From Alphaproteobacteria bacterium (GTDB taxonomy: Bacteria > Pseudomonadota > Alphaproteobacteria > JAAXGF01): DNA of 64,000 bases. Of the stretch, positions 1-64,000 are shown one piece after another (positions within the stretch are counted from its first letter, which is position 1; each line of letters begins with the position of its first letter). The stretch lies in assembly GCA_963555825.3 (NCBI GenBank), contig CAUVXB020000001.1, forward strand, positions 1,600,001 through 1,664,000, given 5' to 3'. The notes under the pieces were generated by a model. The model did not search any database. It worked only from the letters and a program-made list of their open reading frames with translations, and had not been told where the DNA came from. The position numbers and the translations under genes were made by a program.

Positions 1-1159
1 CGCGCACGAAGACCTCCTCGCCCGATCGCACGACGACCTCGACCACACGCGGCTCGAGGCGGTCATCGACGACGGTGTAGACCGTGTCACCCTGGTGGAG
101 CGCGCGCTCGGGCAGGCGCACCACGTCGGCATAGATCCGGTCGGGCACGCGCACCTCGACGAAGGCGCCGGGCCTGAGTACCGTGTCGACGCCGACGCCG
201 TCGAGCCGGGCATAGAGTTCGACGCCACCGCTGGTCGCGTCGATCTCGCTTTCCAAGCGGTCGATCACGGCATCGTGGACGATGCCGCTGCCGGCGAGGC
301 GCCAGACGACCCGCGCCGACCGCCCTTGGTAACCGCCGGCCGCCAGCAGGCGCGCGAACGCGCGGTCGCTCAGGTGGAACTTCGCCTCGAGCCGGCCGGC
401 GTCGATCAGCCGCGCGATCGGGTCGCCGACGCCGACGCGCTTACCGATCGCCGTCTCGGTGTCAATCAGGAAGCCATCGAACGGCGCCACCAGCCGGGTC
501 CGCTCGAGGTCGCGCCGGGCGCGACGGAGCGAGACCTTCCAGCGCGCAAGCACCGCCTGTTCCTCATCGACCCGGGCAGCGAGCCGGTTGACCAGCTCGC
601 CCCGGGTGAGCAGCTGTTGCTCGCTCCTGCTGAGCGCGAGCCGCGAATCGTCGAGCGCCTTCTTCGAAACCGCCGCCGTGCCGGCCAGCTTTTCGCGGCG
701 GTCGACGTCGGCGCGGCTGAGCGCGAGTTGCTCGCGGTCGTGCGTAATGATCTGATTGGTCGCGGCGATCGTCGCGCCGATCTCGGCGACGCGCGCTTTC
801 GATTCGGCGATGCGCGCCTCGAATTCGTCGACGTCGGCGCGGTAGTCGAAGGGATCGATGGCGATCAGCAGCTCGCCTTCCCGCACCACCCCGCCGTTGA
901 GGAATCGTGGGCCGACGTCGATCACCGTGCCGGCGACGAGCGGCCTGAGTTCGACTTCGCGGCCGGCGACGATCTCGCCGAACAGGCGCAGTTCGGGTTG
1001 CGCATCGACACGCGCCGCGGACACCACCGTGACCGGCCAGGCGCGCTCCTCGGGGAGCGTCGGCTCGACCACGGGGCGCGTCGCCTTGAGATAGCCGGCG
1101 CTCGCCACGGCCGCCGCGACGATGACGATGGGCGCGACGATCTTGGTCAGGCGTTTCAT
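1..1159 (-). CDS. RND efflux periplasmic adaptor (membrane fusion protein), 3' end outside window
   Basis: Manual translation from ATG 1159: MKRLTKIVAPIVIVAAAVASAGYLKATRP...FGEIVAGREVELRPLVAGTVIDVGPRFLNGGVVREGELLIAIDPFDY; N-terminal TM plus lipoyl-like half motif; ATGA overlap with upstream TetR stop. Confidence 0.85.
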   Translation of the reverse strand, partial: MKRLTKIVAPIVIVAAAVASAGYLKATRPVVEPTLPEERAWPVTVVSAARVDAQPELRLFGEIVAGREVELRPLVAGTVIDVGPRFLNGGVVREGELLIAIDPFDYRADVDEFEARIAESKARVAEIGATIAATNQIITHDREQLALSRADVDRREKLAGTAAVSKKALDDSRLALSRSEQQLLTRGELVNRLAARVDEEQAVLARWKVSLRRARRDLERTRLVAPFDGFLIDTETAIGKRVGVGDPIARLIDAGRLEAKFHLSDRAFARLLAAGGYQGRSARVVWRLAGSGIVHDAVIDRLESEIDATSGGVELYARLDGVGVDTVLRPGAFVEVRVPDRIYADVVRLPERALHQGDTVYTVVDDRLEPRVVEVVVRSGEEVFVR

Positions 1160-1968
1160 GCCGGCCCGCCAGCTGCCGCGCCCTCGATCGGCGGCAGCCC
1201 GAGCATGGCGAGCACCGCCGGCGTCAACGTGCGAATGATGAAGTCGACGCGCTCGGGCGTGTAACCGTCCCAGCCGAGCCGCGCGCAGACCACCGTGCGG
1301 GCCGCGCCAAGCGCCATACACTGGCCGATGATCGCGGCGGTCAGCAGGCGCGTCTCGGGCGCTTCGGGGGCGCAGCCAACGGCGGCGCCGACCAGCCCGG
1401 CGACGGCGTTGTGGAGCGGGTGGATGCGCTCTTCGAGCAGCATCGGGAAGGCAGCCGTCGGTTCGTGGAACTCGCGCAGCATGAGCTGCATGCGCCAGCG
1501 CATGCGCTCATCAACCAGCACCGAGCCGAGCAGGTGGCGCAGGAAGCCCGCGAGCAGGGCGGCGAGCATCGCGCGATCGCCGCCGGCCGCAGCGACGCCG
1601 CTGGTCAGGCGCTCGGCGGCCGGTCCCATGACCGGCTCCGAATCCTCGATCAGCCGGCGCAGGACGCCGCGGTAGAGCCCCTCCTTGTCGCCGAAGTGAT
1701 AACCGATGGCCGACAGGTTGACATCGGCCGCCTTGGCGACCGCGCGTATCGAAACGGTGTCGAAGCCCTGCCTGGCGAACAGCTTGCCGGCGGCTTCGAG
1801 CATGCGCTCACGGCTCGCCGCGCCGTCGGCGCGTGGTTTTCGGCTCGGGCGACGGGGTGCCGGCGCGCCCTGTATGGCGCCGGCGCTGGTCGCCGACGAC
1901 GCCGCTGTCACGGGTGCCGCGGCGCCGGCTGAACCCGCGGTCTTGCCGGTTGATTGAGTCATTCTCAT
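1156..1968 (-). CDS. TetR/AcrR family regulator (CecR/CerR-like C-terminus)
   Basis: HTH RERMLEAAGKLFARQGFDTVSIRAVAKAADVNLSAIGYHFGDKEGLY; coupled to efflux adaptor; start 1968 or 1962. Confidence 0.9.
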   Translation of the reverse strand: MRMTQSTGKTAGSAGAAAPVTAASSATSAGAIQGAPAPRRPSRKPRADGAASRERMLEAAGKLFARQGFDTVSIRAVAKAADVNLSAIGYHFGDKEGLYRGVLRRLIEDSEPVMGPAAERLTSGVAAAGGDRAMLAALLAGFLRHLLGSVLVDERMRWRMQLMLREFHEPTAAFPMLLEERIHPLHNAVAGLVGAAVGCAPEAPETRLLTAAIIGQCMALGAARTVVCARLGWDGYTPERVDFIIRTLTPAVLAMLGLPPIEGAAAGGPA

Positions 1969-1970
1969 TA

Positions 1971-1994
1971 AATAGATCAAACGTTTGATCTATT
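1971..1994. promoter_or_regulatory. Perfect 24-bp palindrome, probable TetR operator
   Basis: AATAGATCAAACGTTTGATCTATT is its own reverse complement, directly upstream of the TetR start. Confidence 0.75.
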
Positions 1995-2059
1995 CAAGGA
2001 GACTCGATCAATAATTCGCGCGAACAGCGGGTACTGATCTAATTTATGAGAATTTTCTT

Positions 2060-2890
2060 CTAATGCCTTGTCGCATAAAGAAAGGTGATCTGGCCGATCG
2101 TCCGGCGTCGGTCGTCGTAAGCGGCGACGAATTCGTCGAGCGCGGCCGAGGCGTCGAGTTCGCGCACGCGCGCGCAGGCCGCCTCGATCTGATCGCCGCT
2201 CGCCAGCGCCCACATCGAGTCGCCGTCGCGCCATGCCTTGTCGAGCGGGCCGTGGCCATCGAAAAAGGCGTCGCCCTGGCAGACCTGGTCGGCCGGCACG
2301 AAACTGCCGACGTAGTCGAAACCGCTGTCGGTGAGAATTCGGCGTAGCGCGTCGAGCGGTGCGAACCGCTGCCGCATCGCAGCGCCCACTTCGGGGACCA
2401 AATGATAGTACCAATAGGCGTCGAGCTGTTCCTGGCCGCAGCTGTTGACGACCAGCGCACCGCCCGGACGCAGCACGCGCGCGAACTCGCCGATGACGCG
2501 CCGGTGCAACGCATACCCCGCGCCCGCGTTGTCTTCGAGATGGTGTAGCACCTGATTGATCATCACCGCATCGAAGCTCGCCTCACCGAATGGCAGCGCG
2601 GTGATCGCGCCCCGGTGAAAGCCGATGCGGTTCCGCGCCGCGGCATCGGCGAGCTTGGTCGCCGCCTCGTCGAGCATACCCTGGCTCATATCGAGCGCCT
2701 CGACACGGCCGACCCGGTCGACAATCGCCTCGGAATACGCGCCGGTGCCACAACCGGCATCGAGCACCGTAAGCGTGTCGAGCGGCCGCGCCTGACGCGC
2801 CAGGCAGCCGAGGATGATCTCGCTGCCGATCGGTACGCGCGTCCGGTCGTAGTTTCGGCTGGTCTCGTCGTAGGCCTCGTAGCTGCTCAT
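2060..2890 (-). CDS. Class I SAM-dependent methyltransferase
   Basis: VLDAGCGTG motif I, FDAVMINQVLHHL, RVLRPGG; start taken at MSSYEAY. Confidence 0.9.
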   Translation of the reverse strand: MSSYEAYDETSRNYDRTRVPIGSEIILGCLARQARPLDTLTVLDAGCGTGAYSEAIVDRVGRVEALDMSQGMLDEAATKLADAAARNRIGFHRGAITALPFGEASFDAVMINQVLHHLEDNAGAGYALHRRVIGEFARVLRPGGALVVNSCGQEQLDAYWYYHLVPEVGAAMRQRFAPLDALRRILTDSGFDYVGSFVPADQVCQGDAFFDGHGPLDKAWRDGDSMWALASGDQIEAACARVRELDASAALDEFVAAYDDRRRTIGQITFLYATRH

Positions 2891-3035
2891 CTCACCGATC
2901 CCATGCGGTCTGTGCGCCAGCGCAACATGCAACGTCAGCCGTCACCTGACAAGCACGCAAGCGTGCCTCACGGCGTTATGTCCAGAATCCTTCCGCCCAA
3001 CGGGAGCCGGCCGATGAGACGATCATCGTGCCGAA

Positions 3036-3135
3036 TGTGATGGTCGTCACACCCGATACACCGAAAAGGGCATCGTTTGTGACGAGTGTCACAACGAAAT
3101 CCCGAATTTCCGCAAGCGACGTGATGGCCATCATA
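3036..3135. promoter_or_regulatory. Three CRP-like boxes at 42-bp spacing
   Basis: TGTGA-tggtcg-TCACA (3036), TGTGA-cgagtg-TCACA (3078), cGTGA-tggcca-TCAtA (3120). Confidence 0.65.
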
Positions 3136-3225
3136 GAAAAACATTCGATTCCAATTGATGATGAGCGCCAGAAATTGCGGGGCTGGAGCCAAGAGCCTCC
3201 GAGCAGGAATTGGGAAGGTTGTAGG

Positions 3226-4995
3226 ATGTTGCATCAAATTCTTGAACGCGCGGGAGCCTTTGCGAGACCATGGGTCGAAAGAGCGTTTGTCGTCATCACC
3301 GCGGCGGCGATCTTGGGCGCGCCAGTGATGGTTCGCGCGGCCGCTACCCCTGCCGAGATCGCGGTCGCTGCCATCGACACGAAGACAACCCCATCAAACG
3401 TCACGTTACCAGTTGATGCCGACCCAACGTTGGTGCTGAACATTCAGCGGCGCTTGGCGCAGTTGGGTCTATACCTGGCCGCGGTCGACGGCCGCGTAAC
3501 CCGGGACACAACCGCGGCCATCCGCGACTATCAGCGACAGGCGAGATTGAAGGTCGACGGCGCGCCCTCACGAGCGCTGCTCGAACATCTGAATTCATCG
3601 GCCGCCGAGGGGCAGGACTTGCTCCAGCGTCTCGAGGCGGCGCGAGAAGAACAGATCGCGGTGGCACGACAGACCCTCGAGGCGCACGCCCCGATCCGTG
3701 AGCTCTTCGCCGACGTCGCCACCTTCACTGAGCAAGAAAGTGCGGCGCCGACAGAATCCGAGGATTGTTCCGCGACACCGACCGCATTGTGTCTGGTCGA
3801 CGAGGCGTATGCCGCCGCTGCCACGATCAACAAGGCCGATTACCGCGGCCGGGCGCTCGGCGACGTCGCCGTTGCCCGTGCCGCCGCCGGAGATGGCCCG
3901 GCGGCGCTGAGCGCCGCGGCACGGCTGGCCGACCCCCGATTGCTGATCGTCGCGCTCGGGAGGATCGCACAGGCGCAGGCCGATACCGGGGATTACGAAA
4001 GTGCGCTTGCAACCGCGCGCCCGATCCCCGACCCGATCGTCCGGTCCGAGACGCTTAGCGGCATCGCACTGACGCAGCACATGGCGGGGAACGACGAAGC
4101 GGCGCGCCAAACGGTTTCCGAAGCCCTGGAAACGGCGGCGACGATCCCGGACATGGCTCGGCGGGTGATGGTGGAGAGCGAGATCGCCGGCGTACAGGCC
4201 AAGACCGGTGACTGGGCAGGTGCGGTGGCAAGTCTCGACAGCGCGCTTAAGCAAGCGCGTGTCCTGGAGACATCCGATCAACGGGATCTCGCGTTGAGTC
4301 GCGTTGCCGCCGCCATGGTCGAAACCGGACAGCTCGGAAAGGCTCTTGCCATCGTCGCAACCATCGTCGAAGCCCGGCACCGCACACCCACCCTGATCCT
4401 GGCGGCTGCTGCTCAAGCCGAGTCCGGCGACGTGCCGCGGGCGATAGAGACCGTCGCGTCGATCAACGAGATCCGCTACCAAGTGGTCGCGCTTGAGAAG
4501 CTGGCGTCGGCGCAGGCGCGGGCGAATGACAGAGCGGCGGCCCTGGCCACGCTCGCCGATGCACGGTCGAAGAGCGACAAGATTTTATACAGCTACTCTC
4601 GAGCATACGGTCTCAGCCTCATTGCACGAGCCCAGGCGGAGATTGGCGCCTTTGGCGAGGCACTCGACACGTCGGCAATGATCGATAACCAGGCGTTGCA
4701 GGCCCGCACCTTATGGACAGTGGCTGCCGCGCAAGCACGCGTCGGCGATACTGTGGCGGCACTGCGGAGCGAGACGCTGGCGCTCGCCACGGCAAACGAT
4801 ATCGAGGACAGCCTCGACCGCATTTGGTTGCTCTGCGACATCGCAATGGCGCGGTCGAATTCCGGCGACAACACAGCGGCACAGGCGATGTTCGATCGTG
4901 CGATGGGACACACCCGGGCGCTAAACACTCCCTGGCTGCGAGCACGCGCGCTGAGCAGGCTCGCCATGACCCTGGTCGCCATGCAGCGCAGCTAA
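3226..4995 (+). CDS. Exported peptidoglycan-binding-domain protein with TPR-like helical repeats
   Basis: Hydrophobic N-terminus; PG_binding_1 pattern IQRRLAQLGLYLAAVDG..T.AAIRDYQRQARLKVDG; many AL..IA.AQA..GD...A repeats; start likely ATG 3226. Confidence 0.75.
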   Translation: MLHQILERAGAFARPWVERAFVVITAAAILGAPVMVRAAATPAEIAVAAIDTKTTPSNVTLPVDADPTLVLNIQRRLAQLGLYLAAVDGRVTRDTTAAIRDYQRQARLKVDGAPSRALLEHLNSSAAEGQDLLQRLEAAREEQIAVARQTLEAHAPIRELFADVATFTEQESAAPTESEDCSATPTALCLVDEAYAAAATINKADYRGRALGDVAVARAAAGDGPAALSAAARLADPRLLIVALGRIAQAQADTGDYESALATARPIPDPIVRSETLSGIALTQHMAGNDEAARQTVSEALETAATIPDMARRVMVESEIAGVQAKTGDWAGAVASLDSALKQARVLETSDQRDLALSRVAAAMVETGQLGKALAIVATIVEARHRTPTLILAAAAQAESGDVPRAIETVASINEIRYQVVALEKLASAQARANDRAAALATLADARSKSDKILYSYSRAYGLSLIARAQAEIGAFGEALDTSAMIDNQALQARTLWTVAAAQARVGDTVAALRSETLALATANDIEDSLDRIWLLCDIAMARSNSGDNTAAQAMFDRAMGHTRALNTPWLRARALSRLAMTLVAMQRS

Positions 4996-5173
4996 CGCAT
5001 CGTCCGGTCATCTTTACGCGGCGCAAAGATGACCCGCGTTCAACCGCCGCGCATGCCACTCTTATGGCATCAAATCTGGCTTATAGAATAAATTCTGACC
5101 GCAGGAGCGGCGGCCCGCCCTCTTGTCAGTATCAAGATGGCGCGGGCTGACATCGCCCAACGGGTCCTTGGTA

Positions 5174-7228
5174 TTAGGCCGGCCGGAGCCACACCGACGT
5201 GTCGTGGAAGACGGCGCCGCCCAAAGGCGCGCCGGGATCGGCGCTGGTCAGGGCGTTGACGCCGAGGCCCTCCTCGAAGGCGGCGTTGGGCCAGATACTC
5301 TCGATCACCACGACGCCGCGCTGCAGGCCGTCGAACGATTTGGCGTGAACCACGATGTCGGCGCGCGCGTTGCCGACGCGAATGCGGCCGCCGTCGTCGA
5401 TGGCGAGCGCCGCGAGGTCGTCGGGGTGGACCATGGCGGTCGGCCGGCCCTCGCGCTTCCTCGAGGTCGGCGTCTCGGTGAAGGACGAGTTGAGGTACTG
5501 GCGCGCCGGCGCCGTGACCAGGCGGAACGGGCGCTCCTCGCAGGCCGCGTCGATCACCGCAAAATGGTCGGGCAGTTTTGGCATCGCCTGGTGTGCGCGG
5601 CCGACGCGCGACCAGTCGGGCGCGAAGTGGAAGCGGCCGTCCGGCGTCGCGAAGCCGGTCAGGAAATGGGCCTCATCGAAGTCGGGCTGGCAGTCGATCC
5701 AGTGCTTGGCGCGCAGTTCCTCGGCGCCCGGCCAGCCGGAGGATTTTAGCGTCTCGTCGATGATCTCCCAGCCGCTCATCTCGAAGCCCCGGTGCGTCGC
5801 GCCGAGCCGCTTGGCCAAGCCGCAGATGACCTCGTGGTTGGCGCGCGTGCCGGTGAGTGGCTCGATGATCTTTGGCCCGAAGATGATATGCGAATGGCCG
5901 CCCGCCATGTAGATGTCGTCGTGCTCGAGGAACATCGTCGCCGGCAAGACGATATCGGCCATCTCGGCGGTCTCGGTCATGAACTGCTCGTGGACGCAGA
6001 CGAAAAGGTCGTCGCGCGCGAAACCCTCGCGCACCTTGAGGGTCTCGGGCGCCACCATCATCGGGTTGGTGTTTTGGATCAGCATCGCGGTGACCGGCGG
6101 GCCGTCGCCCAGGTCGCGCGGATCACCGGTCAGCACCGGGCCGATGCGCGACTGGTCGAGCTTGCGCACGCCGCGGTCCACGGCGTCGAGCCCCTCGATC
6201 AGCGTCTTGTCCCAATGGTAGATCGCGCGGTTGGAATAGAACGCGCCGCCGCCCACATGCCGCCACTTGCCGGTCACGGTCGGCAGGCAGGTCACGGCAT
6301 GGACCGCGGCCGAGCCGTTGCGTGAGCGCGCGAAGCCGTAGCCGACGCGGATATAGCTCCGCTCGGTCGCCCCATAGAGCCGCGCGAAGTCGACGATCTC
6401 CTGCTCGGCGACGCCGGTGATCTCGGACGCCCAAGCCGGCGTGCGGGTCGCCAGATGCGCCTCGAGCGCGTCGGGACAGTCGGCGTAGCGGGCCATGTAT
6501 TCGCGGTCGGCAAAACCCTCGGCGAACAGCACGTGCATCATCGCACAGGCGAGCGCGCCGTCGGTGCCCGGCCGGAGCGCGATGTGGATGTCGGCCGCCT
6601 CGGCGGTGCCGTTGCGGTAGGGATCGACGACCACCAACTTGGCGCCGCGGCCCTTGCGCGCCCGTGCGACATGCGTCATCACGTTGACCTGGGTCGCCAC
6701 CGCGTTGGTGCCCCAGCATACGACCAAATCGGCCTCGGCCATCTCGCGCGGATCGGGGCCCCGATAGGCGCCGGTACCGGCGAGCCAGCCGGCGTCGACC
6801 AGCGTCGTGCAGATCGATGAGTGCTGGCGCGAATACTTCATGACATTGCGCAGGCGGTCGATGCCGTCGCGCTGCAACAGCCCCATGGTGCCGGCATAGT
6901 AGTAGGGCCAGACCGTCTCCGGGCCGTGACGGGCCGCGGCCGCCTGGAAGCGCGTGGCGACCTCGTCGAGCGCGTCGTCCCACGAAACCGGTGCGAACTG
7001 GCCGCTGCCCTTTGGCCCGGCGCGGCGTAACGGCTGAGTCAGGCGGTCGGGGTGATGGACGCGCTCGGCATAGCGCGCGACCTTGGCGCAGATGACGCCC
7101 GCCGTGTAGGTATTCTCGGGATCGCCGCGCAGCTTGCCGATGGTCTGCGCATCGAGCCGCTCGACGACCAGCGCGCAGGTGCTCGGACAGTCGTGGGGAC
7201 AGGCGGAATGGAAGAGCTCGACCGACAC
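5174..7228 (-). CDS. Molybdopterin-dependent oxidoreductase (DMSO reductase superfamily)
   Basis: CPHDCPSTC..GVICAKV Fe-S motif, HPDRLTQPL, VSWDDALD, ADIVLPATMFLE, C-terminal molydop-binding domain; start uncertain. Confidence 0.9.
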   Translation of the reverse strand: MSVELFHSACPHDCPSTCALVVERLDAQTIGKLRGDPENTYTAGVICAKVARYAERVHHPDRLTQPLRRAGPKGSGQFAPVSWDDALDEVATRFQAAAARHGPETVWPYYYAGTMGLLQRDGIDRLRNVMKYSRQHSSICTTLVDAGWLAGTGAYRGPDPREMAEADLVVCWGTNAVATQVNVMTHVARARKGRGAKLVVVDPYRNGTAEAADIHIALRPGTDGALACAMMHVLFAEGFADREYMARYADCPDALEAHLATRTPAWASEITGVAEQEIVDFARLYGATERSYIRVGYGFARSRNGSAAVHAVTCLPTVTGKWRHVGGGAFYSNRAIYHWDKTLIEGLDAVDRGVRKLDQSRIGPVLTGDPRDLGDGPPVTAMLIQNTNPMMVAPETLKVREGFARDDLFVCVHEQFMTETAEMADIVLPATMFLEHDDIYMAGGHSHIIFGPKIIEPLTGTRANHEVICGLAKRLGATHRGFEMSGWEIIDETLKSSGWPGAEELRAKHWIDCQPDFDEAHFLTGFATPDGRFHFAPDWSRVGRAHQAMPKLPDHFAVIDAACEERPFRLVTAPARQYLNSSFTETPTSRKREGRPTAMVHPDDLAALAIDDGGRIRVGNARADIVVHAKSFDGLQRGVVVIESIWPNAAFEEGLGVNALTSADPGAPLGGAVFHDTSVWLRPA

Positions 7229-7398
7229 GCGATGTTCCCCGTCGTGGTTGACGCGACGGCGCGATCCTAGCCGCCCGAGGCGCCACCGTCGAGCGCCGCA
7301 GCGCCCGCCCTTCGGGCGATTCCCCCTTTCGCTGGGCCGGCAGCTAAGGCACACTGACCCGTCACGCGAGCGCGCCGACACTTGAGGGGTAACGAGGT

Positions 7399-8208
7399 TT
7401 GACCGCGACCGACACGATTGAAGTGCGATTCTGGGGCGTGCGGGGCGGCATCCCCTGCCCCGGGCCGACGACCGCCCGTTACGGCGGCAACACCGCTTGC
7501 GTCGAAATGCGATTGGGCGAACACACGGTGGTGGCCGATGCCGGCACGGGTCTTCGGCCGCTCGGCCACGCGCTCAATGCGCGCGCGCCGGTGACCGTCA
7601 ACCTGTTGTTCAGCCACACCACCTTCGACCGCATCAGCGGCATCCCGTTCTGTTCGGCCGCCTACAACCCGGCCAACGCCTTCCGCATCTGGGCCGGCCA
7701 TCTGCCGACCGGCGAAAGCGTGAAAGACATCCTGCGCAATCTGATGACCGACCCGGTGTTTCCGGTGCCGATGGAGATTCTCAACGCCTCGCTCGAGTTC
7801 AACGACTTCGACGCCGGTGAGACGCTGCGGCCGGCGCCGGGGCTCCGCGTCAGGACGGCGTCGCTCAACCACACGGCGCCGGTCACCGGTTATCGGGTGG
7901 AATGGAACGGCAAGAGCATCTGTTACGTCTCTGACCTGATCGCCGGCGAGGGCGGCGACGAGGGCGCCGCGCTCGCGCTGCTCGACGGCGCCGATCTCGC
8001 GATCGTCAACACCGCCGACAATGCGCCGGGTGCGAGCGACTGGCGTGATGCCGTGCGGTTGTGCGAGACGGCCGGCGTAACGACCTGCGCCACGTTCAGC
8101 CACCTTGCCGACCACGACGACACGGCGCTCGACGAGATCGCCGTCGCGGCCGAGAAGCTGCGGCCGGGTACCGTCGTCGCGCGCGAGGGCATGACGCTCT
8201 CGGTTTAG
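7399..8208 (+). CDS. MBL-fold metallo-hydrolase with degenerate metal motif
   Basis: VRFWGVRGGIPCPG..T.RYGGNT.CVE, DAGTG; the HxHxDH position reads HTTFDR. Confidence 0.75.
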   Translation: MTATDTIEVRFWGVRGGIPCPGPTTARYGGNTACVEMRLGEHTVVADAGTGLRPLGHALNARAPVTVNLLFSHTTFDRISGIPFCSAAYNPANAFRIWAGHLPTGESVKDILRNLMTDPVFPVPMEILNASLEFNDFDAGETLRPAPGLRVRTASLNHTAPVTGYRVEWNGKSICYVSDLIAGEGGDEGAALALLDGADLAIVNTADNAPGASDWRDAVRLCETAGVTTCATFSHLADHDDTALDEIAVAAEKLRPGTVVAREGMTLSV

Positions 8209-8479
8209 ACCACTGCGCCAGCGTCCTCGCCGAAATCCGCACACCGGATGCCCACGAAATATCTTGCGCATCACCTGATCGGGTGATGACAAGGGGTGGC
8301 TTCATGCGATGATTTCCGTCAAGGTGACGTCAGTCTATCGCCGGTTCGAACCGAGTCGATCGGCTGCGGGATGTACCAGTTCTCTCTTTTCCTTTATTTG
8401 GAACGGAGAACTGGCGAGCGAGGCGAGGGGCGTGCCCCCTACGACATCGAATTTGTAACTTTTGCAATGGGAGACCGAC

Positions 8480-8824
<345 letters not shown>

Positions 8825-8889
8825 CAGCGTCGAAGCTTAGCGCCACACGACCGTTACTCGCGGGTCCGCAAGTAACCCACGCATCGAAC

Positions 8890-8926
8890 CGGGAGAGGGG
8901 TGGCAGCATCCCTCTCCCGAACTTTT
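8890..8926 (+). terminator. Probable intrinsic terminator between convergent genes
   Basis: Stem CGGGAGAGGG / CCCTCTCCCG followed by AACTTTT. Confidence 0.55.
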
Positions 8927-8938
8927 CCTAGGGATGTG

Positions 8939-9907
8939 TCAACCCGGCGCCATCGTAGCGTCGATCACGTCGGCGAGCGTGAGATCGTCGAGCGATGGCC
9001 GCCGCAGGAAGCCGACAGCGGCGCCGCGGGGCACCGTTCGGACCGGGTCCGACGCGTATGAGTAGAGCACCAAGCTCGGGCAGTCGGCGGCGCCGATCAG
9101 ATGCATCGGCCCGGTATCGTTGCCGACCGCGAGCGCGGCGCCGCGCGCCAATGCGACGATGTCCTCGAAACTCGTCTCGCCGCACAGGTTGAGTGCCTCG
9201 GGGCAGCCTCGGGCAATCGCGTCGAGCACCGCCGCTTCGGCGCTCCCGCCGAGCAGCACGGGTTGCATTCCTTCGCCGGCCAGGTGTTGGGCGAGCGCGG
9301 CGTAGCGCGCCGCCGGCCAGCGCTTCTCGGGGCGGTGCGCCGAGCCGCCCGGTGCCAACAGCGCATACCGGCCGGCAAGGCCGAAGCGCGCAACATCCCC
9401 AGCGGCCCACGAGATATCGATCTCGGGGACTGCCGCAACGCCGGCGGCGGCCACCTGGTCGACGACGCGATCGAGGCTGTGCATCGTCAGGCGCTGCGGA
9501 TTGTCATGCGGATGCGAGCAGCCGCGCACGACACCCGACCATTCCGGCCGCCGACGCCAACCAAACAGGCGGAAATAGGTTGCGCTGCGGTCGCTGGTCT
9601 GGAGGTCGTAGACGCGCGCGAAACCGCCAGCGCGCAGCTTCCTGCCGAGCGCCAGCCAATCGCCGAACTGCATGATACTCGGTCGGCCGTCGATCCAGAC
9701 CTCGTCGAAATAGCCGCACGCCTGCGCCAAATCGACGAATGGCGCGGTGGTCAGCAGGGTAATGCGGGCGTCCGCGTGGTGCGCCCGGATCGCCTTGAAC
9801 GCGGCCATGGCGAGCACGAAATCGCCCAAGGCGCTCAGTTTGATAACCAGGATAGGCGCCAACTCTGAATGTCCCTCAAGGTTCCCGACACGACCGGTCG
9901 GCGTCAC
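8939..9907 (-). CDS. Glycosyltransferase family 9 (ADP-heptose:LPS heptosyltransferase-like)
   Basis: ILVIKLSALGDFV, KRWPA, GNDTGPMHL. Confidence 0.9.
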   Translation of the reverse strand: MTPTGRVGNLEGHSELAPILVIKLSALGDFVLAMAAFKAIRAHHADARITLLTTAPFVDLAQACGYFDEVWIDGRPSIMQFGDWLALGRKLRAGGFARVYDLQTSDRSATYFRLFGWRRRPEWSGVVRGCSHPHDNPQRLTMHSLDRVVDQVAAAGVAAVPEIDISWAAGDVARFGLAGRYALLAPGGSAHRPEKRWPAARYAALAQHLAGEGMQPVLLGGSAEAAVLDAIARGCPEALNLCGETSFEDIVALARGAALAVGNDTGPMHLIGAADCPSLVLYSYASDPVRTVPRGAAVGFLRRPSLDDLTLADVIDATMAPG

Positions 9908-10926
9908 GCGGTAATGCGTTCGTAGAAGTTCAGGTAGCGGCGAATGATCGCCGCCTCGGTGTAATCCGCCTCGAACGCCGCGCGCCCGCCATCGATCAAG
10001 CGCGTCGCCAATTCATCATCGTCGACGATGCGACGAATGGCCGCCGCCAGCGCCTCGGCGTCGTCGATCGGCGCCAAGAGCCCGCTTAGCCCCTCCTCGA
10101 TCAGGCTCGCCGGCCCCGAGGCCGTCGTCGAGACGATCGGCGTCCGGTGCACCCAGGCTTCGAGGATGATATTGCCGAACGGCTCGATGCGCGAGCTGCA
10201 GACGAACACATCGGCCGCCGCCAGAAGTGCGGGGACATCGTCACGCCAGCCGATGAAGCGCAGCCTGTCGATGACGCCGAGGCGCGCGGCCTGGTCCGTG
10301 AGGTCGCGTTCGAGGGCGCCGACGCCGCCAATCCAGAGATAGGCCTCGGGGAGCCGGACCAACCCGTCGATCAAGATGTCGAACGCCTTATTGCGGTGCA
10401 GCCGGCCGAGGGCGAGCAGCAACGGCGCATCGGCCGGCGTGTCGAACGTCGCGCGCGACACCGCCGGCGCTGGATCGTCGGGGACGAAATTGGGCAGCAC
10501 ATGCACGCGGTCGTCCGGCCAGCCGCCATCGCGCACGTAAGCGGCGATATGCTCGGTCGTCACGATCAGGTGGTCGCAGTTGCGATAATATTTGAGGTTG
10601 TAGTAGCCGGCGAGGCGCCCGGCATGAACGAACCCACCGCGCGGACAGAACCGCGTCGCCCGGTTCATCGAGGTGAACACGACGTCGGGGGCAAACCGCC
10701 GCACGAGGGATCGGAATGCCAGGCCGGTGCGCAAATCGAGCGCGCCGCCGAACGGCACCTCGATTGGCTCGACGCCGCCCGCGCTGAGCCGCGCCGCCCG
10801 GCGCGCATCGCGGCGGATGACGACCATTTGTTCGAGGCCGGCCCGCGACATGCCGAGGACGAGGTTCTCGAAGAACGCCTCCGCGCCACCGAACTCGGCG
10901 CCCGCCATGGCGTGGACGACGCGCAT
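9904..10926 (-). CDS. Glycosyltransferase family 4
   Basis: MRVVHAMAGAEFGGAE, LGRLHRNKAFD, SRIEPFGNIILEAW. Confidence 0.9.
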   Translation of the reverse strand: MRVVHAMAGAEFGGAEAFFENLVLGMSRAGLEQMVVIRRDARRAARLSAGGVEPIEVPFGGALDLRTGLAFRSLVRRFAPDVVFTSMNRATRFCPRGGFVHAGRLAGYYNLKYYRNCDHLIVTTEHIAAYVRDGGWPDDRVHVLPNFVPDDPAPAVSRATFDTPADAPLLLALGRLHRNKAFDILIDGLVRLPEAYLWIGGVGALERDLTDQAARLGVIDRLRFIGWRDDVPALLAAADVFVCSSRIEPFGNIILEAWVHRTPIVSTTASGPASLIEEGLSGLLAPIDDAEALAAAIRRIVDDDELATRLIDGGRAAFEADYTEAAIIRRYLNFYERITA

Positions 10927-12152
10927 CAGCCCCGCTCGGCGTGCTGGTTGCCGCCCCACGTCGTCGTCGCGATGCAAATCGCGGCCATCAGCCAGGCGAC
11001 GGCGAGCCACCAGTTCTGCCACAGTCCAAAACCGATATTGGCGATCACCAGATAGGCGGTCACCATGGCGGCCACGACCGCAATTCTCGCCGGCGACAGG
11101 CTCGACCCGGCCAGGCCCTTGAACAGATTGCCCAGCAAGACGACAACGATCGCGACGCCGGGAATGCCCAGTTCGAGCCACAGTTGAAGCGCGGCGTTAT
11201 GCGGATGCAAAGGCATGGCCGGGGCAATGTTCGCCACCACCTGCGATCCACCGGCGATATCCCGCGAGGCATCGAGGCCCCAACCGAAAATCGGCCGCTC
11301 GGCAATTTTCTCGGCGGCGAACTGCCAGATGTACAAGCGGTGCTGCCAGTTCCGCGGCAGATCGCCGAACGTCGACGTGACCTGTTCGGGCGATATGACG
11401 TACGTCGTCAGGATCGGCGCCACGGCGACGGTCACGACGACAAAGACGCCGAGCACCGTGATCGCCGGCTTCGGCCGGTAACAGACGATGGCGAACACGC
11501 AACCCGCCACGCAAATCGCCAGCAAGGCGATCAAGGAGGGCGAAAAGTACAGGGCGGCGCCTGACGCCAAGCCGAACGCGACGGCCGCGGCCGGATTGAT
11601 ATTGCGCCAAATCACGTAGGCGCAAGGCCAGAAGAATATGGCGAATATCATCGTGCCGCGGCTGATCATGACCATCCTGACGTTATCCGCATCGGCCAAC
11701 AGACTGCGCAAAATTCTCGTTATCGCGACGTCCGTAACGATCTCGACAGCGAGCAGCGCGAGGAATGCCACGCCGCCGATCATCAGCGCTTTCTCGACCG
11801 CGCCGTGGCTTTGCGCAGCCAAATTCCGGGCGCATGACAAAAGCACCAGGCCGACCAGCGAAATGACGGCGAATCGCGCCCAGAGATCGAGACTCCCGAG
11901 AGGTTCCGGCGCCCAAGCCGCCGACAACAGCGACCACGCCAAGAGACCGCCGAGGATCAAGGCAAGAGGCGATCGGACGATCGCACGCAAATCCAATTGC
12001 GCGCGCGCTACCGCAGCCATGGCGACAGCCATCACAGCGAACAAAACGACCATGCCGTTCGGTGAAAATACGGAAATGAGTGGCAGCAGCAAAAGGCCGC
12101 AACTGAAAACCATAGACGATCGCGTTATACGATTATGTTGATCAAGACTCAT
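10926..12152 (-). CDS. O-antigen ligase family (WaaL-like) membrane protein
   Basis: Many TM segments; RLYIW..A..KI.ERPIFGWG and LHPHNAALQLWLELG motifs. Confidence 0.88.
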   Translation of the reverse strand: MSLDQHNRITRSSMVFSCGLLLLPLISVFSPNGMVVLFAVMAVAMAAVARAQLDLRAIVRSPLALILGGLLAWSLLSAAWAPEPLGSLDLWARFAVISLVGLVLLSCARNLAAQSHGAVEKALMIGGVAFLALLAVEIVTDVAITRILRSLLADADNVRMVMISRGTMIFAIFFWPCAYVIWRNINPAAAVAFGLASGAALYFSPSLIALLAICVAGCVFAIVCYRPKPAITVLGVFVVVTVAVAPILTTYVISPEQVTSTFGDLPRNWQHRLYIWQFAAEKIAERPIFGWGLDASRDIAGGSQVVANIAPAMPLHPHNAALQLWLELGIPGVAIVVVLLGNLFKGLAGSSLSPARIAVVAAMVTAYLVIANIGFGLWQNWWLAVAWLMAAICIATTTWGGNQHAERG

Positions 12153-12245
12153 CAAACAACGAACTGATAGATCATCGGCCAGGCCCCCATGGCCGCTCGC
12201 GCGAATGCGACGGTGCAACAGATAACACCGGTCCGACCATGAGGA

Positions 12246-12283
12246 AAGCCGTCTCTATGGGTCTTTATCACCGATCCTTGGTA
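12246..12283. repeat. Solitary right end of the MITE found at 59629-59908
   Basis: AAGCCGTCTCTATGGGTCTTTATCACCGATCCTTGGTA, 2 mismatches to 59871-59908. Confidence 0.8.
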
Positions 12284-12306
12284 TAAAGTCCGAGAATGTA
12301 CCAGCG

Positions 12307-12984
12307 GTGAGGCGAGACGTGGACGACAGCGAGAACAAGCAGACGGAACGCGAGCGGTTGGCCGAATGGCACCGTTATTATTCGGCCAAGCGGATCGGCC
12401 AGCAATGGACCCAGGTCCATCTGCTGAAAGACCTTCCGGTTCAAACGGTGCTCGAGGTTGGACCTTACATGGGGTTGGCCACCGCGATGATGGACAATGC
12501 CGGTTATGACGTCACCACGCTCGACCTCGTGGCGCGCCCCTTCGAGCGGCCGGCGCGGCCGCATATCCGCGCCAATCTGCTCGAAATCGAGCCCGACGCC
12601 ATCGCCGGCTTCGACGCAATTGTCTGCTGCGAAACCCTCGAGCACCTGCCGTGGTGCGATGTCGACCGAGTCCTGGAGACGTTTCGCGCCAGCGGCGCCA
12701 AGCACCTGATCGTCTCGGTACCCTATTCGGCATTCCAGATCGACCTATCGCTCTACTTCAACCGGTACCGTTTCCGCCAGGGCTTCGCCTTCAAGAAGCT
12801 GCGCTTTCTCAAATCATTCACGCCCGACGTCGACCCCCTCGGCCACAAATGGGAGGTCGGCTATCGAGGCTCCAGCCTGACCGCTTGGGAGGCGAAGCTC
12901 AGGGGCGCCGGGTGGCGCATAATGCAGCGCGAGTTCACCAATCCGACGCGCTCGGTGTTCCACGTCCTGGGGCCGTCGGCATGA
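12307..12984 (+). CDS. Class I SAM-dependent methyltransferase
   Basis: VLEVGPYMG, FDAIVCCETLEHL, LIVSVP. Confidence 0.8.
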   Translation: MRRDVDDSENKQTERERLAEWHRYYSAKRIGQQWTQVHLLKDLPVQTVLEVGPYMGLATAMMDNAGYDVTTLDLVARPFERPARPHIRANLLEIEPDAIAGFDAIVCCETLEHLPWCDVDRVLETFRASGAKHLIVSVPYSAFQIDLSLYFNRYRFRQGFAFKKLRFLKSFTPDVDPLGHKWEVGYRGSSLTAWEAKLRGAGWRIMQREFTNPTRSVFHVLGPSA

Positions 12985-13001
12985 TCCGGATTTAGTGTCT
13001 C

Positions 13002-13745
13002 ATGGATAATCGCTTCGTCATCGTCACGCCGGGCCGCACGGGGTCCTCGTTGCTGGCCGCGATGCTTTCCGATTCGGGCGCCGATTTCGGCATCGGCGCC
13101 AAGGACTGGAGCGAATCGGAAGGCGCCTTCGAGCATCCCGATCTGGTCGCCGCCGCTCGCAGCTTCTCGAAGGCCCGCCAACTCGGCATCGATCGACCCT
13201 TGGCGCCGAAGAAATACCTGTGGGACATCCATCGTCACATGGGCAAAGCGCGGCACAAGCAATTCGTTCGCCGTTTCGAATACCTCAAGGGGCCCGACCT
13301 CGACCTGATCGTCAGGCCGATGTTCAACCTGGGCTATTTTCCCCGGGTGATCGTCAATTTCAGAGCCTTCTTCGACCAGGCGCAAAGCCTCTACATGCGA
13401 AGCGCGCATCATAGCTTCGAAGCGCTTCACGAGCGGTACTGTCGCATCGCATCCGACGCGTTGCTGCAGCTCGCCACCTTCGGTGGCTGCGTGATCGATT
13501 ACGAAGACATCGTCGACCCGGCGAACGACGATTGGATCGGCAACCTCGCGGCGCTCACCGGATTGGATGCCGACCGGCTTCGCGAGGCGCGCGGGGAGCG
13601 AGTGAAGGCCCGCCCCCGAGAAGAGCCCGGCTATCAAATGGACTGCCGGGCGTCACGGCTCTACGCCGACATCCGTGGATTGAAGGGGACGGTTGTGGAA
13701 CCGAGCCGCGCGGCGCTGCGTCACTTCACGAAACAGCCGGACTGA
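13002..13745 (+). CDS. Putative sulfotransferase-like (P-loop) protein
   Basis: N-terminal FVIVTPGRTGSSLL resembles the PAPS 5'-PSB loop; IDYEDIV motif. Confidence 0.55.
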   Translation: MDNRFVIVTPGRTGSSLLAAMLSDSGADFGIGAKDWSESEGAFEHPDLVAAARSFSKARQLGIDRPLAPKKYLWDIHRHMGKARHKQFVRRFEYLKGPDLDLIVRPMFNLGYFPRVIVNFRAFFDQAQSLYMRSAHHSFEALHERYCRIASDALLQLATFGGCVIDYEDIVDPANDDWIGNLAALTGLDADRLREARGERVKARPREEPGYQMDCRASRLYADIRGLKGTVVEPSRAALRHFTKQPD

Positions 13746-13756
13746 CGGTCGGCGCG

Positions 13757-14512
13757 TCACGAGTCCTCGAGCCGCGCCTTGAGGTGCGACAACAGGGGAT
13801 AGAGGCCGGCGAACAGCGCGATGAGAAAGCCATAGGCCCCCTCGCGGTACCCTTTGCGAAAGACGTAGCACTTTATGAAGCGCGAGAAGAACCGGCGCAG
13901 GTTGTTGGCCAAGCCGCCGACCGCGCCGCTGTCGCGCAGGTCGCGCGCGCGCTGGGTCGAATAACGGTCGAGCCGCTCGATCATGTCCGAGATGTCGCGA
14001 TCGACATAATGCACCATCGGCGAGGCCAGCCGGCGCCGTTCGCCCTCGAGCGTGGTTGGCGGGTGAATGCGTTGGTCGCCCCAGCGCTTGGCGCCGCGGC
14101 TGAACAGCCGTTCCGTCGACGCAACACCCCACGACGCGCCCCAGCCATAGCGCACCAGGCGATCGCCGATGTAATTGGCGTAAGGGATCAGGAAGTAGCC
14201 GGGTGCGGCATCGGCGATGGCCGAGCGGACTTCGGACGCCAGCTCCGGCGTCACGCGCTCATCGGCGTCGACCTCGAGGATCCAATCGCTCCGGCACGCG
14301 TCGATACCGGTGTTGCGGCGCGGCCCCTCGATCGCCCATGCACCTTCGACCACCCGGTCGGTGTAGCGCGCGGCGATGGCCTTCGAGCCGTCGGTGCAGC
14401 GATCGAGCACGACGACGAGTTCATCGGCGAAGCGGAGACCGTCGAGGCACGCGGCGAGCTGATCCTCCTCATTATGCGCGACAACCAGCGCGGAAAGCGT
14501 CGGCGCGCTCAC
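13757..14512 (-). CDS. Glycosyltransferase family 2 (WaaE/KdtX-like)
   Basis: LSALVVAHNEE, DRCTDGS, WILEVDADE, GYREGAYGF; GTG start overlapping upstream stop. Confidence 0.9.
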   Translation of the reverse strand: MSAPTLSALVVAHNEEDQLAACLDGLRFADELVVVLDRCTDGSKAIAARYTDRVVEGAWAIEGPRRNTGIDACRSDWILEVDADERVTPELASEVRSAIADAAPGYFLIPYANYIGDRLVRYGWGASWGVASTERLFSRGAKRWGDQRIHPPTTLEGERRRLASPMVHYVDRDISDMIERLDRYSTQRARDLRDSGAVGGLANNLRRFFSRFIKCYVFRKGYREGAYGFLIALFAGLYPLLSHLKARLEDS

Positions 14513-15468
14513 GGCCGACCGCTGCTGCAGCGTCGCCACAGGGCGCTCGCGGCCTCTTCGACGGCGTCGACGCTCAGGCTGTCCATCAGTGTGCCGGTGG
14601 TCAGGCGGTCGTAGTCGGGCGGAAACAGTTTCTCATAGGCGATGCTAGCACACGCGACGGCGCCGCGCGGACCCCAGGGCGCGTAGTTCTCGGGCCGGCT
14701 CGGGCCGAACAGCCCGAGCGTCGGCGCCCCCGCCGCCGCGGCGATATGCATCAGTCCCGAATCGTTGCCGACGTAAAGGTCGCAGCGGCTGAGCGCCGCC
14801 GCCGCGGTGGTCAGATCGACCGCGCCGATCAGGTCGATCAAGCAGCCGGCCGGCACGGCGTCGAGCACTGGCTGGGCCAACGCGCGTTCGGCAGCGGCAG
14901 CGAAGACGGCGACCCGCGCGTCCGGCAGGATGCCGTCCGGCGCCGTCAGGCGATCGATCAGGGCGGCGAAGTTTTCGGCGCGCCAGATCTTGCCCAGCCA
15001 GTTCGCCGTCGGACCGAGCGCCAGCACGGGCCCGCCGTCGGGCACCAGGCGCGCGGCTTCCGCCTCGTTCTCGGGCGAGGTCCAGATCCGCGGCGCCGGC
15101 GGTTCGGGCAGGCCGAAGGCGCGCGCGAGGTCGACCAAGCGATGCGCATTGCCGTCGCCGCGGCGATAAACCATGCGCCGGCGCGCCGCCAGCAGATAGG
15201 CGAGCGCCGAGCCGCGCATATCGACGACCAGGTCCCAGCGCGTCGGGCAGCATCGACGCCAGAGATCGAGCCAGTGGAGCGAGGCGGCGCGCTTGACCAC
15301 GGGAATGCGGCGCACCACCTGGGGCATGGCGGCGAACAGCGGCATGGCGAGCGGGCCGCAGGCGATCGTGATGCGCGCGTCGGCGTGGCGCTCGATGAGG
15401 TCGGCGAGCAGCCCGGTGGTCAGCACCGCGTCGCCGATCCGCGTCGAGCCGACGAACAGGACGTTCAC
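14509..15468 (-). CDS. Glycosyltransferase family 9
   Basis: TRIGDAVL, GKIW, GNDSGLMHIAAA. Confidence 0.9.
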   Translation of the reverse strand: MNVLFVGSTRIGDAVLTTGLLADLIERHADARITIACGPLAMPLFAAMPQVVRRIPVVKRAASLHWLDLWRRCCPTRWDLVVDMRGSALAYLLAARRRMVYRRGDGNAHRLVDLARAFGLPEPPAPRIWTSPENEAEAARLVPDGGPVLALGPTANWLGKIWRAENFAALIDRLTAPDGILPDARVAVFAAAAERALAQPVLDAVPAGCLIDLIGAVDLTTAAAALSRCDLYVGNDSGLMHIAAAAGAPTLGLFGPSRPENYAPWGPRGAVACASIAYEKLFPPDYDRLTTGTLMDSLSVDAVEEAASALWRRCSSGRP

Positions 15469-16496
15469 GAAAAGAGCGCCGCGAACTCCGCCGCCGCAGC
15501 CTCCCAGTCGCGGCCCCGCTGTCGGTTGCGGGCCTCGTCGCTGCGGCCTCTGAAAATCTGGTCGTAATGGAGGAGCAACATGGCGCAGTTGGCGAACGCC
15601 TCGTCGTCGGGCACCAGGAACCCTGATTCATTGTTGTGGATTCGCTCGGTGACGGCGTTGAACTGGCGCGACACGGCCGGCAGCCCGACCGCCTGCGATT
15701 CGGCCAGCGTCGAGCAATACACCTCGCTCGCAGCGCCGGGATACAGATGCACGCGCGCCGCGCGATAGGCGTCGGCCATGTCCGGGTCGGCGCGCGGGCG
15801 ATGCACGACGACGCCGTCGGCCGCGGCCGCGCGCACGCGCTCGAACAGGGGATAGATATTGCCGGCCACATCGCCGCCCAGCATGCCCTTGTCCAGTGTC
15901 GCCGAGTAGATGTGCAGCTCCGCCTCGGGCACCCGCTTCCTGAGGTCGCCAATCCACAATTGGAGCAACCAGTCGAGATCCATCAGCGGATGAGTCGTGA
16001 CGACGGCGCGCGGCGGATGCGCCGCGGCCATCGGCTCGGCCTCAAGGTAGTGGCCGCGCACCCCGGGCGCGACGATGACGGCGCGCTCGGCGAACGAATC
16101 GGGGCAGGTCGCGCGATGCGCCTCGCCGGCGAAGACGAGCGGAACGTCGGCATGGCGCGCGAGGATCTCGCGGTTCGCCTTGGAGGCCAGATGGCCCGCC
16201 GGGTTGGCGAGCCACAGGATGCGCCGCTTGGCGGTGATCGGCAGATCGAGCAGCGCCGGTTTGCGGTAGGCGATCAGCACGTCGCATGCGGTCGGATGCG
16301 GCCCGTCCCAGGGCAGCCACTTGACGTTCTCGGCGGTCACCGCGAAGCTGCAGCGGTTGAACGCGCGCACGTCGTGGCCGGCCCGCGCGAGCGCGCCCGG
16401 CAGGCTGGCGAAGTTCTTCTCGATGCCGCCAAGCGGCTGGCTCGCCGGCGTGTAGCCGTCGAAGGGCACCGAATCGTCGATCAGCAGGACATCCAT
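15465..16496 (-). CDS. Glycosyltransferase (GT-B, family 4-like)
   Basis: LGGIE; EVYCSTLAESQAVGLPAV (E-x7-E); start MDVLLIDD. Confidence 0.8.
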   Translation of the reverse strand: MDVLLIDDSVPFDGYTPASQPLGGIEKNFASLPGALARAGHDVRAFNRCSFAVTAENVKWLPWDGPHPTACDVLIAYRKPALLDLPITAKRRILWLANPAGHLASKANREILARHADVPLVFAGEAHRATCPDSFAERAVIVAPGVRGHYLEAEPMAAAHPPRAVVTTHPLMDLDWLLQLWIGDLRKRVPEAELHIYSATLDKGMLGGDVAGNIYPLFERVRAAAADGVVVHRPRADPDMADAYRAARVHLYPGAASEVYCSTLAESQAVGLPAVSRQFNAVTERIHNNESGFLVPDDEAFANCAMLLLHYDQIFRGRSDEARNRQRGRDWEAAAAEFAALFS

Positions 16497-16615
16497 GGCG
16501 CGACGGTTATACGCCGCGATCTTTCGACTTGCCAAGCGGCACGACCGGCTTTGCCAAAGCGCCAAGATGATGCGAGACTCGCGACCATGGAAAACATCAT
16601 GACGGAGCATCGGCC

Positions 16616-17512
16616 GTGACGGCGCCGCGGTACGCGTTGCTGCCCGGCCGCGCCGTGCTCGCGATCGAGGGCGAGGACGCGCGCGACCTGTTGCAGGGGC
16701 TGATCTCGAACGACGTCGAGCGGCTCGCGCCCGACCACGCGATCTATGCCACCCTGCTGACGCCCCAGGGCAAATTCCTGCACGACTTCTTCATCGCCGA
16801 GCGTAGCGACCGCTTGTTGGTCGATTGCGAGGCCGATCGGCGCGATGACCTGGAGCGCCGGCTCACCTTCTACCGGCTGCGCGCCAAGGTGGCCTTCGCC
16901 GCCGACGATGATTGCGTGGTCGCGGCGCTGTGGGGCGACGGCGCGGCCCAGGCGACCGGCCTCGCCGAGGCCGAGGGCAGCGCGGGTCGCCTCGCCGGCG
17001 GCGTCGCCTATGTCGATCCGAGGCTCGCCGCGGCCGGCGCCCGTGCCTTCCTGCCGCGCCGCTCCGCCGCCGAGGCGCTCGAGGCCGCTGGCTTCGCTCC
17101 GGCGACGGCCGAGGACTACGACCGCGTCCGCCTGTCGCTCGCGCTACCCGACGGTAGCCGCGACATTGCCGTCGAGAAGAGCTTCTTGCTCGAGAACGGC
17201 GTCGACGATCTCAACGGCGTTGATTTCGACAAGGGCTGCTACGTCGGCCAGGAGCTGACCGCGCGCACCAAGCACCGCGCGACGATCCGCAAGCGACTCT
17301 ACCGGGTCGACGTCGACGGCGCCCTGCCCGACCCCGGTACGCCGATCACGGTCGATGGCCGCGCGGCCGGCGTCATGCGCTCGGGCCGCGACAACATCGG
17401 CCTCGCGCTGTTGCGCGTCGAGCTCATCGCCAAGGCGGCCGAGGCCGGCATCCCGCTAACCTGCGGCGACGCCCGCCTCACCCCAGTCAAGCCCGACTGG
17501 GCGACGTTCTAG
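16616..17512 (+). CDS. ygfZ: Folate-binding Fe-S/tRNA-modification protein YgfZ
   Basis: Signature FDKGCYVGQE; LLTPQGKF. Confidence 0.92.
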   Translation: MTAPRYALLPGRAVLAIEGEDARDLLQGLISNDVERLAPDHAIYATLLTPQGKFLHDFFIAERSDRLLVDCEADRRDDLERRLTFYRLRAKVAFAADDDCVVAALWGDGAAQATGLAEAEGSAGRLAGGVAYVDPRLAAAGARAFLPRRSAAEALEAAGFAPATAEDYDRVRLSLALPDGSRDIAVEKSFLLENGVDDLNGVDFDKGCYVGQELTARTKHRATIRKRLYRVDVDGALPDPGTPITVDGRAAGVMRSGRDNIGLALLRVELIAKAAEAGIPLTCGDARLTPVKPDWATF

Positions 17513-17555
17513 CGTCAATCGACAAACCGGATGCATCAATCACACTTCCAACCAA

Positions 17556-17576
17556 AAATGGTGTCAGACACCATTT
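17556..17576. repeat. REP-like palindrome, copy 1
   Basis: AAATGGTGTC-A-GACACCATTT. Confidence 0.7.
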
Positions 17577-17600
17577 CTAACCGGTTTTACTGGCTTATTT

Positions 17601-19183
17601 GTAACTGCCCAGGTAGCCGATGGCCGAGCGGCTGGATAGGACGGACGGGCAGATTTTGTAGGTTTGATGGACTGAATGCCTAGGTTTTGATTGACAAGCA
17701 GGGGGTGATGCGATTCAAGAATCCAATGAATCGTGAAGCCCTTGCCCTCTTGTCGAAAGACGAACTGATCGATTTGGTGCTGTCTCTGGCGGCACGGCTC
17801 GACGAACTCGAGCGCCGGCTCGGCCTGAACAGCACCAACAGCGGCAAGCCGCCGTCCAGCGATGGACTGAGCAAGCCGCCGGCGGGGAAGCAGAAGCGGC
17901 GGCGCACCGGGAGCCTGCGCGAGAAGTCGGGCCGCAAGCCGGGCGGGCAGAAGGGCCACGAGGGCGAGACCCTGCGCCAAGTCGCCGAACCCGACGCGAT
18001 TACCGATCATTATCCCGAGACCTGCCCGAACTGTGGTTCGGGATTGACGCCGGAGATGTCCACCGGCCATGGCGCCCGCCAGGTTTTCGATCTGCCCGAG
18101 CCCCGGCCCCTGGTGGTCATGGAGCATCGGGCGCATCGTTGCCGTTGCGGGCTATGTGGCAGGCAAACCAGGGCCGCCTTTCCCGCTGGCGTCACCGGCC
18201 CGGTGCGGTATGGCGCGCGGATCGGGGCCATGGTGGTCTACCTGTCGCACTACCAGCTCTTGCCCGAAGATCGTCTGGCCGAGTTGATGGCGGATCTGTT
18301 CGCCGTCGCCCTGGTTCCGGCGACCGTCGCGCGGATGGGCCGAAGCCGCGCCCGGCGCTTCGAAGGCGTCGTCGAGGTGATCCGCGACTTGGTGAAATCG
18401 GCGCCGGTCAAGCACATGGACGAGACCGGCTTGCGGGTCGGCGGGCGGACCCAATGGCTGCACGTCGCCTCGAGTGCCGGGCTGACCTTCTACCGGGTCT
18501 CGGCCGGGCGCGGCAGCCTGCTCGATGGCGTCGCCGGCATCGTCGTGCACGACCACTGGAAGCCGTACTTCACGATGCAAGGCGTGGACCATGCGCTGTG
18601 CAACGCCCATCACCTTCGAGAGTTGCAAGCCCTGATCGAGATCGAGAAGGAAGGCTGGGCGCGCAAGATGCAAAGGCTGCTCCGCCGTGCCTGCCACGCG
18701 GCAAACCTCGCCCGGGAGCGGGGCGTGGCGCTGCAACCGAGCCTCGTCGAAGGCTTCCGACGATGGTGGGACGCCATCACGGCCGAGGGCATCCGCTTTC
18801 ACGAGGCCCAGCCCCCGCTCGGCCCCGCACCGGCCGAGGGCCAGGCCAAGCGCCGTGGACGCAAGCCGCGCCGTACCGGCCACAACCTTCTCCTACGTCT
18901 TCAGGCGCGCAAGGAAGACGCGCTACGCTTCCTCGCCAACCTCGCCGTGCCCTTCACCAACAATCAGGCCGAGCAGGACGTGCGCATGGCGAAGCTCAAG
19001 CAGAAAATCTCCGGCGGCTTCCGATCCGAACAAGGGGCGAACGACTTCGCGACCATCCGCGGCTTCATCTCGACCGCCAAAAAACAGGGCTGGAACATCA
19101 TTCCCGCGCTCATGGAAAATCCCGAAACCCTGATCGCTCGTCTCCGCGACGCTTGATAGGCCCAGACCTACCTGGGCAGTTAC
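17601..19183 (+). mobile_element. IS66 family element, single-ORF type
   Basis: IRs GTAACTGCCCAGGTAG / CTACCTGGGCAGTTAC; 8-bp TSD GCTTATTT (17593-17600, 19184-19191). Confidence 0.95.
17726..19156 (+). CDS. IS66 family transposase
   Basis: NSTNSGKPPSSD, GGQKGHEG, Zn finger CPNCG, HMDETG, CNAHHLREL, FTNNQAEQDVR. Confidence 0.95.
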   Translation: MNREALALLSKDELIDLVLSLAARLDELERRLGLNSTNSGKPPSSDGLSKPPAGKQKRRRTGSLREKSGRKPGGQKGHEGETLRQVAEPDAITDHYPETCPNCGSGLTPEMSTGHGARQVFDLPEPRPLVVMEHRAHRCRCGLCGRQTRAAFPAGVTGPVRYGARIGAMVVYLSHYQLLPEDRLAELMADLFAVALVPATVARMGRSRARRFEGVVEVIRDLVKSAPVKHMDETGLRVGGRTQWLHVASSAGLTFYRVSAGRGSLLDGVAGIVVHDHWKPYFTMQGVDHALCNAHHLRELQALIEIEKEGWARKMQRLLRRACHAANLARERGVALQPSLVEGFRRWWDAITAEGIRFHEAQPPLGPAPAEGQAKRRGRKPRRTGHNLLLRLQARKEDALRFLANLAVPFTNNQAEQDVRMAKLKQKISGGFRSEQGANDFATIRGFISTAKKQGWNIIPALMENPETLIARLRDA

Positions 19184-19200
19184 GCTTATTTCAAAAATAT

Positions 19201-19221
19201 AAATGGTGTCAGACACCGTTA
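19201..19221. repeat. REP-like palindrome, copy 2
   Basis: AAATGGTGTCAGACACCGTT, near-identical to 17556-17576. Confidence 0.7.
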
Positions 19222-19259
19222 TTTATAATGTCCCCCCGTGCGCCTCTACGCAGACGTTC

Positions 19260-19679
19260 CTAAATCTTCGCCTTGATGCGCTCGGCGGTGGCGGCGATGG
19301 CGGCCATGTCGCCGGGCACAATCGGCCAGTTCATGTTCAGGCCATCGTCGATCCGTCGCGGGATGACATGCATGTGGAAGTGCTGGACGCTCTGGGCGGC
19401 GGCCTCGCCGTTGCATTGCAGGAGGTTGAGGCCGGGCGGCTCGAGCGCCGCCTGGACCGCTTGCGCGACCTTGCGCGCCGTCGCGGACACCGCGCCGATG
19501 GCGTCTTCCGAGACCGCGACCACATCGGCGAAATGCGTCCTGGGGATGACCAGCACGTGGCCGTCGCCGACCGGGTTGATGTCCATGAAGGCCAGCGTCG
19601 CTTCGTCGTCGTAGACCTTGAAGCAGGGTATCTCGCCAGCGACGATCTTGCAGAAGATGCAGTCGACATCAGCGTTCAT
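19260..19679 (-). CDS. HIT family nucleotide hydrolase
   Basis: DCIFCKIVAGEIP; triad HFHMHVIPR. Confidence 0.93.
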   Translation of the reverse strand: MNADVDCIFCKIVAGEIPCFKVYDDEATLAFMDINPVGDGHVLVIPRTHFADVVAVSEDAIGAVSATARKVAQAVQAALEPPGLNLLQCNGEAAAQSVQHFHMHVIPRRIDDGLNMNWPIVPGDMAAIAATAERIKAKI

Positions 19680-19745
19680 GGCCGGGCTCCTCTCTGGTCG
19701 CGACAGCGCAAGGCACACCGAATCTGAAAGCTAACCACATGTGGT

Positions 19746-22412
<2,667 letters not shown>

Positions 22413-22419
22413 CGCGTGG

Positions 22420-24603
22420 CTATCCCTCGATCTTGGAAAAATCAGCAACCCGGTCGAGCGTCGCCCTGATCTGGCCCAGAAGCAACAGCCGGTTGCGCCT
22501 GAGATCGGCATCGTCGCAATTGACGGTGACGTTGTCGAAGAAGCCGTCGACCGGGCCGCGCAGCGTCGCCATCGCCGCCATCGCAGTGGCGAATTCCTCA
22601 CGCTCCAGCGCCGCCGAAGCTTGACCCGAGACCTCGAACAGGCGCTCGGCGACGGCCTTCTCATCGGCCTCGCGCAACAGCTCGGGGTCGACCGCCGTCC
22701 CGCCGTAGCTGACGCCGTCGCGCTTCTCCTCGATGCGCACGATGTTCGCCGCCCGGCGGTAGGCGGTCAGCAGGTGTTCGCCGTCCTCGCTGGCGACGAA
22801 GGCGCCGAGCGCATCGACCCGCGCCAAGAGCCGCACCAGATCGTCCTCGCCACCCAGCGCGAACACCGCTGAGACTAAATCGTGCCGCACGCCCGACTCG
22901 CGCAGATGCACCTTGAGCCGGTCGGCAAAGAAGCCGAGCAGATTCGAGCTAACTGTCTCGCGATCGTCGAGAACTGCAAGCGGTCCTACGTCGTCCCTGG
23001 CGATCTCGCCACGATCCGCATCATCAATTCCGGCGTCCAAATACGCATACTGTGTCGACTCGTGATTTTGGTATGCGCTCTCAAAAAGCTTTGTGAGCCC
23101 TAATCTAAGTTGGTTTTCGGTGACCAATCGAATGACCCCCAATGCTGCTCGACGCAATGCATAGGTATCCTTAGAGCCAGTCGGTGTCTCGCCGATTGCC
23201 CAAAAGCCGACGAGCGTGTCGATCTTGTCGGCGAGCGCAACGGCTATCGAGACCGGCGCGGTCGGGCAGCGGTCGTCGGGGCCTTGGGGCGCGTAGTGCT
23301 CGGCGATGGCGTCGGCGACCTCGGCCGGCTGACCATCGGCCAGCGCATAATACCGGCCCATGACACCCTGTAGCTCGGGGAATTCGCCGACCATCCCGGT
23401 CGTCAGGTCGGCCTTGGCGAGCTGCGCCGCCTCGCGCACCGCGCTCTCGTCGGCGCCAGGTACGAATTCGGCAACCGTGATGACCAATTGATCGATTCGC
23501 TCGATCTTCTCGCCCAGACTACCCAGCTTGGCGTGGAAGGTGACTCCGTCGAGGTCGGCGACGTGGCTTTCCAGCGAGCGTTTGCGGTCGGTGTCCCAGA
23601 AGAACTTGGCGTCGGCGAGGCGGGCGCGCAGCACGCGCTCGTTGCCGGCGACGATCTGCTTGCCGCCGTCGCCGGCGATCGCGTTGGCGACCATCAGGAA
23701 GCGCGGTGCCGGCGCACCCTCGGCGTCGGTCAGCGTGAAGTACTTCTGGTGGCTGCGCATCGCCGTCGTCAGCACCTCGGGCGGCAGATCCATAAAGGCA
23801 GGGTCGATCGCGCCGCTCAGCACGACCGGCCACTCGACCAGCCCGGCGTTCTCGGCGATCAGCGCCGCATCGGGGACCACGGTCAGGCCCTCGGCCTTGG
23901 CTTTGAGCGCGGCGTCCTGCTCGATGACCGCGCGGCGCTCGGCCGCGTCGAGCATGACATAAGCGGCGCGCAGCTTCTCGCGGTAGTCGTCGAAATCGGT
24001 GACGGCGAACGGCTCGGGCGCGAGAAAGCGATGGCCTCGGGTTTGGTTCGATGGAATTAAAGAACCATCGCCTGTGAGTGTCCTACTGTCGGATTTCGAG
24101 ATGGACGACGTCGGAATTGGGAAGTGCAGTACACGCCCACCAAAAATCACGAGAAGATTCTGAATCGGTCGAACCCATCGTAAATCCTTGTTGCCCCACC
24201 GCATGGATTTAGGCCACTGGAAATTCCAGATAGTTCGATAGACGATCTCATGGAGGATATCGTCAATGGGTCGTCCTTCGATTACTGCAAAATAAAACTC
24301 ACCCTTCTCGGTCTCGCGCGTCTCGACCCGGGTGCCCTCCGGCAATGACCCCTTGAAGCCCTCGACGGCTGCGGTCGGCGCGTCGGCGCGGGGTCCCCGG
24401 CGTTCTTTGTCCGGCTGTATCGCGGGGATTCCGTCGACCACAAGGGTCAGTCGCCTCGGCGTGGCAAATACGTTAGCGTTCTCGAACGAGAGCCCCGCTT
24501 CGTTAAGATCAACAGTCACCAAACGCTTGAGGTCGTCCGCCGCGCCCTCCTGCATGCGCGCCGGGATCTCTTCGGAGAGCAGTTCGAGCAGCAGTTCGGC
24601 CAC
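22420..24603 (-). CDS. glyS: Glycine--tRNA ligase beta subunit
   Basis: LLLELLSEEIPARMQ, WPKSMRWG, VGEFPELQGVMG, PTGSKD.YALRR, NRLLLL. Confidence 0.97.
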   Translation of the reverse strand: MAELLLELLSEEIPARMQEGAADDLKRLVTVDLNEAGLSFENANVFATPRRLTLVVDGIPAIQPDKERRGPRADAPTAAVEGFKGSLPEGTRVETRETEKGEFYFAVIEGRPIDDILHEIVYRTIWNFQWPKSMRWGNKDLRWVRPIQNLLVIFGGRVLHFPIPTSSISKSDSRTLTGDGSLIPSNQTRGHRFLAPEPFAVTDFDDYREKLRAAYVMLDAAERRAVIEQDAALKAKAEGLTVVPDAALIAENAGLVEWPVVLSGAIDPAFMDLPPEVLTTAMRSHQKYFTLTDAEGAPAPRFLMVANAIAGDGGKQIVAGNERVLRARLADAKFFWDTDRKRSLESHVADLDGVTFHAKLGSLGEKIERIDQLVITVAEFVPGADESAVREAAQLAKADLTTGMVGEFPELQGVMGRYYALADGQPAEVADAIAEHYAPQGPDDRCPTAPVSIAVALADKIDTLVGFWAIGETPTGSKDTYALRRAALGVIRLVTENQLRLGLTKLFESAYQNHESTQYAYLDAGIDDADRGEIARDDVGPLAVLDDRETVSSNLLGFFADRLKVHLRESGVRHDLVSAVFALGGEDDLVRLLARVDALGAFVASEDGEHLLTAYRRAANIVRIEEKRDGVSYGGTAVDPELLREADEKAVAERLFEVSGQASAALEREEFATAMAAMATLRGPVDGFFDNVTVNCDDADLRRNRLLLLGQIRATLDRVADFSKIEG

Positions 24604-24606
24604 CGC

Positions 24607-25488
24607 TCAGTCCTCCAACGCGACGCCGCGGCTGATCAGCCACTGGCGGCAGCAGCCGCGCGCCAGCGCGCGCACCCGGCCGATGTAGGCGGCGCGCTCG
24701 GTGACGCTGATGACGCCGCGCGCGTCGAGCAAGTTGAACAGGTGGCTCGCCTTCATGCACTGGTCGTAGGCCGGCAGCGCGAGTCCGGCGGCGAGCAGCG
24801 ACGCGCATTCGCCTTCGGCGTCGGCGAAGTGGCGGGTCAGCATGTCGGTGTCGGCGTGCTCGAAGTTATAGGCCGAGAACTCGCGCTCGGACTGGTGGAA
24901 GACGTCGCCGTACGTCACCCCGGCGCCGTTCCAATCGAGGTCGTAGACGTTCTCGACGCCCTGGACGTACATCGCCAGACGCTCCAGCCCATAGGTGATC
25001 TCGCCCGAGACCGGGGCGCAGTCGTAGCCGCCGACCTGCTGGAAATAGGTGAACTGCGAGATTTCCATGCCGTCGCACCAGACCTCCCAGCCGAGCCCCC
25101 AGGCGCCCAGCGTCGGGCTCTCCCAATCGTCCTCGACGAAGCGGAGGTCGTGCACGCCAGCGTCGATGCCGATTGCCGCAAGGCTCGCCAGATAGACGTC
25201 CTGGAAGTCGTCGGGTGACGGTTTCTGGATGACCTGGAACTGGTAGTAGTGCTGCAGCCGGTTGGGATTTTCGCCATAGCGCCCGTCGGCCGGCCGGCGC
25301 GTCGGCTGGACATAGGCCGCGTTCCACGGCTCGGGCCCGAGCGCGCGCAGCGTGGTCGCCGGGTGGAAGGTGCCGGCGCCGACCTCCATGTCGTAGGGCT
25401 GCAAGATGACGCAGCCCTGCCCCGCCCAAAAGCGCTGCAAGGCCAGAATAAGGTCCTGAAAGGGCAGCGCCCCTTTGCGTTCCGCCAT
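24607..25488 (-). CDS. glyQ: Glycine--tRNA ligase alpha subunit
   Basis: [43 protein letters not shown]. Confidence 0.98.
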
Positions 25489-25747
25489 CGGCGGATGATC
25501 CCCGGCGTGAGGTTGCTGGCTCGACGGACGGTACGTGCCGCCCGATGCTGCGCCGCACCCTAAGGGCGCGGACGGGCGTGGTCAAGCGCCGCCGGGGCGG
25601 GTTCCTTGCACATCGTGCGATCAATTCGAACTGGTCGGAATCTACCAGCCTGCGACCGCAGGCCGCCGACCGTTCGGCGGAAGCATGCGCGGCGATTGAG
25701 CGCAGGTCACCGAAGGTGACCGTATCAAGAGATGACCGTACAAAAAA

Positions 25748-26020
25748 CTAAACTGCTTGCGGGCAGTCGGTGCGATCGCAGGCGCTTGCGCCTTGCGCGG
25801 CGACATAGTCACCGCACACCGGGCAGCTCACCATCTCCTCGGCGTCGCGCTGCGCGGCCGATGTGGCCGACGCGGCCGCGCCGCCCGAGGCCGTGGTCTT
25901 GCCGGCCTTGGCGGCGTTCTTGCGCGCCTGCTCCAACCGGCCAACGAACTTGAAGCCATACCACACCGCGGCGACGATTCCCGCCAGCACCATGAGTTTC
26001 GAAATGCTGAACCCGAACAT
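25748..26020 (-). CDS. Small membrane-anchored protein with C-terminal Cys cluster (PP0621-like)
   Basis: N-terminal TM; EEMVSCPVCGDYV..C...C. Confidence 0.6.
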   Translation of the reverse strand: MFGFSISKLMVLAGIVAAVWYGFKFVGRLEQARKNAAKAGKTTASGGAAASATSAAQRDAEEMVSCPVCGDYVAAQGASACDRTDCPQAV

Positions 26021-26067
26021 GCCCCCTTTTAGGGGGCGCGGTCATGGGCGGTCAAGGATCGGAGGGC

Positions 26068-26733
26068 CTAAAACTTCACCCGCAACCCGGGCGGCGGGAA
26101 ATAGAGGTGGTCGGTCGCCTCGCGGGCGAGGTGGCAGCCGATGCAGAATTCGACGCGCTCGGCCCCTGCCCCGTTGGTCGCGCCCCATAGCTCGCCCTCG
26201 GGCGTCACCACGGAATAACGCCAGTCGCCCGAGACGTAGTTGAAACCGGTCGCCATCTTCTCCATGACGAAGATCGGTCCGGGCGCCGTCTCGCCGTCGG
26301 CGGTGGCGCGGATGCTGTCCTTGATCAGCACCGCGCCCTCGGGCAGCGGGCCGCTGCGCTCGTAGCGGCCATACGCCGCGCCGGCTTCGTTGGCGTAGTT
26401 GTTGACGTAGAGCTGGCCGTGGGTCGACGAGAGATAGGGCGCCGTGTTGAAGCGCCGCCAGTCGCGATAGCCAGCGCCGGCGGCGCGGCGGTAGGCCGCC
26501 TCGATGGCGGCGGATAGCCGCTGGTAGACCAAGCCCGCCTCGGTCGCGCCGAACCGTGCCGGCTTGCGCACGCGGAAGTGGCGGCGCGGTTGCTCCGGGT
26601 CGCCGCTGATCTGGGCGAGGACGAGCGGGGCCTCGGCCATCGCCGGCCCGACGAAGCGCGCGGCCGCGACGCCGACGACGGCTGCGGCGACGGCGGCCAA
26701 AGCCAGATATCGTGTCGCGGCTCGAAACGCCAT
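26068..26733 (-). CDS. Cytochrome P460 / c'-beta family protein
   Basis: Signal peptide; NYAN, LPEGAVLIKD, FVMEKM, GDWRY; C-terminal heme motif CIGCH. Confidence 0.75.
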   Translation of the reverse strand: MAFRAATRYLALAAVAAAVVGVAAARFVGPAMAEAPLVLAQISGDPEQPRRHFRVRKPARFGATEAGLVYQRLSAAIEAAYRRAAGAGYRDWRRFNTAPYLSSTHGQLYVNNYANEAGAAYGRYERSGPLPEGAVLIKDSIRATADGETAPGPIFVMEKMATGFNYVSGDWRYSVVTPEGELWGATNGAGAERVEFCIGCHLAREATDHLYFPPPGLRVKF

Positions 26734-26910
26734 GCCTCGGGCTCGGGCTCCCTGGGCGGCGGTTATCGCCACCCCTTGAGAATTGAAGTTGGCTGGCGCG
26801 AGCGCGCCGGCAATCAACGATTTGTCACGATGCCGTGAGGATCGGCTCAACCCCGAGCGCGTCATGCGCTACCCTGTGCCCCCGTCGCCGAGCAGGAGAG
26901 CCGATTCATC

Positions 26911-27327
26911 GTGGCCGAGCGCCTCACTTCACTGGCAATTTCGCGGGGCGCGCTGGCGCTGGTCATGGTCGTCGCCGGCATGCTGCATTTCGTCGCGACC
27001 GATGCCTATGTCAGCGTCATGCCGGGTTACCTGCCGCTGCACAGGGAACTCGTCTATCTCAGCGGCATGTTCGAGGTTCTGTTCGGCCTCGGGCTGCTGT
27101 GGCGTAAATCCCGAGAGGCGGCCGGCATTGGCCTGATCGTGCTCTATCTCGCCGTCCTGCCCGCCAACATCAACATGGCGGTGCACGATATTCAGCCCGC
27201 CAGCTTTCACATTCCAACCTTTGCGCTATGGGCGCGGCTGCCCTTCCAGTTCGTCTTGATTTACTGGGCATGGCGCGTTTCCCGCCCGGAGCCGAACCGA
27301 GCCAAACCCCCGGCAAACGAAAATTAA
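26911..27327 (+). CDS. DoxX-family membrane protein
   Basis: AGMLHF, MPGYLP, SGMFE, VLPANINMA, RLPFQ. Confidence 0.8.
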   Translation: MAERLTSLAISRGALALVMVVAGMLHFVATDAYVSVMPGYLPLHRELVYLSGMFEVLFGLGLLWRKSREAAGIGLIVLYLAVLPANINMAVHDIQPASFHIPTFALWARLPFQFVLIYWAWRVSRPEPNRAKPPANEN

Positions 27328-27434
27328 TCGTAAGCAGTATATGTTTTCTCCACGCGACCCGACAGATGCGGGACGCCACTAAATGTATACTGCTTACGTT
27401 TTAGGAAGATCGGGCGGGTTGATCGCGGGTGGGG

Positions 27435-28298
27435 CTAGAGGCCGTAACGCGACCACCACAGGCGGTCTTCGATGGCGCCGATGACGCCGCTCGCCCAGTC
27501 GGCCGACTCGGCGGCCGGCGTGTCTCCGGAGCGGCCGAGGCGCGGCGGCCACCATTTGCGCGGCTCGCCGATGCGCTTGAAACGAACGGCCTCGCCGAAA
27601 CGCGCGCGCATGATGCCGCGTAACTCGCCGATGCCGTCGATCAGGCCGTATTCGAGCGCGCGGCGTCCGGTCCAGAAGGCGCCCGAGAACAGGTCGTCCT
27701 CGTCGCCCTGGAGACGCGTGCCACGCCGCGTGCGCACCAATTCCTTGAAGGCCTCGTGGATGTCGCCCTGCAGTTCGGCGAGGTGGGCGACGTCGGCCGG
27801 GTCCTCGGGGCGGAACGGGTCGAGCATCGCCTTTCTCGCGCCCGCCGTGTACAGGCGGCGCTCGATGCCGAAGCGCTCAATCGCCTTGTCGAGGCCAAAG
27901 CCCGACGCCACGACGCCGATCGAGCCGACGATCGAGGAACCGTCGGCGTGGATCTCGTCGGCCGCGAGCGCCAACCAATAGCCGCCCGAGGCGGCGACGT
28001 CCTCGACGAAGGCGACGACCGGCACGCCGTGCTCGTCGGCGAGCGCCCGGATACGCTTGTGGATCAGCGCCGACTGCACCGCCGAGCCGCCCGGCGAGTT
28101 GATCGCGAGCGCCACCGCGTCGACGCCGTCGAGCGTGAAGGCGCGCTCGAGCACACGCGCGAGACCGGCGAGCGACAGCCCACGGCGCAACGGCCCGATG
28201 TTGCCGATGATGCCGGCGAGCGTCACCACCGCGACCAGCGGCGGCGGGTTGCGGAAACGCTCGATCGGCAGTCTGGCGAGGAGTGAACGGAGTTTCAT
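27435..28298 (-). CDS. S49 family peptidase (SppA/SohB-like)
   Basis: INSPGGS, AASGGYWLA, SIVGSIGV. Confidence 0.92.
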   Translation of the reverse strand: MKLRSLLARLPIERFRNPPPLVAVVTLAGIIGNIGPLRRGLSLAGLARVLERAFTLDGVDAVALAINSPGGSAVQSALIHKRIRALADEHGVPVVAFVEDVAASGGYWLALAADEIHADGSSIVGSIGVVASGFGLDKAIERFGIERRLYTAGARKAMLDPFRPEDPADVAHLAELQGDIHEAFKELVRTRRGTRLQGDEDDLFSGAFWTGRRALEYGLIDGIGELRGIMRARFGEAVRFKRIGEPRKWWPPRLGRSGDTPAAESADWASGVIGAIEDRLWWSRYGL

Positions 28299-28340
28299 AT
28301 CGCTTAGATGGGGTGGCGGGCGCCCGATGCCAAGCGCCGC

Positions 28341-29516
28341 TCAGCGCAGCGCGTCGACCGCCGCCGAGAAGCGTTCGATCTCGTCGTCGGTGTTGTAGTA
28401 GTGCACCGAGGCGCGCATCAGCGTCGGAACGCTGCGCGCTTCCATGTCGAGGCGCGTCGAAAAGACGCTCGACGAGCTGGCATTGATGCCCTGGGCGACG
28501 AGCGCGCGCTCGGCCTCGGCCGCCTCGACGCCATCGATCGCGAAGGTGACGATGCCGCAACGCTCGGCGCCGATGTCGTGGACCGTCACGCCGGGCAGCG
28601 CCTCGAGGCGTTCGCGCAAGGCATCGGCGAGCCCATAGACCCGGTCACGGATGTCGACGATGCCCCAGCCGAGCGCATAGTCGATCGCGACGCCGAGGCC
28701 GACGCGGCCGGCGACGAAGCTCTCCCAGTTCTCGAAGCGGCGCGCATCGTCGCGCATTTCGTAGCGGTCGGGCGCCACCCAACTCGCGGCGTGCAGGTCG
28801 AGGAAGGGCGGCTCGAGGCGATCGAGCATGGCGTGCCGGACGTAGAGAAAACCGGTGCCGCGCGGACCGCGCAGATACTTCCGCCCGGTCGCCGACAGCA
28901 TGTCGCAGCCGATTTCCTCGACGTCGATCGGCAGTTGGCCGATCGATTGGCAGGCATCGAGCAGGTACGGCACGCCGGCGGCGCGCGCGACGCGGCCGAT
29001 CGCGGCGGCCGGATTGACCAGCCCACCGTTGGTCGGCACATGGGTGACCGAGATCAGCTTGACGCGGTCATCGATGGCGTCTTCCAGCGCGGCGACCGAG
29101 AGCTGGCCGGTCTCGTCGTTGTCGATCGCCTCGACCACGACGCCGGTCTTCCTGGCGACCTGCAGATACGCGATGTAGTTCGAGGCGTATTCGGCCTTGG
29201 CGGTCAGGATGCGATCGCCGGGTTTGAAGTCGAGCGCGTAGAACGCCATGTCCCAGGCGCGCGTCGCATTTTCGACGAAGGCGATCTCGTCGGCGCGGCA
29301 GTTGATCATCTCGGCCGCGGCGTCGTAGACGCGCTCGATCCGCGCCGCGGCCTGGTCCTCGGCCAGATAGCCGCCGATCTCGGCCTCGCGGCGCAGATGG
29401 CCGATCGTCGCGTCGAGCACGGCGTCAGGCATCAGCGCGGCGCCGGCGTTGTTGAAGTGAAGCGTGGTCTCGCAGCCCGGCGTCTCGCGGCGGGCGCGTT
29501 CGATATCGATCGGCAA
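28341..29516 (-). CDS. Class V PLP-dependent aminotransferase (cysteine desulfurase/C-S lyase-like)
   Basis: HFNNAGA, DACQSIGQ, SATGRKYLRGPRGTG, RASVHYYN; TTG start after GAGGAG. Confidence 0.88.
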   Translation of the reverse strand: MPIDIERARRETPGCETTLHFNNAGAALMPDAVLDATIGHLRREAEIGGYLAEDQAAARIERVYDAAAEMINCRADEIAFVENATRAWDMAFYALDFKPGDRILTAKAEYASNYIAYLQVARKTGVVVEAIDNDETGQLSVAALEDAIDDRVKLISVTHVPTNGGLVNPAAAIGRVARAAGVPYLLDACQSIGQLPIDVEEIGCDMLSATGRKYLRGPRGTGFLYVRHAMLDRLEPPFLDLHAASWVAPDRYEMRDDARRFENWESFVAGRVGLGVAIDYALGWGIVDIRDRVYGLADALRERLEALPGVTVHDIGAERCGIVTFAIDGVEAAEAERALVAQGINASSSSVFSTRLDMEARSVPTLMRASVHYYNTDDEIERFSAAVDALR

Positions 29517-29640
29517 GGCGTGACTCCTCGAGCATGCGATAGGGCACGCCTCTCCTATCTCAACTGGGCACGCGACGAAAGTGTGGAACGCCGCCTCGCC
29601 GTTTGCTATACAGCGCTCGCGCACAAGCGCGCACCACTGA

Positions 29641-29716
29641 TCCCCGGTAGCTCAGTTGGTAGAGCGGGTGGCTGTTAACCACCATGTCGCTGGTTCGAGT
29701 CCGGCCCGGGGAGCCA
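29641..29716 (+). tRNA. tRNA-Asn (GTT)
   Basis: TCCCCGG acceptor stem, D-arm AGCTCAGTTGGTAGAGC, anticodon arm GGTGG-CTGTTAA-CCACC, GGTTCGAGT T-loop, encoded CCA. Confidence 0.97.
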
Positions 29717-30191
29717 AATTAAACGAGGGGTTGGGTCTCACAGACCTAGCCCCTTGTTGCATCTAAGTTCCAAATGAGTTGCGATCGAACAAACTTTGGT
29801 AGCCGATCTCCCCGCTGATCAATGGCAGTTCGGCGGCCGGGAGACTGGCCGTTTTGGAACAAAGGTTCCAAAATAGCGTATTCGCACCCCCTTTCCCTGT
29901 GGCGCCCGACCCGGGAAGGCCGATGAATTCGGGTCACGACGCGCCGGCGATGGGCGCTGGGCTCGATGGGATCGATGGGATCGATGGGATCGAGACGACA
30001 ACGTTAGGGAAACGACGTGGCCAAGCCCATCGAAGCGCGAATCCTGGATGCCTACGAACAATTCTCGCCGAGCTGAGAACGGCAGAGCAATAATCCCCCA
30101 CTGAAGCGGCCGGTCGATCCGGCTGCGGCGGACCAAAATGGGACCGCGTATAGCCTTCTGTCAGGGTTGCTCTGACTGGAAGGCGGGGGGG

Positions 30192-31691
30192 ATGTATCGG
30201 GTGGAGTTGTACGCACGGGTTCGGCGGGCGTGTCATGTCGAGGGGATGAGCACCCGCGAGGCCTCGCGGGTGTTTGGTGTAGACCGCAAGACGGTCCGTA
30301 AGATGCTGTCGTTCTCGGTGCCGCCAGGGTATCGCCGAAGCGCGCCGCCGAGGCGGCCAAAGCTGGGTCCGTTCACGGGAATCATCGATCGGATCTTGGA
30401 AGACGATCGGACCAGCCACCGCAAGCAACGGCACACTGCGAAGCGCATCTTCGACCGCCTCCGGGACGAGTACGGTTTCACGGGCGGCTACACCATCGTG
30501 AAGGACTACGTTCGTGAGCAGGGGCTTCGGTCGCGTGAGGTGTTCGTGCCACTCTCCCATTCCCCCGGTCACGCCCAGGCGGACTTCGGCGAAGCGATGG
30601 CGGTGATCGGCGGCGCGTTACGGAAGATCCACTTCCTTGCCTTCGACCTTCCCCACAGTGATGGTTGCTTTGTTGCGGCCTATCCGGCGGAGACGACCGA
30701 AGCATTCTGCGATGGCCACAACGCGGCGTTTGCCTTCTTCGGCGGCGTCCCCCGATCCATCCTGTACGACAACACCAAGCTGGCGGTTGCCCGGATCCTG
30801 GGCGATGGGAAGCGGCAGCGAACGCGCGTCTTCACGGAGCTTCAGTCCCACTATCTGTTCGAGGACAGGTTCGGCCGGCCGGGCAAGGGCAACGACAAGG
30901 GCAAGGTCGAGGGACTGGTCGGCTTCATCCGGCGGAACTTCCTGGTCCCCGTCCCGCGTGCCGAGAGCTTCGCGGCCCTCAACGATGCTCTCGCCGAACA
31001 GTGCCGCCGGCGCCAGGCGGCGCGGCTGCGGGGCCACAAGGAGACCATCGGCGAGCGTCTCGAGCGGGATCGTCAAGTTCTCTTGCCATTGCCGCCTGCT
31101 CCCTATGATGCCTGCGATAAGCGCCCTGGACGGGCGAGTTCGCTGTCGCTGGTGCGTTACCGCAGCAACGACTATTCCGTGCCCGTGGCCTACGGCCACC
31201 GTGAGGTGCTCATCCGGGGCTACGTCGATGAGGTGGTGATCAGCTGCGGGGCCGAGGTGATCGCCCGGCACCGCCGGTCCTACGACAGCGAGGACCTGAT
31301 CTTCGACCCGCTGCATTACCTGCCCTTGATCGAGCAGAAGATCGGCGCCCTCGACCAGGCCGCGCCGTTGGCGGGCTGGGACCTGCCCGAGGCCTTCATC
31401 ACTCTGCGGCGGCTCCTCGAAGCTCGTATGGGCAAGGCAGGCAAGCGCGAGTACGTCCAGGTGCTCCGTCTACTGGAGACCTTCCGGCTCGAGGAGGTCG
31501 AGGGTGCGGTCGGCGACGCCCTGCGGCTCGGCGCAATCGGCTTTGATGCGGTGAAGCACCTGGTACTGTGCCGCATCGAGCGGCGGCCGCCCAGGCTCAA
31601 CCTCGACGTCTATCCGTATCTGCCGCGCGCCCGGGTCGCGATGACGTCCGCCAAGTCGTACATGAGCCTGCTGTCGGGGCTCGGCGCATGA
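30192..31691 (+). CDS. istA: IS21 transposase IstA
   Basis: HAQADFGE, ILYDNTK, GNDKGKVEGLVG. Confidence 0.95.
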   Translation: MYRVELYARVRRACHVEGMSTREASRVFGVDRKTVRKMLSFSVPPGYRRSAPPRRPKLGPFTGIIDRILEDDRTSHRKQRHTAKRIFDRLRDEYGFTGGYTIVKDYVREQGLRSREVFVPLSHSPGHAQADFGEAMAVIGGALRKIHFLAFDLPHSDGCFVAAYPAETTEAFCDGHNAAFAFFGGVPRSILYDNTKLAVARILGDGKRQRTRVFTELQSHYLFEDRFGRPGKGNDKGKVEGLVGFIRRNFLVPVPRAESFAALNDALAEQCRRRQAARLRGHKETIGERLERDRQVLLPLPPAPYDACDKRPGRASSLSLVRYRSNDYSVPVAYGHREVLIRGYVDEVVISCGAEVIARHRRSYDSEDLIFDPLHYLPLIEQKIGALDQAAPLAGWDLPEAFITLRRLLEARMGKAGKREYVQVLRLLETFRLEEVEGAVGDALRLGAIGFDAVKHLVLCRIERRPPRLNLDVYPYLPRARVAMTSAKSYMSLLSGLGA

Positions 31692-31795
31692 CCGACACAC
31701 CGCAAGTGCTGCTCGCCCACCACCTCAAGACGCTGAAGCTGCCGACCTTCCTGCGCGAGTACGACAAGATCGCCCGGCAGTGCGCCTCGGAAGGC
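31688..31795 (+). pseudogene. istB: Truncated istB
   Basis: MTDTPQVLLAHHLKTLKLPTFLREYDKIARQCASEG, then foreign IS end. Confidence 0.9.
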
Positions 31796-31985
31796 TGTCA
31801 ATGGCGGAGCAAAAAGGGACCACCGTGGCGGTGTAAGAAGGGACCACTTGGCGGCTGCGGGCTTGTCCCCTAGTCCATGGGAGGGCCCCGCGTGCGACGC
31901 GGCGTGCCCTCAACAGGCCGACGCGGCGGCGCGCGCGGGAGGGACCTGTGGGCCCACGGGGTCAAGCGTGGGTTGGGTGGTCGGT

Positions 31986-32750
31986 TCAGTTCGCCGTCGG
32001 GGTTTGACGCCTGCGGCTCTGGTTGAGCCTGTAGCTCTCGCCATTCATCTCGAGGATGTTGACGTGGTGGGTGAGGCGGTCGAGGAGAGCGCCGGTAAGC
32101 CGCTCGGAGCCGAACACCTCGGTCCATTCGTCGAACGGCAGATTGGTGGTGACCAGGGTCGAGCCCCGCTCGTAGCGCTGGCTGAACACCTCGAACAGGA
32201 GCTCGGCACCGGTCTTGGACAGCGGCACGAAGCCGAGTTCGTCGACGATCAGAAGCTTGTAGGTGGCGAGCTTCTTCTGGAACCTCAGCAGCTGCTTGTC
32301 ATCGCGGGCCTCGATGAGCTCGTGGACCAGTGCGGCGGCGGTGATGAAGCCGACCGAGAGGCCCTTCTGGCAGGCCGCCAAGCCGAGACCGAGGGCGATG
32401 TGGGTCTTGCCGGTACCGCTGTTGCCGAGCGCGATGAGGTTCTCGCGGCGCTCGATGTACTCGCAGCGGGCCAGCTCCAGGACCAACGTCTTGTTGAGCG
32501 AGGGGATGACCTTGAAGTCGAAGCTATCGAGGCTCTTGATCACGGGGAAGCGCGCCGCCTTGATGCGCCGCTCGACCATGCGGCGCTCGCGGTCGATCAG
32601 CTCGAGCTCGGCAAGACGCAGAAGATAGCGAACGTGGTCGACGCCTTCCGAGGCACACTGCCGGGCGATCTTGTCGTACTCCCTCAGGAACGTCGGCAGC
32701 TTCAGCCTCTTGAGGTGGTGGACGAGCAGCACCTGCCGTGTGTCGGTCAT
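31986..32750 (-). CDS. istB: IS21 helper ATPase IstB
   Basis: Walker A GNSGTGKTH, Walker B LLIVDELG, ALLDRLTHH. Confidence 0.95.
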   Translation of the reverse strand: MTDTRQVLLVHHLKRLKLPTFLREYDKIARQCASEGVDHVRYLLRLAELELIDRERRMVERRIKAARFPVIKSLDSFDFKVIPSLNKTLVLELARCEYIERRENLIALGNSGTGKTHIALGLGLAACQKGLSVGFITAAALVHELIEARDDKQLLRFQKKLATYKLLIVDELGFVPLSKTGAELLFEVFSQRYERGSTLVTTNLPFDEWTEVFGSERLTGALLDRLTHHVNILEMNGESYRLNQSRRRQTPTAN

Positions 32751-34246
32751 GCGCCGAGCCCCGACAGCAGGCTCATGTACGACTTGGCAGACGTCGTCGC
32801 GACCCGGGCGCGCGGCAGGTACGGATAGACGTCGAGGTTGAGTCTGGGCGGCCGCCGCTCGATGCGGCACAGTACCAAGTGCTTCACCGCATCGAAGCCG
32901 ATTGCGCCGAGCCTGAGCGCGTCGCCGACCGCACCCTCGACCTCCTCGAGCCGGAAGGTCTCCAGCAGACGGAGCACCTGGACGTACTCGCGCTTGCCCG
33001 CCTTGCCCATGCGGGCTTCGAGCAGGCGTCGCAGAGTGATGAAGGCCTCGGGCAGGTTCCAGCCCGCCAACGGCGCGGCCTGGTCGAGGGCGCCGATCTT
33101 CTGCTCGATCAAGGGTAGGTAATGCAGCGGGTCGAAGATCAGGTCCTCGCTGTCGTAGGACCGGCGGTGCCGGGCAATCACCTCCGCGCCGCAAGAGATA
33201 ACGACCTCGTCGACGTAGCACCGGATCAGCACCTCGCGGTGGCCATAGGCCACGGGCACCGAGTAGTCGTTGCCCCGGCAGCGCACCAGCGACAGCGAGC
33301 TCACCCGTCCAGGGCGCTTGTCGCAGGCATCGTATGGTGCCGGGGGTAGAGGCAAGAAGGCTTCCCGGTCCCGTGCGAGGCGCTCGCCGATGGTCTCCTT
33401 GTGACCCCGCAGCCGCGCCGCCTGGCGCCGGCGGCACTGTCCCGCGAGAGCATCGTTGAGGGCCTCGAAGCTCTCGGCCCGCGGGACGGGGACCAGGAAG
33501 TTCCGCCGGATGAAGCCGACCAGTCCCTCGACCTTGCCTTTGTCGTTGCCCTTGCCCGGCCGGCCGAACCTGTCCTCGAACAGATAGTGGGATTGAAGTT
33601 CCGTGAAGACGCGCGTTCGCTGCCGCTTCCCATCGCCCAGGATGCGGGCGACTGCCAGCTTGGTGTTGTCGTACAGGATGGAGCGGGGGACGCCGCCGAA
33701 GAACGCAACCGCCGCGTTGTGGCCATCGCAGAATGCTTCGGTCGTCTCCGCCGGATAGGCCGCAACAAAGCAACCATCACTGTGGGGAAGGTCGAAGGCA
33801 AGGAAGTGGATCTTCCGTAACGCGCCGCCGATCACCGCCATCGCTTCGCCGAAGTCCGCCTGGGCGTGACCGGGGGAATGGGAGAGTGGCACGAACACCT
33901 CACGCGACCGAAGCCCCTGCTCACGAACGTAGTCCTTCACGATGGTGTAGCCGCCCGTGAAACCGTACTCGTCCCGGAGGCGGTCGAAGATGCGCTTCGC
34001 AGTGTGCCGTTGCTTGTGGTGGCTGGTCCGATCGTCTTCCAGAATCCGATCGATGATCCCCGTGAACGGACCCAGCTTCGGCCGCCGTGGCGGCTTGCCG
34101 CGGCGATACCCCGGCGGCACCGAGAACGACAGCATCTTGCGTACCGTCTTGCGGTCCAGCCCGAACACCCGCGAGGCCTCGCGGGTGCTCATTCCCTCGA
34201 CACGACACGCCCGCCGGACCCGCGCGTACATCTCCACCCGATACAT
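32747..34246 (-). CDS. istA: IS21 transposase IstA
   Basis: Close paralog of 30192-31691. Confidence 0.95.
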   Translation of the reverse strand: MYRVEMYARVRRACRVEGMSTREASRVFGLDRKTVRKMLSFSVPPGYRRGKPPRRPKLGPFTGIIDRILEDDRTSHHKQRHTAKRIFDRLRDEYGFTGGYTIVKDYVREQGLRSREVFVPLSHSPGHAQADFGEAMAVIGGALRKIHFLAFDLPHSDGCFVAAYPAETTEAFCDGHNAAVAFFGGVPRSILYDNTKLAVARILGDGKRQRTRVFTELQSHYLFEDRFGRPGKGNDKGKVEGLVGFIRRNFLVPVPRAESFEALNDALAGQCRRRQAARLRGHKETIGERLARDREAFLPLPPAPYDACDKRPGRVSSLSLVRCRGNDYSVPVAYGHREVLIRCYVDEVVISCGAEVIARHRRSYDSEDLIFDPLHYLPLIEQKIGALDQAAPLAGWNLPEAFITLRRLLEARMGKAGKREYVQVLRLLETFRLEEVEGAVGDALRLGAIGFDAVKHLVLCRIERRPPRLNLDVYPYLPRARVATTSAKSYMSLLSGLGA

Positions 34247-35265
34247 CCCCCCGCCTTCCAGTCAGAGCAACCCTGACAGAAGGCTATACGCGGTCCCATT
34301 TTGGTCCGCCACAGCCGGATCAACCGGCCGCTTCAGTGGGGGATTATTGCGCCGCCGTTCTCAGCCTTGCGTTCCGCCTCCTTCCGCCGCCCTTCTTCGG
34401 CCACCTTGCGCTCGGCTTCCTTGCGCTTCCGTTCGGCCTCAGCCGCTGCCTTGCGCTCGACCTCGGTCAATCGAATCTGCGCAAGTGTCGCGAAGAGACC
34501 ATTCGGGTACTGCGCCAGATAGGCCCTGTAGTCGGCCGCCCCCGCGTTGGTCTCGGCGGCATCCCACAGCGCGCGCTCGGCGGCCATGCGCTCGGCTTTC
34601 GCAGCCGCTTCGGCGGCGAGGCGCTCGGCCACCCTGCGCTGCGCTTCCTCGGCCGCCTTGCGCGCCGCCTCCTCGGCTGCGATGCGTTCCGCCTCCTTGC
34701 GCTGCGCTTCCTCGGCCGCCTTGCGCTCGGCCTCCCTGCGCTTCGCTTCTTCGGCCGCCTCGCGCGCCGCCTCCTCGGCTGCGATGCGTTCCGCCTCCTT
34801 GCGCTGCGCTTCCTCGGCCACCTTGCGCTCGGCTTCCTTGCGGGCCGCTTGCTCGGCGGCACGGCGCTCGCGTTCGGCGGCCTCGGCGGCGCGGCGCTCG
34901 CGTTCGGCCGCCTCGGCGGCGCGGCGCTCGCGTTCGGCCTCCTCGGCGGCGACGCGCTCGGCGGCGGCCAGCCGCGCGCGCGCCAGCGGGACGAATTCGC
35001 CGTCGGGGAACTTCTCGAGGTAGGCGGCGTAGTCGGCAGCGTTGGCGCTGTCCGTGATCGCCGCCCAGAACGCCAGTTCGAACGGTTTCATTCGCTCGTC
35101 CGCGCGCGTCACGGCTTCGGTGTTCAGCGCCCTGATGCGAGCCCGGGCGAGCGGGGCGAAGACGCCGGTCGGGTAGGCGTCGAGATAGGCTTGGTAGTCG
35201 TTGGCGTTCGAGCTGTCCTTGACAGCCTGCCAAAGCGTGGTCTCGGCCTGCGCGAACGTCGCTGC

Positions 35266-36919
35266 GGGTGCGAGTCTCGCATGGCAGTGATGTCTGCGGC
35301 TTGGTTCGTTGAGTTCAGGCAGCGATTGCCATGGCTGCTGCACGTGGACTGATGTTGTCGTTGGCCGGTGTGTCGGTTGCGCTGATCAGGGCCTTCCATG
35401 CCCGCTCGAAGCGGCCGGATTTGATCAGGGCGCGGAAGGTCAGAACAGCCTGTCCGCCGACGATCCGCCAGCGCATGCCGGAGCGCTTCATGCGCTGTGT
35501 CACCAGGGTCTTGTTGGCAGCTTCGACCACGCCTGAGCCGATGGCGATGCCCTCTTCCTTCAGGGCGTGGTAGCGCATGCGATGGCGATGCTTGCGGAAG
35601 AAGGCGAGTTCCCGCTCGGTCTCGGCCCGGTCCGGCGCAGCGGCGGCATCGCGAAGGTGGCGCAGCGCCCGGATCACCTTGGCGACGCCACGGGGATCGT
35701 GACGGAGGATCTCGCGGTACTTCTCGAACCAGCCGGGCGCCACGGCATGGTCGGACGCGGTTTGCAGATGTTCGCAAGCATGCCAGAAGTCGATCACCTC
35801 GGTTTCGGGCGACAGGGTCTCCAGGAAGGTCCAGTTGTCGGCGGCGCCATCGGCGATAGCGACGATCCCGATCTCGGGGCGTGCTCGCCTGATGTGTGCG
35901 ACTTCGCTTGCAAGCTGCGCCTTCAGCGTGAGCTTGCCGCTCTCCGGCATGCGGCCGAGATAGAGGGTCTTCAGGCGCTTGCCCTCGGCGTCGTGGAAGG
36001 AGACCGTGCCGCAGGCAGCCTCGCGCCAGGAGGCCTTGGCGCGACCGTCCTCGCCGGGTCTCAGCGGCACCATGACGCCGTCGAGGGAGACCGAGGCGGT
36101 GGTCGCGTCCTGCGGTATGCCCTCGGCCTCACGGATGCTGCCCAGCGTCTCCGGGCCGAGGCTCTCCCAGCATTCGTGCATGCTCAGGGTCAGGCGCTGC
36201 AGGGTGCTCACCGACGGCGTCATGGCGCCGGTCTTCGCAAAGAACGCCGCCGCTTCCCGGGCCGTGCAGTGACCCATCATCAGCAGACCGAGCTCGGCCG
36301 CCGGCCGCGTCAGGTAATCGTCGACGAGGCCCAGGCTCTCGTCGACCGGCACCGGCGATGCCCCGCTCGCGCCGCTGCGGTAACGCGCTCGCCGGTAGGT
36401 CACCGGACCGAGCGAGGTCATGATCGTCTTCGGCGTCACCGCGACCCGGAACCAGCTCTGCCCGTCCCGCTCGATCCGGGAAGCGCCATCGTCCCGGTTC
36501 TCGATGACGGCGCCCATGACATCGCGAGCGAACTCGTTCGTGGCCTCACGCACCCGCAACTCGACCTCCTCGGGCGCCTCGGGGCGCGGCTCGGAACGAA
36601 GCTCCTCGCGACACAGTGCGAGCACCCGGGCGGCCGCCTCGACGACCCGAGGAGGCAGGCCGGAAAGATCGATGGACGAAGGCGCCGGAGGCGGGGATAC
36701 TGCCATGGGAATGCTCCCGATGTTGGGTTTCGAGACACGGCATCGTACCGCTTCTGGCGGTGCGGAGCGTTCCCACCTTCCCCTGCTCGACCCTGCCGTC
36801 GTAACAAAATCCTGCCTTGGAGCGGCCCATTGTCACGAATAGCCGATTTCGGCCGTTCGTCTCGACACAAAAAACGCACTAAATCAATGACTTAGATTTT
36901 CCATACCAGACCCACACCC
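35266..36919 (-). mobile_element. ISKra4-like element (IS256/Mutator-related)
   Basis: IRs GGGTGCGAGTCT / GGGTGTGGGTCT; 8-bp TSD GTCGCTGC (35258-35265, 36920-36927). Confidence 0.88.
35315..36706 (-). CDS. ISKra4-like transposase
   Basis: SLDGVMV, ADGAADNW, IDFWHACEHL, IGSGVVEAANK. Confidence 0.88.
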   Translation of the reverse strand: MAVSPPPAPSSIDLSGLPPRVVEAAARVLALCREELRSEPRPEAPEEVELRVREATNEFARDVMGAVIENRDDGASRIERDGQSWFRVAVTPKTIMTSLGPVTYRRARYRSGASGASPVPVDESLGLVDDYLTRPAAELGLLMMGHCTAREAAAFFAKTGAMTPSVSTLQRLTLSMHECWESLGPETLGSIREAEGIPQDATTASVSLDGVMVPLRPGEDGRAKASWREAACGTVSFHDAEGKRLKTLYLGRMPESGKLTLKAQLASEVAHIRRARPEIGIVAIADGAADNWTFLETLSPETEVIDFWHACEHLQTASDHAVAPGWFEKYREILRHDPRGVAKVIRALRHLRDAAAAPDRAETERELAFFRKHRHRMRYHALKEEGIAIGSGVVEAANKTLVTQRMKRSGMRWRIVGGQAVLTFRALIKSGRFERAWKALISATDTPANDNISPRAAAMAIAA

Positions 36920-38566
36920 GTCGCTGCCGGAGCGGTGGCGGGCGCCGGCGCCTCGGGTGCCACCGCGACCGGTGCCTGCGGCGTCACCGCGACCGGCACG
37001 AACAGGAAGTCACCGCCGTTGTGGCCCGCCATGCTGACGTCGGCGTATTCGGGCGTCTGATCGGCGTTGACGACGATCGGCCGCTTGATGGCGTCGAACA
37101 GCGCCTGGCCGTCGAGCACTTGGGTGTTGTTCTCGAGCGTGTCGAGGAAAGCCTTGGCGAACACCGAATGGCCGCCGCCGCCGGCATCGAGCACCGGCTC
37201 GAGGCCGCCCGAGGTGAGCGCCGTGCGCGAGCGCCGCGTGTTCATCCGCTCGAACCAAGCGGTGCGCTCGGCGCCCGTCTTGAGGCTCGCCGCGACGCTG
37301 CGCGTCAGCTTGCCCGAATAACACGAGTCGGCGACCACCATGACGTGCTTGGCGCGCATCGCCCTGAGCTGGGCGGAGATGGTCGCGTTCGACACCCAGT
37401 TGACCGGATTATCACTCTCGGCATCGGTCGGCAGCCAGTAACCCTCGTCCGAGCGCACATCGAGGCTGCCATGGCCAGCGTAATAGATCAGCAGATTGTC
37501 GCGCTCGGTAAGCTGCGCCCGCTTGCGCGCCAACGCCGAGATGATGTCGGCGCGCGTCGCGTCGATAAGTATCTCGACCTCGAAGCCATAGTGCCCCGAA
37601 AGCAATGCCGCCACCGCTTCGGCGTCGGCCGTTGCGGTTGCCAGGTCGTTAAGATGGTCGTAGTTGTTGTTGCCGATGACCAGCGCGTGGAAGGTGCCGA
37701 AGTCGAGCGTCGCGGCGACGGCTGCGGTGCGGCGCACGAACACCTTGTGCTCGGCCTTGTCGCCGTAGGAGCCTTCCAACATCAGGGTGAGACGGCTGCG
37801 TCCAACCGGCACCGTTCGGCGGATGCGGAACGAGCCGTCCGGCGCGACCATCACTGGCTCGCCGTTTACGGTGAGCGTAGCCTCGCCGGGAGCCATCGCC
37901 CTGCCCGAGAAATCAACCGTCTCCTGATCGGTATCGATCCGCATCGGCGCGTCGATGACAGCCAGGCTTGACTGGGCAAACCGCATGCCTTCCGGCGTAA
38001 TGACCTCGGCATTGCGAAGAATTTGGTCGCTGCTAGCGGTACCCAAACCTGCCAACGCAGGCCACGCAAAACAAAGGACCAGCGCGGCGGTTACGAAGTT
38101 CCACCTCATGTGTGTCCGCCCCTTGTCTGGATAGAATAATCCAGCGTCGCGGCAATTGGAACCCCGGACACCGGTCAGGCAATGTGCGCATGGCGCGCTC
38201 CGTTCACCGCATTGCGGCTACATCAAAACAATCCTTGCCAACAGGGAGCCGTCCACACATGGCCCAAAGCGGGCTTCGGCTGACGGACGTACATCATCGC
38301 CGCCAAGCGGATGATCTCGGGTGAAATCTCGCAAAATCCGGAACGGATTTGTCATCCACGGGGACCGCGGCGTGGGCCTCACCGGCTCAAGGTGGTTTTC
38401 CCCGACACCGTCCGAGAGGGCCTTGACCGCTTCTAATCAGCCGGCTCACGCCCAGTCAATCTGACACTGCCGTCAACCACGCTGGTATCGTACCGGCTCA
38501 ACCGATATATTTGCTGCCCGGCCTTGGATTTCGGGCCCGCTTTACCAAGGGACGAAGCGCCGCCCC

Positions 38567-39187
38567 ATGTCTGTTTATCAAGACATCAGATCGGTGAGCC
38601 CCGACCTTTCCACGCCGGATCTGCTGCGCTTCCTGATCGAGGAAAAGTTTGCCGGAGAAACGCTGGTGACCGCCTCGCTCAAGGCGCCGAGCGTGGTGGT
38701 ATTGAAATTGGTTGCCGACATCGATCCCGCAACTCCGGTGGTCTTTTGTGTCCGCGGGTTCGAGTTTCCGGAGAGCGGCGCGTACCGCAAGCGCATCGTC
38801 GAGCGACTGGGTCTCGTGAACGTGAGCCAATCCAAGGGCGGCGAGGTCGAGGTGCTGCCCGGCGACCACGACCACTGCGAGCGCATGTGGGCCGAGAGCC
38901 GGGACGGCCTGGGGCGGAGCTTCGAGATCGTCCACCTCAACCAGACCCTGGCGCCTTACAGCTGCTGGATTTCCGCGGTCTATCACATGTCCAACCCGCC
39001 CTACATCACCCATCGGGTCGACGTCGAGGGCCGGCTGATTCGCGTCGACCCGTTGATCCGCTGGACCAAGGACGACGTCCGGGCATTCATGCGCGAACAC
39101 AAGCTGCCGTTCCATCCGCGCGCTGTCCGGGACAAGCCCGCGGCGCCGCGGGAGAAACCGTCGCCTCTGCCATCTTACAACTACTGA
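38567..39187 (+). CDS. PAPS/APS reductase (CysH)-fold protein lacking the catalytic C-terminus
   Basis: PVVF..GFEFPE, WIS, RVDPLIRWT.DDV..F...H.LPFHP; no CC/CxxC and no ECGLH. Confidence 0.7.
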   Translation: MSVYQDIRSVSPDLSTPDLLRFLIEEKFAGETLVTASLKAPSVVVLKLVADIDPATPVVFCVRGFEFPESGAYRKRIVERLGLVNVSQSKGGEVEVLPGDHDHCERMWAESRDGLGRSFEIVHLNQTLAPYSCWISAVYHMSNPPYITHRVDVEGRLIRVDPLIRWTKDDVRAFMREHKLPFHPRAVRDKPAAPREKPSPLPSYNY

Positions 39188-39260
39188 TATTCGGTCCCGA
39201 TCCGGTGTCCGCCTGACGCCCGTGCGCTCGACAACCATCGTCGGATCCCGGCAACTCGGT

Positions 39261-40019
39261 TCAATGGGCCACGATCCGCGCCTGACTGACCAAGCCGTTC
39301 TTTTCCGACATCACGTGCAGCTGATACATCGGCCGGTCCTTGACGCGCAGCTCGTCGATGCCCTTGCGTACATCGACCGCGACACTCGCCATGGTCGTCG
39401 CGACCGTGCCGGCCCATTGCCTTTGGGTTGGCCAGTGGACGTGCCCGCAGAGCAGCCGTTCGACCTGTGAGTGCCGGCCGACGACGGCGGCCAGTTGTTC
39501 GGCCTCCCGTGGCCGGCGGTAGCCGCCGACATAATGGTCGCCGATGTCGAACGGCGGATGATGGATGAGCAGGATTGTCGGCTTGTCCGCTGCGCCGTCG
39601 AGCACATCGCGCAGCCAAGCCTGCCGCCGCGCGCAATAGACGCCCTTTCGTTCCCCCGCGGCCGTCGAGTCGAGCGCGACCAGACGAACCGAATAATCCT
39701 CGACCGTGTATTGGAGAAAATCGCCATCCTTGGGCAGGTAGGAATGGTCGCCGAAGGCGGCGCGCAGGGCGCCACACTCATCGCGATTGCCGGGGATGAC
39801 GTAGATCGGCGCCTGCAATGGCGCCAGAATCTCGCGCACGTGTTGGTATTCCTCGGACAAGCCATGCTGCACGATGTCGCCGGTGTGGACCACCGCATCC
39901 GGCTGCTGGCGGTTGATGTCCGCGACACATCGCCGCAGGTCGTCTGCGCGACGCCGTCCCTCGTCCAGGTCCGAGGATCGCGCCAGGATGTGGGTGTCAC
40001 TGATCTGGGCAATAATCAT
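39261..40019 (-). CDS. Calcineurin-like phosphodiesterase (CpdA/GpdQ-like)
   Basis: QISDTH, HTGDI, PGNRD, HHPP, CGHVH. Confidence 0.88.
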   Translation of the reverse strand: MIIAQISDTHILARSSDLDEGRRRADDLRRCVADINRQQPDAVVHTGDIVQHGLSEEYQHVREILAPLQAPIYVIPGNRDECGALRAAFGDHSYLPKDGDFLQYTVEDYSVRLVALDSTAAGERKGVYCARRQAWLRDVLDGAADKPTILLIHHPPFDIGDHYVGGYRRPREAEQLAAVVGRHSQVERLLCGHVHWPTQRQWAGTVATTMASVAVDVRKGIDELRVKDRPMYQLHVMSEKNGLVSQARIVAH

Positions 40020-40037
40020 TGGATCGAAAGAGTGCCG

Positions 40038-41210
40038 TTATCTAAGGCTGTCATAGTACGCCTGCAGGATTTCCAGTACCTCGGGCCGGCTGAACTCCGG
40101 CGGAATCGGCTCGTGGTCGGCGAACATGGCGCGCAGACGCGTACCGGAGATCGTCAGCCGGTGACGCTCGTCGTGCGGGCAGGTCCGATTGGTTGCGGTG
40201 GCGCGGCAAGTGTCGCAATAGAAGGTCACATCCAACTTCAACGGTTCGATCTCGAGGCATCCAGGATCGATGGCGTCGAAGATGTGGTGCGCGTCGAGCG
40301 GCCCGTAGTAGTCGCCAACCCCGGCATGATCGCGGCCAATCACCAAATGGGAACAGCCGAAATTCTGCCGAAACAGGGCATGCAACAGCGCTTCGCGCGG
40401 CCCCGCGTAGCGCATCTCGATCGGGTAACCGGCCTGAATGACGGTGTCCGCCACGAAATAGTTCTCGACCAGCGCATCGATTGCCCGGGCCCCGACGTCG
40501 GCCGGAATGTCGCCCGACTTGAGCTTGCCGAGAACCTGATGGATGAGCAGCCCGTCACAGACCTCGACCGCGATCTTGGCCAGATACTCGTGGCTGCGAT
40601 GCATCGGGTTGCGGGTCTGGAAGGCCGCCACCTTCGACCATCCCCGCGCCTCGAACCGGGCGCGGGTTTCGGCCGGACGGAGATAGAGGCCCGGGAACGC
40701 CTGTGGGTAAATGCCTTCGCCCAGCGCCCGCACCGGCCCCGCCAGGTTGACCTCGCCCTGGGCCATCACTTTGGCGACACCAGGGTGAGCCGGGTCCGTG
40801 GTTCGAAAGACGTTGGAGCACTCCAGCTGCCGGTCGATCACGTACTTCTCCGCGACCGTCATCACGCCCATGATCTGGCCCGATTCCTCGTCGATCAGCG
40901 CCACGTCCTCGTCGGCGCCGATACCGTCGGCCAGGTCCTGGAGACACGACAGGGTGATCGGCATCGGCCAGAACACGCCGTTCCCGAGCCTCATGTCCAG
41001 GCACACCCCGCGCCAGTCGTCGTGTCCCATGAAACCGTCGAGCGGCGTGTAGGCGCCCATCGCCATCATCACGAGATCGGAGCTCTCGCGGCTGGTCATC
41101 GGCACGGCCGTCAGCCCTGCCGCCCGATTCAGCTCCGCGACCCGTTCCGAGCCGGCGATCAACAATGGTTTGAGCGCTCCGCCGCCGTGGGGCGGAACCA
41201 GACTGGACAT
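40038..41210 (-). CDS. sat: Sulfate adenylyltransferase
   Basis: [48 protein letters not shown]. Confidence 0.97.
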
Positions 41211-41371
41211 CGGAAGCGTTCCCTTCGCTCTTGGATGTTAACGGTCAGGGAGCTTTGCAAATCGGATGACGATTTCGCAAGCCCATTGTCCGTGCGGAAC
41301 CTCGGCGCGTCCGGCCACGGGCACCATCAGGGGCTTCTCATTACATCGAAGGGTTATTCGATGGTCTCCGT

Positions 41372-43216
41372 TTAGTCGATAATGTGGTGGACGGGGGCCT
41401 TCTCCATAGCCCATTCGCCGGATTCCGGATCGTAGCGAGATAAGGTGAAGCAATGCCAATCGGTGTCATCCAGCCTCGGATGATCGGCCCGATAGTAATA
41501 CCCCGGCCACCGCGTTTCCTCCCTGAACATCGTGTGCTGCGTCACACACTCCGAGGCCAAGACCCGGTGCTGAAGCTCCCACGCCCTCATGAGCTGGTGA
41601 AGGCTGTCGGCCCCGAGATGGGGCAGGTCTTCCTTCAGCATGCTCAGCAACTCCAGCCCGCGGGTGAGCATCGGTTCGTTGGTCAAGTAGTTGGTGCTGG
41701 TGCCGCCGACGTATTCGTCCATGATCTTCTCGAGACGCTGAAGACCCTGAATCGGCAGGAGATAGCTCGGCGATACGGTCCCGGCGACGATCTCGTTGCG
41801 GCCGATGGCGTAGTTCTCCATGGGCTGGTAGACCACCGTCTTGAGATCTTCGCACTCCGCCTCGTCGAGCCGGGGCTGGTCGTTACCCATGTCCTTGACG
41901 TAGCGGACCGCCGACTTCCCGGCGATCCGGCCTTCGGTGAAGGATCCAGACGAGAATTTGTGGGCGGTGCCGCCGATCGTGTCGCCGGCGCCGAAGAGGC
42001 CCTCGACGGTCATCATCCGGTTGTAGCCCCACTGGTAGTCTGCGGGCGCGTAGTCCTCCGGACCGCTCGCCCAGGCGCCTGAACAGGTGGCGTGGGAGCC
42101 CATGACGTAAGGCTCGGACATGATCAGCTCGGGGTTGGTTTCCTTGGGATCGATGTTCTGCGACGCCCAGACGACCGCCTGCCCGATCGTCATGCCCAGG
42201 AAGTTCTCCCAGCCAACCGTCTCCTTGTGCGGATCGGCGAAGGCCTCCTTCGTCACCATGCGGATGGGGCCTCTGCCGGCCTTGACCTCCTCTAGAAAGG
42301 CGTGGTTCCGCAGGCAGGTCGGCACCGGCTGGTGATCGACGTAATCGCCGACCAATTGCTTGATCGAGTCATACCAGGTGGCCTCGTAATTATCGCCATA
42401 CGCGTTTTCGGTGTACGTCTTGAGATGCAGGAAGTAGGCGCCGACCGGACCATAGCCGTCCTTGAATCTGGTGAGGACGATGCGGTTCTCCATCTGCGTC
42501 ATCTTGGCGCCGACTTGGATCGGCAGCGCGTAGGCGGAGGCGCTGCTCCACGGCGCATACCAGGTCCGCCCCATGCCCTCGCCGACCGAGTGGGGCTTGA
42601 AGATGTGCGATGCGCCACCGGCAGTTACGATGACTGCCTTGGACCGGAATACATAAAAATTTCCGTCACGGACGCTGAAGCCAACGGCCCCGGCGACCCT
42701 GTTGGGCCGCGTCTTGTCCATCAGCAGGTGGGTCACCATGATCCGGTTGTAGACCTCGGTGGCAGCCTTGCAAGCGGCCTCGGCGACGATCGGCTTGTAG
42801 CTCTCGCCGTGGATCATGATCTGCCATTTGCCCTCGCGCTTGTAGCGACCGGTTTCCTCGTCTTTCATGATCGGCAGGCCCCATTCCTCGAACATGTGCA
42901 CCGAGGAGTCGACATGCCGGGCGATATCGTAGCCCAGATCCTCCCGTACCAGACCCATGAGGTCGTTCCGCGCGTAGCGGACATGGTCTTCGGGCTGGTT
43001 CTCGTCCCACTGCATGCCCATGTAGCAGTTGATCGCATAGAGGCCTTGAGCGACGGCGCCGCTGCGCTCGATGTTCGCCTTCTCGACGACGACGACCCTT
43101 AGGTCGCGCCCCCAGTACCTGGATTCGTACGCCGCCCCGCAGCCGCCAAAGCCGCCGCCGATGACGAGGATATCCGAATCCACGAAGACCGTTTTTCTGG
43201 ATGTGAACAGACCCAT
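41372..43216 (-). CDS. aprA: Adenylylsulfate reductase alpha subunit
   Basis: ERSGAVAQGL, GKWQIMIHGESYK, RFKDGYGPVGA, HKFSSGSFTEG, ETRWPGYYYR. Confidence 0.97.
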   Translation of the reverse strand: MGLFTSRKTVFVDSDILVIGGGFGGCGAAYESRYWGRDLRVVVVEKANIERSGAVAQGLYAINCYMGMQWDENQPEDHVRYARNDLMGLVREDLGYDIARHVDSSVHMFEEWGLPIMKDEETGRYKREGKWQIMIHGESYKPIVAEAACKAATEVYNRIMVTHLLMDKTRPNRVAGAVGFSVRDGNFYVFRSKAVIVTAGGASHIFKPHSVGEGMGRTWYAPWSSASAYALPIQVGAKMTQMENRIVLTRFKDGYGPVGAYFLHLKTYTENAYGDNYEATWYDSIKQLVGDYVDHQPVPTCLRNHAFLEEVKAGRGPIRMVTKEAFADPHKETVGWENFLGMTIGQAVVWASQNIDPKETNPELIMSEPYVMGSHATCSGAWASGPEDYAPADYQWGYNRMMTVEGLFGAGDTIGGTAHKFSSGSFTEGRIAGKSAVRYVKDMGNDQPRLDEAECEDLKTVVYQPMENYAIGRNEIVAGTVSPSYLLPIQGLQRLEKIMDEYVGGTSTNYLTNEPMLTRGLELLSMLKEDLPHLGADSLHQLMRAWELQHRVLASECVTQHTMFREETRWPGYYYRADHPRLDDTDWHCFTLSRYDPESGEWAMEKAPVHHIID

Positions 43217-43677
43217 TACTTCAATCTTTCCCGGCCTTTCCGCGGCGGCAGCGCGGGCAGCGCCTCGATGTGGAGCGCCTCGGGTTCGTGCGCGAGTTCC
43301 TGGCCCTTCAGGGCATCCGGGCTGGGCGCATCGTAATCGGACGGTGACTTGATCGATCCCCAGGGCGTCGTCCTGATCGGGGAAACGAAGTTCTTCTCGC
43401 GCCCGTCCCGGAACTTGATCTTCCAGGAGATGGTACCCTTCTCCTCCTCCCTGCGCACCCGGACGCTGTGGCCCAGGGGGGCGAAGTCGGCGTAGCCGCG
43501 CACGTCTATCGCATGCTGCGGACACGCCTTCACGCACGAGTAGCACTCCCAGCACATATTGGGCTCGATGTTGTAGGCACGCCGGTAGACCGGGTCGATG
43601 TGCATGATGTCGGACGGGCAGATATCGACGCACTGTCCGCAGCCGTCGCAACGCGTCATATAAACGAAAGTAGGCAT
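43216..43677 (-). CDS. aprB: Adenylylsulfate reductase beta subunit
   Basis: CDGCGQCVDICP, CWECYSCVKACP, RGYADF; TAATG coupling to aprA. Confidence 0.97.
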   Translation of the reverse strand: MPTFVYMTRCDGCGQCVDICPSDIMHIDPVYRRAYNIEPNMCWECYSCVKACPQHAIDVRGYADFAPLGHSVRVRREEEKGTISWKIKFRDGREKNFVSPIRTTPWGSIKSPSDYDAPSPDALKGQELAHEPEALHIEALPALPPRKGRERLK

Positions 43678-43681
43678 GCTA

Positions 43682-44440
43682 TTAGATTTCTCCTGTGCGG
43701 CTTTCGGCGGGGGCCGGCAGGTTGCTCGACCCGTTCGCCTCCTCGACCCTTTTCTGGAAGGCGGCTGCGGGCTTGTAGAACATATGTGAGAATTTGGACC
43801 ACGGAACCGACACGAAGAGCACCGTCGTGGAGAGGATGTACAGAGCCAGGAACAGGTTCGTCCACACGGCGTTGCCGGTCGTCTGCACGAACGCCCATAC
43901 CAGGCCCAACGTCACGCTCGCCAGAAGCGAGACGACAAACAGGTCGGCGCGCATCAGGCGGAACGGCGATTTGCCCTCGTAGGCGACGTCGACCCTGAGG
44001 AAGAACCAGAACCAGTAGCCGCCGACCAGGACCATCAGGGCCCCGATGTTCCACAGCGCCGGCAGGACGGCGGGCGCGGGCGTCTCGGGCGTTGGGTACG
44101 AGAACACCATGATGACGGTCGTGATGATGTACGCCAGGAAGCCGTAGAACGACAGGAGGTGCGCGATCCTGCGCCTCACCTTGCAGAACTCGCCGGACGT
44201 CAGGACCTCCACCACGGCGGTCCGGATCGCCAAGGACGTCATCTCCCCGCCGCCGAGCTGCCGCGTCGCTTTAGCCTTCGAATCCCGCCACGCGCGGAAG
44301 AAGTACGTGGCGCTCTTCTTGTGAAACATGTCGAACAGCGTGCCACCCACGACCATGAGCGTCATGACGACGATATACGTCTGCATGACGCTGGGTGGTA
44401 TGAGCGCCGAAAGCTCGGCGAAGGGATTGCTGGTGAACAT
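43682..44440 (-). CDS. aprM: Adenylylsulfate reductase membrane anchor
   Basis: About 5 TM helices, HKKSA.YF, RRIAHLL, WSKFSHMFYKP; first gene of the apr-sat run. Confidence 0.85.
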   Translation of the reverse strand: MFTSNPFAELSALIPPSVMQTYIVVMTLMVVGGTLFDMFHKKSATYFFRAWRDSKAKATRQLGGGEMTSLAIRTAVVEVLTSGEFCKVRRRIAHLLSFYGFLAYIITTVIMVFSYPTPETPAPAVLPALWNIGALMVLVGGYWFWFFLRVDVAYEGKSPFRLMRADLFVVSLLASVTLGLVWAFVQTTGNAVWTNLFLALYILSTTVLFVSVPWSKFSHMFYKPAAAFQKRVEEANGSSNLPAPAESRTGEI

Positions 44441-44593
44441 TAAATCACCCCAATGTCAGCCAGTTATCATCAACGCAGGGACCGATGGCATCACGCCCTC
44501 TCCTGCCCCGCGATGTACATATGGTCCGGGGTAGATAGACCAGCTCGGTTGGTTGATTTCCAAGGTGCCCATTTTGACCGGGCCAAGCAACGC

Positions 44594-45188
44594 TTAAAGT
44601 TGTCGCGGCCTTGTCTCGGACCGGGCCAGGGTGTTCCTCTCGGCCATTGCGCCGAGGGACGGATCGCCACGCATCGGCGCGTCGAGGCCGACCGTCGGCT
44701 CGTCGAGTATGAGCACCCGCGGTTCGTCCATCAATGCCCGGGCGATCTCGAGGCGACGGCGATACCCGCCGCTCAGCACGCGTACCTAGTCGCACTCGCG
44801 GCCGGCGAGGCCAAGCCGGTCGAGACAGATGCACGCCCGCTGGCGCGCCCGCCGGCCGGCGATGCCGTGGAGCGCGGCAAAATAGAGCAAATTCTGGCGC
44901 ACGCTGAGGTCGAGATCGAGCGTCGGCTGCTGGAACACGACGCCGATCCGGGACAAGACGGCGCGTGCATCCTCGGCGACGTCGACGCCGAGAACCGTGA
45001 TCCGGCCCGACCGGGCAACGAACAACCCGGTGAGCAGCGCGACGAGCGTCGATTTGCCGGCGCCGTTTGGCCCGATCAACGCCGTGAAGTGTCCGGGTGA
45101 CGCGGACAACGACACACCGTCGAGAGCGACAGTGCTGCCGTAGCTGTAGCCGACGCCGACGCCGGACGATACCCGGTGCGTTATTCAT
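44594..45188 (-). pseudogene. Decayed ABC transporter ATP-binding gene
   Basis: [23 protein letters not shown]; frameshift near 45160, in-frame TAG 44786-44788, similarity lost shortly after the D-loop. Confidence 0.8.
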
Positions 45189-45346
45189 GGCTCCCTCGAT
45201 AGTGGATTCCGGCGCGCAGAAATGGCGCTTTCCGTTGCGCGCCGGCCGTTCGTCGAATTGTCAATTGACTCGACCGCCCGTCACGGGGCAAGAATAGGGG
45301 GTCGACGACACAATTGCGTTGGCCAAAAATCGTCGGGAGGTGAAAC

Positions 45347-45427
45347 ATGAAGAAGTGGAAGCGTCCCGTGATTCGGGAAATCCGGGTCGGCATGGAGATC
45401 AACCTTTACGTGTGCGCCGAGCTGTAG
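45347..45427 (+). CDS. pqqA: PQQ precursor peptide
   Basis: Manual translation MKKWKRPVIREIRVGMEINLYVCAEL with E-x3-Y; RBS GGAGG; absent from ORF track. Confidence 0.93.
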   Translation: MKKWKRPVIREIRVGMEINLYVCAEL

Positions 45428-45470
45428 AGGCTGAAATTCTCTGGCGGCCACGGGCTCGACTGCTTGTCCC

Positions 45471-46403
45471 GTGATCCGCGTTCTCGTTCTCGGTGCGGCC
45501 GCCGGCGGCGGCTTTCCCCAATGGAATAGCAACAGCGAGGCGTGCCGGCGTGCGCGATGCGGCGATAAGGCTGCGCGCCCGGCGACGCAAGCGTCGATTG
45601 CCGTCAGCGCCGATGACGAGCATTGGTTTGTCATCAACGCGGCGCCTGACCTGCGTGAGCAGATCAATAACCAGCCCACGCTCCATCCCAAGCATGGCTT
45701 GCGTTCCTCGCCGATCGCCGGCGTCGTGCTGACCAACGGCGATGTCGACGCGGTCGCCGGCCTGTTGCATCTTCGCGAACGCACATCCTTTGTCATCTAT
45801 GGCCACCCACGTATCCTCGCGGTGCTCGATCGCAACCCGATATTCGGCGTACTGGCGCCCGACGTGGTGACGCGTCAGGCGCTTGCGACCGGCGAGGCCT
45901 GCCGGCTTTCCGGTCCCGATAACGTCGACGCCGGGCTCGAGGTGACGCCGATCACGGTGCCGGGCAAGGTCGCGCTTTACATGGAAGACGCGGCCAAGGG
46001 CGAGGCGTTCGGAACCGAGGAAGGCGACACCATCGGCCTCGACATCGCCGATGCGGACGGCGCCCGGTTGGTTTACATCGCCAACTGCGCCGCGGTCGAC
46101 GATCGAGTGCGGTCGTTTGCCGCGGGCGCGTCGGTCTTGTTCTTCGACGGCACGCTGTGGCATGACGGCGAGATGGTCAGCAGTGGCGAAGGACATAAGA
46201 CGGGACAGCGTATGGGCCACATTTCGATGTCGGGCCCCGAGGGCACGATCGAGGCCTTTGCCGACGTCGACATCGGCCGACGCATCTTCATCCACATCAA
46301 CAACACCAACCCCGCCTTGCTCGCCGACAGCGAAGAGCGGCGGACACTCGAGGCGCGCGGCTGGGAGGTCGCCTACGACGGCATGGCGTTGACGCTGTCA
46401 TGA
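45471..46403 (+). CDS. pqqB: PQQ biosynthesis protein B
   Basis: VLGAAAGGGFPQWN, FDGTLW, MGHISM, FIHINNTNP. Confidence 0.96.
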   Translation: MIRVLVLGAAAGGGFPQWNSNSEACRRARCGDKAARPATQASIAVSADDEHWFVINAAPDLREQINNQPTLHPKHGLRSSPIAGVVLTNGDVDAVAGLLHLRERTSFVIYGHPRILAVLDRNPIFGVLAPDVVTRQALATGEACRLSGPDNVDAGLEVTPITVPGKVALYMEDAAKGEAFGTEEGDTIGLDIADADGARLVYIANCAAVDDRVRSFAAGASVLFFDGTLWHDGEMVSSGEGHKTGQRMGHISMSGPEGTIEAFADVDIGRRIFIHINNTNPALLADSEERRTLEARGWEVAYDGMALTLS

Positions 46404-47128
46404 CCGGAAACGGCGGTGAGGACCTCGAAACCCGGCTGCGCCAGATCGGCGCCGAACGTTACCACGACCGGCACCCGTTTCACGCGCTGATGCGCGACGG
46501 CAAGCTCACCAAGGGCCAAATTCAGGCCTGGGCGCTCAACCGCTACTATTATCAGAGCCGCATTCCGATCAAGGATTCGGCGCTCATGTCGCGCCTCCTC
46601 GATCCCGAGTTGCGCTGCATCTGGTCGCAGCGCGTGATCGACCACGACGGCACCCGCGAGGGGCGCGGCGGTCTCGAGAAATGGCTGCATCTCTGCGATC
46701 GGCTCGGTTTCGAGCGCGACTATGTCGTGTCCGAGGCGGGCATTCTTCCGGCGACCAAATTCGCCGTGAACGCCTATGTCGATTTCGTCCGCGAGCGTCC
46801 ACTGCTCGAGGCGATCGCGTCTTCACTGACCGAGATGTTCTCGCCGCGCATCATCGGCGAGCGCGTCGCGGCCATGCTGGAGAATTATGATTTCGTCGAC
46901 GACGACATGCTGGTCTATTTCAGCGCGCGACTCGATCAGGCGCCACGCGATGCCGATTTCGCTCTCGATTATGTCAAGCGGCACGCGCGCACCGAAGCCG
47001 AGCAGCAGGCGGTGTGCGATGCGCTGGTCTTCAAGACAGATGTGCTGTGGGCCCAGCTCGACGCGCTCTATTTCGCCTATGTCGAGCCCGGGCTCGCGCC
47101 GCCTGGCGCCTTCGTGCCGGATGCCTAG
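46400..47128 (+). CDS. pqqC: PQQ synthase
   Basis: YHDRHPFH, NRYYYQSRIPIKD, SSLTEMFSP, FKTDVLW. Confidence 0.96.
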   Translation: MTGNGGEDLETRLRQIGAERYHDRHPFHALMRDGKLTKGQIQAWALNRYYYQSRIPIKDSALMSRLLDPELRCIWSQRVIDHDGTREGRGGLEKWLHLCDRLGFERDYVVSEAGILPATKFAVNAYVDFVRERPLLEAIASSLTEMFSPRIIGERVAAMLENYDFVDDDMLVYFSARLDQAPRDADFALDYVKRHARTEAEQQAVCDALVFKTDVLWAQLDALYFAYVEPGLAPPGAFVPDA

Positions 47129-47133
47129 CGGGG

Positions 47134-47451
47134 ATGCGCGTGACAGAGTCACCGAATATCGACCCGACCCATTGCCCACGGCTCGCATCCTTCGTGCGCC
47201 AGCAGTACGACGAGACACGCGAGAGCTGGGTGCTCCAGGCGCCAGAGCGCGTGCTGGTGCTCGACGAAACCAGCAAGGAGATTCTCGACCTGTGCGATGG
47301 GTCGACGGCCGTCGAGGCGATCGTTGCACGGCTCGCGGCGACCTACGACGCGCCGCATGACGTCATTGCGCATGACGTGCATGCTGTTTTGAACCTCCTG
47401 GCCGAGAAGAACCTGCTTGATCACGGAGACGACGTGGCGGGCGGCGATTAG
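47134..47451 (+). CDS. pqqD: PqqA-binding protein
   Basis: [13 protein letters not shown]....IL.LCDG; position in operon. Confidence 0.92.
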
Positions 47452-47504
47452 GACTACATTGGCACGGCCATGGCACATGCATACGCGAGGGACCGAAAGG
47501 ACGG

Positions 47505-48617
47505 ATGAGCGTCGCCGGAACAGAGCCAGCGCGTGACGTGGCGGCGCTCAAGCCGCCGCTCGGCATGCTCGCCGAGCTGACCCATCGATGCCCGCTGCAG
47601 TGCCCCTACTGCTCGAACCCGGTCGAGCTGGTGCGCCGGAGCGGTGAGCTCTCGACCGAAGAATGGGCCGACGTCTTCCGGCAGGCGGGCGCGATGGGCG
47701 TCCTGCAGGTCCATCTCTCGGGCGGCGAGCCGACGGCGCGCAAGGATATGCCCGAACTGATCGCCGTCGCGCGGGATGCCGGTCTCTACACCAACCTGAT
47801 CACGGCGGGCGTGCTGCTGACACGCGAATCGCTCGGCCGCCTCGTCGAGGCTGGACTCGACCACGTCCAGCTCAGCCTACAAGACAGTGTCGCCGACAAC
47901 GCCGAGCGCATCGGCAACTTCCGGGGCGGCCACGCCAAGAAGATCTAGGTCGCCGGCTGGGTCGTCGCGGCTGGGCTGCCGCTCACGGTCAACGTGGTCG
48001 TGCACCGCCAGAACCTCGACCACCTCGACGAGATCATCGACATGGCGCAGGACTTGCGCGCCCACCGGCTCGAGATCGCCCATACCCAGTACTATGGCTG
48101 GGCGCTGCGCAACCGCCACAACCTGATGCCGACCCGCGCCCAGGTCGAGCGCGCCAATGCCACGGCTGAGTCGGCCGAGGTACGCTGCCGCGGCCGCATG
48201 GTCATCGACTATGTCGTGCCCGATTATTTCGCGCGCCGTCCGAAGCGCTGCATGGACGGCTGGGGCAATCAGTTTTTCGCCGTTTCACCGCGTGGCAACA
48301 TGTTGCCTTGCCATGCCGCCGAGACGATCACGGGGCTCGAATTTTCCTCGGTGCGCGATCACGCGCTGCGCTGGATTTGGGAGAATGACGCGGCATTCCA
48401 GAAGTTCCGCGGCACGGCGTGGATGCCCGAGCCCTGCCGCAGCTGCGATCGCCGCGACCTCGATCTCGGCGGCTGTCGCTGCCAGGCCTTCGCATTGCTC
48501 GGCGATGCGAGTGCCACCGACCCGGTCTGCGAGCTGTCACCCCGACACGATGTCGTTGTCGCGCTCGCCGAACGGGGTGACCCCTCGAAACAGCCGGACT
48601 ACATCTATCGACGGTAG
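47505..48617 (+). pseudogene. pqqE: Radical SAM PqqA peptide cyclase with internal in-frame TAG (47946-47948)
   Basis: [13 protein letters not shown], then AKKI*VAGW continuing in frame to QYYGWA, CMDGWG, GGCRCQA. Confidence 0.9.
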
Positions 48618-48961
48618 CAGGCAGACGTTGTCCGGCAATCACGATGTACGGCGCGAGCCGATCCGATGGTTGAAAGTCTATGTGATTTGGGGGGTACCCC
48701 CGTCACCGATAAATAAACCGGCGCCGTCGATAAGCAGAGGCGCCCTAAGTTGAGCGCCCGGTTAGTCACGTAACTGTTTCCCGCAGCAAACCGCGCTGCA
48801 GCCTGCTCGGTTCGGATCCAACGGCCCAGAGAGCGGCGTGTTCCGCCAACGTCCGCTCAGAGTCCTGGCTGTGTGAACACGTCGGCGGTGCCACGAAGGC
48901 CAACGATATCGTGGAGCGCGGTGATATGGTTGGGCGCACGGTGTGGCTGCTTGATATCCAC

Positions 48962-49675
48962 TTAGCGTTCTTGGGAACGTCGTACGAGCCCCTCGAGTGA
49001 CGCAACATCCAAGATACAAATTGAGCCGTGCTCGTGAACGATGATGCCTTGTGCCTCGAGGGCGCGTAGACCCTTGTTGACGCTCTCACGCGTCACGCCC
49101 AACATTTGGCCAAGATTTTCCTGCGTTAATTTTATGTCGATCGTAATGCCTTCCCGGGTCGGCTTTCCATACCGACTCACGAGCGTGAGCAACCGCTTCG
49201 CCAACCTGTGAGGGAAATCCAGGAAAATCGTGTCCTCGATAATATCACTCGTCCATCGGATCCGCTCACAGAGAACCCTCATCAATCGGATGCTGAGCTT
49301 CGGGTTCCTTTCGAGAAAGGGTAGGAAGTCAGCCTGATCGACCCGCATTAACTCGGCCGGATCGAGTGCCATGGCGCCAGCCGTTCGTTCCTTTCCATCG
49401 AGGAGCGCTATCTCACCGAAGACCTCGCCCGGACCCAAGATGTTGAGAAATATCTCCTTGCCACCCTCCGACGTCGTCGTGATCCCGATGCGGCCACTCA
49501 CAATCGCGTAGAGACTGTCTCCAGGGTCGCCCTTCAGGAAAACGACATCCTTCGCCGCATAGCGCTGCACGCGCGACAGAGCGATCAGCTCATCCAACAT
49601 TTCCGGCTCGAGCTGCCCAAACAGGCGATTTTTCGAGAGCGCCGCCGTGACGCCCGCCGTTGATCGGCGATTCAC
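48962..49675 (-). CDS. Crp/Fnr family regulator (CRP-like)
   Basis: cNMP pocket FGEIALLDG..RTA; HTH LTQENLGQMLGVTRESVNK. Confidence 0.93.
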   Translation of the reverse strand: MNRRSTAGVTAALSKNRLFGQLEPEMLDELIALSRVQRYAAKDVVFLKGDPGDSLYAIVSGRIGITTTSEGGKEIFLNILGPGEVFGEIALLDGKERTAGAMALDPAELMRVDQADFLPFLERNPKLSIRLMRVLCERIRWTSDIIEDTIFLDFPHRLAKRLLTLVSRYGKPTREGITIDIKLTQENLGQMLGVTRESVNKGLRALEAQGIIVHEHGSICILDVASLEGLVRRSQER

Positions 49676-49804
49676 ACCAGGTCACCTCTCGCAAGTCGTT
49701 CAGCGCATCACGGCCGACCGCACAGTGACCGTGGCGGAGTGTCTTTTTGGAGAGTGTCTCAGCGATCGAGGTTCGCACGAACCGAGTTTGTTAACAAGGT
49801 TCCG

Positions 49805-50560
49805 TCAAACGGGCCCGAGTGGGCTGTCCTGCGCCGCGGCAAGGCGGGCCGCCCGCTCCCAAAGGGTGGTGTGTTCGAAGTGGAACTGGGCCGGGTGGCG
49901 GCTGGCATCGGCGCGCACTTGAACCCGCATCGTGCGCAGCATCAAGAGCGCATCCTCTCGCTTCTGGTCGACCCGACCGTTAGGGAGCCACTGCCGGAAC
50001 GCGTGCAACTCCTCGCCCGGAAGGCGGCATCGCTTGCCTTCTTCCAACATGGCGGCGAACGTCCTCTCACGGTACGGGAGGCCTTTGGCGATCACTTCGA
50101 GTCGCTCGCGTGTCTCCTGGAAAACCACGCCCTCGAGAGCAGCGTCCGAAAGCGTCCGCCTGATGTTGACCATCGCCTCCGATAGAACCGGGTAACCAAA
50201 CTCAGCCGGCCCGTGGATGACCGCCACCTCGTCGTCATCTTCCAAGACCCCTTCACGGAAGGCTTCGAAGATGGCGCCTACCCCTTCCATGCCGAATGCC
50301 GCGAGCTCGGCTGCCCGCAGCGCCCCCATACTCGCCGCGCCAAACACGCGAATGCCTCGGTTCAAGGCGTATAGAATTTCCTTATGCCAAACGCTGGGGA
50401 CGCACTCGAAATAGCCGTCGATGATACCGATCGCAGTCGGATTCTCGCACGCCGCCCGGTAGACGTCGCCCTCCGAGACGGGCGGAAGATAAACCGCCTC
50501 GAGTGCGTTCCGCGCCTCAAACGGCGGCAGCGACGGTCCGGTCATGACGAAGACCGTCAT
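49805..50560 (-). CDS. TfuA-like protein
   Basis: IIDGYFECVPSVWHKEIL, GAASMGALRAAEL, DDDEVAV; ATGA-coupled to ycaO. Confidence 0.93.
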   Translation of the reverse strand: MTVFVMTGPSLPPFEARNALEAVYLPPVSEGDVYRAACENPTAIGIIDGYFECVPSVWHKEILYALNRGIRVFGAASMGALRAAELAAFGMEGVGAIFEAFREGVLEDDDEVAVIHGPAEFGYPVLSEAMVNIRRTLSDAALEGVVFQETRERLEVIAKGLPYRERTFAAMLEEGKRCRLPGEELHAFRQWLPNGRVDQKREDALLMLRTMRVQVRADASRHPAQFHFEHTTLWERAARLAAAQDSPLGPV

Positions 50561-51834
50561 GCGTCGCCTCGCAGACGCGCCCGGGCACGCTCGCCGGGGG
50601 CGTAGTTGAACGAGCTATCGACGCCCTCGAGCCCGGGAATGACGACGCGTACCACGGGGATGCCGAACTCTTCCTTGGTCAGGTCGACCACGATGACCTC
50701 GCCGATGCCGACCGAGGCCAAGCGGGCGCACGCCCAATCCACGTCGTCCTCGAAGCGATCGCCGTTCCACGTGTCGACGTCTGCGAAGCTCCGGCATGGC
50801 TCGCCGCGTTCGATGCACGACAGCCACGAGGCATGCGTCTCGGCATCGAGGAATTCGTCATATTCGGCGCGCCACAGGTCGTCGCGCGCGCCGGAAATGA
50901 AGGTCAGGCGGCTCTGGGCGGCCTCGGTGAGCGCCCTGGCGAGCGCCACGTCGCGCGACGCGTGGCAGCCCATGCCGCTCGCCGGTCGACTGCCGTTCGC
51001 CGGCGGCGCGGCCCGTTGGACAATACGGCACAGGAACGCGGGAATGCCGACGTCGGATGTCACGTCCCAGACGCCGACCTCGACGTCGGCTGCCGCGTAT
51101 TTGTCCAGCAGGTCGCGGCAGCCGGGATCGTCGACCGTGCCGAGGTCGATTCGCGTCTGCCCTTGGCCGTCTTCATCGAGCAGGTGCCAGAGCGTGACCG
51201 CGTCCCGTTCGACGACCTCGCAGATCGCGTGGCTGATTGCCTCGAGCCGGTGATTGCCCGAAGCCAGCCCGTTCGAGCTCGCGACGAAGCAGCCGTGACC
51301 GGACGGCAGCGGCAGCGTGTAGTTCAGGTGGACCAACTCGTAGGGCACCCAGACCTCGCGGTCGCCGAGCAGGTCCCGACCGCCGACCCAAAGCAGCTGC
51401 TTGTATGGCGTGAAGCGGCTGTCGACGAGCCTGGAAAGCCGATCGACATCGACCAGGCTATGGCTGTAGCGGAGGTCCTCGACGCTGCCGAGCTTGAGCG
51501 GCAAGGCGATGCGCTCGGCGTGATAGGACTCGATCGATTCCATCAGGCCCGACGCCTTGGCCGCGTCGACGTCGAGCCCCTTGCCCTGGGAAACGGAAAT
51601 CGACCGCGAGTTGGGCCGGCTCACCATGACGACGGGAATGCCGACGGTGTCGAGCCCGGTCACGTTGGCGATGCGGGTGATGCCCATGACGGGCATGAAA
51701 TGGCGGACCCGCTCGACGGTCTCGCGCGGCGGCACGAGGCGATGGGTGCCCGCCGTGAAGCCCTTGCGCGCGCCGGCGGCAACGCCTTCGACCGGCTCGT
51801 GTCCGACACGCGCTATGCTCACCGAGAGCGCCAT
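50557..51834 (-). CDS. YcaO-family ATP-dependent peptide-modifying enzyme (TfuA-associated)
   Basis: GITRIANVTGLD..GIPV, SQGKG, MESIE, SSNGLASG, EVVERDA, TEAAQSR, VVIPGLE; no C-terminal PxP. Confidence 0.95.
   Translation of the reverse strand: MALSVSIARVGHEPVEGVAAGARKGFTAGTHRLVPPRETVERVRHFMPVMGITRIANVTGLDTVGIPVVMVSRPNSRSISVSQGKGLDVDAAKASGLMESIESYHAERIALPLKLGSVEDLRYSHSLVDVDRLSRLVDSRFTPYKQLLWVGGRDLLGDREVWVPYELVHLNYTLPLPSGHGCFVASSNGLASGNHRLEAISHAICEVVERDAVTLWHLLDEDGQGQTRIDLGTVDDPGCRDLLDKYAAADVEVGVWDVTSDVGIPAFLCRIVQRAAPPANGSRPASGMGCHASRDVALARALTEAAQSRLTFISGARDDLWRAEYDEFLDAETHASWLSCIERGEPCRSFADVDTWNGDRFEDDVDWACARLASVGIGEVIVVDLTKEEFGIPVVRVVIPGLEGVDSSFNYAPGERARARLRGDA
50997..51045. repeat. 49-bp exact direct repeat, copy inside ycaO
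   Basis: Identical to 52600-52648. Confidence 0.95.
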
Positions 51835-52043
51835 CGACTCCCCTGTCCTTGGCCCTGGCCCGATAGGCGCGCCGGACCCTTGGATGAACGCACTCCCTCT
51901 ATGCGGCCGCGCGAGACGCGCCGCACGCACCAATCACTCGTACTGGCGATGCACTCCGAATCGGCGGCCCGACAAGCGGCCAGACCCGACTACGCCCGAC
52001 CGACCGCGTCGTTTTTGGCGCCGATCATCGAGCGGGCTCCGAG

Positions 52044-52493
52044 CTAATCCGCCGCGTCAACGCGGATGCGCGCCGCCGCGTGGTCGCCGGGGTCGATCAC
52101 GTAGCAAGCTGCACCATGGTCGCCGGGGTCGATCACGTAGCGAGACGCACCATGATCGTCCGGCTCGATGCGCATGTGCGCCGCCAGATTGTCGCCCGGC
52201 TCGATCACGTAGCGAGCAGCACCATGGTCGCCCGGCTCGATCACGTAGCGAGCAGCACCATGGTCGCCCGGCTCGATCACGTAGCGAGCAGCACCATGAT
52301 CGTCCGGCTCGGTCATAGTGCGAGCTGCCATATGATCTGAATGACTAGCCATAACGCGATCTGATGGCTCGGTACCGCCCGCAGAAACCTCATCTAGTAC
52401 CGTTGGAACCGGTTGGGACGCACGAGCCGAAACATCGTAGAGGACGCCGTCCGCTCCGCGGACCAACGTGCTCTGTCGATCGTCGTGTGGCAT
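52044..52493 (-). CDS. Putative multicore RiPP precursor (52-aa leader + 8 x 12-aa cores)
   Basis: RBS GGAGG; tandem DHGAARYVIEPG-like units from residue 53 to 148; directly upstream of ycaO-tfuA. Confidence 0.8.
   Translation of the reverse strand: MPHDDRQSTLVRGADGVLYDVSARASQPVPTVLDEVSAGGTEPSDRVMASHSDHMAARTMTEPDDHGAARYVIEPGDHGAARYVIEPGDHGAARYVIEPGDNLAAHMRIEPDDHGASRYVIDPGDHGAACYVIDPGDHAAARIRVDAAD
52050..52337 (-). repeat. Eight tandem 36-bp coding repeats
   Basis: Unit ~CCCGGCTCGATCACGTAGCGAGCAGCACCATGGTCG on + strand, no spacers. Confidence 0.92.
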
Positions 52494-52562
52494 TTTCGCC
52501 TCCGCTGAAGGTTGGCAATGTTCGCAACGTTTGGATATCTACCGAACCGACACGCCATTGTC

Positions 52563-52578
52563 TGTGAACTACTTCACA
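52563..52578. promoter_or_regulatory. CRP-like box upstream of the precursor
   Basis: TGTGA-actact-TCACA, about 70 bp before ATG 52493. Confidence 0.7.
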
Positions 52579-52599
52579 GCGCTCGACGGAACGGGTGAC

Positions 52600-52648
52600 T
52601 CGCCGGCGGCGCGGCCCGTTGGACAATACGGCACAGGAACGCGGGAAT
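52600..52648. repeat. 49-bp exact direct repeat, intergenic copy
   Basis: TCGCCGGCGGCGCGGCCCGTTGGACAATACGGCACAGGAACGCGGGAAT, identical to 50997-51045. Confidence 0.95.
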
Positions 52649-52850
52649 AGGGTGTCTGGTAATGGAACAAATCGTAGGGAGGGATGCGTGCCATGGCGAA
52701 GCGAACTAATGGTGTCCGTTCGGAGTCGCGACTTCCTATTCATGGGCTGAAGGCCTGTCTCGATCAACTCCACGACGAGGCGATCGCCCAGGGATATGGA
52801 CTCGTCGCCGCGGAACCTGTCAACGACTTTGAGACAGTGACGATTACGAT

Positions 52851-53852
52851 TTACTGAGCAGTTTCTCCTGTTGTGGGTGTCACAGGTGGGTTGATCCAGA
52901 CGGCTTGGGGAAGGGGATCCGGTTGTGGTATCCCTCGAACGAAGCGTTCGGGATGACGGGTCCAGGCGGCTTGAAGGGTCCGCCCGCGCTGCTCCAGCAC
53001 GCTCTGGGTTCGATTGTGATGCACGTCGTCCGGGGTGAGCATGGCGATCCCGCCATGGCGATGTTCGGTGTTGTACCAAGGGAAGAACGTTCGGCAGAAG
53101 GCGATCGCGGCGGTGATGTCGTGGAAGCGGCCAGGGAAGCCGGGGTGGTACTTCAGGGTCTTGAACTGCGCCTCGGAGAAGGGGTTGTCGTCGGACACCT
53201 GAGGGCGGCTCAGTGAACGGGTCACGCCGAGGTCGGCGAGCAGTTGTGCGGTGCACTTGCTCGTCATCGGCGCGCCGCGGTCGGAGTGCAGGGTGAGCAC
53301 CTGGGGCTGGACGCCCTGTTTATGGCAGGTCTCTTCGATGAGACGACCGGCCAGCGCCGAGTTCTCCCGGTCTGCGACCATCCAGCCGACCGCGTAGCGG
53401 CTGAAGATGTCGAGCACGACGTAGAGGTAGAAGTACGTCCACTTGGTCGGCCCCAACAGCTTGGTGATGTCCCAGGACCAGGTCTGGTTCGGCGCCGTGG
53501 CCACCAGCTCGGGCTTGGTGTACTGGGGATGCTCGCGCTGATTGCGCCGCTCTCGGACCGGCTGATCGGCGGCCAGGATCCGATACATCGTCCGCTCCGA
53601 GCACAGGTAATGGCCTTCGTCGAGCAGCGTCGCCACGACCTCCGCCGGCGCACGGTCGACGAAGCGCGGGCCGGCGAGCACATCGAGGATCTGCTCGCGC
53701 TCGGCTTCACACAGCGCCCGGGCGGGCGTTGGACGGGGCTGCTGGTGCCCGGGAGTTGACCTCTGACGACGGTAGAAGCTCGCCCGTGACACGCCCAGTG
53801 CTTGGCAGGCCGGCGCCACGCCGACCTGCGCCGCAAGCGGTTGGACCGCCAT
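52851..53852 (-). CDS. IS3-family transposase OrfB
   Basis: WSWDITKL, LDIFSRY, HSDRG, DNPFSEAQFKTLKY; TGATG coupling to orfA. Confidence 0.9.
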   Translation of the reverse strand: MAVQPLAAQVGVAPACQALGVSRASFYRRQRSTPGHQQPRPTPARALCEAEREQILDVLAGPRFVDRAPAEVVATLLDEGHYLCSERTMYRILAADQPVRERRNQREHPQYTKPELVATAPNQTWSWDITKLLGPTKWTYFYLYVVLDIFSRYAVGWMVADRENSALAGRLIEETCHKQGVQPQVLTLHSDRGAPMTSKCTAQLLADLGVTRSLSRPQVSDDNPFSEAQFKTLKYHPGFPGRFHDITAAIAFCRTFFPWYNTEHRHGGIAMLTPDDVHHNRTQSVLEQRGRTLQAAWTRHPERFVRGIPQPDPLPQAVWINPPVTPTTGETAQ

Positions 53853-54334
53853 CAAGAGCGCGTTCCGTGTTCGAGGTTCAATCCCAGCAGCCCGGCAACT
53901 TTTCCCTGCACGTCCAGGATCGTGTGCGCGGTGTGCAACTCGTGCTCCAGGCGAGCCACTTGCGCCTCGAGCGCGCGCACCTTCGCATCCAGCGGGTTGC
54001 GTTCGGCCGGTTTCGCGCCGCGCTTCTTCGCGGCCAACTCCCGCAGCGAGCCCTTGCGCCGCGCCTTGCGCCAAGCCGTCAGATGCGAGCTGTACAACCC
54101 CTCGCGGCGAAGCAGGCGGCCCACCTCGCCGGGCTGTGTGCAGCGATCCGCCTCCTCCAGAATCCGCAGCCGATACTCTGCGGTGAACTGGCGCCGCTTC
54201 GGCTTGGCCACAACCTCCGGGTCCGGGGTCGGTCTGGCGCGGCCGGCCCTGGGGGCCTCGTCGCTACGCTCCTCGACCCCAAGGGCCGGAACGGAAACCT
54301 CATTCAATGTCATCGAGTCTCTCTCTGCGGTCAT
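53852..54334 (-). CDS. IS3-family transposase OrfA
   Basis: RRQFTAEYRLRIL, LLRREGLYSSHLTAWR. Confidence 0.88.
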   Translation of the reverse strand: MTAERDSMTLNEVSVPALGVEERSDEAPRAGRARPTPDPEVVAKPKRRQFTAEYRLRILEEADRCTQPGEVGRLLRREGLYSSHLTAWRKARRKGSLRELAAKKRGAKPAERNPLDAKVRALEAQVARLEHELHTAHTILDVQGKVAGLLGLNLEHGTRS

Positions 54335-54568
54335 CGGTTTTCACCTCCACCGCCCTACAGAAATTCCGAAGGTTGCTGGTGTCTCAGTGATGTTGGCAGA
54401 GAGGGCCGTGCTGATCGGGGCCGCGTCCGAAGCGGTCATCGACGAAGAACTGGAAAGGGCGGCAAGAACGCCGGCACGCGCAGCGCACGGCGTGCATTAG
54501 CGTCACGGCTAAGCGGCTCGGACAATTAGAGACGACGAAGCGCTCACAGAGAGCTATTGTCAAAAGTT

Positions 54569-56369
54569 GACGGGGCGGTAAAAAGTCGATTCCTCATGAG
54601 AGTCGGCTGGATTATAATTGTGCATGTTTACTTTACGCGACCGACGGACTGGGGAATTGTTTGATCGCTGGTCCGATTTCGGGGACAAACGTCGGCGCCT
54701 GATGGAGCAATCCTGGGCCGGGGTTTTTCGGAACCATCTGCTTGTCGAACTTCCGGTTGACGATCTTTGCCGTCACCTTGATGAACGCATGGGCCGACCA
54801 TCGAAGGATCTACACGTTGTCATCGGGGTCTTGCTTTTGCAGCAGCTGCACGATCTGAGCGATGCAGAGACCGTCGAGGCCCTGGCCTTCAATATGGCGT
54901 GGCACTATGCCTTGGACGTGCGCAGCGAAGCGGACAGCTATTTCTGTGAGAAAACCCTGCGCAACTATCGCCGTCTGTTTATCGAACAAGGTCTCGATGA
55001 ATTGCTGTTCCGGTGTTTGACGGATCGGCTGGTGCAGGGGTTCTCTGTCGATACCAGCCACCAACGCATGGATTCGACGGCCCTTCGTTCGGCAATGCGG
55101 GCGCTGACACGACTTGGTATCGTTGTTGAGAGCATCTCGAAGTTTGCCCGTGAGCTTGAGCGATATCATCCCGGTCTGCACGAGCAGATCAGCAAGGAGG
55201 TGATCCGCCGCTATGTCGATCGCGAGGGTAATGGCGCGTTCGCGAATACGGCGCCGAGTGTTTCAAAACGGCGCCTCGGCGAAGCGGGTCAGTATCTCCT
55301 AGCCCTGGTGCTGCAATTCCGTGACACGGCGGCGGCAAAGCTTTCCAGTTTTGCGATCCTGGAGAGGGTTCTGCGCGATCAGTTCGAGATCGTTGATGAT
55401 GAGTATGGCGATCGTGACGCAACGCGCGCCGCGATTCGAGATCCAAAGGATGTGCCGTGCGATACCGTCGGCAATCCGGCCGACCCGGACGCGAGCTACA
55501 ACGCGCACAAGGGTCAAGGATACATGGCGCAGATCGTCGAAACCTATTGTGAAGATGTCAGTAACGAGGCGGTTGCCGCGACACCGGACCTCATCACCCA
55601 CGTGGAGGTCCACAAGATGACGGTGCATGACGGCCATCGCTTAGCCGATGCGCTGGATGATCTGAGCGAGCGCGCGCTGACGCCGGCGGTGATGCTGGGT
55701 GATTCACATTACGGTTCCAGTGACAACATGGCTCTGACGCGCGAACAGAACATCAATCTCGTGGCGCCCGCACGACCGCCGAAAGGCGCCGTCTCGGGAC
55801 GGTTGACGTTGGAGGATTTCACTCTCAACGAAGAAGGCTTGGTCTTGCGCTGTCCCAATAACGTCGAACCGGTTTCAGCCTCGCTCGCCAAAGCCAAGCT
55901 GCAGGCCCGTTTCGACCTCTCCATCTGCCAAAAATGTCCCGATATACTGCGATGTCCCGTGCAGGCGGCCAAGCGTGACGGCCAATTTTCCCGCTTTCAA
56001 TATACCCCGGCCAGGGCTGCCAACCAAAAGCGCCGGCTTTATGAACAAAGCGATGCCTTCCGCAACGTCTACAGATGGCGGGCCGGCATAGAAGCGACCA
56101 TGTCGCGATTAAAGTACCAGATGAACCTGGCTCACCTACGCATTCGCGGCATGCCGGCCATGCGCTACGTGGTCAATCTGCGTGCCCTCGGCCTCAATAT
56201 CCGACGCTGCGCGGCAATCGCACCATAAAAAACGAAGCCAAGGAGAAGCCAAGGGTAGGTAATATCAGGTTTTATCCACCAGCAACGCGGAGACAGGCAA
56301 ATATTCTTCACCGAACCGCAAAGACCTGTACAAGCACGCCATCGGCCAACAACTTTTTATCGCCCCGTC
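54569..56369 (+). mobile_element. IS1182/IS5-like element, copy 1 (1801 bp)
   Basis: Ends GACGGGGCGGTAAAAAGT / ACTTTTTATCGCCCCGTC; both flanks are IS256 IR sequence. Confidence 0.85.
54618..56228 (+). CDS. IS1182/IS5-like transposase
   Basis: GRPS..LLLQQLHDLSD, MDST, DPDASY, GDSHYG, RAGIEATMSRLK. Confidence 0.88.
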   Translation: MCMFTLRDRRTGELFDRWSDFGDKRRRLMEQSWAGVFRNHLLVELPVDDLCRHLDERMGRPSKDLHVVIGVLLLQQLHDLSDAETVEALAFNMAWHYALDVRSEADSYFCEKTLRNYRRLFIEQGLDELLFRCLTDRLVQGFSVDTSHQRMDSTALRSAMRALTRLGIVVESISKFARELERYHPGLHEQISKEVIRRYVDREGNGAFANTAPSVSKRRLGEAGQYLLALVLQFRDTAAAKLSSFAILERVLRDQFEIVDDEYGDRDATRAAIRDPKDVPCDTVGNPADPDASYNAHKGQGYMAQIVETYCEDVSNEAVAATPDLITHVEVHKMTVHDGHRLADALDDLSERALTPAVMLGDSHYGSSDNMALTREQNINLVAPARPPKGAVSGRLTLEDFTLNEEGLVLRCPNNVEPVSASLAKAKLQARFDLSICQKCPDILRCPVQAAKRDGQFSRFQYTPARAANQKRRLYEQSDAFRNVYRWRAGIEATMSRLKYQMNLAHLRIRGMPAMRYVVNLRALGLNIRRCAAIAP

Positions 56370-56457
56370 GAATCTTGTGTACGGCGTTGAAATGAAGGCG
56401 GCGTATCCTGGTGATTGTTGATGTCACCACTTGAGCTAAGCCAAGGAAGGATACGCC

Positions 56458-57702
56458 ATGAAAGAGAATACCGTTGTTGCTTTTCAAAACCCATCTGATT
56501 TTCAGAAAGATCCGTTGACGGAAGTCCTACAAGCTGGAGCTCGCGAGTTGTTGGCCCAAGCCGTTGAGGCCGAGGTCTCCGTGTTTTTGGGTAGCCATGC
56601 GGCGCTTGTTGACGCCGCCGGCCGCCGCCGGGTTGTCCGCAATGGATATCTGCCGGAACGCTTCATCCAGACCGGGATCGGCCCGGTGAGCGTGCGCCAA
56701 CCCCGTGTGCGGGACCGGGGGGACGGCGCCATCCGCTTCACGTCGGCGATCCTGCCGCGCTATCTGCGCCGCGCCAAGAGCCTGGAAGACCTTTTGCCAT
56801 GGCTGTATCTGAAGGGCATTTCCACCGGCGACTTCGGGGAAGCCTTGGCGGCGCTCCTGGGGAGCTCCGCGCCGGGGCTTTCGGCCTCCACGATCACCCG
56901 GCTGAAAGAGGTCTGGGGGGTTGAGGCGGAGCGCTGGCAACGGCGCGACCTCACGGCCAAGCGCTACGTCTATTTCTGGGTGGACGGCATCTATTTCAGC
57001 GCCCGCATGGAGGAAGAGAAGCAGTGCATCCTGGTGATCGTCGGGGCCACGGACAAGGGACAGAAGGAACTGATCGCCATCGCCGACGGCTATCGCGAAA
57101 GTGAGCAGTCCTGGCTCGAAGTTCTGCTCGATCTCAAGCGGCGCGGCCTTGAAATGGGTCCGCAACTGGCGCTCGGCGACGGCGCGCTCGGCTTCTGGAA
57201 GGCGCTCCGCCAAGTCTACCCAGGCGCCCGCGAGCAACGCTGCTGGGTTCACAAGACGGGCAACGTCTTGAACAAGCTGCCCAAGGGTCTGCAAAAGAAA
57301 GCCAAGGGGCGCCTGCAAGACATCTGGATGGCCGAAACCAGGAAGGATGCCGAGAGCGCCTTCGACTTCTTCCTGGAAGCCTACGGGCCGAAGTACGACA
57401 AGGCCGCGGCCTGCCTGGCCAAGGACCGCGACGTCCTGCTGACGTTCTACGACTTCCCCGCCGAGCACTGGAAGCATGTACGCACGACCAACCCCATCGA
57501 GAGCACGTTCGCCACGGTTCGTCTGCGCACCTACCGGACCAAGGGCTGCCTGTCGCGCAAGACGGCGATGGCCATGGTCTTCAAACTATGCCAGTGCGCT
57601 CAGAGAAAATGGAGAAAACTCGATGGATCGAACCATCTCGCCGAGATCATTCGCGGCGTCAAATTCGTAGATGGAGAACGCCAGGATCGCGCCGCCGCAT
57701 GA
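56458..57702 (+). CDS. IS256 family transposase
   Basis: RNGYLPER, WVDGIY, GDGALGFW, QRCWVHK, RTTNPIES. Confidence 0.95.
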   Translation: MKENTVVAFQNPSDFQKDPLTEVLQAGARELLAQAVEAEVSVFLGSHAALVDAAGRRRVVRNGYLPERFIQTGIGPVSVRQPRVRDRGDGAIRFTSAILPRYLRRAKSLEDLLPWLYLKGISTGDFGEALAALLGSSAPGLSASTITRLKEVWGVEAERWQRRDLTAKRYVYFWVDGIYFSARMEEEKQCILVIVGATDKGQKELIAIADGYRESEQSWLEVLLDLKRRGLEMGPQLALGDGALGFWKALRQVYPGAREQRCWVHKTGNVLNKLPKGLQKKAKGRLQDIWMAETRKDAESAFDFFLEAYGPKYDKAAACLAKDRDVLLTFYDFPAEHWKHVRTTNPIESTFATVRLRTYRTKGCLSRKTAMAMVFKLCQCAQRKWRKLDGSNHLAEIIRGVKFVDGERQDRAAA

Positions 57703-57722
57703 TCAGCCCATACACAACTTTT

Positions 57723-59523
57723 GACGGGGCGGTAAAAAGTCGATTCCTCATGAGAGTCGGCTGGATTATAATTGTGCATGTTTACTTTACGCGACCGACG
57801 GACTGGGGAATTGTTTGATCGCTGGTCCGATTTCGGGGACAAACGTCGGCGCCTGATGGAGCAATCCTGGGCCGGGGTTTTTCGGAACCATCTGCTTGTC
57901 GAACTTCCGGTTGACGATCTTTGCCGTCACCTTGATGAACGCATGGGCCGACCATCGAAGGATCTACACGTTGTCATCGGGGTCTTGCTTTTGCAGCAGC
58001 TGCACGATCTGAGCGATGCAGAGACCGTCGAGGCCCTGGCCTTCAATATGGCGTGGCACTATGCCTTGGACGTGCGCAGCGAAGCGGACAGCTATTTCTG
58101 TGAGAAAACCCTGCGCAACTATCGCCGTCTGTTTATCGAACAAGGTCTCGATGAATTGCTGTTCCGGTGTTTGACGGATCGGCTGGTGCAGGGGTTCTCT
58201 GTCGATACCAGCCACCAACGCATGGATTCGACGGCCCTTCGTTCGGCAATGCGGGCGCTGACACGACTTGGTATCGTTGTTGAGAGCATCTCGAAGTTTG
58301 CCCGTGAGCTTGAGCGATATCATCCCGGTCTGCACGAGCAGATCAGCAAGGAGGTGATCCGCCGCTATGTCGATCGCGAGGGTAATGGCGCGTTCGCGAA
58401 TACGGCGCCGAGTGTTTCAAAACGGCGCCTCGGCGAAGCGGGTCAGTATCTCCTAGCCCTGGTGCTGCAATTCCGTGACACGGCGGCGGCAAAGCTTTTC
58501 AGTTTTGCGATCCTGGAGAGGGTTCTGCGCGATCAGTTCGAGATCGTTGATGATGAGTATGGCGATCGTGACGCAACGCGCGCCGCGATTCGAGATCCAA
58601 AGGATGTGCCGTGCGATACCGTCGGCAATCCGGCCGACCCGGACGCGAGCTACAACGCGCACAAGGGTCAAGGATACATGGCGCAGATCGTCGAAACCTA
58701 TTGTGAAGATGTCAGTAACGAGGCGGTTGCCGCGACACCGGACCTCATCACCCACGTGGAGGTCCACAAGATGACGGTGCATGACGGCCATCGCTTAGCC
58801 GATGCGCTGGATGATCTGAGCGAGCGCGCGCTGACGCCGGCGGTGATGCTGGGTGATTCACATTACGGTTCCAGTGACAACATGGCTCTGACGCGCGAAC
58901 AGAACATCAATCTCGTGGCGCCCGCACGACCGCCGAAAGGCGCCGTCTCGGGACGGTTGACGTTGGAGGATTTCACTCTCAACGAAGAAGGCTTGGTCTT
59001 GCGCTGTCCCAATAACGTCGAACCGGTTTCAGCCTCGCTCGCCAAAGCCAAGCTGCAGGCCCGTTTCGACCTCTCCATCTGCCAAAAATGTCCCGATATA
59101 CTGCGATGTCCCGTGCAGGCGGCCAAGCGTGACGGCCAATTTTCCCGCTTTCAATATACCCCGGCCAGGGCTGCCAACCAAAAGCGCCGGCTTTATGAAC
59201 AAAGCGATGCCTTCCGCAACGTCTACAGATGGCGGGCCGGCATAGAAGCGACCATGTCGCGATTAAAGTACCAGATGAACCTGGCTCACCTACGCATTCG
59301 CGGCATGCCGGCCATGCGCTACGTGGTCAATCTGCGTGCCCTCGGCCTCAATATCCGACGCTGCGCGGCAATCGCACCATAAAAAACGAAGCCAAGGAGA
59401 AGCCAAGGGTAGGTAATATCAGGTTTTATCCACCAGCAACGCGGAGACAGGCAAATATTCTTCACCGAACCGCAAAGACCTGTACAAGCACGCCATCGGC
59501 CAACAACTTTTTACCGCCCCGTC
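57723..59523 (+). mobile_element. IS1182/IS5-like element, copy 2 (1801 bp)
   Basis: Near-identical to copy 1; 7-bp TSD AACTTTT (57716-57722, 59524-59530). Confidence 0.88.
57772..59382 (+). CDS. IS1182/IS5-like transposase
   Basis: Same as 54618-56228 except one S>F change. Confidence 0.88.
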   Translation: MCMFTLRDRRTGELFDRWSDFGDKRRRLMEQSWAGVFRNHLLVELPVDDLCRHLDERMGRPSKDLHVVIGVLLLQQLHDLSDAETVEALAFNMAWHYALDVRSEADSYFCEKTLRNYRRLFIEQGLDELLFRCLTDRLVQGFSVDTSHQRMDSTALRSAMRALTRLGIVVESISKFARELERYHPGLHEQISKEVIRRYVDREGNGAFANTAPSVSKRRLGEAGQYLLALVLQFRDTAAAKLFSFAILERVLRDQFEIVDDEYGDRDATRAAIRDPKDVPCDTVGNPADPDASYNAHKGQGYMAQIVETYCEDVSNEAVAATPDLITHVEVHKMTVHDGHRLADALDDLSERALTPAVMLGDSHYGSSDNMALTREQNINLVAPARPPKGAVSGRLTLEDFTLNEEGLVLRCPNNVEPVSASLAKAKLQARFDLSICQKCPDILRCPVQAAKRDGQFSRFQYTPARAANQKRRLYEQSDAFRNVYRWRAGIEATMSRLKYQMNLAHLRIRGMPAMRYVVNLRALGLNIRRCAAIAP

Positions 59524-59628
59524 AACTTTTGACAATAGCTCCGCCATACCAAGGAGACGCGACTAAGAACCATAGAGATCCTGTACGCTTTTCGCCGGGT
59601 CGGAAGCGAGCCGCGGGCGATGGAATTA

Positions 59629-59908
59629 TACCAAGGGTCAGTGATAAAGGCCCCCAGAGATCGCGTCCGCATTTCGCCGGTGAGGCAAGACAGCCGCGGG
59701 CGATGCAGCGCATCGGCTAGGCGTCCTGACGACCTCCGGCGAAAAGCGGCCGCGACCCGAAGGGCGGCTTGCCGAGGCTCTCGGACGTCGTTGCACCGGT
59801 CTTGCGATGCGCCTCCTATTGCCATACGTGGGCATCGCCGCGACGGGCGCGCCTAGCCGAGAACCACGGCAAGCCGTCTCTAGGGGTCTTTATCACTGAT
59901 CCTTGGTA
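59629..59908. mobile_element. 280-bp MITE
   Basis: ~32-bp IRs TACCAAGGGTCAGTGATAAAGGCCCCCAGAGA / TCTCTAGGGGTCTTTATCACTGATCCTTGGTA; TTA direct repeat on both sides. Confidence 0.78.
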
Positions 59909-60433
59909 TTAGGCAGAGCGTTCGAATTCCGTCGACGACGGGGAACCAAATAGGACAAGGGGTCGCGCCGCCCGGGCGCGATCTCCCTTGTTGCATTTGG
60001 GCGTCAGCCGGCCTCAGCCGCCGCGCAGGGCGATAGCGCGGCCGGCCTGGGGCAGCCGGGGTAGCGTGGCGTGCCTATCGGCAACCGCGCGGACCCGGGC
60101 CATGGCGTCGGCCGGAAAGGCGGCCGCGCGCCGGCGGGCGAGGTCGACGTTGAGGTAGAGGACCTGATTGGTCGCCGCCAGATAGCCCTCGGCGGCGTGG
60201 CGCATGAAATGCATGACATCGAGCGCCTTGTCGGTTGCGCCCAGAACCCGGCTCTCGAAGCGCAGCGGGTCATCCTCGCGCAATTCGCGCTCGAACACGA
60301 TGTGCGTCTCGTTGGCGAACAGGGCGTGGTTGGTGCGCTTGCGATAGGCCTCGCTGACGTCGAGCTGTGTGAACAAGTGGCGTGCGGCGTCCTCGAAGGC
60401 GAGCAGGTAGTAGCCGAGGTTCATGTGGCCTGA

Positions 60434-61608
60434 TACCAGTGAGCGCCTGAATTGACTCTCGGGATATTCATTGATGGCGGATGATGGCGGATTGTGATTC
60501 TATGGTCTCCCACCAGATGTGGGGGATGTCATGGGATCAGCACTCAAGATACGGGATGATTTGACGCCTTTGGAGCTTCGGCGCTGGGCTCGCGTGGAAT
60601 CGTACGGTCGAGCGGCGGCGCGGGCCTATGGGATCGCGAATGCTTTGGAGGAGATGCCCCGGGCTGATGCCGCGCGGCTTGCGGGGATGGATCGCCAAAC
60701 GCTTCGCGACGCGGTTGTTCGTTACAATGCAAAGGGATTGGAGGGGCTTCACGACCGTCCAAAGGGCTACTCGCCGCGGCGGCTGACGGCAGACGAGGAA
60801 GCGGCGCTGGCGGCGGTCATCATCGCCGGGCCGGAGCCTGAGCGCGACGGGGTTTGCGCCTGGACCCGGGCCGATCTGTGCCGCTGGCTGGAGGAGCGCT
60901 TCGCCAAGACCTACCACCCCTCGAGCATGACCCGGGTTCTACGGCGGATGGGATTTTCCCGCCAGAAGGCGCGCCCGAGCCACCCGCGAAGGGACGCCGA
61001 AGCGCAGGAGCGCTTCAAAAAAGGGGGCTTCGCGACATCCTGAAGGCGACCGCCGCGGCGCATCCCGACAAGCGCCTACAGCTGTGGTTTCAGGATGAAG
61101 CGCGCGTCGGCAACAAGGGCCGGGTGTGTCACCGGTGGTGGCGCAGGGGCGAGCGTGCCCCCGGGACGCGTCAAATCGGCTACCAGTGGGCCTACATCTT
61201 CTCCGCCGTGCGCCCGGACACCGGCGACGACGTCACCCTGGTGATGCCGAGCGTCAACGCCAAGGTCATGGACCTGTTTCTCGCACACTTCGCCGATACC
61301 CTGGACCAGGATGCGCACGCCGTCATGATGTGCGACGGCGCCGGTTGGCACGACGAGCGCGCCCTCACCGTCCCCGACAACGTCACCTTGGCGCTGTTGC
61401 CGCCTTACAGTCCCGAACTCAACCCCGTCGAGCGGGTTTGGCTCTACCTACGCGAACGCTTCCTATCGCTCCGCGTCCTCGACGACACCGAGGCCATCAT
61501 CGACGCCTGTTGCCAAGCATGGATCGACCTCATCGCAGAACCGGATCGTATGCGAACCCTCTGCGCCTATCCATGGATCATGAAGGTGATTTCATAGGCT
61601 CACTGGTA
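60434..61608 (+). mobile_element. IS630 family element
   Basis: IRs TACCAGTGAGC / GCTCACTGGTA; TGA duplicated at 60431-60433 and 61609-61611. Confidence 0.9.
60531..61597 (+). CDS. IS630 transposase, two ORFs probably joined by a programmed -1 frameshift
   Basis: OrfA HTH ending FKKGG at AAAAAAGGGGG (61017-61027); OrfB WFQDEAR, CDGAGWH, LPPYSPELNPVE. Confidence 0.88.
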
Positions 61609-61675
61609 TGAGTAGTCGATCCACTCGGACTGGACGGTCGCCTCGTAGGGCGTGATGACTGACGGGTTCGACATC

Positions 61676-62991
61676 GAGCTATAACCGAATCTTGTGTACG
61701 GCGTTGAAATGAAGGCGGCGTATCCTGGTGATTGTTGATGTCACCACTTGAGCTAAGCCAAGGAAGGATACGCCATGAAAGAGAATACCGTTGTTGCTTT
61801 TCAAAACCCATCTGATTTTCAGAAAGATCCGTTGACGGAAGTCCTACAAGCTGGAGCTCGCGAGTTGTTGGCCCAAGCCGTTGAGGCCGAGGTCTCCGTG
61901 TTTTTGGGTAGCCATGCGGCGCTTGTTGACGCCGCCGGCCGCCGCCGGGTTGTCCGCAATGGATATCTGCCGGAACGCTTCATCCAGACCGGGATCGGCC
62001 CGGTGAGCGTGCGCCAACCCCGTGTGCGGGACCGGGGGGACGGCGCCATCCGCTTCACGTCGGCGATCCTGCCGCGCTATCTGCGCCGCGCCAAGAGCCT
62101 GGAAGACCTTTTGCCATGGCTGTATCTGAAGGGCATTTCCACCGGCGACTTCGGGGAAGCCTTGGCGGCGCTCCTGGGGAGCTCCGCGCCGGGGCTTTCG
62201 GCCTCCACGATCACCCGGCTGAAAGAGGTCTGGGGGGTTGAGGCGGAGCGCTGGCAACGGCGCGACCTCACGGCCAAGCGCTACGTCTATTTCTGGGTGG
62301 ACGGCATCTATTTCAGCGCCCGCATGGAGGAAGAGAAGCAGTGCATCCTGGTGATCGTCGGGGCCACGGACAAGGGACAGAAGGAACTGATCGCCATCGC
62401 CGACGGCTATCGCGAAAGTGAGCAGTCCTGGCTCGAAGTTCTGCTCGATCTCAAGCGGCGCGGCCTTGAAATGGGTCCGCAACTGGCGCTCGGCGACGGC
62501 GCGCTCGGCTTCTGGAAGGCGCTCCGCCAAGTCTACCCAGGCGCCCGCGAGCAACGCTGCTGGGTTCACAAGACGGGCAACGTCTTGAACAAGCTGCCCA
62601 AGGGTCTGCAAAAGAAAGCCAAGGGGCGCCTGCAAGACATCTGGATGGCCGAAACCAGGAAGGATGCCGAGAGCGCCTTCGACTTCTTCCTGGAAGCCTA
62701 CGGGCCGAAGTACGACAAGGCCGCGGCCTGCCTGGCCAAGGACCGCGACGTCCTGCTGACGTTCTACGACTTCCCCGCCGAGCACTGGAAGCATGTACGC
62801 ACGACCAACCCCATCGAGAGCACGTTCGCCACGGTTCGTCTGCGCACCTACCGGACCAAGGGCTGCCTGTCGCGCAAGACGGCGATGGCCATGGTCTTCA
62901 AACTATGCCAGTGCGCTCAGAGAAAATGGAGAAAACTCGATGGATCGAACCATCTCGCCGAGATCATTCGCGGCGTCAAATTCGTAGATGG
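61676..62991 (+). mobile_element. IS256 family element, copy 2, interrupted near its 3' end
   Basis: Intact IRL GAGCTATAACCGAATCTTGTGTA; matches copy 1 until 62991. Confidence 0.9.
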
Positions 62992-63031
62992 TGAGTCGGA
63001 CCCGATTTCCTTGGACACAGAATTGGCTTAA
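61775..63031 (+). CDS. IS256 transposase with last residues replaced by IS3 sequence
   Basis: Identical to 56458-57702 up to KFVDG. Confidence 0.88.
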   Translation: MKENTVVAFQNPSDFQKDPLTEVLQAGARELLAQAVEAEVSVFLGSHAALVDAAGRRRVVRNGYLPERFIQTGIGPVSVRQPRVRDRGDGAIRFTSAILPRYLRRAKSLEDLLPWLYLKGISTGDFGEALAALLGSSAPGLSASTITRLKEVWGVEAERWQRRDLTAKRYVYFWVDGIYFSARMEEEKQCILVIVGATDKGQKELIAIADGYRESEQSWLEVLLDLKRRGLEMGPQLALGDGALGFWKALRQVYPGAREQRCWVHKTGNVLNKLPKGLQKKAKGRLQDIWMAETRKDAESAFDFFLEAYGPKYDKAAACLAKDRDVLLTFYDFPAEHWKHVRTTNPIESTFATVRLRTYRTKGCLSRKTAMAMVFKLCQCAQRKWRKLDGSNHLAEIIRGVKFVDGESDPISLDTELA

Positions 63032-64000
63032 TCGAAGTGTCCAAGGAGGACCGGAACATGACCGACAATTTTGAGAACAAAGTTGCTGTTGATGGGCCTG
63101 TGGTAAACGAGGGCGAGCTTGGCTCGTCCACGTTTTCCCCGGGCCAGGTTTCGCCGGCAGGCCCGCTGGGACTTGGCCAGCGGTGGACGGTGACGCGCAA
63201 GCGTGAGGTTGCCCTGCGGCTTTTGCGTGGCGAGCCGGTGGAACTTTTGTCGCGGCAGTTGGGCGTGGAGATTTTCCGGCTCGAGCAGTGGCGTGAGAAG
63301 GCGATCGCCGGGATCGATGCCTCGCTCAAGGAACGCAAGGGCGATCCGGTGAAGGCGGAACTGGACATCGCCATGAAGCGGATCGGGGAGTTGATCATGC
63401 AGGTGGAACTGCTGGAGGCCAAGACGGAGACGTCCGGCCCTTTGGGGCGGCGGAGGTCGCGGCGATGAGTGCCGCCACCTCTCCCGGCACGGGTTTGGCC
63501 TACGGCCTCCAGCGGGTCTGTGCGGCCTGGGGTTTTGCCCGTTCCTCGTTCTACGCCATGAAATCCCGGCAGCAGGCCACCGCTGAGCGCCCACCAGCAA
63601 AGCGCCGGGGACCGAAGCCCTCGATCTCGGACGAGGCTCTGCTGGTGGCCATCGAGGCCGACCTGGAGGCATCCCCCTGGGAGGGCGAGGGACACCGCAA
63701 GGTCTGGGCTCGGCTTCGGGTCTGTCGTGGCATCCGTGTTTCCCGCAAGCGGGGGCTCCGGGTGATGCGCGAGAACAACCTGCTCTCGCCCCATCGCTGC
63801 CGCCGCCGTGGCGGAAATCCCCATGTCGGTGAGATCATCACCCATGCCCCCAACCTCATGTGGGGCACGGACGGCGTTCGGGTGTTCACGGTGGACGACG
63901 GCTGGGGCTGGATATTCACCGCCATCGAGCATTGGAACGCCGAGTGCGTCGGCTGGCATGTGTGCAAGCGAGGCGACCGCTTCGCCGCCCTTCAGCCGAT
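62992..64000 (+). mobile_element. IS3-family element, runs off window
   Basis: TG start at divergence from IS256; orfA 63058-63468 (WTVTRKREVALRLLRGE); orfB from 63465 (GHRKVW, PNLMWGTD). Confidence 0.82.

What the first reader, a model, noticed from the sequence alone, without database searches (positions are those of the whole stretch)
48962..52578. Candidate new multicore thioamide RiPP: 8 x 12-aa core precursor + YcaO + TfuA + Crp
Seen: a 149-aa ORF with a good RBS. Residues 53-148 are eight contiguous 12-mers (DHMAARTMTEPD, DHGAARYVIEPG x3, DNLAAHMRIEPD, DHGASRYVIDPG, DHGAACYVIDPG, DHAAARIRVDAA) behind a 52-aa leader containing LVRGADGVLY. It is followed on the same strand by intact, translationally coupled ycaO-tfuA and a Crp regulator. 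Known: YcaO+TfuA pairs install backbone thioamides (methyl-coenzyme M reductase thioglycine, thioviridamide-type thioamitides, and the repeat-precursor thiovarsolins). The YcaO lacks the C-terminal PxP of azoline-forming YcaOs and the cores are nearly Cys/Ser/Thr-free. Inference: the locus makes a small library of thioamidated His/Asp-rich peptides, or one poly-thioamidated repeat protein, possibly metal-binding. I do not recognise the core from any described RiPP. No dedicated protease, exporter or ThiS-like sulfur carrier is adjacent.
Basis: partly seen in the sequence, partly recalled or inferred. Interest (0 to 1): 0.92.

Follow-up and report, generated by a model that had tools for sequence, protein, structure and literature searches.

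The report
Repeat-core peptide precursor with thioamide enzymes
A small gene encoding eight near-identical 12-residue peptide units sits in front of two enzymes that put sulfur into peptide backbones, and the same unit recurs in related soil and marine bacteria together with a cyclic-nucleotide switch, so it is probably an undescribed family of modified peptides.

Summary
On the minus strand lie a 149-aa ORF (52-aa leader plus 8 x 12-aa repeats), ycaO, tfuA (4-nt overlap with ycaO) and a Crp/Fnr gene.

- **Real family.** The ORF matches 92 cluster representatives out of 1.84 billion. The leader xLVRGADGxLYxVS is nearly invariant. Cores G-D-H-x-[AS]-[ASG]-R-x-x-[IV]-[DE]-P-G occur from once to about 20 times, and some relatives carry different cores.
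- **Fixed gene order.** Wherever the DNA was held, the ORF directly precedes ycaO (18 of 18 places), followed by tfuA and crp (14 of 14).
A TGTGA-N6-TCACA Crp-type box lies 93-145 nt upstream of the leader Arg codon in 17 of 18 places. A roughly 1,050-aa cyclase-ATPase-TPR gene is adjacent in 16 of 18.
- **This genome is damaged.** Here the cyclase lies 16.7 kb away behind an IS island and carries three lesions.

Best reading: a leader-guided, multi-core YcaO/TfuA thioamide RiPP under cNMP-Crp control, closest in logic to thiovarsolin. Neither the chemistry nor expression was tested. I found no description in the papers searched. I rate it a new variant of a known kind.

The parts
52563..52578 (-). 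Crp-type palindromic box TGTGAAGTAGTTCACA, centred 110 nt upstream of the leader Arg codon
   Evidence: The window holds 3 perfect TGTGA-N6-TCACA sites against 0.01 expected. A box with at most 1 mismatch lies at the same relative place in 17 of 18 related places, and there are no perfect boxes in the other 186,433 nt of those loci.
52499..52503 (-). Ribosome-binding site GGAGG, 5 nt before the ATG
   Evidence: Read directly from the sequence.
52338..52493 (-). Leader of the precursor (residues 1-52) with the motif TLVRGADGVLYDVS
   Evidence: Among 90 family members, R is kept in 90, G in 88, D in 89, G in 90, L in 87 and Y in 89. Invariant columns are listed in alignment A1.
52050..52337 (-). 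Eight contiguous 12-residue core units (residues 53-148). Three are identical at the protein level.
   Evidence: Family unit logo: G-D-H-x-[AS]-[ASG]-R-x-x-[IV]-[DE]-P-G.
52044..52493 (-). Whole precursor ORF (149 aa plus stop)
   Evidence: No Pfam or NCBIfam family matches it.
50557..51933 (-). ycaO. This is the longest ORF; the probable start is the ATG at 51834, giving 425 aa.
   Evidence: Pfam PF02624 4.7e-86. TIGR00702 scores 203.6 bits, above its cut-off. The nearest solved structure is MJ1094 (6pe3), 7e-33.
49805..50560 (-). tfuA. Its start overlaps the ycaO stop by 4 nt.
   Evidence: Pfam PF07812 1.2e-46. PDB 6xp8 3.9e-39. It is the only TfuA match in the genome.
48962..49675 (-). Crp/Fnr-family regulator
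   Evidence: cNMP_binding and HTH_Crp_2. GEI...ERTA and TRE..N are invariant in 8 module Crps.
52600..52648 (.). Exact 49-nt copy of an internal ycaO segment (50997-51045), just upstream of the box. Its meaning is unknown.
   Evidence: Contigs of runs X4 and X6 join 52600 directly to 52648.
52851..64000 (.). IS island that separates the precursor promoter from the module's cyclase gene, which lies outside the window at about G000:C1:1669150-1674050
   Evidence: Transposase domains rve, HTH_Tnp_1, DDE_Tnp_1_6, Transposase_mut and DDE_3.

Best explanation
The 149-aa ORF is the precursor of a leader-guided, multi-core RiPP.

**Shown by comparison**
- The precursor belongs to a conserved module: Crp box, precursor, ycaO, tfuA, crp.
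- Outside this genome the module also includes an adjacent class III cyclase-AAA ATPase-TPR gene.

**Inferred mechanism**
1. The cyclase makes cAMP or cGMP in response to an unknown input.
2. The module's Crp binds that nucleotide and then binds TGTGA-N6-TCACA in front of the precursor, switching on precursor-ycaO-tfuA.
3. YcaO recognises the LVRGADGxLY leader and activates one backbone amide per core unit with ATP. TfuA helps deliver sulfur from a ThiS-type carrier encoded elsewhere. The result is one thioamide per unit.
4. My best guess for the site is the bond before the near-invariant Arg (small-small-Arg), by analogy with the Ala-Pro(C=S)-Arg of thiovarsolin.
5. Housekeeping peptidases then trim the polyprotein to short thioamide-protected peptides.

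In this genome the enzymes, precursor and regulator are intact. The cyclase is displaced by 16.7 kb of mostly IS DNA, inverted, and carries an in-frame stop, a frameshift and a 1.6-kb insertion. Induction here may therefore be lost, or may depend on one of three intact paralogous cyclases.
For: **Anatomy.**

**Family.**
- 30 relatives in the word-indexed search.
- 92 profile hits at <=1e-3 and 45 at <=1e-10 among 1.84 billion representatives.
- 91 of 117 proteins held carry the leader motif. The leader is nearly invariant while core sequences and copy number vary.
- Copy number runs from 1 in Azospirillum to about 20 in L015, counted by eye.
- Other core types sit behind the same leader: DDSQRHAANFIGTTP, ASADLY and GGFQYIPV.

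**Linkage.**
- ycaO lies directly downstream in 18 of 18 places with DNA held. One further place ends inside the precursor.
- tfuA then crp follow in 14 of 14.
- ycaO and tfuA start and stop codons overlap or abut.

**Box.** Perfect in 12 of 18 places and one mismatch in 5 more, with none elsewhere in 186,433 nt of the same loci.

**Crp.** The phosphate-binding cassette and the TRE..N recognition helix are invariant in 8 of 8 module Crps.

**Cyclase.**
- Domain order Guanylate_cyc, AAA_16, TPR.
- Adjacent in 16 of 18 places.

**Enzyme kinship.**
- MJ1094 YcaO 7e-33 and TfuA 6xp8 3.9e-39.
- The best NCBIfam hits are the McrA-thioamidation models.

**Sulfur carriers.** There are 5 ThiS-family matches elsewhere in the genome.

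**Precedent.** varA-varY-varT alone give a thioamidated tripeptide from a 1-5-repeat precursor with no cluster protease (PMC6511847, passages read).
Against: - No chemistry, binding or expression data exist. The thioamide, its site and the cleavage are inferences.
- One relative (G002) has neither a box (<=2 mismatches within 400 nt) nor a cyclase match in the 1.3 kb held upstream.
- The Arg is not universal: P0050 and P0063 have I/L-P there, P0084 has Q, and L041 and L051 have no Arg.
- Two close YcaO-TfuA-Crp loci (G289 and G404, 56-58% identity) show no recognisable leader ORF. Only 1 of 6 inspected loci at 46-52% identity does.
- Both enzymes fall below the cut-offs of the McrA equivalog models (237.2 against 365; 211.6 against 235.2).
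- The local cyclase is a pseudogene.
- Many of the loci are kin, especially five Azospirillum-type places, so the counts overstate independence.
Confidence: 0.62

Rival explanations
1. The same enzymes act on the same ORF, but the product is not cut. It would be a poly-thioamidated repeat protein that works as a whole, for example as a metal-binding or structural protein rich in His and Asp.
For: No protease or exporter is conserved beside the module. D-H is strongly kept at unit positions 2-3 (D in 179 and H in 111 of 199 units). Precursors can reach 317 aa.
Against: Copy number runs from 1 to about 20 and unit length from 6-7 to about 22 residues, with unrelated core types behind one leader. 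That pattern fits independent units better than one fold. Single-core members of 60-65 aa cannot form a repeat protein. Thiovarsolin shows that a cluster protease is not needed.
Confidence: 0.15
2. YcaO performs a different ATP-dependent backbone chemistry on the cores, such as an amidine, an oxazoline from the frequent Ser, or another nucleophile. TfuA would then have a role other than sulfur delivery.
For: Both enzymes score below the cut-offs of the thioamidation equivalog models. Ser is common at unit positions 5-6. YcaO enzymes are known for several chemistries (general knowledge, recalled).
Against: A translationally coupled TfuA is present in every locus. No Cys, Ser or Thr is invariant in the units. 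The SagD-type cyclodehydratase model is below its cut-off (144.7 against 219.25). No dehydrogenase or E1-like partner is conserved nearby. The C-terminus lacks a PxPxP tail (the motif's meaning is recalled).
Confidence: 0.1
3. The small ORF is not the substrate. YcaO-TfuA would modify some other cellular protein, as with McrA or ribosomal protein uL16, and the repeat ORF would be an unrelated or regulatory neighbour.
For: YcaO enzymes that modify large proteins exist: McrA, and uL16 in Pseudomonadota (PMC13063428, abstract seen in the listing). Two close YcaO-TfuA-Crp loci lack a detectable leader ORF.
Against: The leader-bearing ORF sits directly upstream on the same strand in 18 of 18 testable places, across several families of Alphaproteobacteria. 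The module occurs patchily: 6 of 401 genomes sampled from the class match at E<=0.001, and 4 of those were verified. It lies on plasmids in Azospirillum. Neither fact fits a housekeeping role. The conserved-leader, variable-core pattern is that of RiPP precursors.
Confidence: 0.05

Closest known systems
Thiovarsolins (varA-varY-varT, Streptomyces varsoviensis; PMC6511847, passages read)
   Same: - A YcaO-TfuA pair next to a precursor whose core is an imperfect tandem repeat.
- The family ranges from non-repeating to multi-repeat precursors.
- There is no protease in the cluster.
- An Arg preceded by small residues sits in each unit. Thiovarsolin is N-acetyl-Ala-Pro(C=S)-Arg.
   Different: - Cores here are G-D-H-x-[AS]-[ASG]-R-x-x-[IV]-[DE]-P-G, with no Pro before the Arg.
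- The leader is LVRGADGxLY.
- The hosts are Alphaproteobacteria.
- None of the var accessory genes (heme-oxygenase-like, ATP-grasp, amidinotransferase, MFS) is conserved nearby.
- Instead there is a dedicated Crp, a Crp box and a cyclase-ATPase-TPR gene.
- Homology of the precursor to VarA was not tested, because no VarA sequence was available to me.
McrA-glycine thioamidation pair (YcaO MJ1094-type plus TfuA) of methanogens
   Same: These are the nearest solved structures and the best-scoring curated models. The inferred chemistry is the same.
   Different: Scores are below the equivalog cut-offs. The host is a bacterium, and the substrate is a small repeat peptide rather than an enzyme subunit.
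Thioamitides (thioviridamide, thiostreptamide S4, thioalbamide)
   Same: Backbone thioamides installed by YcaO-TfuA on a ribosomal precursor.
   Different: These have a single core with several consecutive thioamides, an AviCys macrocycle and many tailoring genes, in Actinobacteria. None of those genes is present here, and there is no conserved C-terminal Cys.
Orphan proteobacterial TfuA-YcaO clusters catalogued by genome mining (PMC8120280, passages read)
   Same: That survey reports over a thousand TfuA-related clusters in Proteobacteria, so this locus would be picked up as one of them.
   Different: Its main text contains neither 'repeat', 'Crp' nor 'cyclic nucleotide'.
cAMP-CRP regulons with STAND-type class III cyclases
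   Same: The cyclase-AAA-TPR architecture. A Crp with an intact cNMP cassette and a TGTGA-N6-TCACA site.
   Different: Here the cyclase, regulator and operator are dedicated to one small biosynthetic operon and travel with it. I found no paper holding both TfuA and a nucleotide cyclase in this sense.

Membership tests
YcaO-TfuA thioamidated RiPPs (general class) | YcaO-domain enzyme | tested here: met
   PF02624 4.7e-86. TIGR00702 scores 203.6 bits against a cut-off of 75.65.
YcaO-TfuA thioamidated RiPPs (general class) | TfuA partner encoded next to YcaO | tested here: met
   PF07812 1.2e-46, with a 4-nt overlap. TfuA follows YcaO in 14 of 14 related places with DNA held.
YcaO-TfuA thioamidated RiPPs (general class) | Adjacent small precursor with a conserved leader and a variable core | tested here: met
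YcaO-TfuA thioamidated RiPPs (general class) | Backbone thioamide in the product | not testable with these tools
   This needs mass spectrometry or NMR.
Thiovarsolin family | Repeat units containing Ala/Gly-Pro-Arg | tested here: not met
   Units have [AS]-[ASG]-R. Pro is rare at those positions (4 of 199).
Thiovarsolin family | Conserved var accessory genes (heme-oxygenase-like, ATP-grasp, amidinotransferase, MFS) | tested here: not met
   Across 9 stretches, the only gene clusters shared by 3 or more that are not alternate-frame shadows are cyclase, precursor, ycaO, tfuA and crp. One further upstream gene is shared only by three Azospirillum-type loci.
Thiovarsolin family | Precursor homologous to VarA | not tested
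McrA-glycine thioamidation proteins (TIGR03266 / NF033432 equivalogs) | Score above the curated equivalog cut-off | tested here: not met
   237.2 against 365 and 211.6 against 235.2.
Azoline-forming TOMM cyclodehydratases (SagD-type) | Score above the TIGR03604 cut-off, and Cys/Ser/Thr nucleophiles in the core | tested here: not met
   144.7 against 219.25. No invariant Cys, Ser or Thr in the units.
Crp/Fnr regulators that bind a cyclic nucleotide | cNMP-binding domain with phosphate-binding cassette, plus Crp-type HTH | tested here: met
   Pfam. G87-E88-I89, E96-R97-T98-A99 and T195-R196-E197..N200 are invariant in 8 of 8. Mapping these onto E. coli CRP residues is recalled.
Crp/Fnr regulators that bind a cyclic nucleotide | Binding of the regulator to the box | not testable with these tools
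   Only the conserved position of the box is shown.

The most novel reading that the evidence does not exclude
The module is a self-contained peptide-signalling circuit. The thioamidated peptides cut from the multi-core precursor would be sensed by the TPR domain of the module's own cyclase-ATPase protein. That protein would then make a cyclic nucleotide, which drives Crp onto the box in front of the precursor. This would be a positive-feedback, quorum-sensing-like loop in Alphaproteobacteria that uses a thioamide RiPP as its signal, comparable in logic to the TPR peptide receptors of Gram-positive bacteria. Repeat number would set signal dosage.
Probability: 0.1. Interest if true: 0.85.

Novelty: new variant of a known kind. 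Interest (0 to 1): 0.62.

Why it matters
**A new proteobacterial case.** In the papers I read here, all characterised YcaO-TfuA thioamide peptides come from Actinobacteria, and the many proteobacterial clusters are uncharacterised (PMC8120280, passages). This family offers:
- a defined leader;
- a simple three-gene minimal set;
- natural variants from one core to about twenty;
- copies on plasmids of cultured, genetically tractable Azospirillum strains.

That makes it a practical system for studying how a TfuA-type YcaO recognises its substrate and picks its site.

**Built-in regulation.** The fixed pairing with a cyclase-ATPase-TPR protein, a Crp and a Crp box is unusual for a RiPP operon. 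It gives a direct handle on when the peptide is made and possibly on what it is for.

**Annotation.** The precursor is currently 'hypothetical protein' or not called at all.

Tried and rejected
**Steps that gave nothing**
- **Complex prediction** (YcaO alignment A2 plus residues 1-76 of the precursor alignment A1): no answer. Score 0.00 in both runs and the controls were not run. This is neither for nor against binding.
- **The look-up of sequencing runs, kind rna**: no RNA holder listed.
- **Read laying**, all from contigs:
  - Runs X4 and X6 hold the stretch almost letter for letter.
  - Two marine-sediment runs whose libraries are labelled metatranscriptomic (RNA is only a guess) hold a roughly 92%-alike relative of crp-tfuA-ycaO in one contig, plus a piece over the leader and box.
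  - This says nothing about expression.
- **Promoter and terminator scan**: 0 promoter-like sites and 4 terminator-like sites against 2.9 expected.
- **Fold of the precursor-ycaO spacer**: z-score +0.86. No sign of an attenuator.
- **ESM Atlas**: no usable hit.
- **First genome-contig scan with the single protein**: nothing. The alignment was needed.

**False positives dropped**
- L016 (G086): antisense of a 375-aa ORF that I read by eye as a luciferase-like monooxygenase (not scanned against a family library).
- L049 (G470): a low-complexity repeat with no YcaO nearby.
- L017 (G164): neither a leader nor a YcaO in the 2.4 kb held.
- Profile hits to long proteins of 205-7069 aa were not examined and are not counted as family members.

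**Not found**
- No leader-type ORF in G289, G404, G122, G096, G054, G258 or G105.
- G385, G116, G383 and the weaker YcaO hits were not inspected.

**Literature**
- Motif search: the four leader or leader-plus-core strings had 0 occurrences in every paper listed. The listed 'DPGDH' matches were unrelated enzyme abbreviations.
- TfuA/YcaO with Proteobacteria, repeats, metal, Azospirillum, or cyclase/Crp/cAMP: no paper describing this family.
- the one paper with both words concerns an unrelated mycobacterial gene list.
The networks of PMC8120280 and PMC6511847 may contain these precursors.

**Considered and set aside**
- That the adjacent pqqBCDE genes belong to the module. They are absent from all other loci.

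Full report
**1. The observation**

Everything lies on the minus strand.
- The 149-aa ORF at 52044-52493 has GGAGG five bases before its ATG.
- Tandem Repeats Finder reports period 36, 6.5 copies, 83% matches and score 300. The repeat finder shows seven copies in 36-nt register.
- Downstream come ycaO (50557-51933, Pfam 4.7e-86), tfuA (49805-50560, 1.2e-46, overlapping the ycaO stop by 4 nt) and a Crp/Fnr gene (48962-49675).
- The homologues' N-termini suggest that ycaO starts at the ATG at 51834.
- The precursor matches no Pfam or NCBIfam model.

**2. The ORF is a real gene with relatives**

- The word-indexed search found 30 unnamed relatives at E<=0.01 among 343 candidates.
- An exhaustive profile search of 1.84 billion cluster representatives found 92 at E<=1e-3, 45 at <=1e-10 and 7 at <=1e-30.
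- Of the 117 proteins then held, 91 are at most 200 aa and carry the leader motif.
- In 90 of them, the leader positions R-G-A-D-G-x-L-Y are kept in 90, 88, 78 (Pro in the other 12), 89, 90, -, 87 and 89 cases.
- The unit logo, from 199 distinct units, is G-D-H-x-[AS]-[ASG]-R-x-x-[IV]-[DE]-P-G. Asp is kept in 179, Arg in 163 and Gly in 161. Pro (199 of 199) and the hydrophobic residue two before it are fixed by the anchoring regex, so they are not independent evidence of conservation.
- Copy number runs from one in Azospirillum-type loci to about twenty in a 317-aa precursor (L015; counted by eye).
- Entirely different cores sit behind the same leader:
  - DDSQRHAANFIGTTP x5 (L043);
  - ASADLY x2 (L041);
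  - a 22-residue unit (L039);
  - GGFQYIPV (L051).
- A conserved leader with variable, modular cores is the signature of a RiPP precursor.

**3. Linkage to the enzymes**

I collected 19 places from five sources: representative genomes, metagenome contigs, the window's taxonomic class, YcaO-first searches and plasmids. I tabulated them in one script, with L051 taken.

| Feature | Result |
|---|---|
| ycaO directly after the leader ORF, same strand | 18 of 18 places with DNA held. One place (L004 = L034) ends inside the precursor. In G002 the link spans two contigs. |
| tfuA then crp | 14 of 14 with DNA held |
| Other shared genes | Across nine stretches, the only clusters shared by three or more that are not alternate-frame shadows of GC-rich DNA are cyclase, precursor, ycaO, tfuA and crp. 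One further upstream gene is shared only by the three Azospirillum-type loci. No protease or exporter travels with the module. |

Several places are close kin. L029, L035, L037 and L050 share almost the same precursor, so these counts are not independent trials.

The reverse test is weaker.
- Among 401 genomes sampled from the class, 26 have a YcaO match at <=1e-30.
- Of the eight best (at least 56% identity, the window included), six have a leader ORF or its repeat tail. G289 and G404 do not.
- Of six inspected at 46-52% identity, only G115 does.

**4.

*The box*
- A perfect TGTGA-N6-TCACA palindrome lies at 52563-52578. The window holds three such sites against 0.01 expected.
- The whole 6.04-Mb genome holds nine. 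Only two are of the subtype TGTGAA-N4-TTCACA.
- A box sits 93-145 nt upstream of the leader Arg codon in 17 of 18 testable places: perfect in 12 and one mismatch in 5. G002 has none.
- No other perfect box occurs in the remaining 186,433 nt of those loci.

*The regulator*
- The module's Crp keeps G-E-I...E-R-T-A and T-R-E..N invariant in 8 of 8 sequences.
- From memory of E. coli CRP, these correspond to the cAMP phosphate-binding cassette and to the helix that reads TGTGA.

*The cyclase*
- A protein of about 1,050 aa with Guanylate_cyc, AAA_16 and TPR domains is encoded directly upstream on the same strand in 15 places.
- It is convergent downstream of crp in L005.
- It was not found in the 1.3 kb held upstream in G002.
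- It could not be tested in L039, where the contig starts inside the precursor.

**5. The state of this genome**

- The best cyclase match (44% identity) lies at about G000:C1:1669150-1674050. That is 16.7 kb from the precursor, on the opposite strand, and outside the window.
- It carries three lesions: an in-frame TAA inside the cyclase domain, a frameshift, and a roughly 1.6-kb insertion in the TPR part.
- The part of the intervening DNA that I annotated (the 11 kb inside the window) holds at least six transposase genes.
- Three intact paralogues of the same architecture exist at 28-30% identity.
- In Azospirillum lipoferum 4B the cyclase is also split, by an IS5 transposase.
- The biosynthetic half is intact here, and it is the genome's only TfuA. 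Its dedicated input is probably lost.

**6. Mechanism**

*Shown*
- Gene content, order and coupling.
- The conserved box and its position.
- Kinship of the enzymes to the solved thioamide-forming MJ1094 YcaO (7e-33) and to a TfuA structure (3.9e-39).
- Best NCBIfam matches to the McrA-thioamidation models, though below their equivalog cut-offs.
- ThiS-type carriers encoded elsewhere in the genome (5 matches).

*Inferred*
- cNMP-Crp activates the operon.
- YcaO activates a backbone amide with ATP, and TfuA supports sulfur transfer. TfuA's role with ThiS thiocarboxylate is recalled, not read here.
- One thioamide forms per unit.
- Housekeeping peptidases release the products.

*The precedent: thiovarsolin*
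- varA-varY-varT suffice.
- The precursor family ranges from non-repeating to five repeats.
- There is no cluster protease.
- The product is N-acetyl-Ala-Pro(C=S)-Arg (PMC6511847, passages).

By analogy I place the thioamide before the near-invariant Arg. The Arg is absent from some family members, so the site is a guess. Function is unknown. Metal binding by Asp-His plus thioamide and signalling are both open.

**7. Comparison and novelty**

- The locus belongs to the known class of YcaO-TfuA RiPP clusters. Such clusters are known to be numerous and uncharacterised in Proteobacteria (PMC8120280, passages).
- It fails the specific tests for the thiovarsolin family (no A/G-P-R, no var accessory genes), for thioamitides, for McrA equivalogs and for azoline-forming TOMMs.
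- I found no paper with the leader or core motifs, and none linking TfuA to a nucleotide cyclase or Crp.
- RefSeq calls the Azospirillum precursor a hypothetical protein.
- I rate it a new variant of a known kind: a new precursor family with a new, dedicated regulatory architecture.

**8. Limits**

- There is no expression, binding or chemical evidence.
- The complex prediction gave no answer, and no RNA run on record holds the stretch.
- The class sample gave only 6 of 401 genomes matching at E<=0.001, of which four were verified.
- The phylum sample gave one further hit, which was false.
- The family is therefore rare and, in what I searched, confined to Alphaproteobacteria.

Noticed in passing
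window 47505-48617 (+): pqqE, the last gene of a pqqBCDE-like row next to the locus (the pqqB/C/D names are by eye and were not scanned; pqqE's downstream half matched Pfam SPASM), has an in-frame stop at 47946-47948 (HAKKI*VAGW). Contigs of runs X4 and X6 span it with 1 and 0 differences, none of them at the stop, so it is not an error peculiar to this assembly. Those runs may be the same strain.
   Followed up: partly
window 50997-51045 and 52600-52648: An exact 49-nt direct repeat. One copy is a piece of the ycaO coding sequence; the other lies 22 nt upstream of the Crp box. Contigs of runs X4 and X6 join 52600 directly to 52648, so they lack 47 nt there. Unexplained: it could be a small duplication, a strain difference or an assembly effect.
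   Followed up: partly
window 52851-64000: An IS island. It holds an IS3-type pair (52851-54334), two equal-length DDE_Tnp_1_6 transposase genes (54618-56228 and 57772-59382; only the first was scanned, the second is inferred from equal length), two Mutator-family genes (56458-57702 and 61775-63031; again only the first was scanned) and a DDE_3 gene (60854-61597).
   Followed up: partly
G000:C1:1669150-1674050 (L027 5150-10050), outside the window: The module's cyclase-ATPase-TPR gene is broken by an in-frame TAA (C1:1669513), a frameshift near L027 7393-7399 and a roughly 1.6-kb insertion (L027 8082-9715).
   Followed up: yes
G000:C1:1668816-1668831 (L024 1501-1516): The genome's only other TGTGAA-N4-TTCACA box. 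It lies within the first codons of a 98-aa minus-strand ORF that has no Pfam match, about 330 nt upstream of the broken cyclase. An XRE-type HTH gene lies beside it.
   Followed up: partly
window 3036-3051 and 3078-3093: Two more perfect TGTGA-N6-TCACA sites 42 nt apart, at the start of a 655-aa ORF (3028-4995). They are of a different subtype (TGTGAY...RTCACA) from the precursor box.
   Followed up: no
L050 (NC_016587.1, Azospirillum lipoferum 4B plasmid AZO_p4) 1253-8788: The same module sits on a plasmid of a cultured strain. The 65-aa single-core precursor is annotated 'hypothetical protein' (WP_014189396.1). The cyclase is split by an IS5 transposase. YcaO matches of 48-61% identity occur on 14 plasmid records (11 Azospirillum, 2 Paracoccus, 1 Indioceanicola).
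   Followed up: partly
L043 (G115), between the precursor and ycaO: An extra ORF of about 130 aa that looks like a response-regulator receiver domain lies between the precursor and ycaO. It was seen in this locus only and was not run against Pfam.
   Followed up: no
L040 (G289) and L045 (G404): AT-rich genomes of about 1.6 Mb carry ycaO-tfuA-crp at 56-58% YcaO identity. No recognisable RGxDGxLY leader ORF was found, and no cyclase match apart from one weak hit (E 5.5e-5) at the far edge of L045 and none in L040. Their substrate is unknown.
   Followed up: partly

Follow-up and report, generated by a model that had tools for sequence, protein, structure and literature searches.

Nested insertion sequences at the locus

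Two copies of an 1801-bp element, called E here, lie within the window, by which we mean the whole 64,000-nucleotide stretch of an Alphaproteobacteria bacterium genome that was analysed. The two copies enclose the body of an IS256-family element, IS256-A, and a second IS256-A copy follows. The features, with left and right terminal inverted repeats (IRs) given as IRL and IRR, are:

54551..54568, + strand: outer piece of the IS256-A IRR, nt 1-18 (GAGCTATTGTCAAAAGTT), identical to intact genomic IS256-A copies
54569..56369, + strand: E copy 1, 1801 bp, IS1182-like, with terminal IRs at 54569-54586 and 56352-56369
54624..56228, + strand: transposase gene of E copy 1, 534 aa from ATG 54624
56370..57722, + strand: body of IS256-A (1375 bp in full), covering nt 12 to 1364 (match q11-1367, 100% identity)
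56458..57702, + strand: intact IS256-family transposase gene, 414 aa (PF00872, 199 bits; NF033543, 320 bits, cut-off 150)
57723..59523, + strand: E copy 2, a simple insertion in the IS256-A IRR, with its transposase gene at 57778-59382
59524..59541, + strand: IS256-A IRR nt 18-1, a second AACTTTT plus GACAATAGCTC (59531-59541), the outer end of that IS256 copy
61676..62991, + strand: second IS256-A copy, IRL unoccupied (match q1-1316, 100%)

E has 18-bp perfect terminal IRs (GACGGGGCGGTAAAAAGT), one open reading frame and a non-coding right end of 141 nt. Translation most likely starts at ATG 54624, rather than at the TTG at 54618 given by the ORF finder, and yields a DDE-type transposase of 534 aa in which DUF772 (PF05598, 47.4 bits), DDE_Tnp_1_6 (PF13751, 50.7 bits) and DDE_Tnp_1 (PF01609, 35 bits) all score above their cut-offs. 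Across 17 homologues (56-88% identity), Y485-R488-E492-K499, S153, D362 and cysteines 412, 437, 440 and 446 are invariant and D152 is kept in 90% or more, with residue numbers following the 536-aa ORF. The transposase thus contains the Y-2-R-3-E-6-K pattern, the signature of the IS4/IS5/IS1182 group. IS1182-family elements measure roughly 1.3-1.95 kb and have a single ORF and terminal IRs (ISfinder), a description that E fits. An earlier note on this DNA had called E IS1182-like, which is correct in that the IS1182 model NF033551 is by far the best family match (173.9 bits; the next NCBIfam match, ISNCY_1, reaches 62 bits). The match is a distant one, however, as that score is below the cut-off of 270, and plasmid transposases annotated as IS1182 family, ISMno10 or ISMgi3 share 26-28% identity with E over about 90% of the length. 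Like the canonical members (IS1272, IS1182, ISPse1, ISMno10 and ISMgi3), E combines an N-terminal DUF772 with a C-terminal DDE_Tnp_1_6; its identity to them is ~27%, and it generates a 7-bp duplication and targets the IR of another element, not a hairpin. Selective target choice is a known trait of the IS1182 family. IS1272 enters palindromic inverted-repeat structures without duplication and, according to a review cited in the same account, some members target palindromes (PMC5678879). A duplication of 4 bp is given for ISPse1 (PMC3281130).

To the left of E copy 1, 54551..54568 holds the 11 outer nt and AAAAGTT, cut off from their IS256 body. The flanks of copy 1 are hybrid, being IRR-outer on the left and IRL-inner on the right (GAATCTTGTGTACGG, IRL from nt 12, starting at 56370). 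GAATCTT (IRL nt 12-18) opens the IS256-A body and AACTTTT (the complement of IRR nt 18-12) closes it; E has split the IR at each end. Copy 2 has AACTTTT on both sides, at 57716-57722 and 59524-59530; these 7 bp are IRR nt 12-18 in duplicate. The intact IRL at 61676 (GAGCTATAACCGAATCTTGTGTACGG) serves as the reference for an empty target, and the intact IRR sequence was taken from uninterrupted genomic IS256-A copies. The IS256-A copy at 61676..62991 has lost its 3' part at about nt 1316 to another insertion sequence; IS3-like ORFs lie beyond it from 63037. The two E copies differ only at E nt 777 and 1792, the latter a C>T variant in the right IR of copy 1 (window 56360).

All four junctions, the duplication around copy 2 and the IRR/IRL flanks of copy 1 are present as the earlier note had described them, and the 36-nt perfect inverted repeat that it had reported at the block's outer ends was recovered at 54551-54586 and 59506-59541. 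The repeat arises because IRR nt 1-18 and an 18-bp E terminus are present on both sides. A comparison of the block ends (GCTCACAGA vs CGCCATACC) found no IS256-type target duplication, and thus nothing indicates that the block moved as one unit. Rearrangement produced both the 36-bp outer repeats and, at copy 1, the hybrid flanks as by-products. Recombination between two insertions had been put forward for copy 1, and homologous recombination between two E copies would indeed fit its flanks, but an intramolecular transposition that deleted DNA would fit equally well.

Insertion sites of E in the source genome

A BLAST search of the 6.04-Mb genome with E gave 52 matches, 25 of them full length. 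The genome contains 71 perfect E termini, of which 69 abut an IS256-type IR at one offset, with nt 12-18 duplicated and E in both orientations, and the other two flank a single intergenic look-alike site between glutamine-synthetase and amidohydrolase genes. All 71 termini are therefore at a GAGCTAT-type site at the same offset, a concentration that greatly exceeds chance, as expected from the position-specific targeting of IS256 IR nt 12-18 that had been proposed from the window. Tabulating the flanks of all genomic copies placed E ends only at these IR positions or at the one look-alike site, rather than mostly at sites unrelated to IS256 ends. By class, 40 termini were scored as 'outer', 29 as 'inner' and two as unclassified. 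One of the 40 'outer' termini is really the far side of the look-alike site, and the two unclassified ones represent degenerate IS256 IRs.

The host elements are IS256-A (1375 bp) and IS256-B (1378 bp), of which 15 and 5 intact copies remain, respectively; the host transposase scores above the IS256-family cut-offs. Both elements fit the family pattern of a length near 1.3-1.4 kb, imperfect terminal IRs and target duplications of 8-9 bp. Among unoccupied IS256 copies, a 9-bp target duplication is present in 17, an 8-bp one in 1 and none in 3. Perfect GAGCTAT-N4-RANNNTY sites number 115 in the genome, with 113 in IS256-type IRs and 38 occupied. Counted on the inner side, occupancy is 15/40 for IS256-A IRL, 10/39 for IS256-A IRR and 8/13 for IS256-B IRL, and E has hit 33 of the 108 IS256-A/B IR ends. 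The IS256-B IRR (GAGCTATGTCC GAAAGTT G) matches the consensus, yet its occupancy is 0/16. The outer part of the IS256 element adjoins the left end of E 17 times and the right end 20 times. Of the 15 RANNNTY heptamers in IS256-A, E uses only two, at nt 12 and nt 1358. No E insertion is present in a further IS256-family element, which has 26 copies in this genome and different IRs (GGAGATGTCCC...).

Targets of relatives and of E in a genome without IS256

For the wider clade, with Amylibacter excluded, 54 loci in genomes and 80 in metagenomes yielded 151 non-redundant ends. IS256-IR junctions were present at 99 of these ends (72 outer and 27 inner), compared with 14 of 1288 in a shifted control. 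Sorted by protein identity to E, the junctions account for 21/36 ends at 95% or above, 22/26 at 80-94%, 33/51 at 65-79%, 22/33 at 50-64% and 1/5 below 50%; the target preference is conserved down to about 50% protein identity. The 52 unclassed ends include tandem E-E junctions, offsets of 1-2 nt, inner sides missed by the pattern and plain non-matching sites. A single clade of 42 in the transposase tree (support 0.93) contains 32 of the 34 elements that had been labelled as targeting IS256 IRs. A plasmid copy in the cultured Microvirga sp. VF16 (71%) carries GAGCTATGACG plus 7 bp on both flanks. The recurrence of the same junction in relatives from other genomes and metagenomes supports the earlier view of E as a parasite of another insertion sequence. 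Relatives of E at 42-46% identity are sited in GGGTGCC...GGCACCC palindromes.

Is IS256 itself needed for target choice? An Amylibacter MAG (G001) has 31 full E copies, 99% identical, and a search of it for PF00872 (IS256-family transposase) gave 0 matches. In the 21 targets that were reconstructed, the mean number of matches to GAGCTAT at -11 from the duplication is 4.38 of 7 versus a background of 2.40 (z 8.9; reached by 0 of 100000 resamplings), and other offsets give 1.1-2.4 matches. The weaker (mirror) side has a mean of 2.14 versus 1.14. The duplicated 7 bp fit RANNNTY at 17 of the 21 sites, versus a background frequency of 1.8%, and the MAG has one perfect GAGCTAT-N4-RANNNTY site. Pooled motif positions 1-7 are biased by the selection rule of at most 2 mismatches, a bias absent only from the Amylibacter test, which has a matched control. 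Since the Amylibacter targets keep the motif and the offset without an IS256-family transposase, E most likely recognises its target in the DNA itself rather than through IS256 proteins. The proposed targeting of IS256 thus holds for the source genome, but IS256 as such is unneeded, as look-alike sites are used where no IS256-family transposase is present.

Target choice and its consequences

We consider it highly likely, from these sequence comparisons, that E is an autonomous DDE insertion sequence on a deep branch near the IS1182 family and that its transposase picks the target by reading DNA. The preferred site is GAGCTAT, 4 bp and a 7-bp core, RANNNTY, usually followed by G; the core would be cut with a 7-bp stagger and is duplicated, and insertion takes place in either orientation. 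The preferred string equals nt 1-19 of the IRs of one IS256 subgroup, and therefore, where a genome has those elements, insertions are nearly all at nt 12-18 of their IRs. Because the motif is also enriched on the mirror side in the IS256-free genome, the 21 sites of that one genome suggest a two-fold symmetric, dimeric transpososome in which every protomer may be able to read one GAGCTAT half-site. The middle of the half-site and that of the staggered cut would be ~11 bp apart, or about one turn of the helix, and a single good half-site may suffice.

It is very unlikely that there is no true targeting and that one or a few chance E insertions into IS256 IRs were amplified through movement of IS256+E composites or duplication of segments. 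An intact 9-bp target duplication surrounds the whole composite in 12 occupied IS256 copies, which is compatible with transposition as a unit but would be just as expected had E inserted in an IS256 already in place. The uneven occupancy of IS256-B IRL and IRR would also suit amplification, as would two pairs of copies (C2:438014/C2:665003 and C1:1686161/C2:2760690) that have a rare E haplotype and a configuration in common; therefore, part of the copy number could stem from composites that moved or were duplicated. As the sole cause, however, amplification is contradicted by at least six configurations in the source genome (three IR types in two orientations) and by haplotypes that cross them, 777C being found in A-IRL outward, A-IRL inward, A-IRR and B-IRL copies and 1496G in B-IRL (both orientations) and A-IRR. 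It is also contradicted by 76 distinct IR-like outer 18-mers across genomes and by the motif and offset in the IS256-free Amylibacter.

An equally small chance attaches to the idea that IS256 transposase bound to the IR, or an IS256 synaptic complex, recruits the E transposase. IS256 transposase would bind at the IS256 IRs, and these contain all insertion sites in the source genome but one; the exception is the intergenic look-alike site, and relatives in a Rhizobiaceae MAG (73% identity) are also at look-alike sites. The Amylibacter copies, with the motif at an equal offset and no PF00872 match, likewise argue for direct reading of DNA by the E transposase.

Survivorship is less probable still: insertion would be near-random, with RANNNTY only loosely preferred, and copies would persist only where the DNA is harmless, as in other insertion sequences. 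Insertion sequences crowd the genome, and insertions into them are presumably neutral, but the positional data contradict this explanation. Just 2 of the 15 RANNNTY heptamers of IS256-A are used, other abundant insertion sequences, including the 26-copy IS256-family element, lack E, and the GAGCTAT signal in Amylibacter is sharp at one offset.

IS4321 and IS5075 (IS1111 group, IS110 family) insert in the 38-bp IRs of Tn21-family transposons in one orientation and are not known to make a target duplication. E resembles them in occupying, and splitting, a fixed position in the terminal IR of an unrelated element, one parasitic element living on another. Elements of this type are described as using a DEDD recombinase guided by a seekRNA (PMC11187229). 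RNA guidance of E is extremely unlikely, although the outcome is similar and the 141-nt non-coding right end could be thought to accommodate a guide: its transposase belongs to the IS4/IS5/IS1182 type of DDE enzymes, E makes a 7-bp duplication and inserts in both orientations (17 vs 20), and GAGYTAT or its complement is absent anywhere in 16 of 18 complete elements, and therefore there is no conserved complementary guide segment. Misassembly of the block is unlikely and, as the source of the junctions, hardly credible: 5 kb of nested near-identical repeats is difficult to assemble and none of the short-read contigs examined spans it, but the assembly consists of 2 contigs, the same kinds of junction appear in unrelated assemblies and at dozens of uniquely flanked loci, and contigs of two runs, both possibly the assembly's own source, join the unique left flank, IRR nt 1-18 and the first 8-9 nt of E, a reach below the 31-nt bridging criterion.

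The closest mechanistic analogue of E is IS231A (IS4 family), a DDE element that prefers the terminal IR of Tn4430 and has a short, symmetric target consensus. In both elements, sequence features around the staggered cut choose the target in a transposon IR; E differs in that a separate 7-bp element lies 4 bp beyond the duplication and in that its preference persists to ~50% protein identity, and we know of no report that the preference of IS231A is conserved over a wide clade. IS1397, ISKpn1 and ISPpu9/10 target REP/BIME repeats, and Tn5053/Tn402 are 'res hunters' that rely on the resolvase of the target. These elements, like E, use repeated or mobile-element-borne safe landing sites, but their families and targets are different. 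Insertion sequences that target IRs are already known; our literature searches found no report of an IS1182-like element that targets IS256 ends. The well-understood insertion sequences that target element ends are RNA-guided DEDD recombinases, whereas here a whole DDE clade (about 50-100% protein identity) has a long, bipartite and position-exact preference, and the data favour a direct readout of the DNA sequence. E may be a tractable model for near site-specific insertion by a DDE transpososome without a guide RNA or accessory targeting protein. If its transposase is such a protein-only enzyme, with ~14 specified bp in two parts, it could be a possible start for guide-free site-specific insertion.

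Insertion of E would separate the outer 18 bp of an IS256 IR from the remainder, and that end of IS256 is therefore very probably disabled. E is thus very probably a parasite of IS256 that disables IS256 ends, one element exploiting another in IS-rich, sponge-associated bacteria, and by landing in DNA that the host can spare it may gain a safe haven. It is conceivable, but on balance doubtful, that the clade is a specialised hyperparasite that acts as a brake on IS256 expansion and is itself mobilised in trans by IS256 transposase. If that is the case, cutting IS256 IRs after nt 18 would disarm their ends and restrain IS256 in IS-ridden symbiont genomes, and inverted IS256 termini around E would give it a second route of movement. 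The product 'IS256 nt 1-18 / E / IS256 nt 18-1' recurs in the source genome, in Microvirga and at several metagenome loci. It retains the IS256 termini in inverted orientation, and the window's block with its 36-bp boundaries is a larger version of it.

The E-IS256-E architecture was found at further loci besides the block in the window. Such blocks, split IS256 IRs and IS256-bounded E copies may be mistaken in annotation for composite transposons or new elements. Near-identical E copies also occur in MAGs assigned to different orders, which points to horizontal spread.

Target sites of E in its own genome

Every left and right end of E, an 1801-bp IS1182-like insertion sequence with two copies in the window, was read with its flanks in the window's own genome (6.04 Mb, contigs C1 and C2), where BLAST returned 52 hits, 25 of them full length. 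Ends were placed in the outer class if GAGCTAT, with at most two mismatches, lay exactly 18-12 nt outside the element. Of 71 perfect termini, 40 fall in this outer class, 29 adjoin the inner side of a split IS256 terminal inverted repeat (IR), and two lie beside slightly degenerate IS256 IRs. The earlier note had proposed that E inserts position-specifically in IS256 IRs, and the flank table of all E ends agrees with this. The outcome it had named as contrary, with most other copies at sites unrelated to IS256 ends, did not occur, as the census holds a single non-IS256 pair of ends. This pair (C1:863122 and C1:866356) marks a look-alike of the target, GAACTATATCC GATCATC, in the interval separating a glutamine-synthetase gene from an amidohydrolase gene. 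The two orientations are used about equally, the outer side being adjoined 17 times by the left end of E and 20 times by the right end. Of the 115 perfect GAGCTAT-N4-RANNNTY strings in the genome, IS256-type IRs account for 113, and 38 carry an E insertion.

Occupancy of the left (IRL) and right (IRR) repeats of the two host elements, IS256-A and IS256-B, as inner-side counts in the window's own genome
IS256-A IRL: 15/40
IS256-A IRR: 10/39
IS256-B IRL: 8/13
IS256-B IRR: 0/16

IS256-A is a standard member of its family (NF033543, 320 bits; 1375 bp; target duplications of 8-9 bp), and IS256-B (1378 bp) has a transposase 69.6% identical to that of IS256-A. Given how terminal IRs generally function, a split behind nt 18, counted from the outer end, would be expected to disable that end of the IS256 element; 15 copies of IS256-A and five of IS256-B are left fully intact in this genome. 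The specificity of E has limits. IS256-A contains 15 RANNNTY heptamers, of which E uses just two, at nt 12 and nt 1358. Another IS256-family element of the same genome, present in 26 copies and with IRs beginning GGAGATGTCCC, was never found with an E insertion; the target is one IR type rather than the whole IS256 family. The right IR of IS256-B (16 copies, e.g., C1:462506-463883), which reads GAGCTATGTCC GAAAGTT GGTGACGG, fits the target consensus and is unoccupied, and every part of its sequence is found in used sites elsewhere.

In the window, re-reading of the sequence bore out the layout first described for the block that E forms with IS256-A:

54551-54568, IRR nt 1-18 of IS256-A, left flank of E copy 1
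54569-56369, E copy 1, 1801 bp, same orientation as copy 2
56370-57722, IS256-A body, nt 12 to nt 1364, beginning with IRL from nt 12 as right flank of copy 1
57723-59523, E copy 2, 1801 bp, same orientation as copy 1
59524-59530, second AACTTTT, the first being at 57716-57722
59531-59541, outer 11 nt of IS256-A IRR, GACAATAGCTC

The two E copies differ at two positions, and both end in perfect 18-bp inverted repeats, GACGGGGCGGTAAAAAGT. Copy 2 is a simple insertion into the right IR of IS256-A, flanked on both sides by AACTTTT. For comparison, an unoccupied IS256-A IRL is present at 61676, and unoccupied IRRs were read from other genomic copies. None of the contigs from assembled runs spans the block, and two run from the unique left flank 8-9 nt into E, short of the 31-nt bridging criterion; this contig support is weak, and the assembly may itself derive from the same data. 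The window's left flank was found in runs labelled sponge metagenome.

Conservation of the target and its use without IS256

Relatives of E were surveyed at 54 genome loci and 80 metagenome loci, giving 151 non-redundant element ends with the Amylibacter MAG left out. Of these ends, 72 are outer, 27 inner and 52 neither, and with flanks shifted by 3-10 nt only 14/1288 pass the same test. The 52 unclassified ends include tandem E-E junctions, junctions displaced by 1-2 nt, and inner sides beyond the search pattern.

Outer plus inner ends by protein identity to E
At least 95%: 21/36
80-94%: 22/26
65-79%: 33/51
50-64%: 22/33
Below 50%: 1/5

The outer sides comprise 76 distinct 18-mers, and the pooled positions that were not selected for give a consensus in which nt 11 is C (65%), nt 12 is R (95%), nt 13 is A (91%), nt 17 is T (95%) and nt 19 is G (75%). 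A cultured case is provided by the megaplasmid copy of Microvirga sp. VF16 (71% identity), which has GAGCTATGACG plus 7 bp at either side and was the only close relative of E found in a search of a plasmid collection. A tree of 54 transposases built with FastTree groups 32 of 34 elements known by label to target IS256 IRs within one clade of 42 (support 0.93); it does not fix the placement of two further targeting elements or of a four-member subclade with other targets. Relatives of this latter kind (L175, L176, L180, L182 and L183; 42-46% identity) have similar termini, GACGGnGCGGAAAAAAGT or GACGGCCCGGCAAAAAGT, and are flanked by GGGTGCC...GGCACCC palindromes; a sister lineage seems to target a different repeat. 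These flanks agree with the palindromic targets described for IS1182-family members in passages of PMC5678879; a 4-bp duplication is given for one member, ISPse1, in part of PMC3281130.

Near-identical E (97-99% protein identity) was observed in MAGs titled Amylibacter, Paracoccaceae, Rhodospirillales and Alphaproteobacteria (loci L031-L083), and the occurrence of such copies across differently titled MAGs suggests recent horizontal spread. A Thermodesulfobacteriota MAG carries an N-terminal fragment (98%). Head-to-tail tandem pairs of E or its relatives, with a spacer of exactly 7 bp, were seen at five loci in identity classes from 55 to 99% (L034:1644-5252, L067:2164-5770, L082, L118 and L148), with none seen in the window's own genome. 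These pairs could stem from a second insertion where E was already present, or represent dimer-type transposition intermediates.

Does target choice depend on the IS256 element itself? A natural control is provided by the Amylibacter MAG, which has 31 full E copies and no match to the IS256/Mutator transposase family, compared with 5-41 matches in four other searched genomes. The MAG yielded 21 different targets, 13 of them with perfect 7-bp duplications and eight reconstructed from pairs of ends with a common heptamer. At these sites the GAGCTAT match on the better strand, exactly 11 nt before the duplication, averages 4.38 of 7 versus 2.40 at local RANNNTY sites handled likewise (z 8.9; none of 100000 resamplings as high), and at every other offset the value is 1.1-2.4. 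Enrichment extends to the weaker strand (2.14 versus 1.14), and the duplicated heptamer is RANNNTY at 17 of the 21 sites against a background frequency of 1.8%. The MAG has one perfect target site. Since the targets bear the motif in a genome with no match to the IS256 transposase family, target choice does not need IS256 genes; what guides E is a DNA motif, of which IS256 IRs chance to hold a perfect version.

Nature of E and probable mechanism of targeting

The sole product of E is a transposase of 534 aa from the ATG at 54624 (536 aa from the TTG at 54618 chosen by the ORF finder), with DUF772, DDE_Tnp_1 and DDE_Tnp_1_6 domains. Among NCBIfam models it scores highest against IS1182, where its 173.9 bits stay under the curated cut-off of 270, and it is only 26-28% identical to plasmid-borne transposases annotated as IS1182 family. 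The Y-2-R-3-E-6-K signature, S153, D362 and four cysteines are invariant across 17 aligned homologues (56-88% identity), and D152 is kept in at least 90% of them. Given the score below the cut-off, the low identity and the shared DDE signature, E is, to judge from its sequence, an IS1182-like DDE element on a deep separate branch. No domain additional to the IS1182 model, whose alignment spans residues 42-533, is apparent, and a profile of the 17 homologues retrieved no PDB chain at an E-value of 0.01 or better.

The most likely model is that a DDE transpososome cuts its target with a 7-bp stagger, in a core with the symmetric preference C|RANNNTY|G, and additionally reads GAGCTAT, four bp outside the core. 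The complex would have two-fold symmetry and read its half-sites independently, as about 11 bp, or one helical turn, separate the centre of the motif from that of the cut, E inserts in both orientations, and the mirror half-site is enriched where a perfect site is absent. A DNA-binding module borrowed from the IS256 transposase is not supported (best BLASTP E-value against the IS256-A transposase, 6.3), nor is a guide RNA, as the elements have no conserved GAGYTAT or complement within them (16 of 18 have neither).

IS231A, which prefers the IR of Tn4430, is the nearest mechanistic analogue. IS4321/IS5075, which target Tn21-type IRs, produce a similar outcome, insertion into the IR of another element. 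They are described in PMC11187229 as RNA-guided DEDD elements, and E has none of the features that define such elements. A search of the open full-text literature gave no report of an IS1182-like element inserted in IS256 IRs. The targeting by E is clean, conserved and testable, and its concept is foreshadowed by the other IR-targeting elements.

Spread, rearrangement and neighbouring elements

Some of the insertions may reflect amplification of IS256+E composites as units, for in two pairs of E copies both members have the same rare haplotype and configuration. Composite amplification cannot yield the overall insertion pattern. E haplotypes defined by SNPs cross insertion configurations (the consensus, 777C and 1496G haplotypes each occur in three or four), which requires many independent insertions or heavy gene conversion, and a single configuration can contain several haplotypes. 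In twelve occupied IS256 copies the composite in its entirety is still bracketed by a 9-bp IS256 duplication, which fits entry of E into resident IS256 and equally fits composite movement; several rows without a duplication in the composite table are artefacts of assuming an uninterrupted 1801-bp E. The reverse nesting was observed outside the window at C2:2831924-2835108, where an intact IS256-A (C2:2832172-2833546) lies within an E copy, with the 9-bp duplication TGAACCTGG at E nt 1554-1562.

Only copy 1 of the window, out of 27 full or near-full E copies in the genome, has clear hybrid flanks. C2:687704 was considered as a second hybrid and ruled out, as the 9-bp IS256 duplication around its composite shows a simple insertion. 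The haplotype of copy 1, 777C+1792T, also occurs in two IRL insertions with the same orientation, and an IS256-type target duplication is absent around the block (GCTCACAGA versus CGCCATACC). The hybrid flanks had been read as implying recombination between two insertions. A deletion between two E copies in direct orientation explains them, and intramolecular transposition into a second IR would do so as well. Insertion-sequence movements that are linked to deletions and leave no duplications are documented in part of a preprint (bioRxiv 10.1101/2024.06.02.596822). Unmatched flanks, often in reciprocal pairs, were seen for over half of the 31 full copies in the Amylibacter MAG, which indicates that such rearrangements are common for E. 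The arrangement of E between two IS256 outer ends recurs in the window's own genome (C2:767366-770330), in Microvirga and at several metagenome loci, and is the expected leftover of recombination between two E copies in one IS256. An inverted-repeat search also recovered the 36-nt perfect outer repeat noted for the block, which amounts to no more than IRR nt 1-18 joined to the 18-bp terminus of E on either side.

Several other repeats and mobile elements surround the block:

50997-51045 and 52600-52648, perfect 49-nt direct repeat, 1603 nt apart
52032-52369, tandem array with a period of 36 nt, at least seven units, 61-81% alike
52851-54390 and 62992-64000, two more insertion sequences with rve / HTH_Tnp_1-type ORFs, IS3-like
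59628-59909, directly right of the block, 282 bp within 33-nt inverted repeats (91% complementary)
60430-61612, IS630/Tc1-like element with 36-nt imperfect terminal repeats and ORFs in different frames (HTH, 60519-61043; DDE_3, 60854-61597)

The 282-bp stretch looks like a small non-autonomous element, and the IS630/Tc1-like element apparently interrupts a minus-strand gene. The right IS3-like element truncates the 3' end of a second IS256-A copy at about nt 1316, and its terminus, TGAGTCGGACCCGATTTCC..., also splits several E copies elsewhere in the genome.
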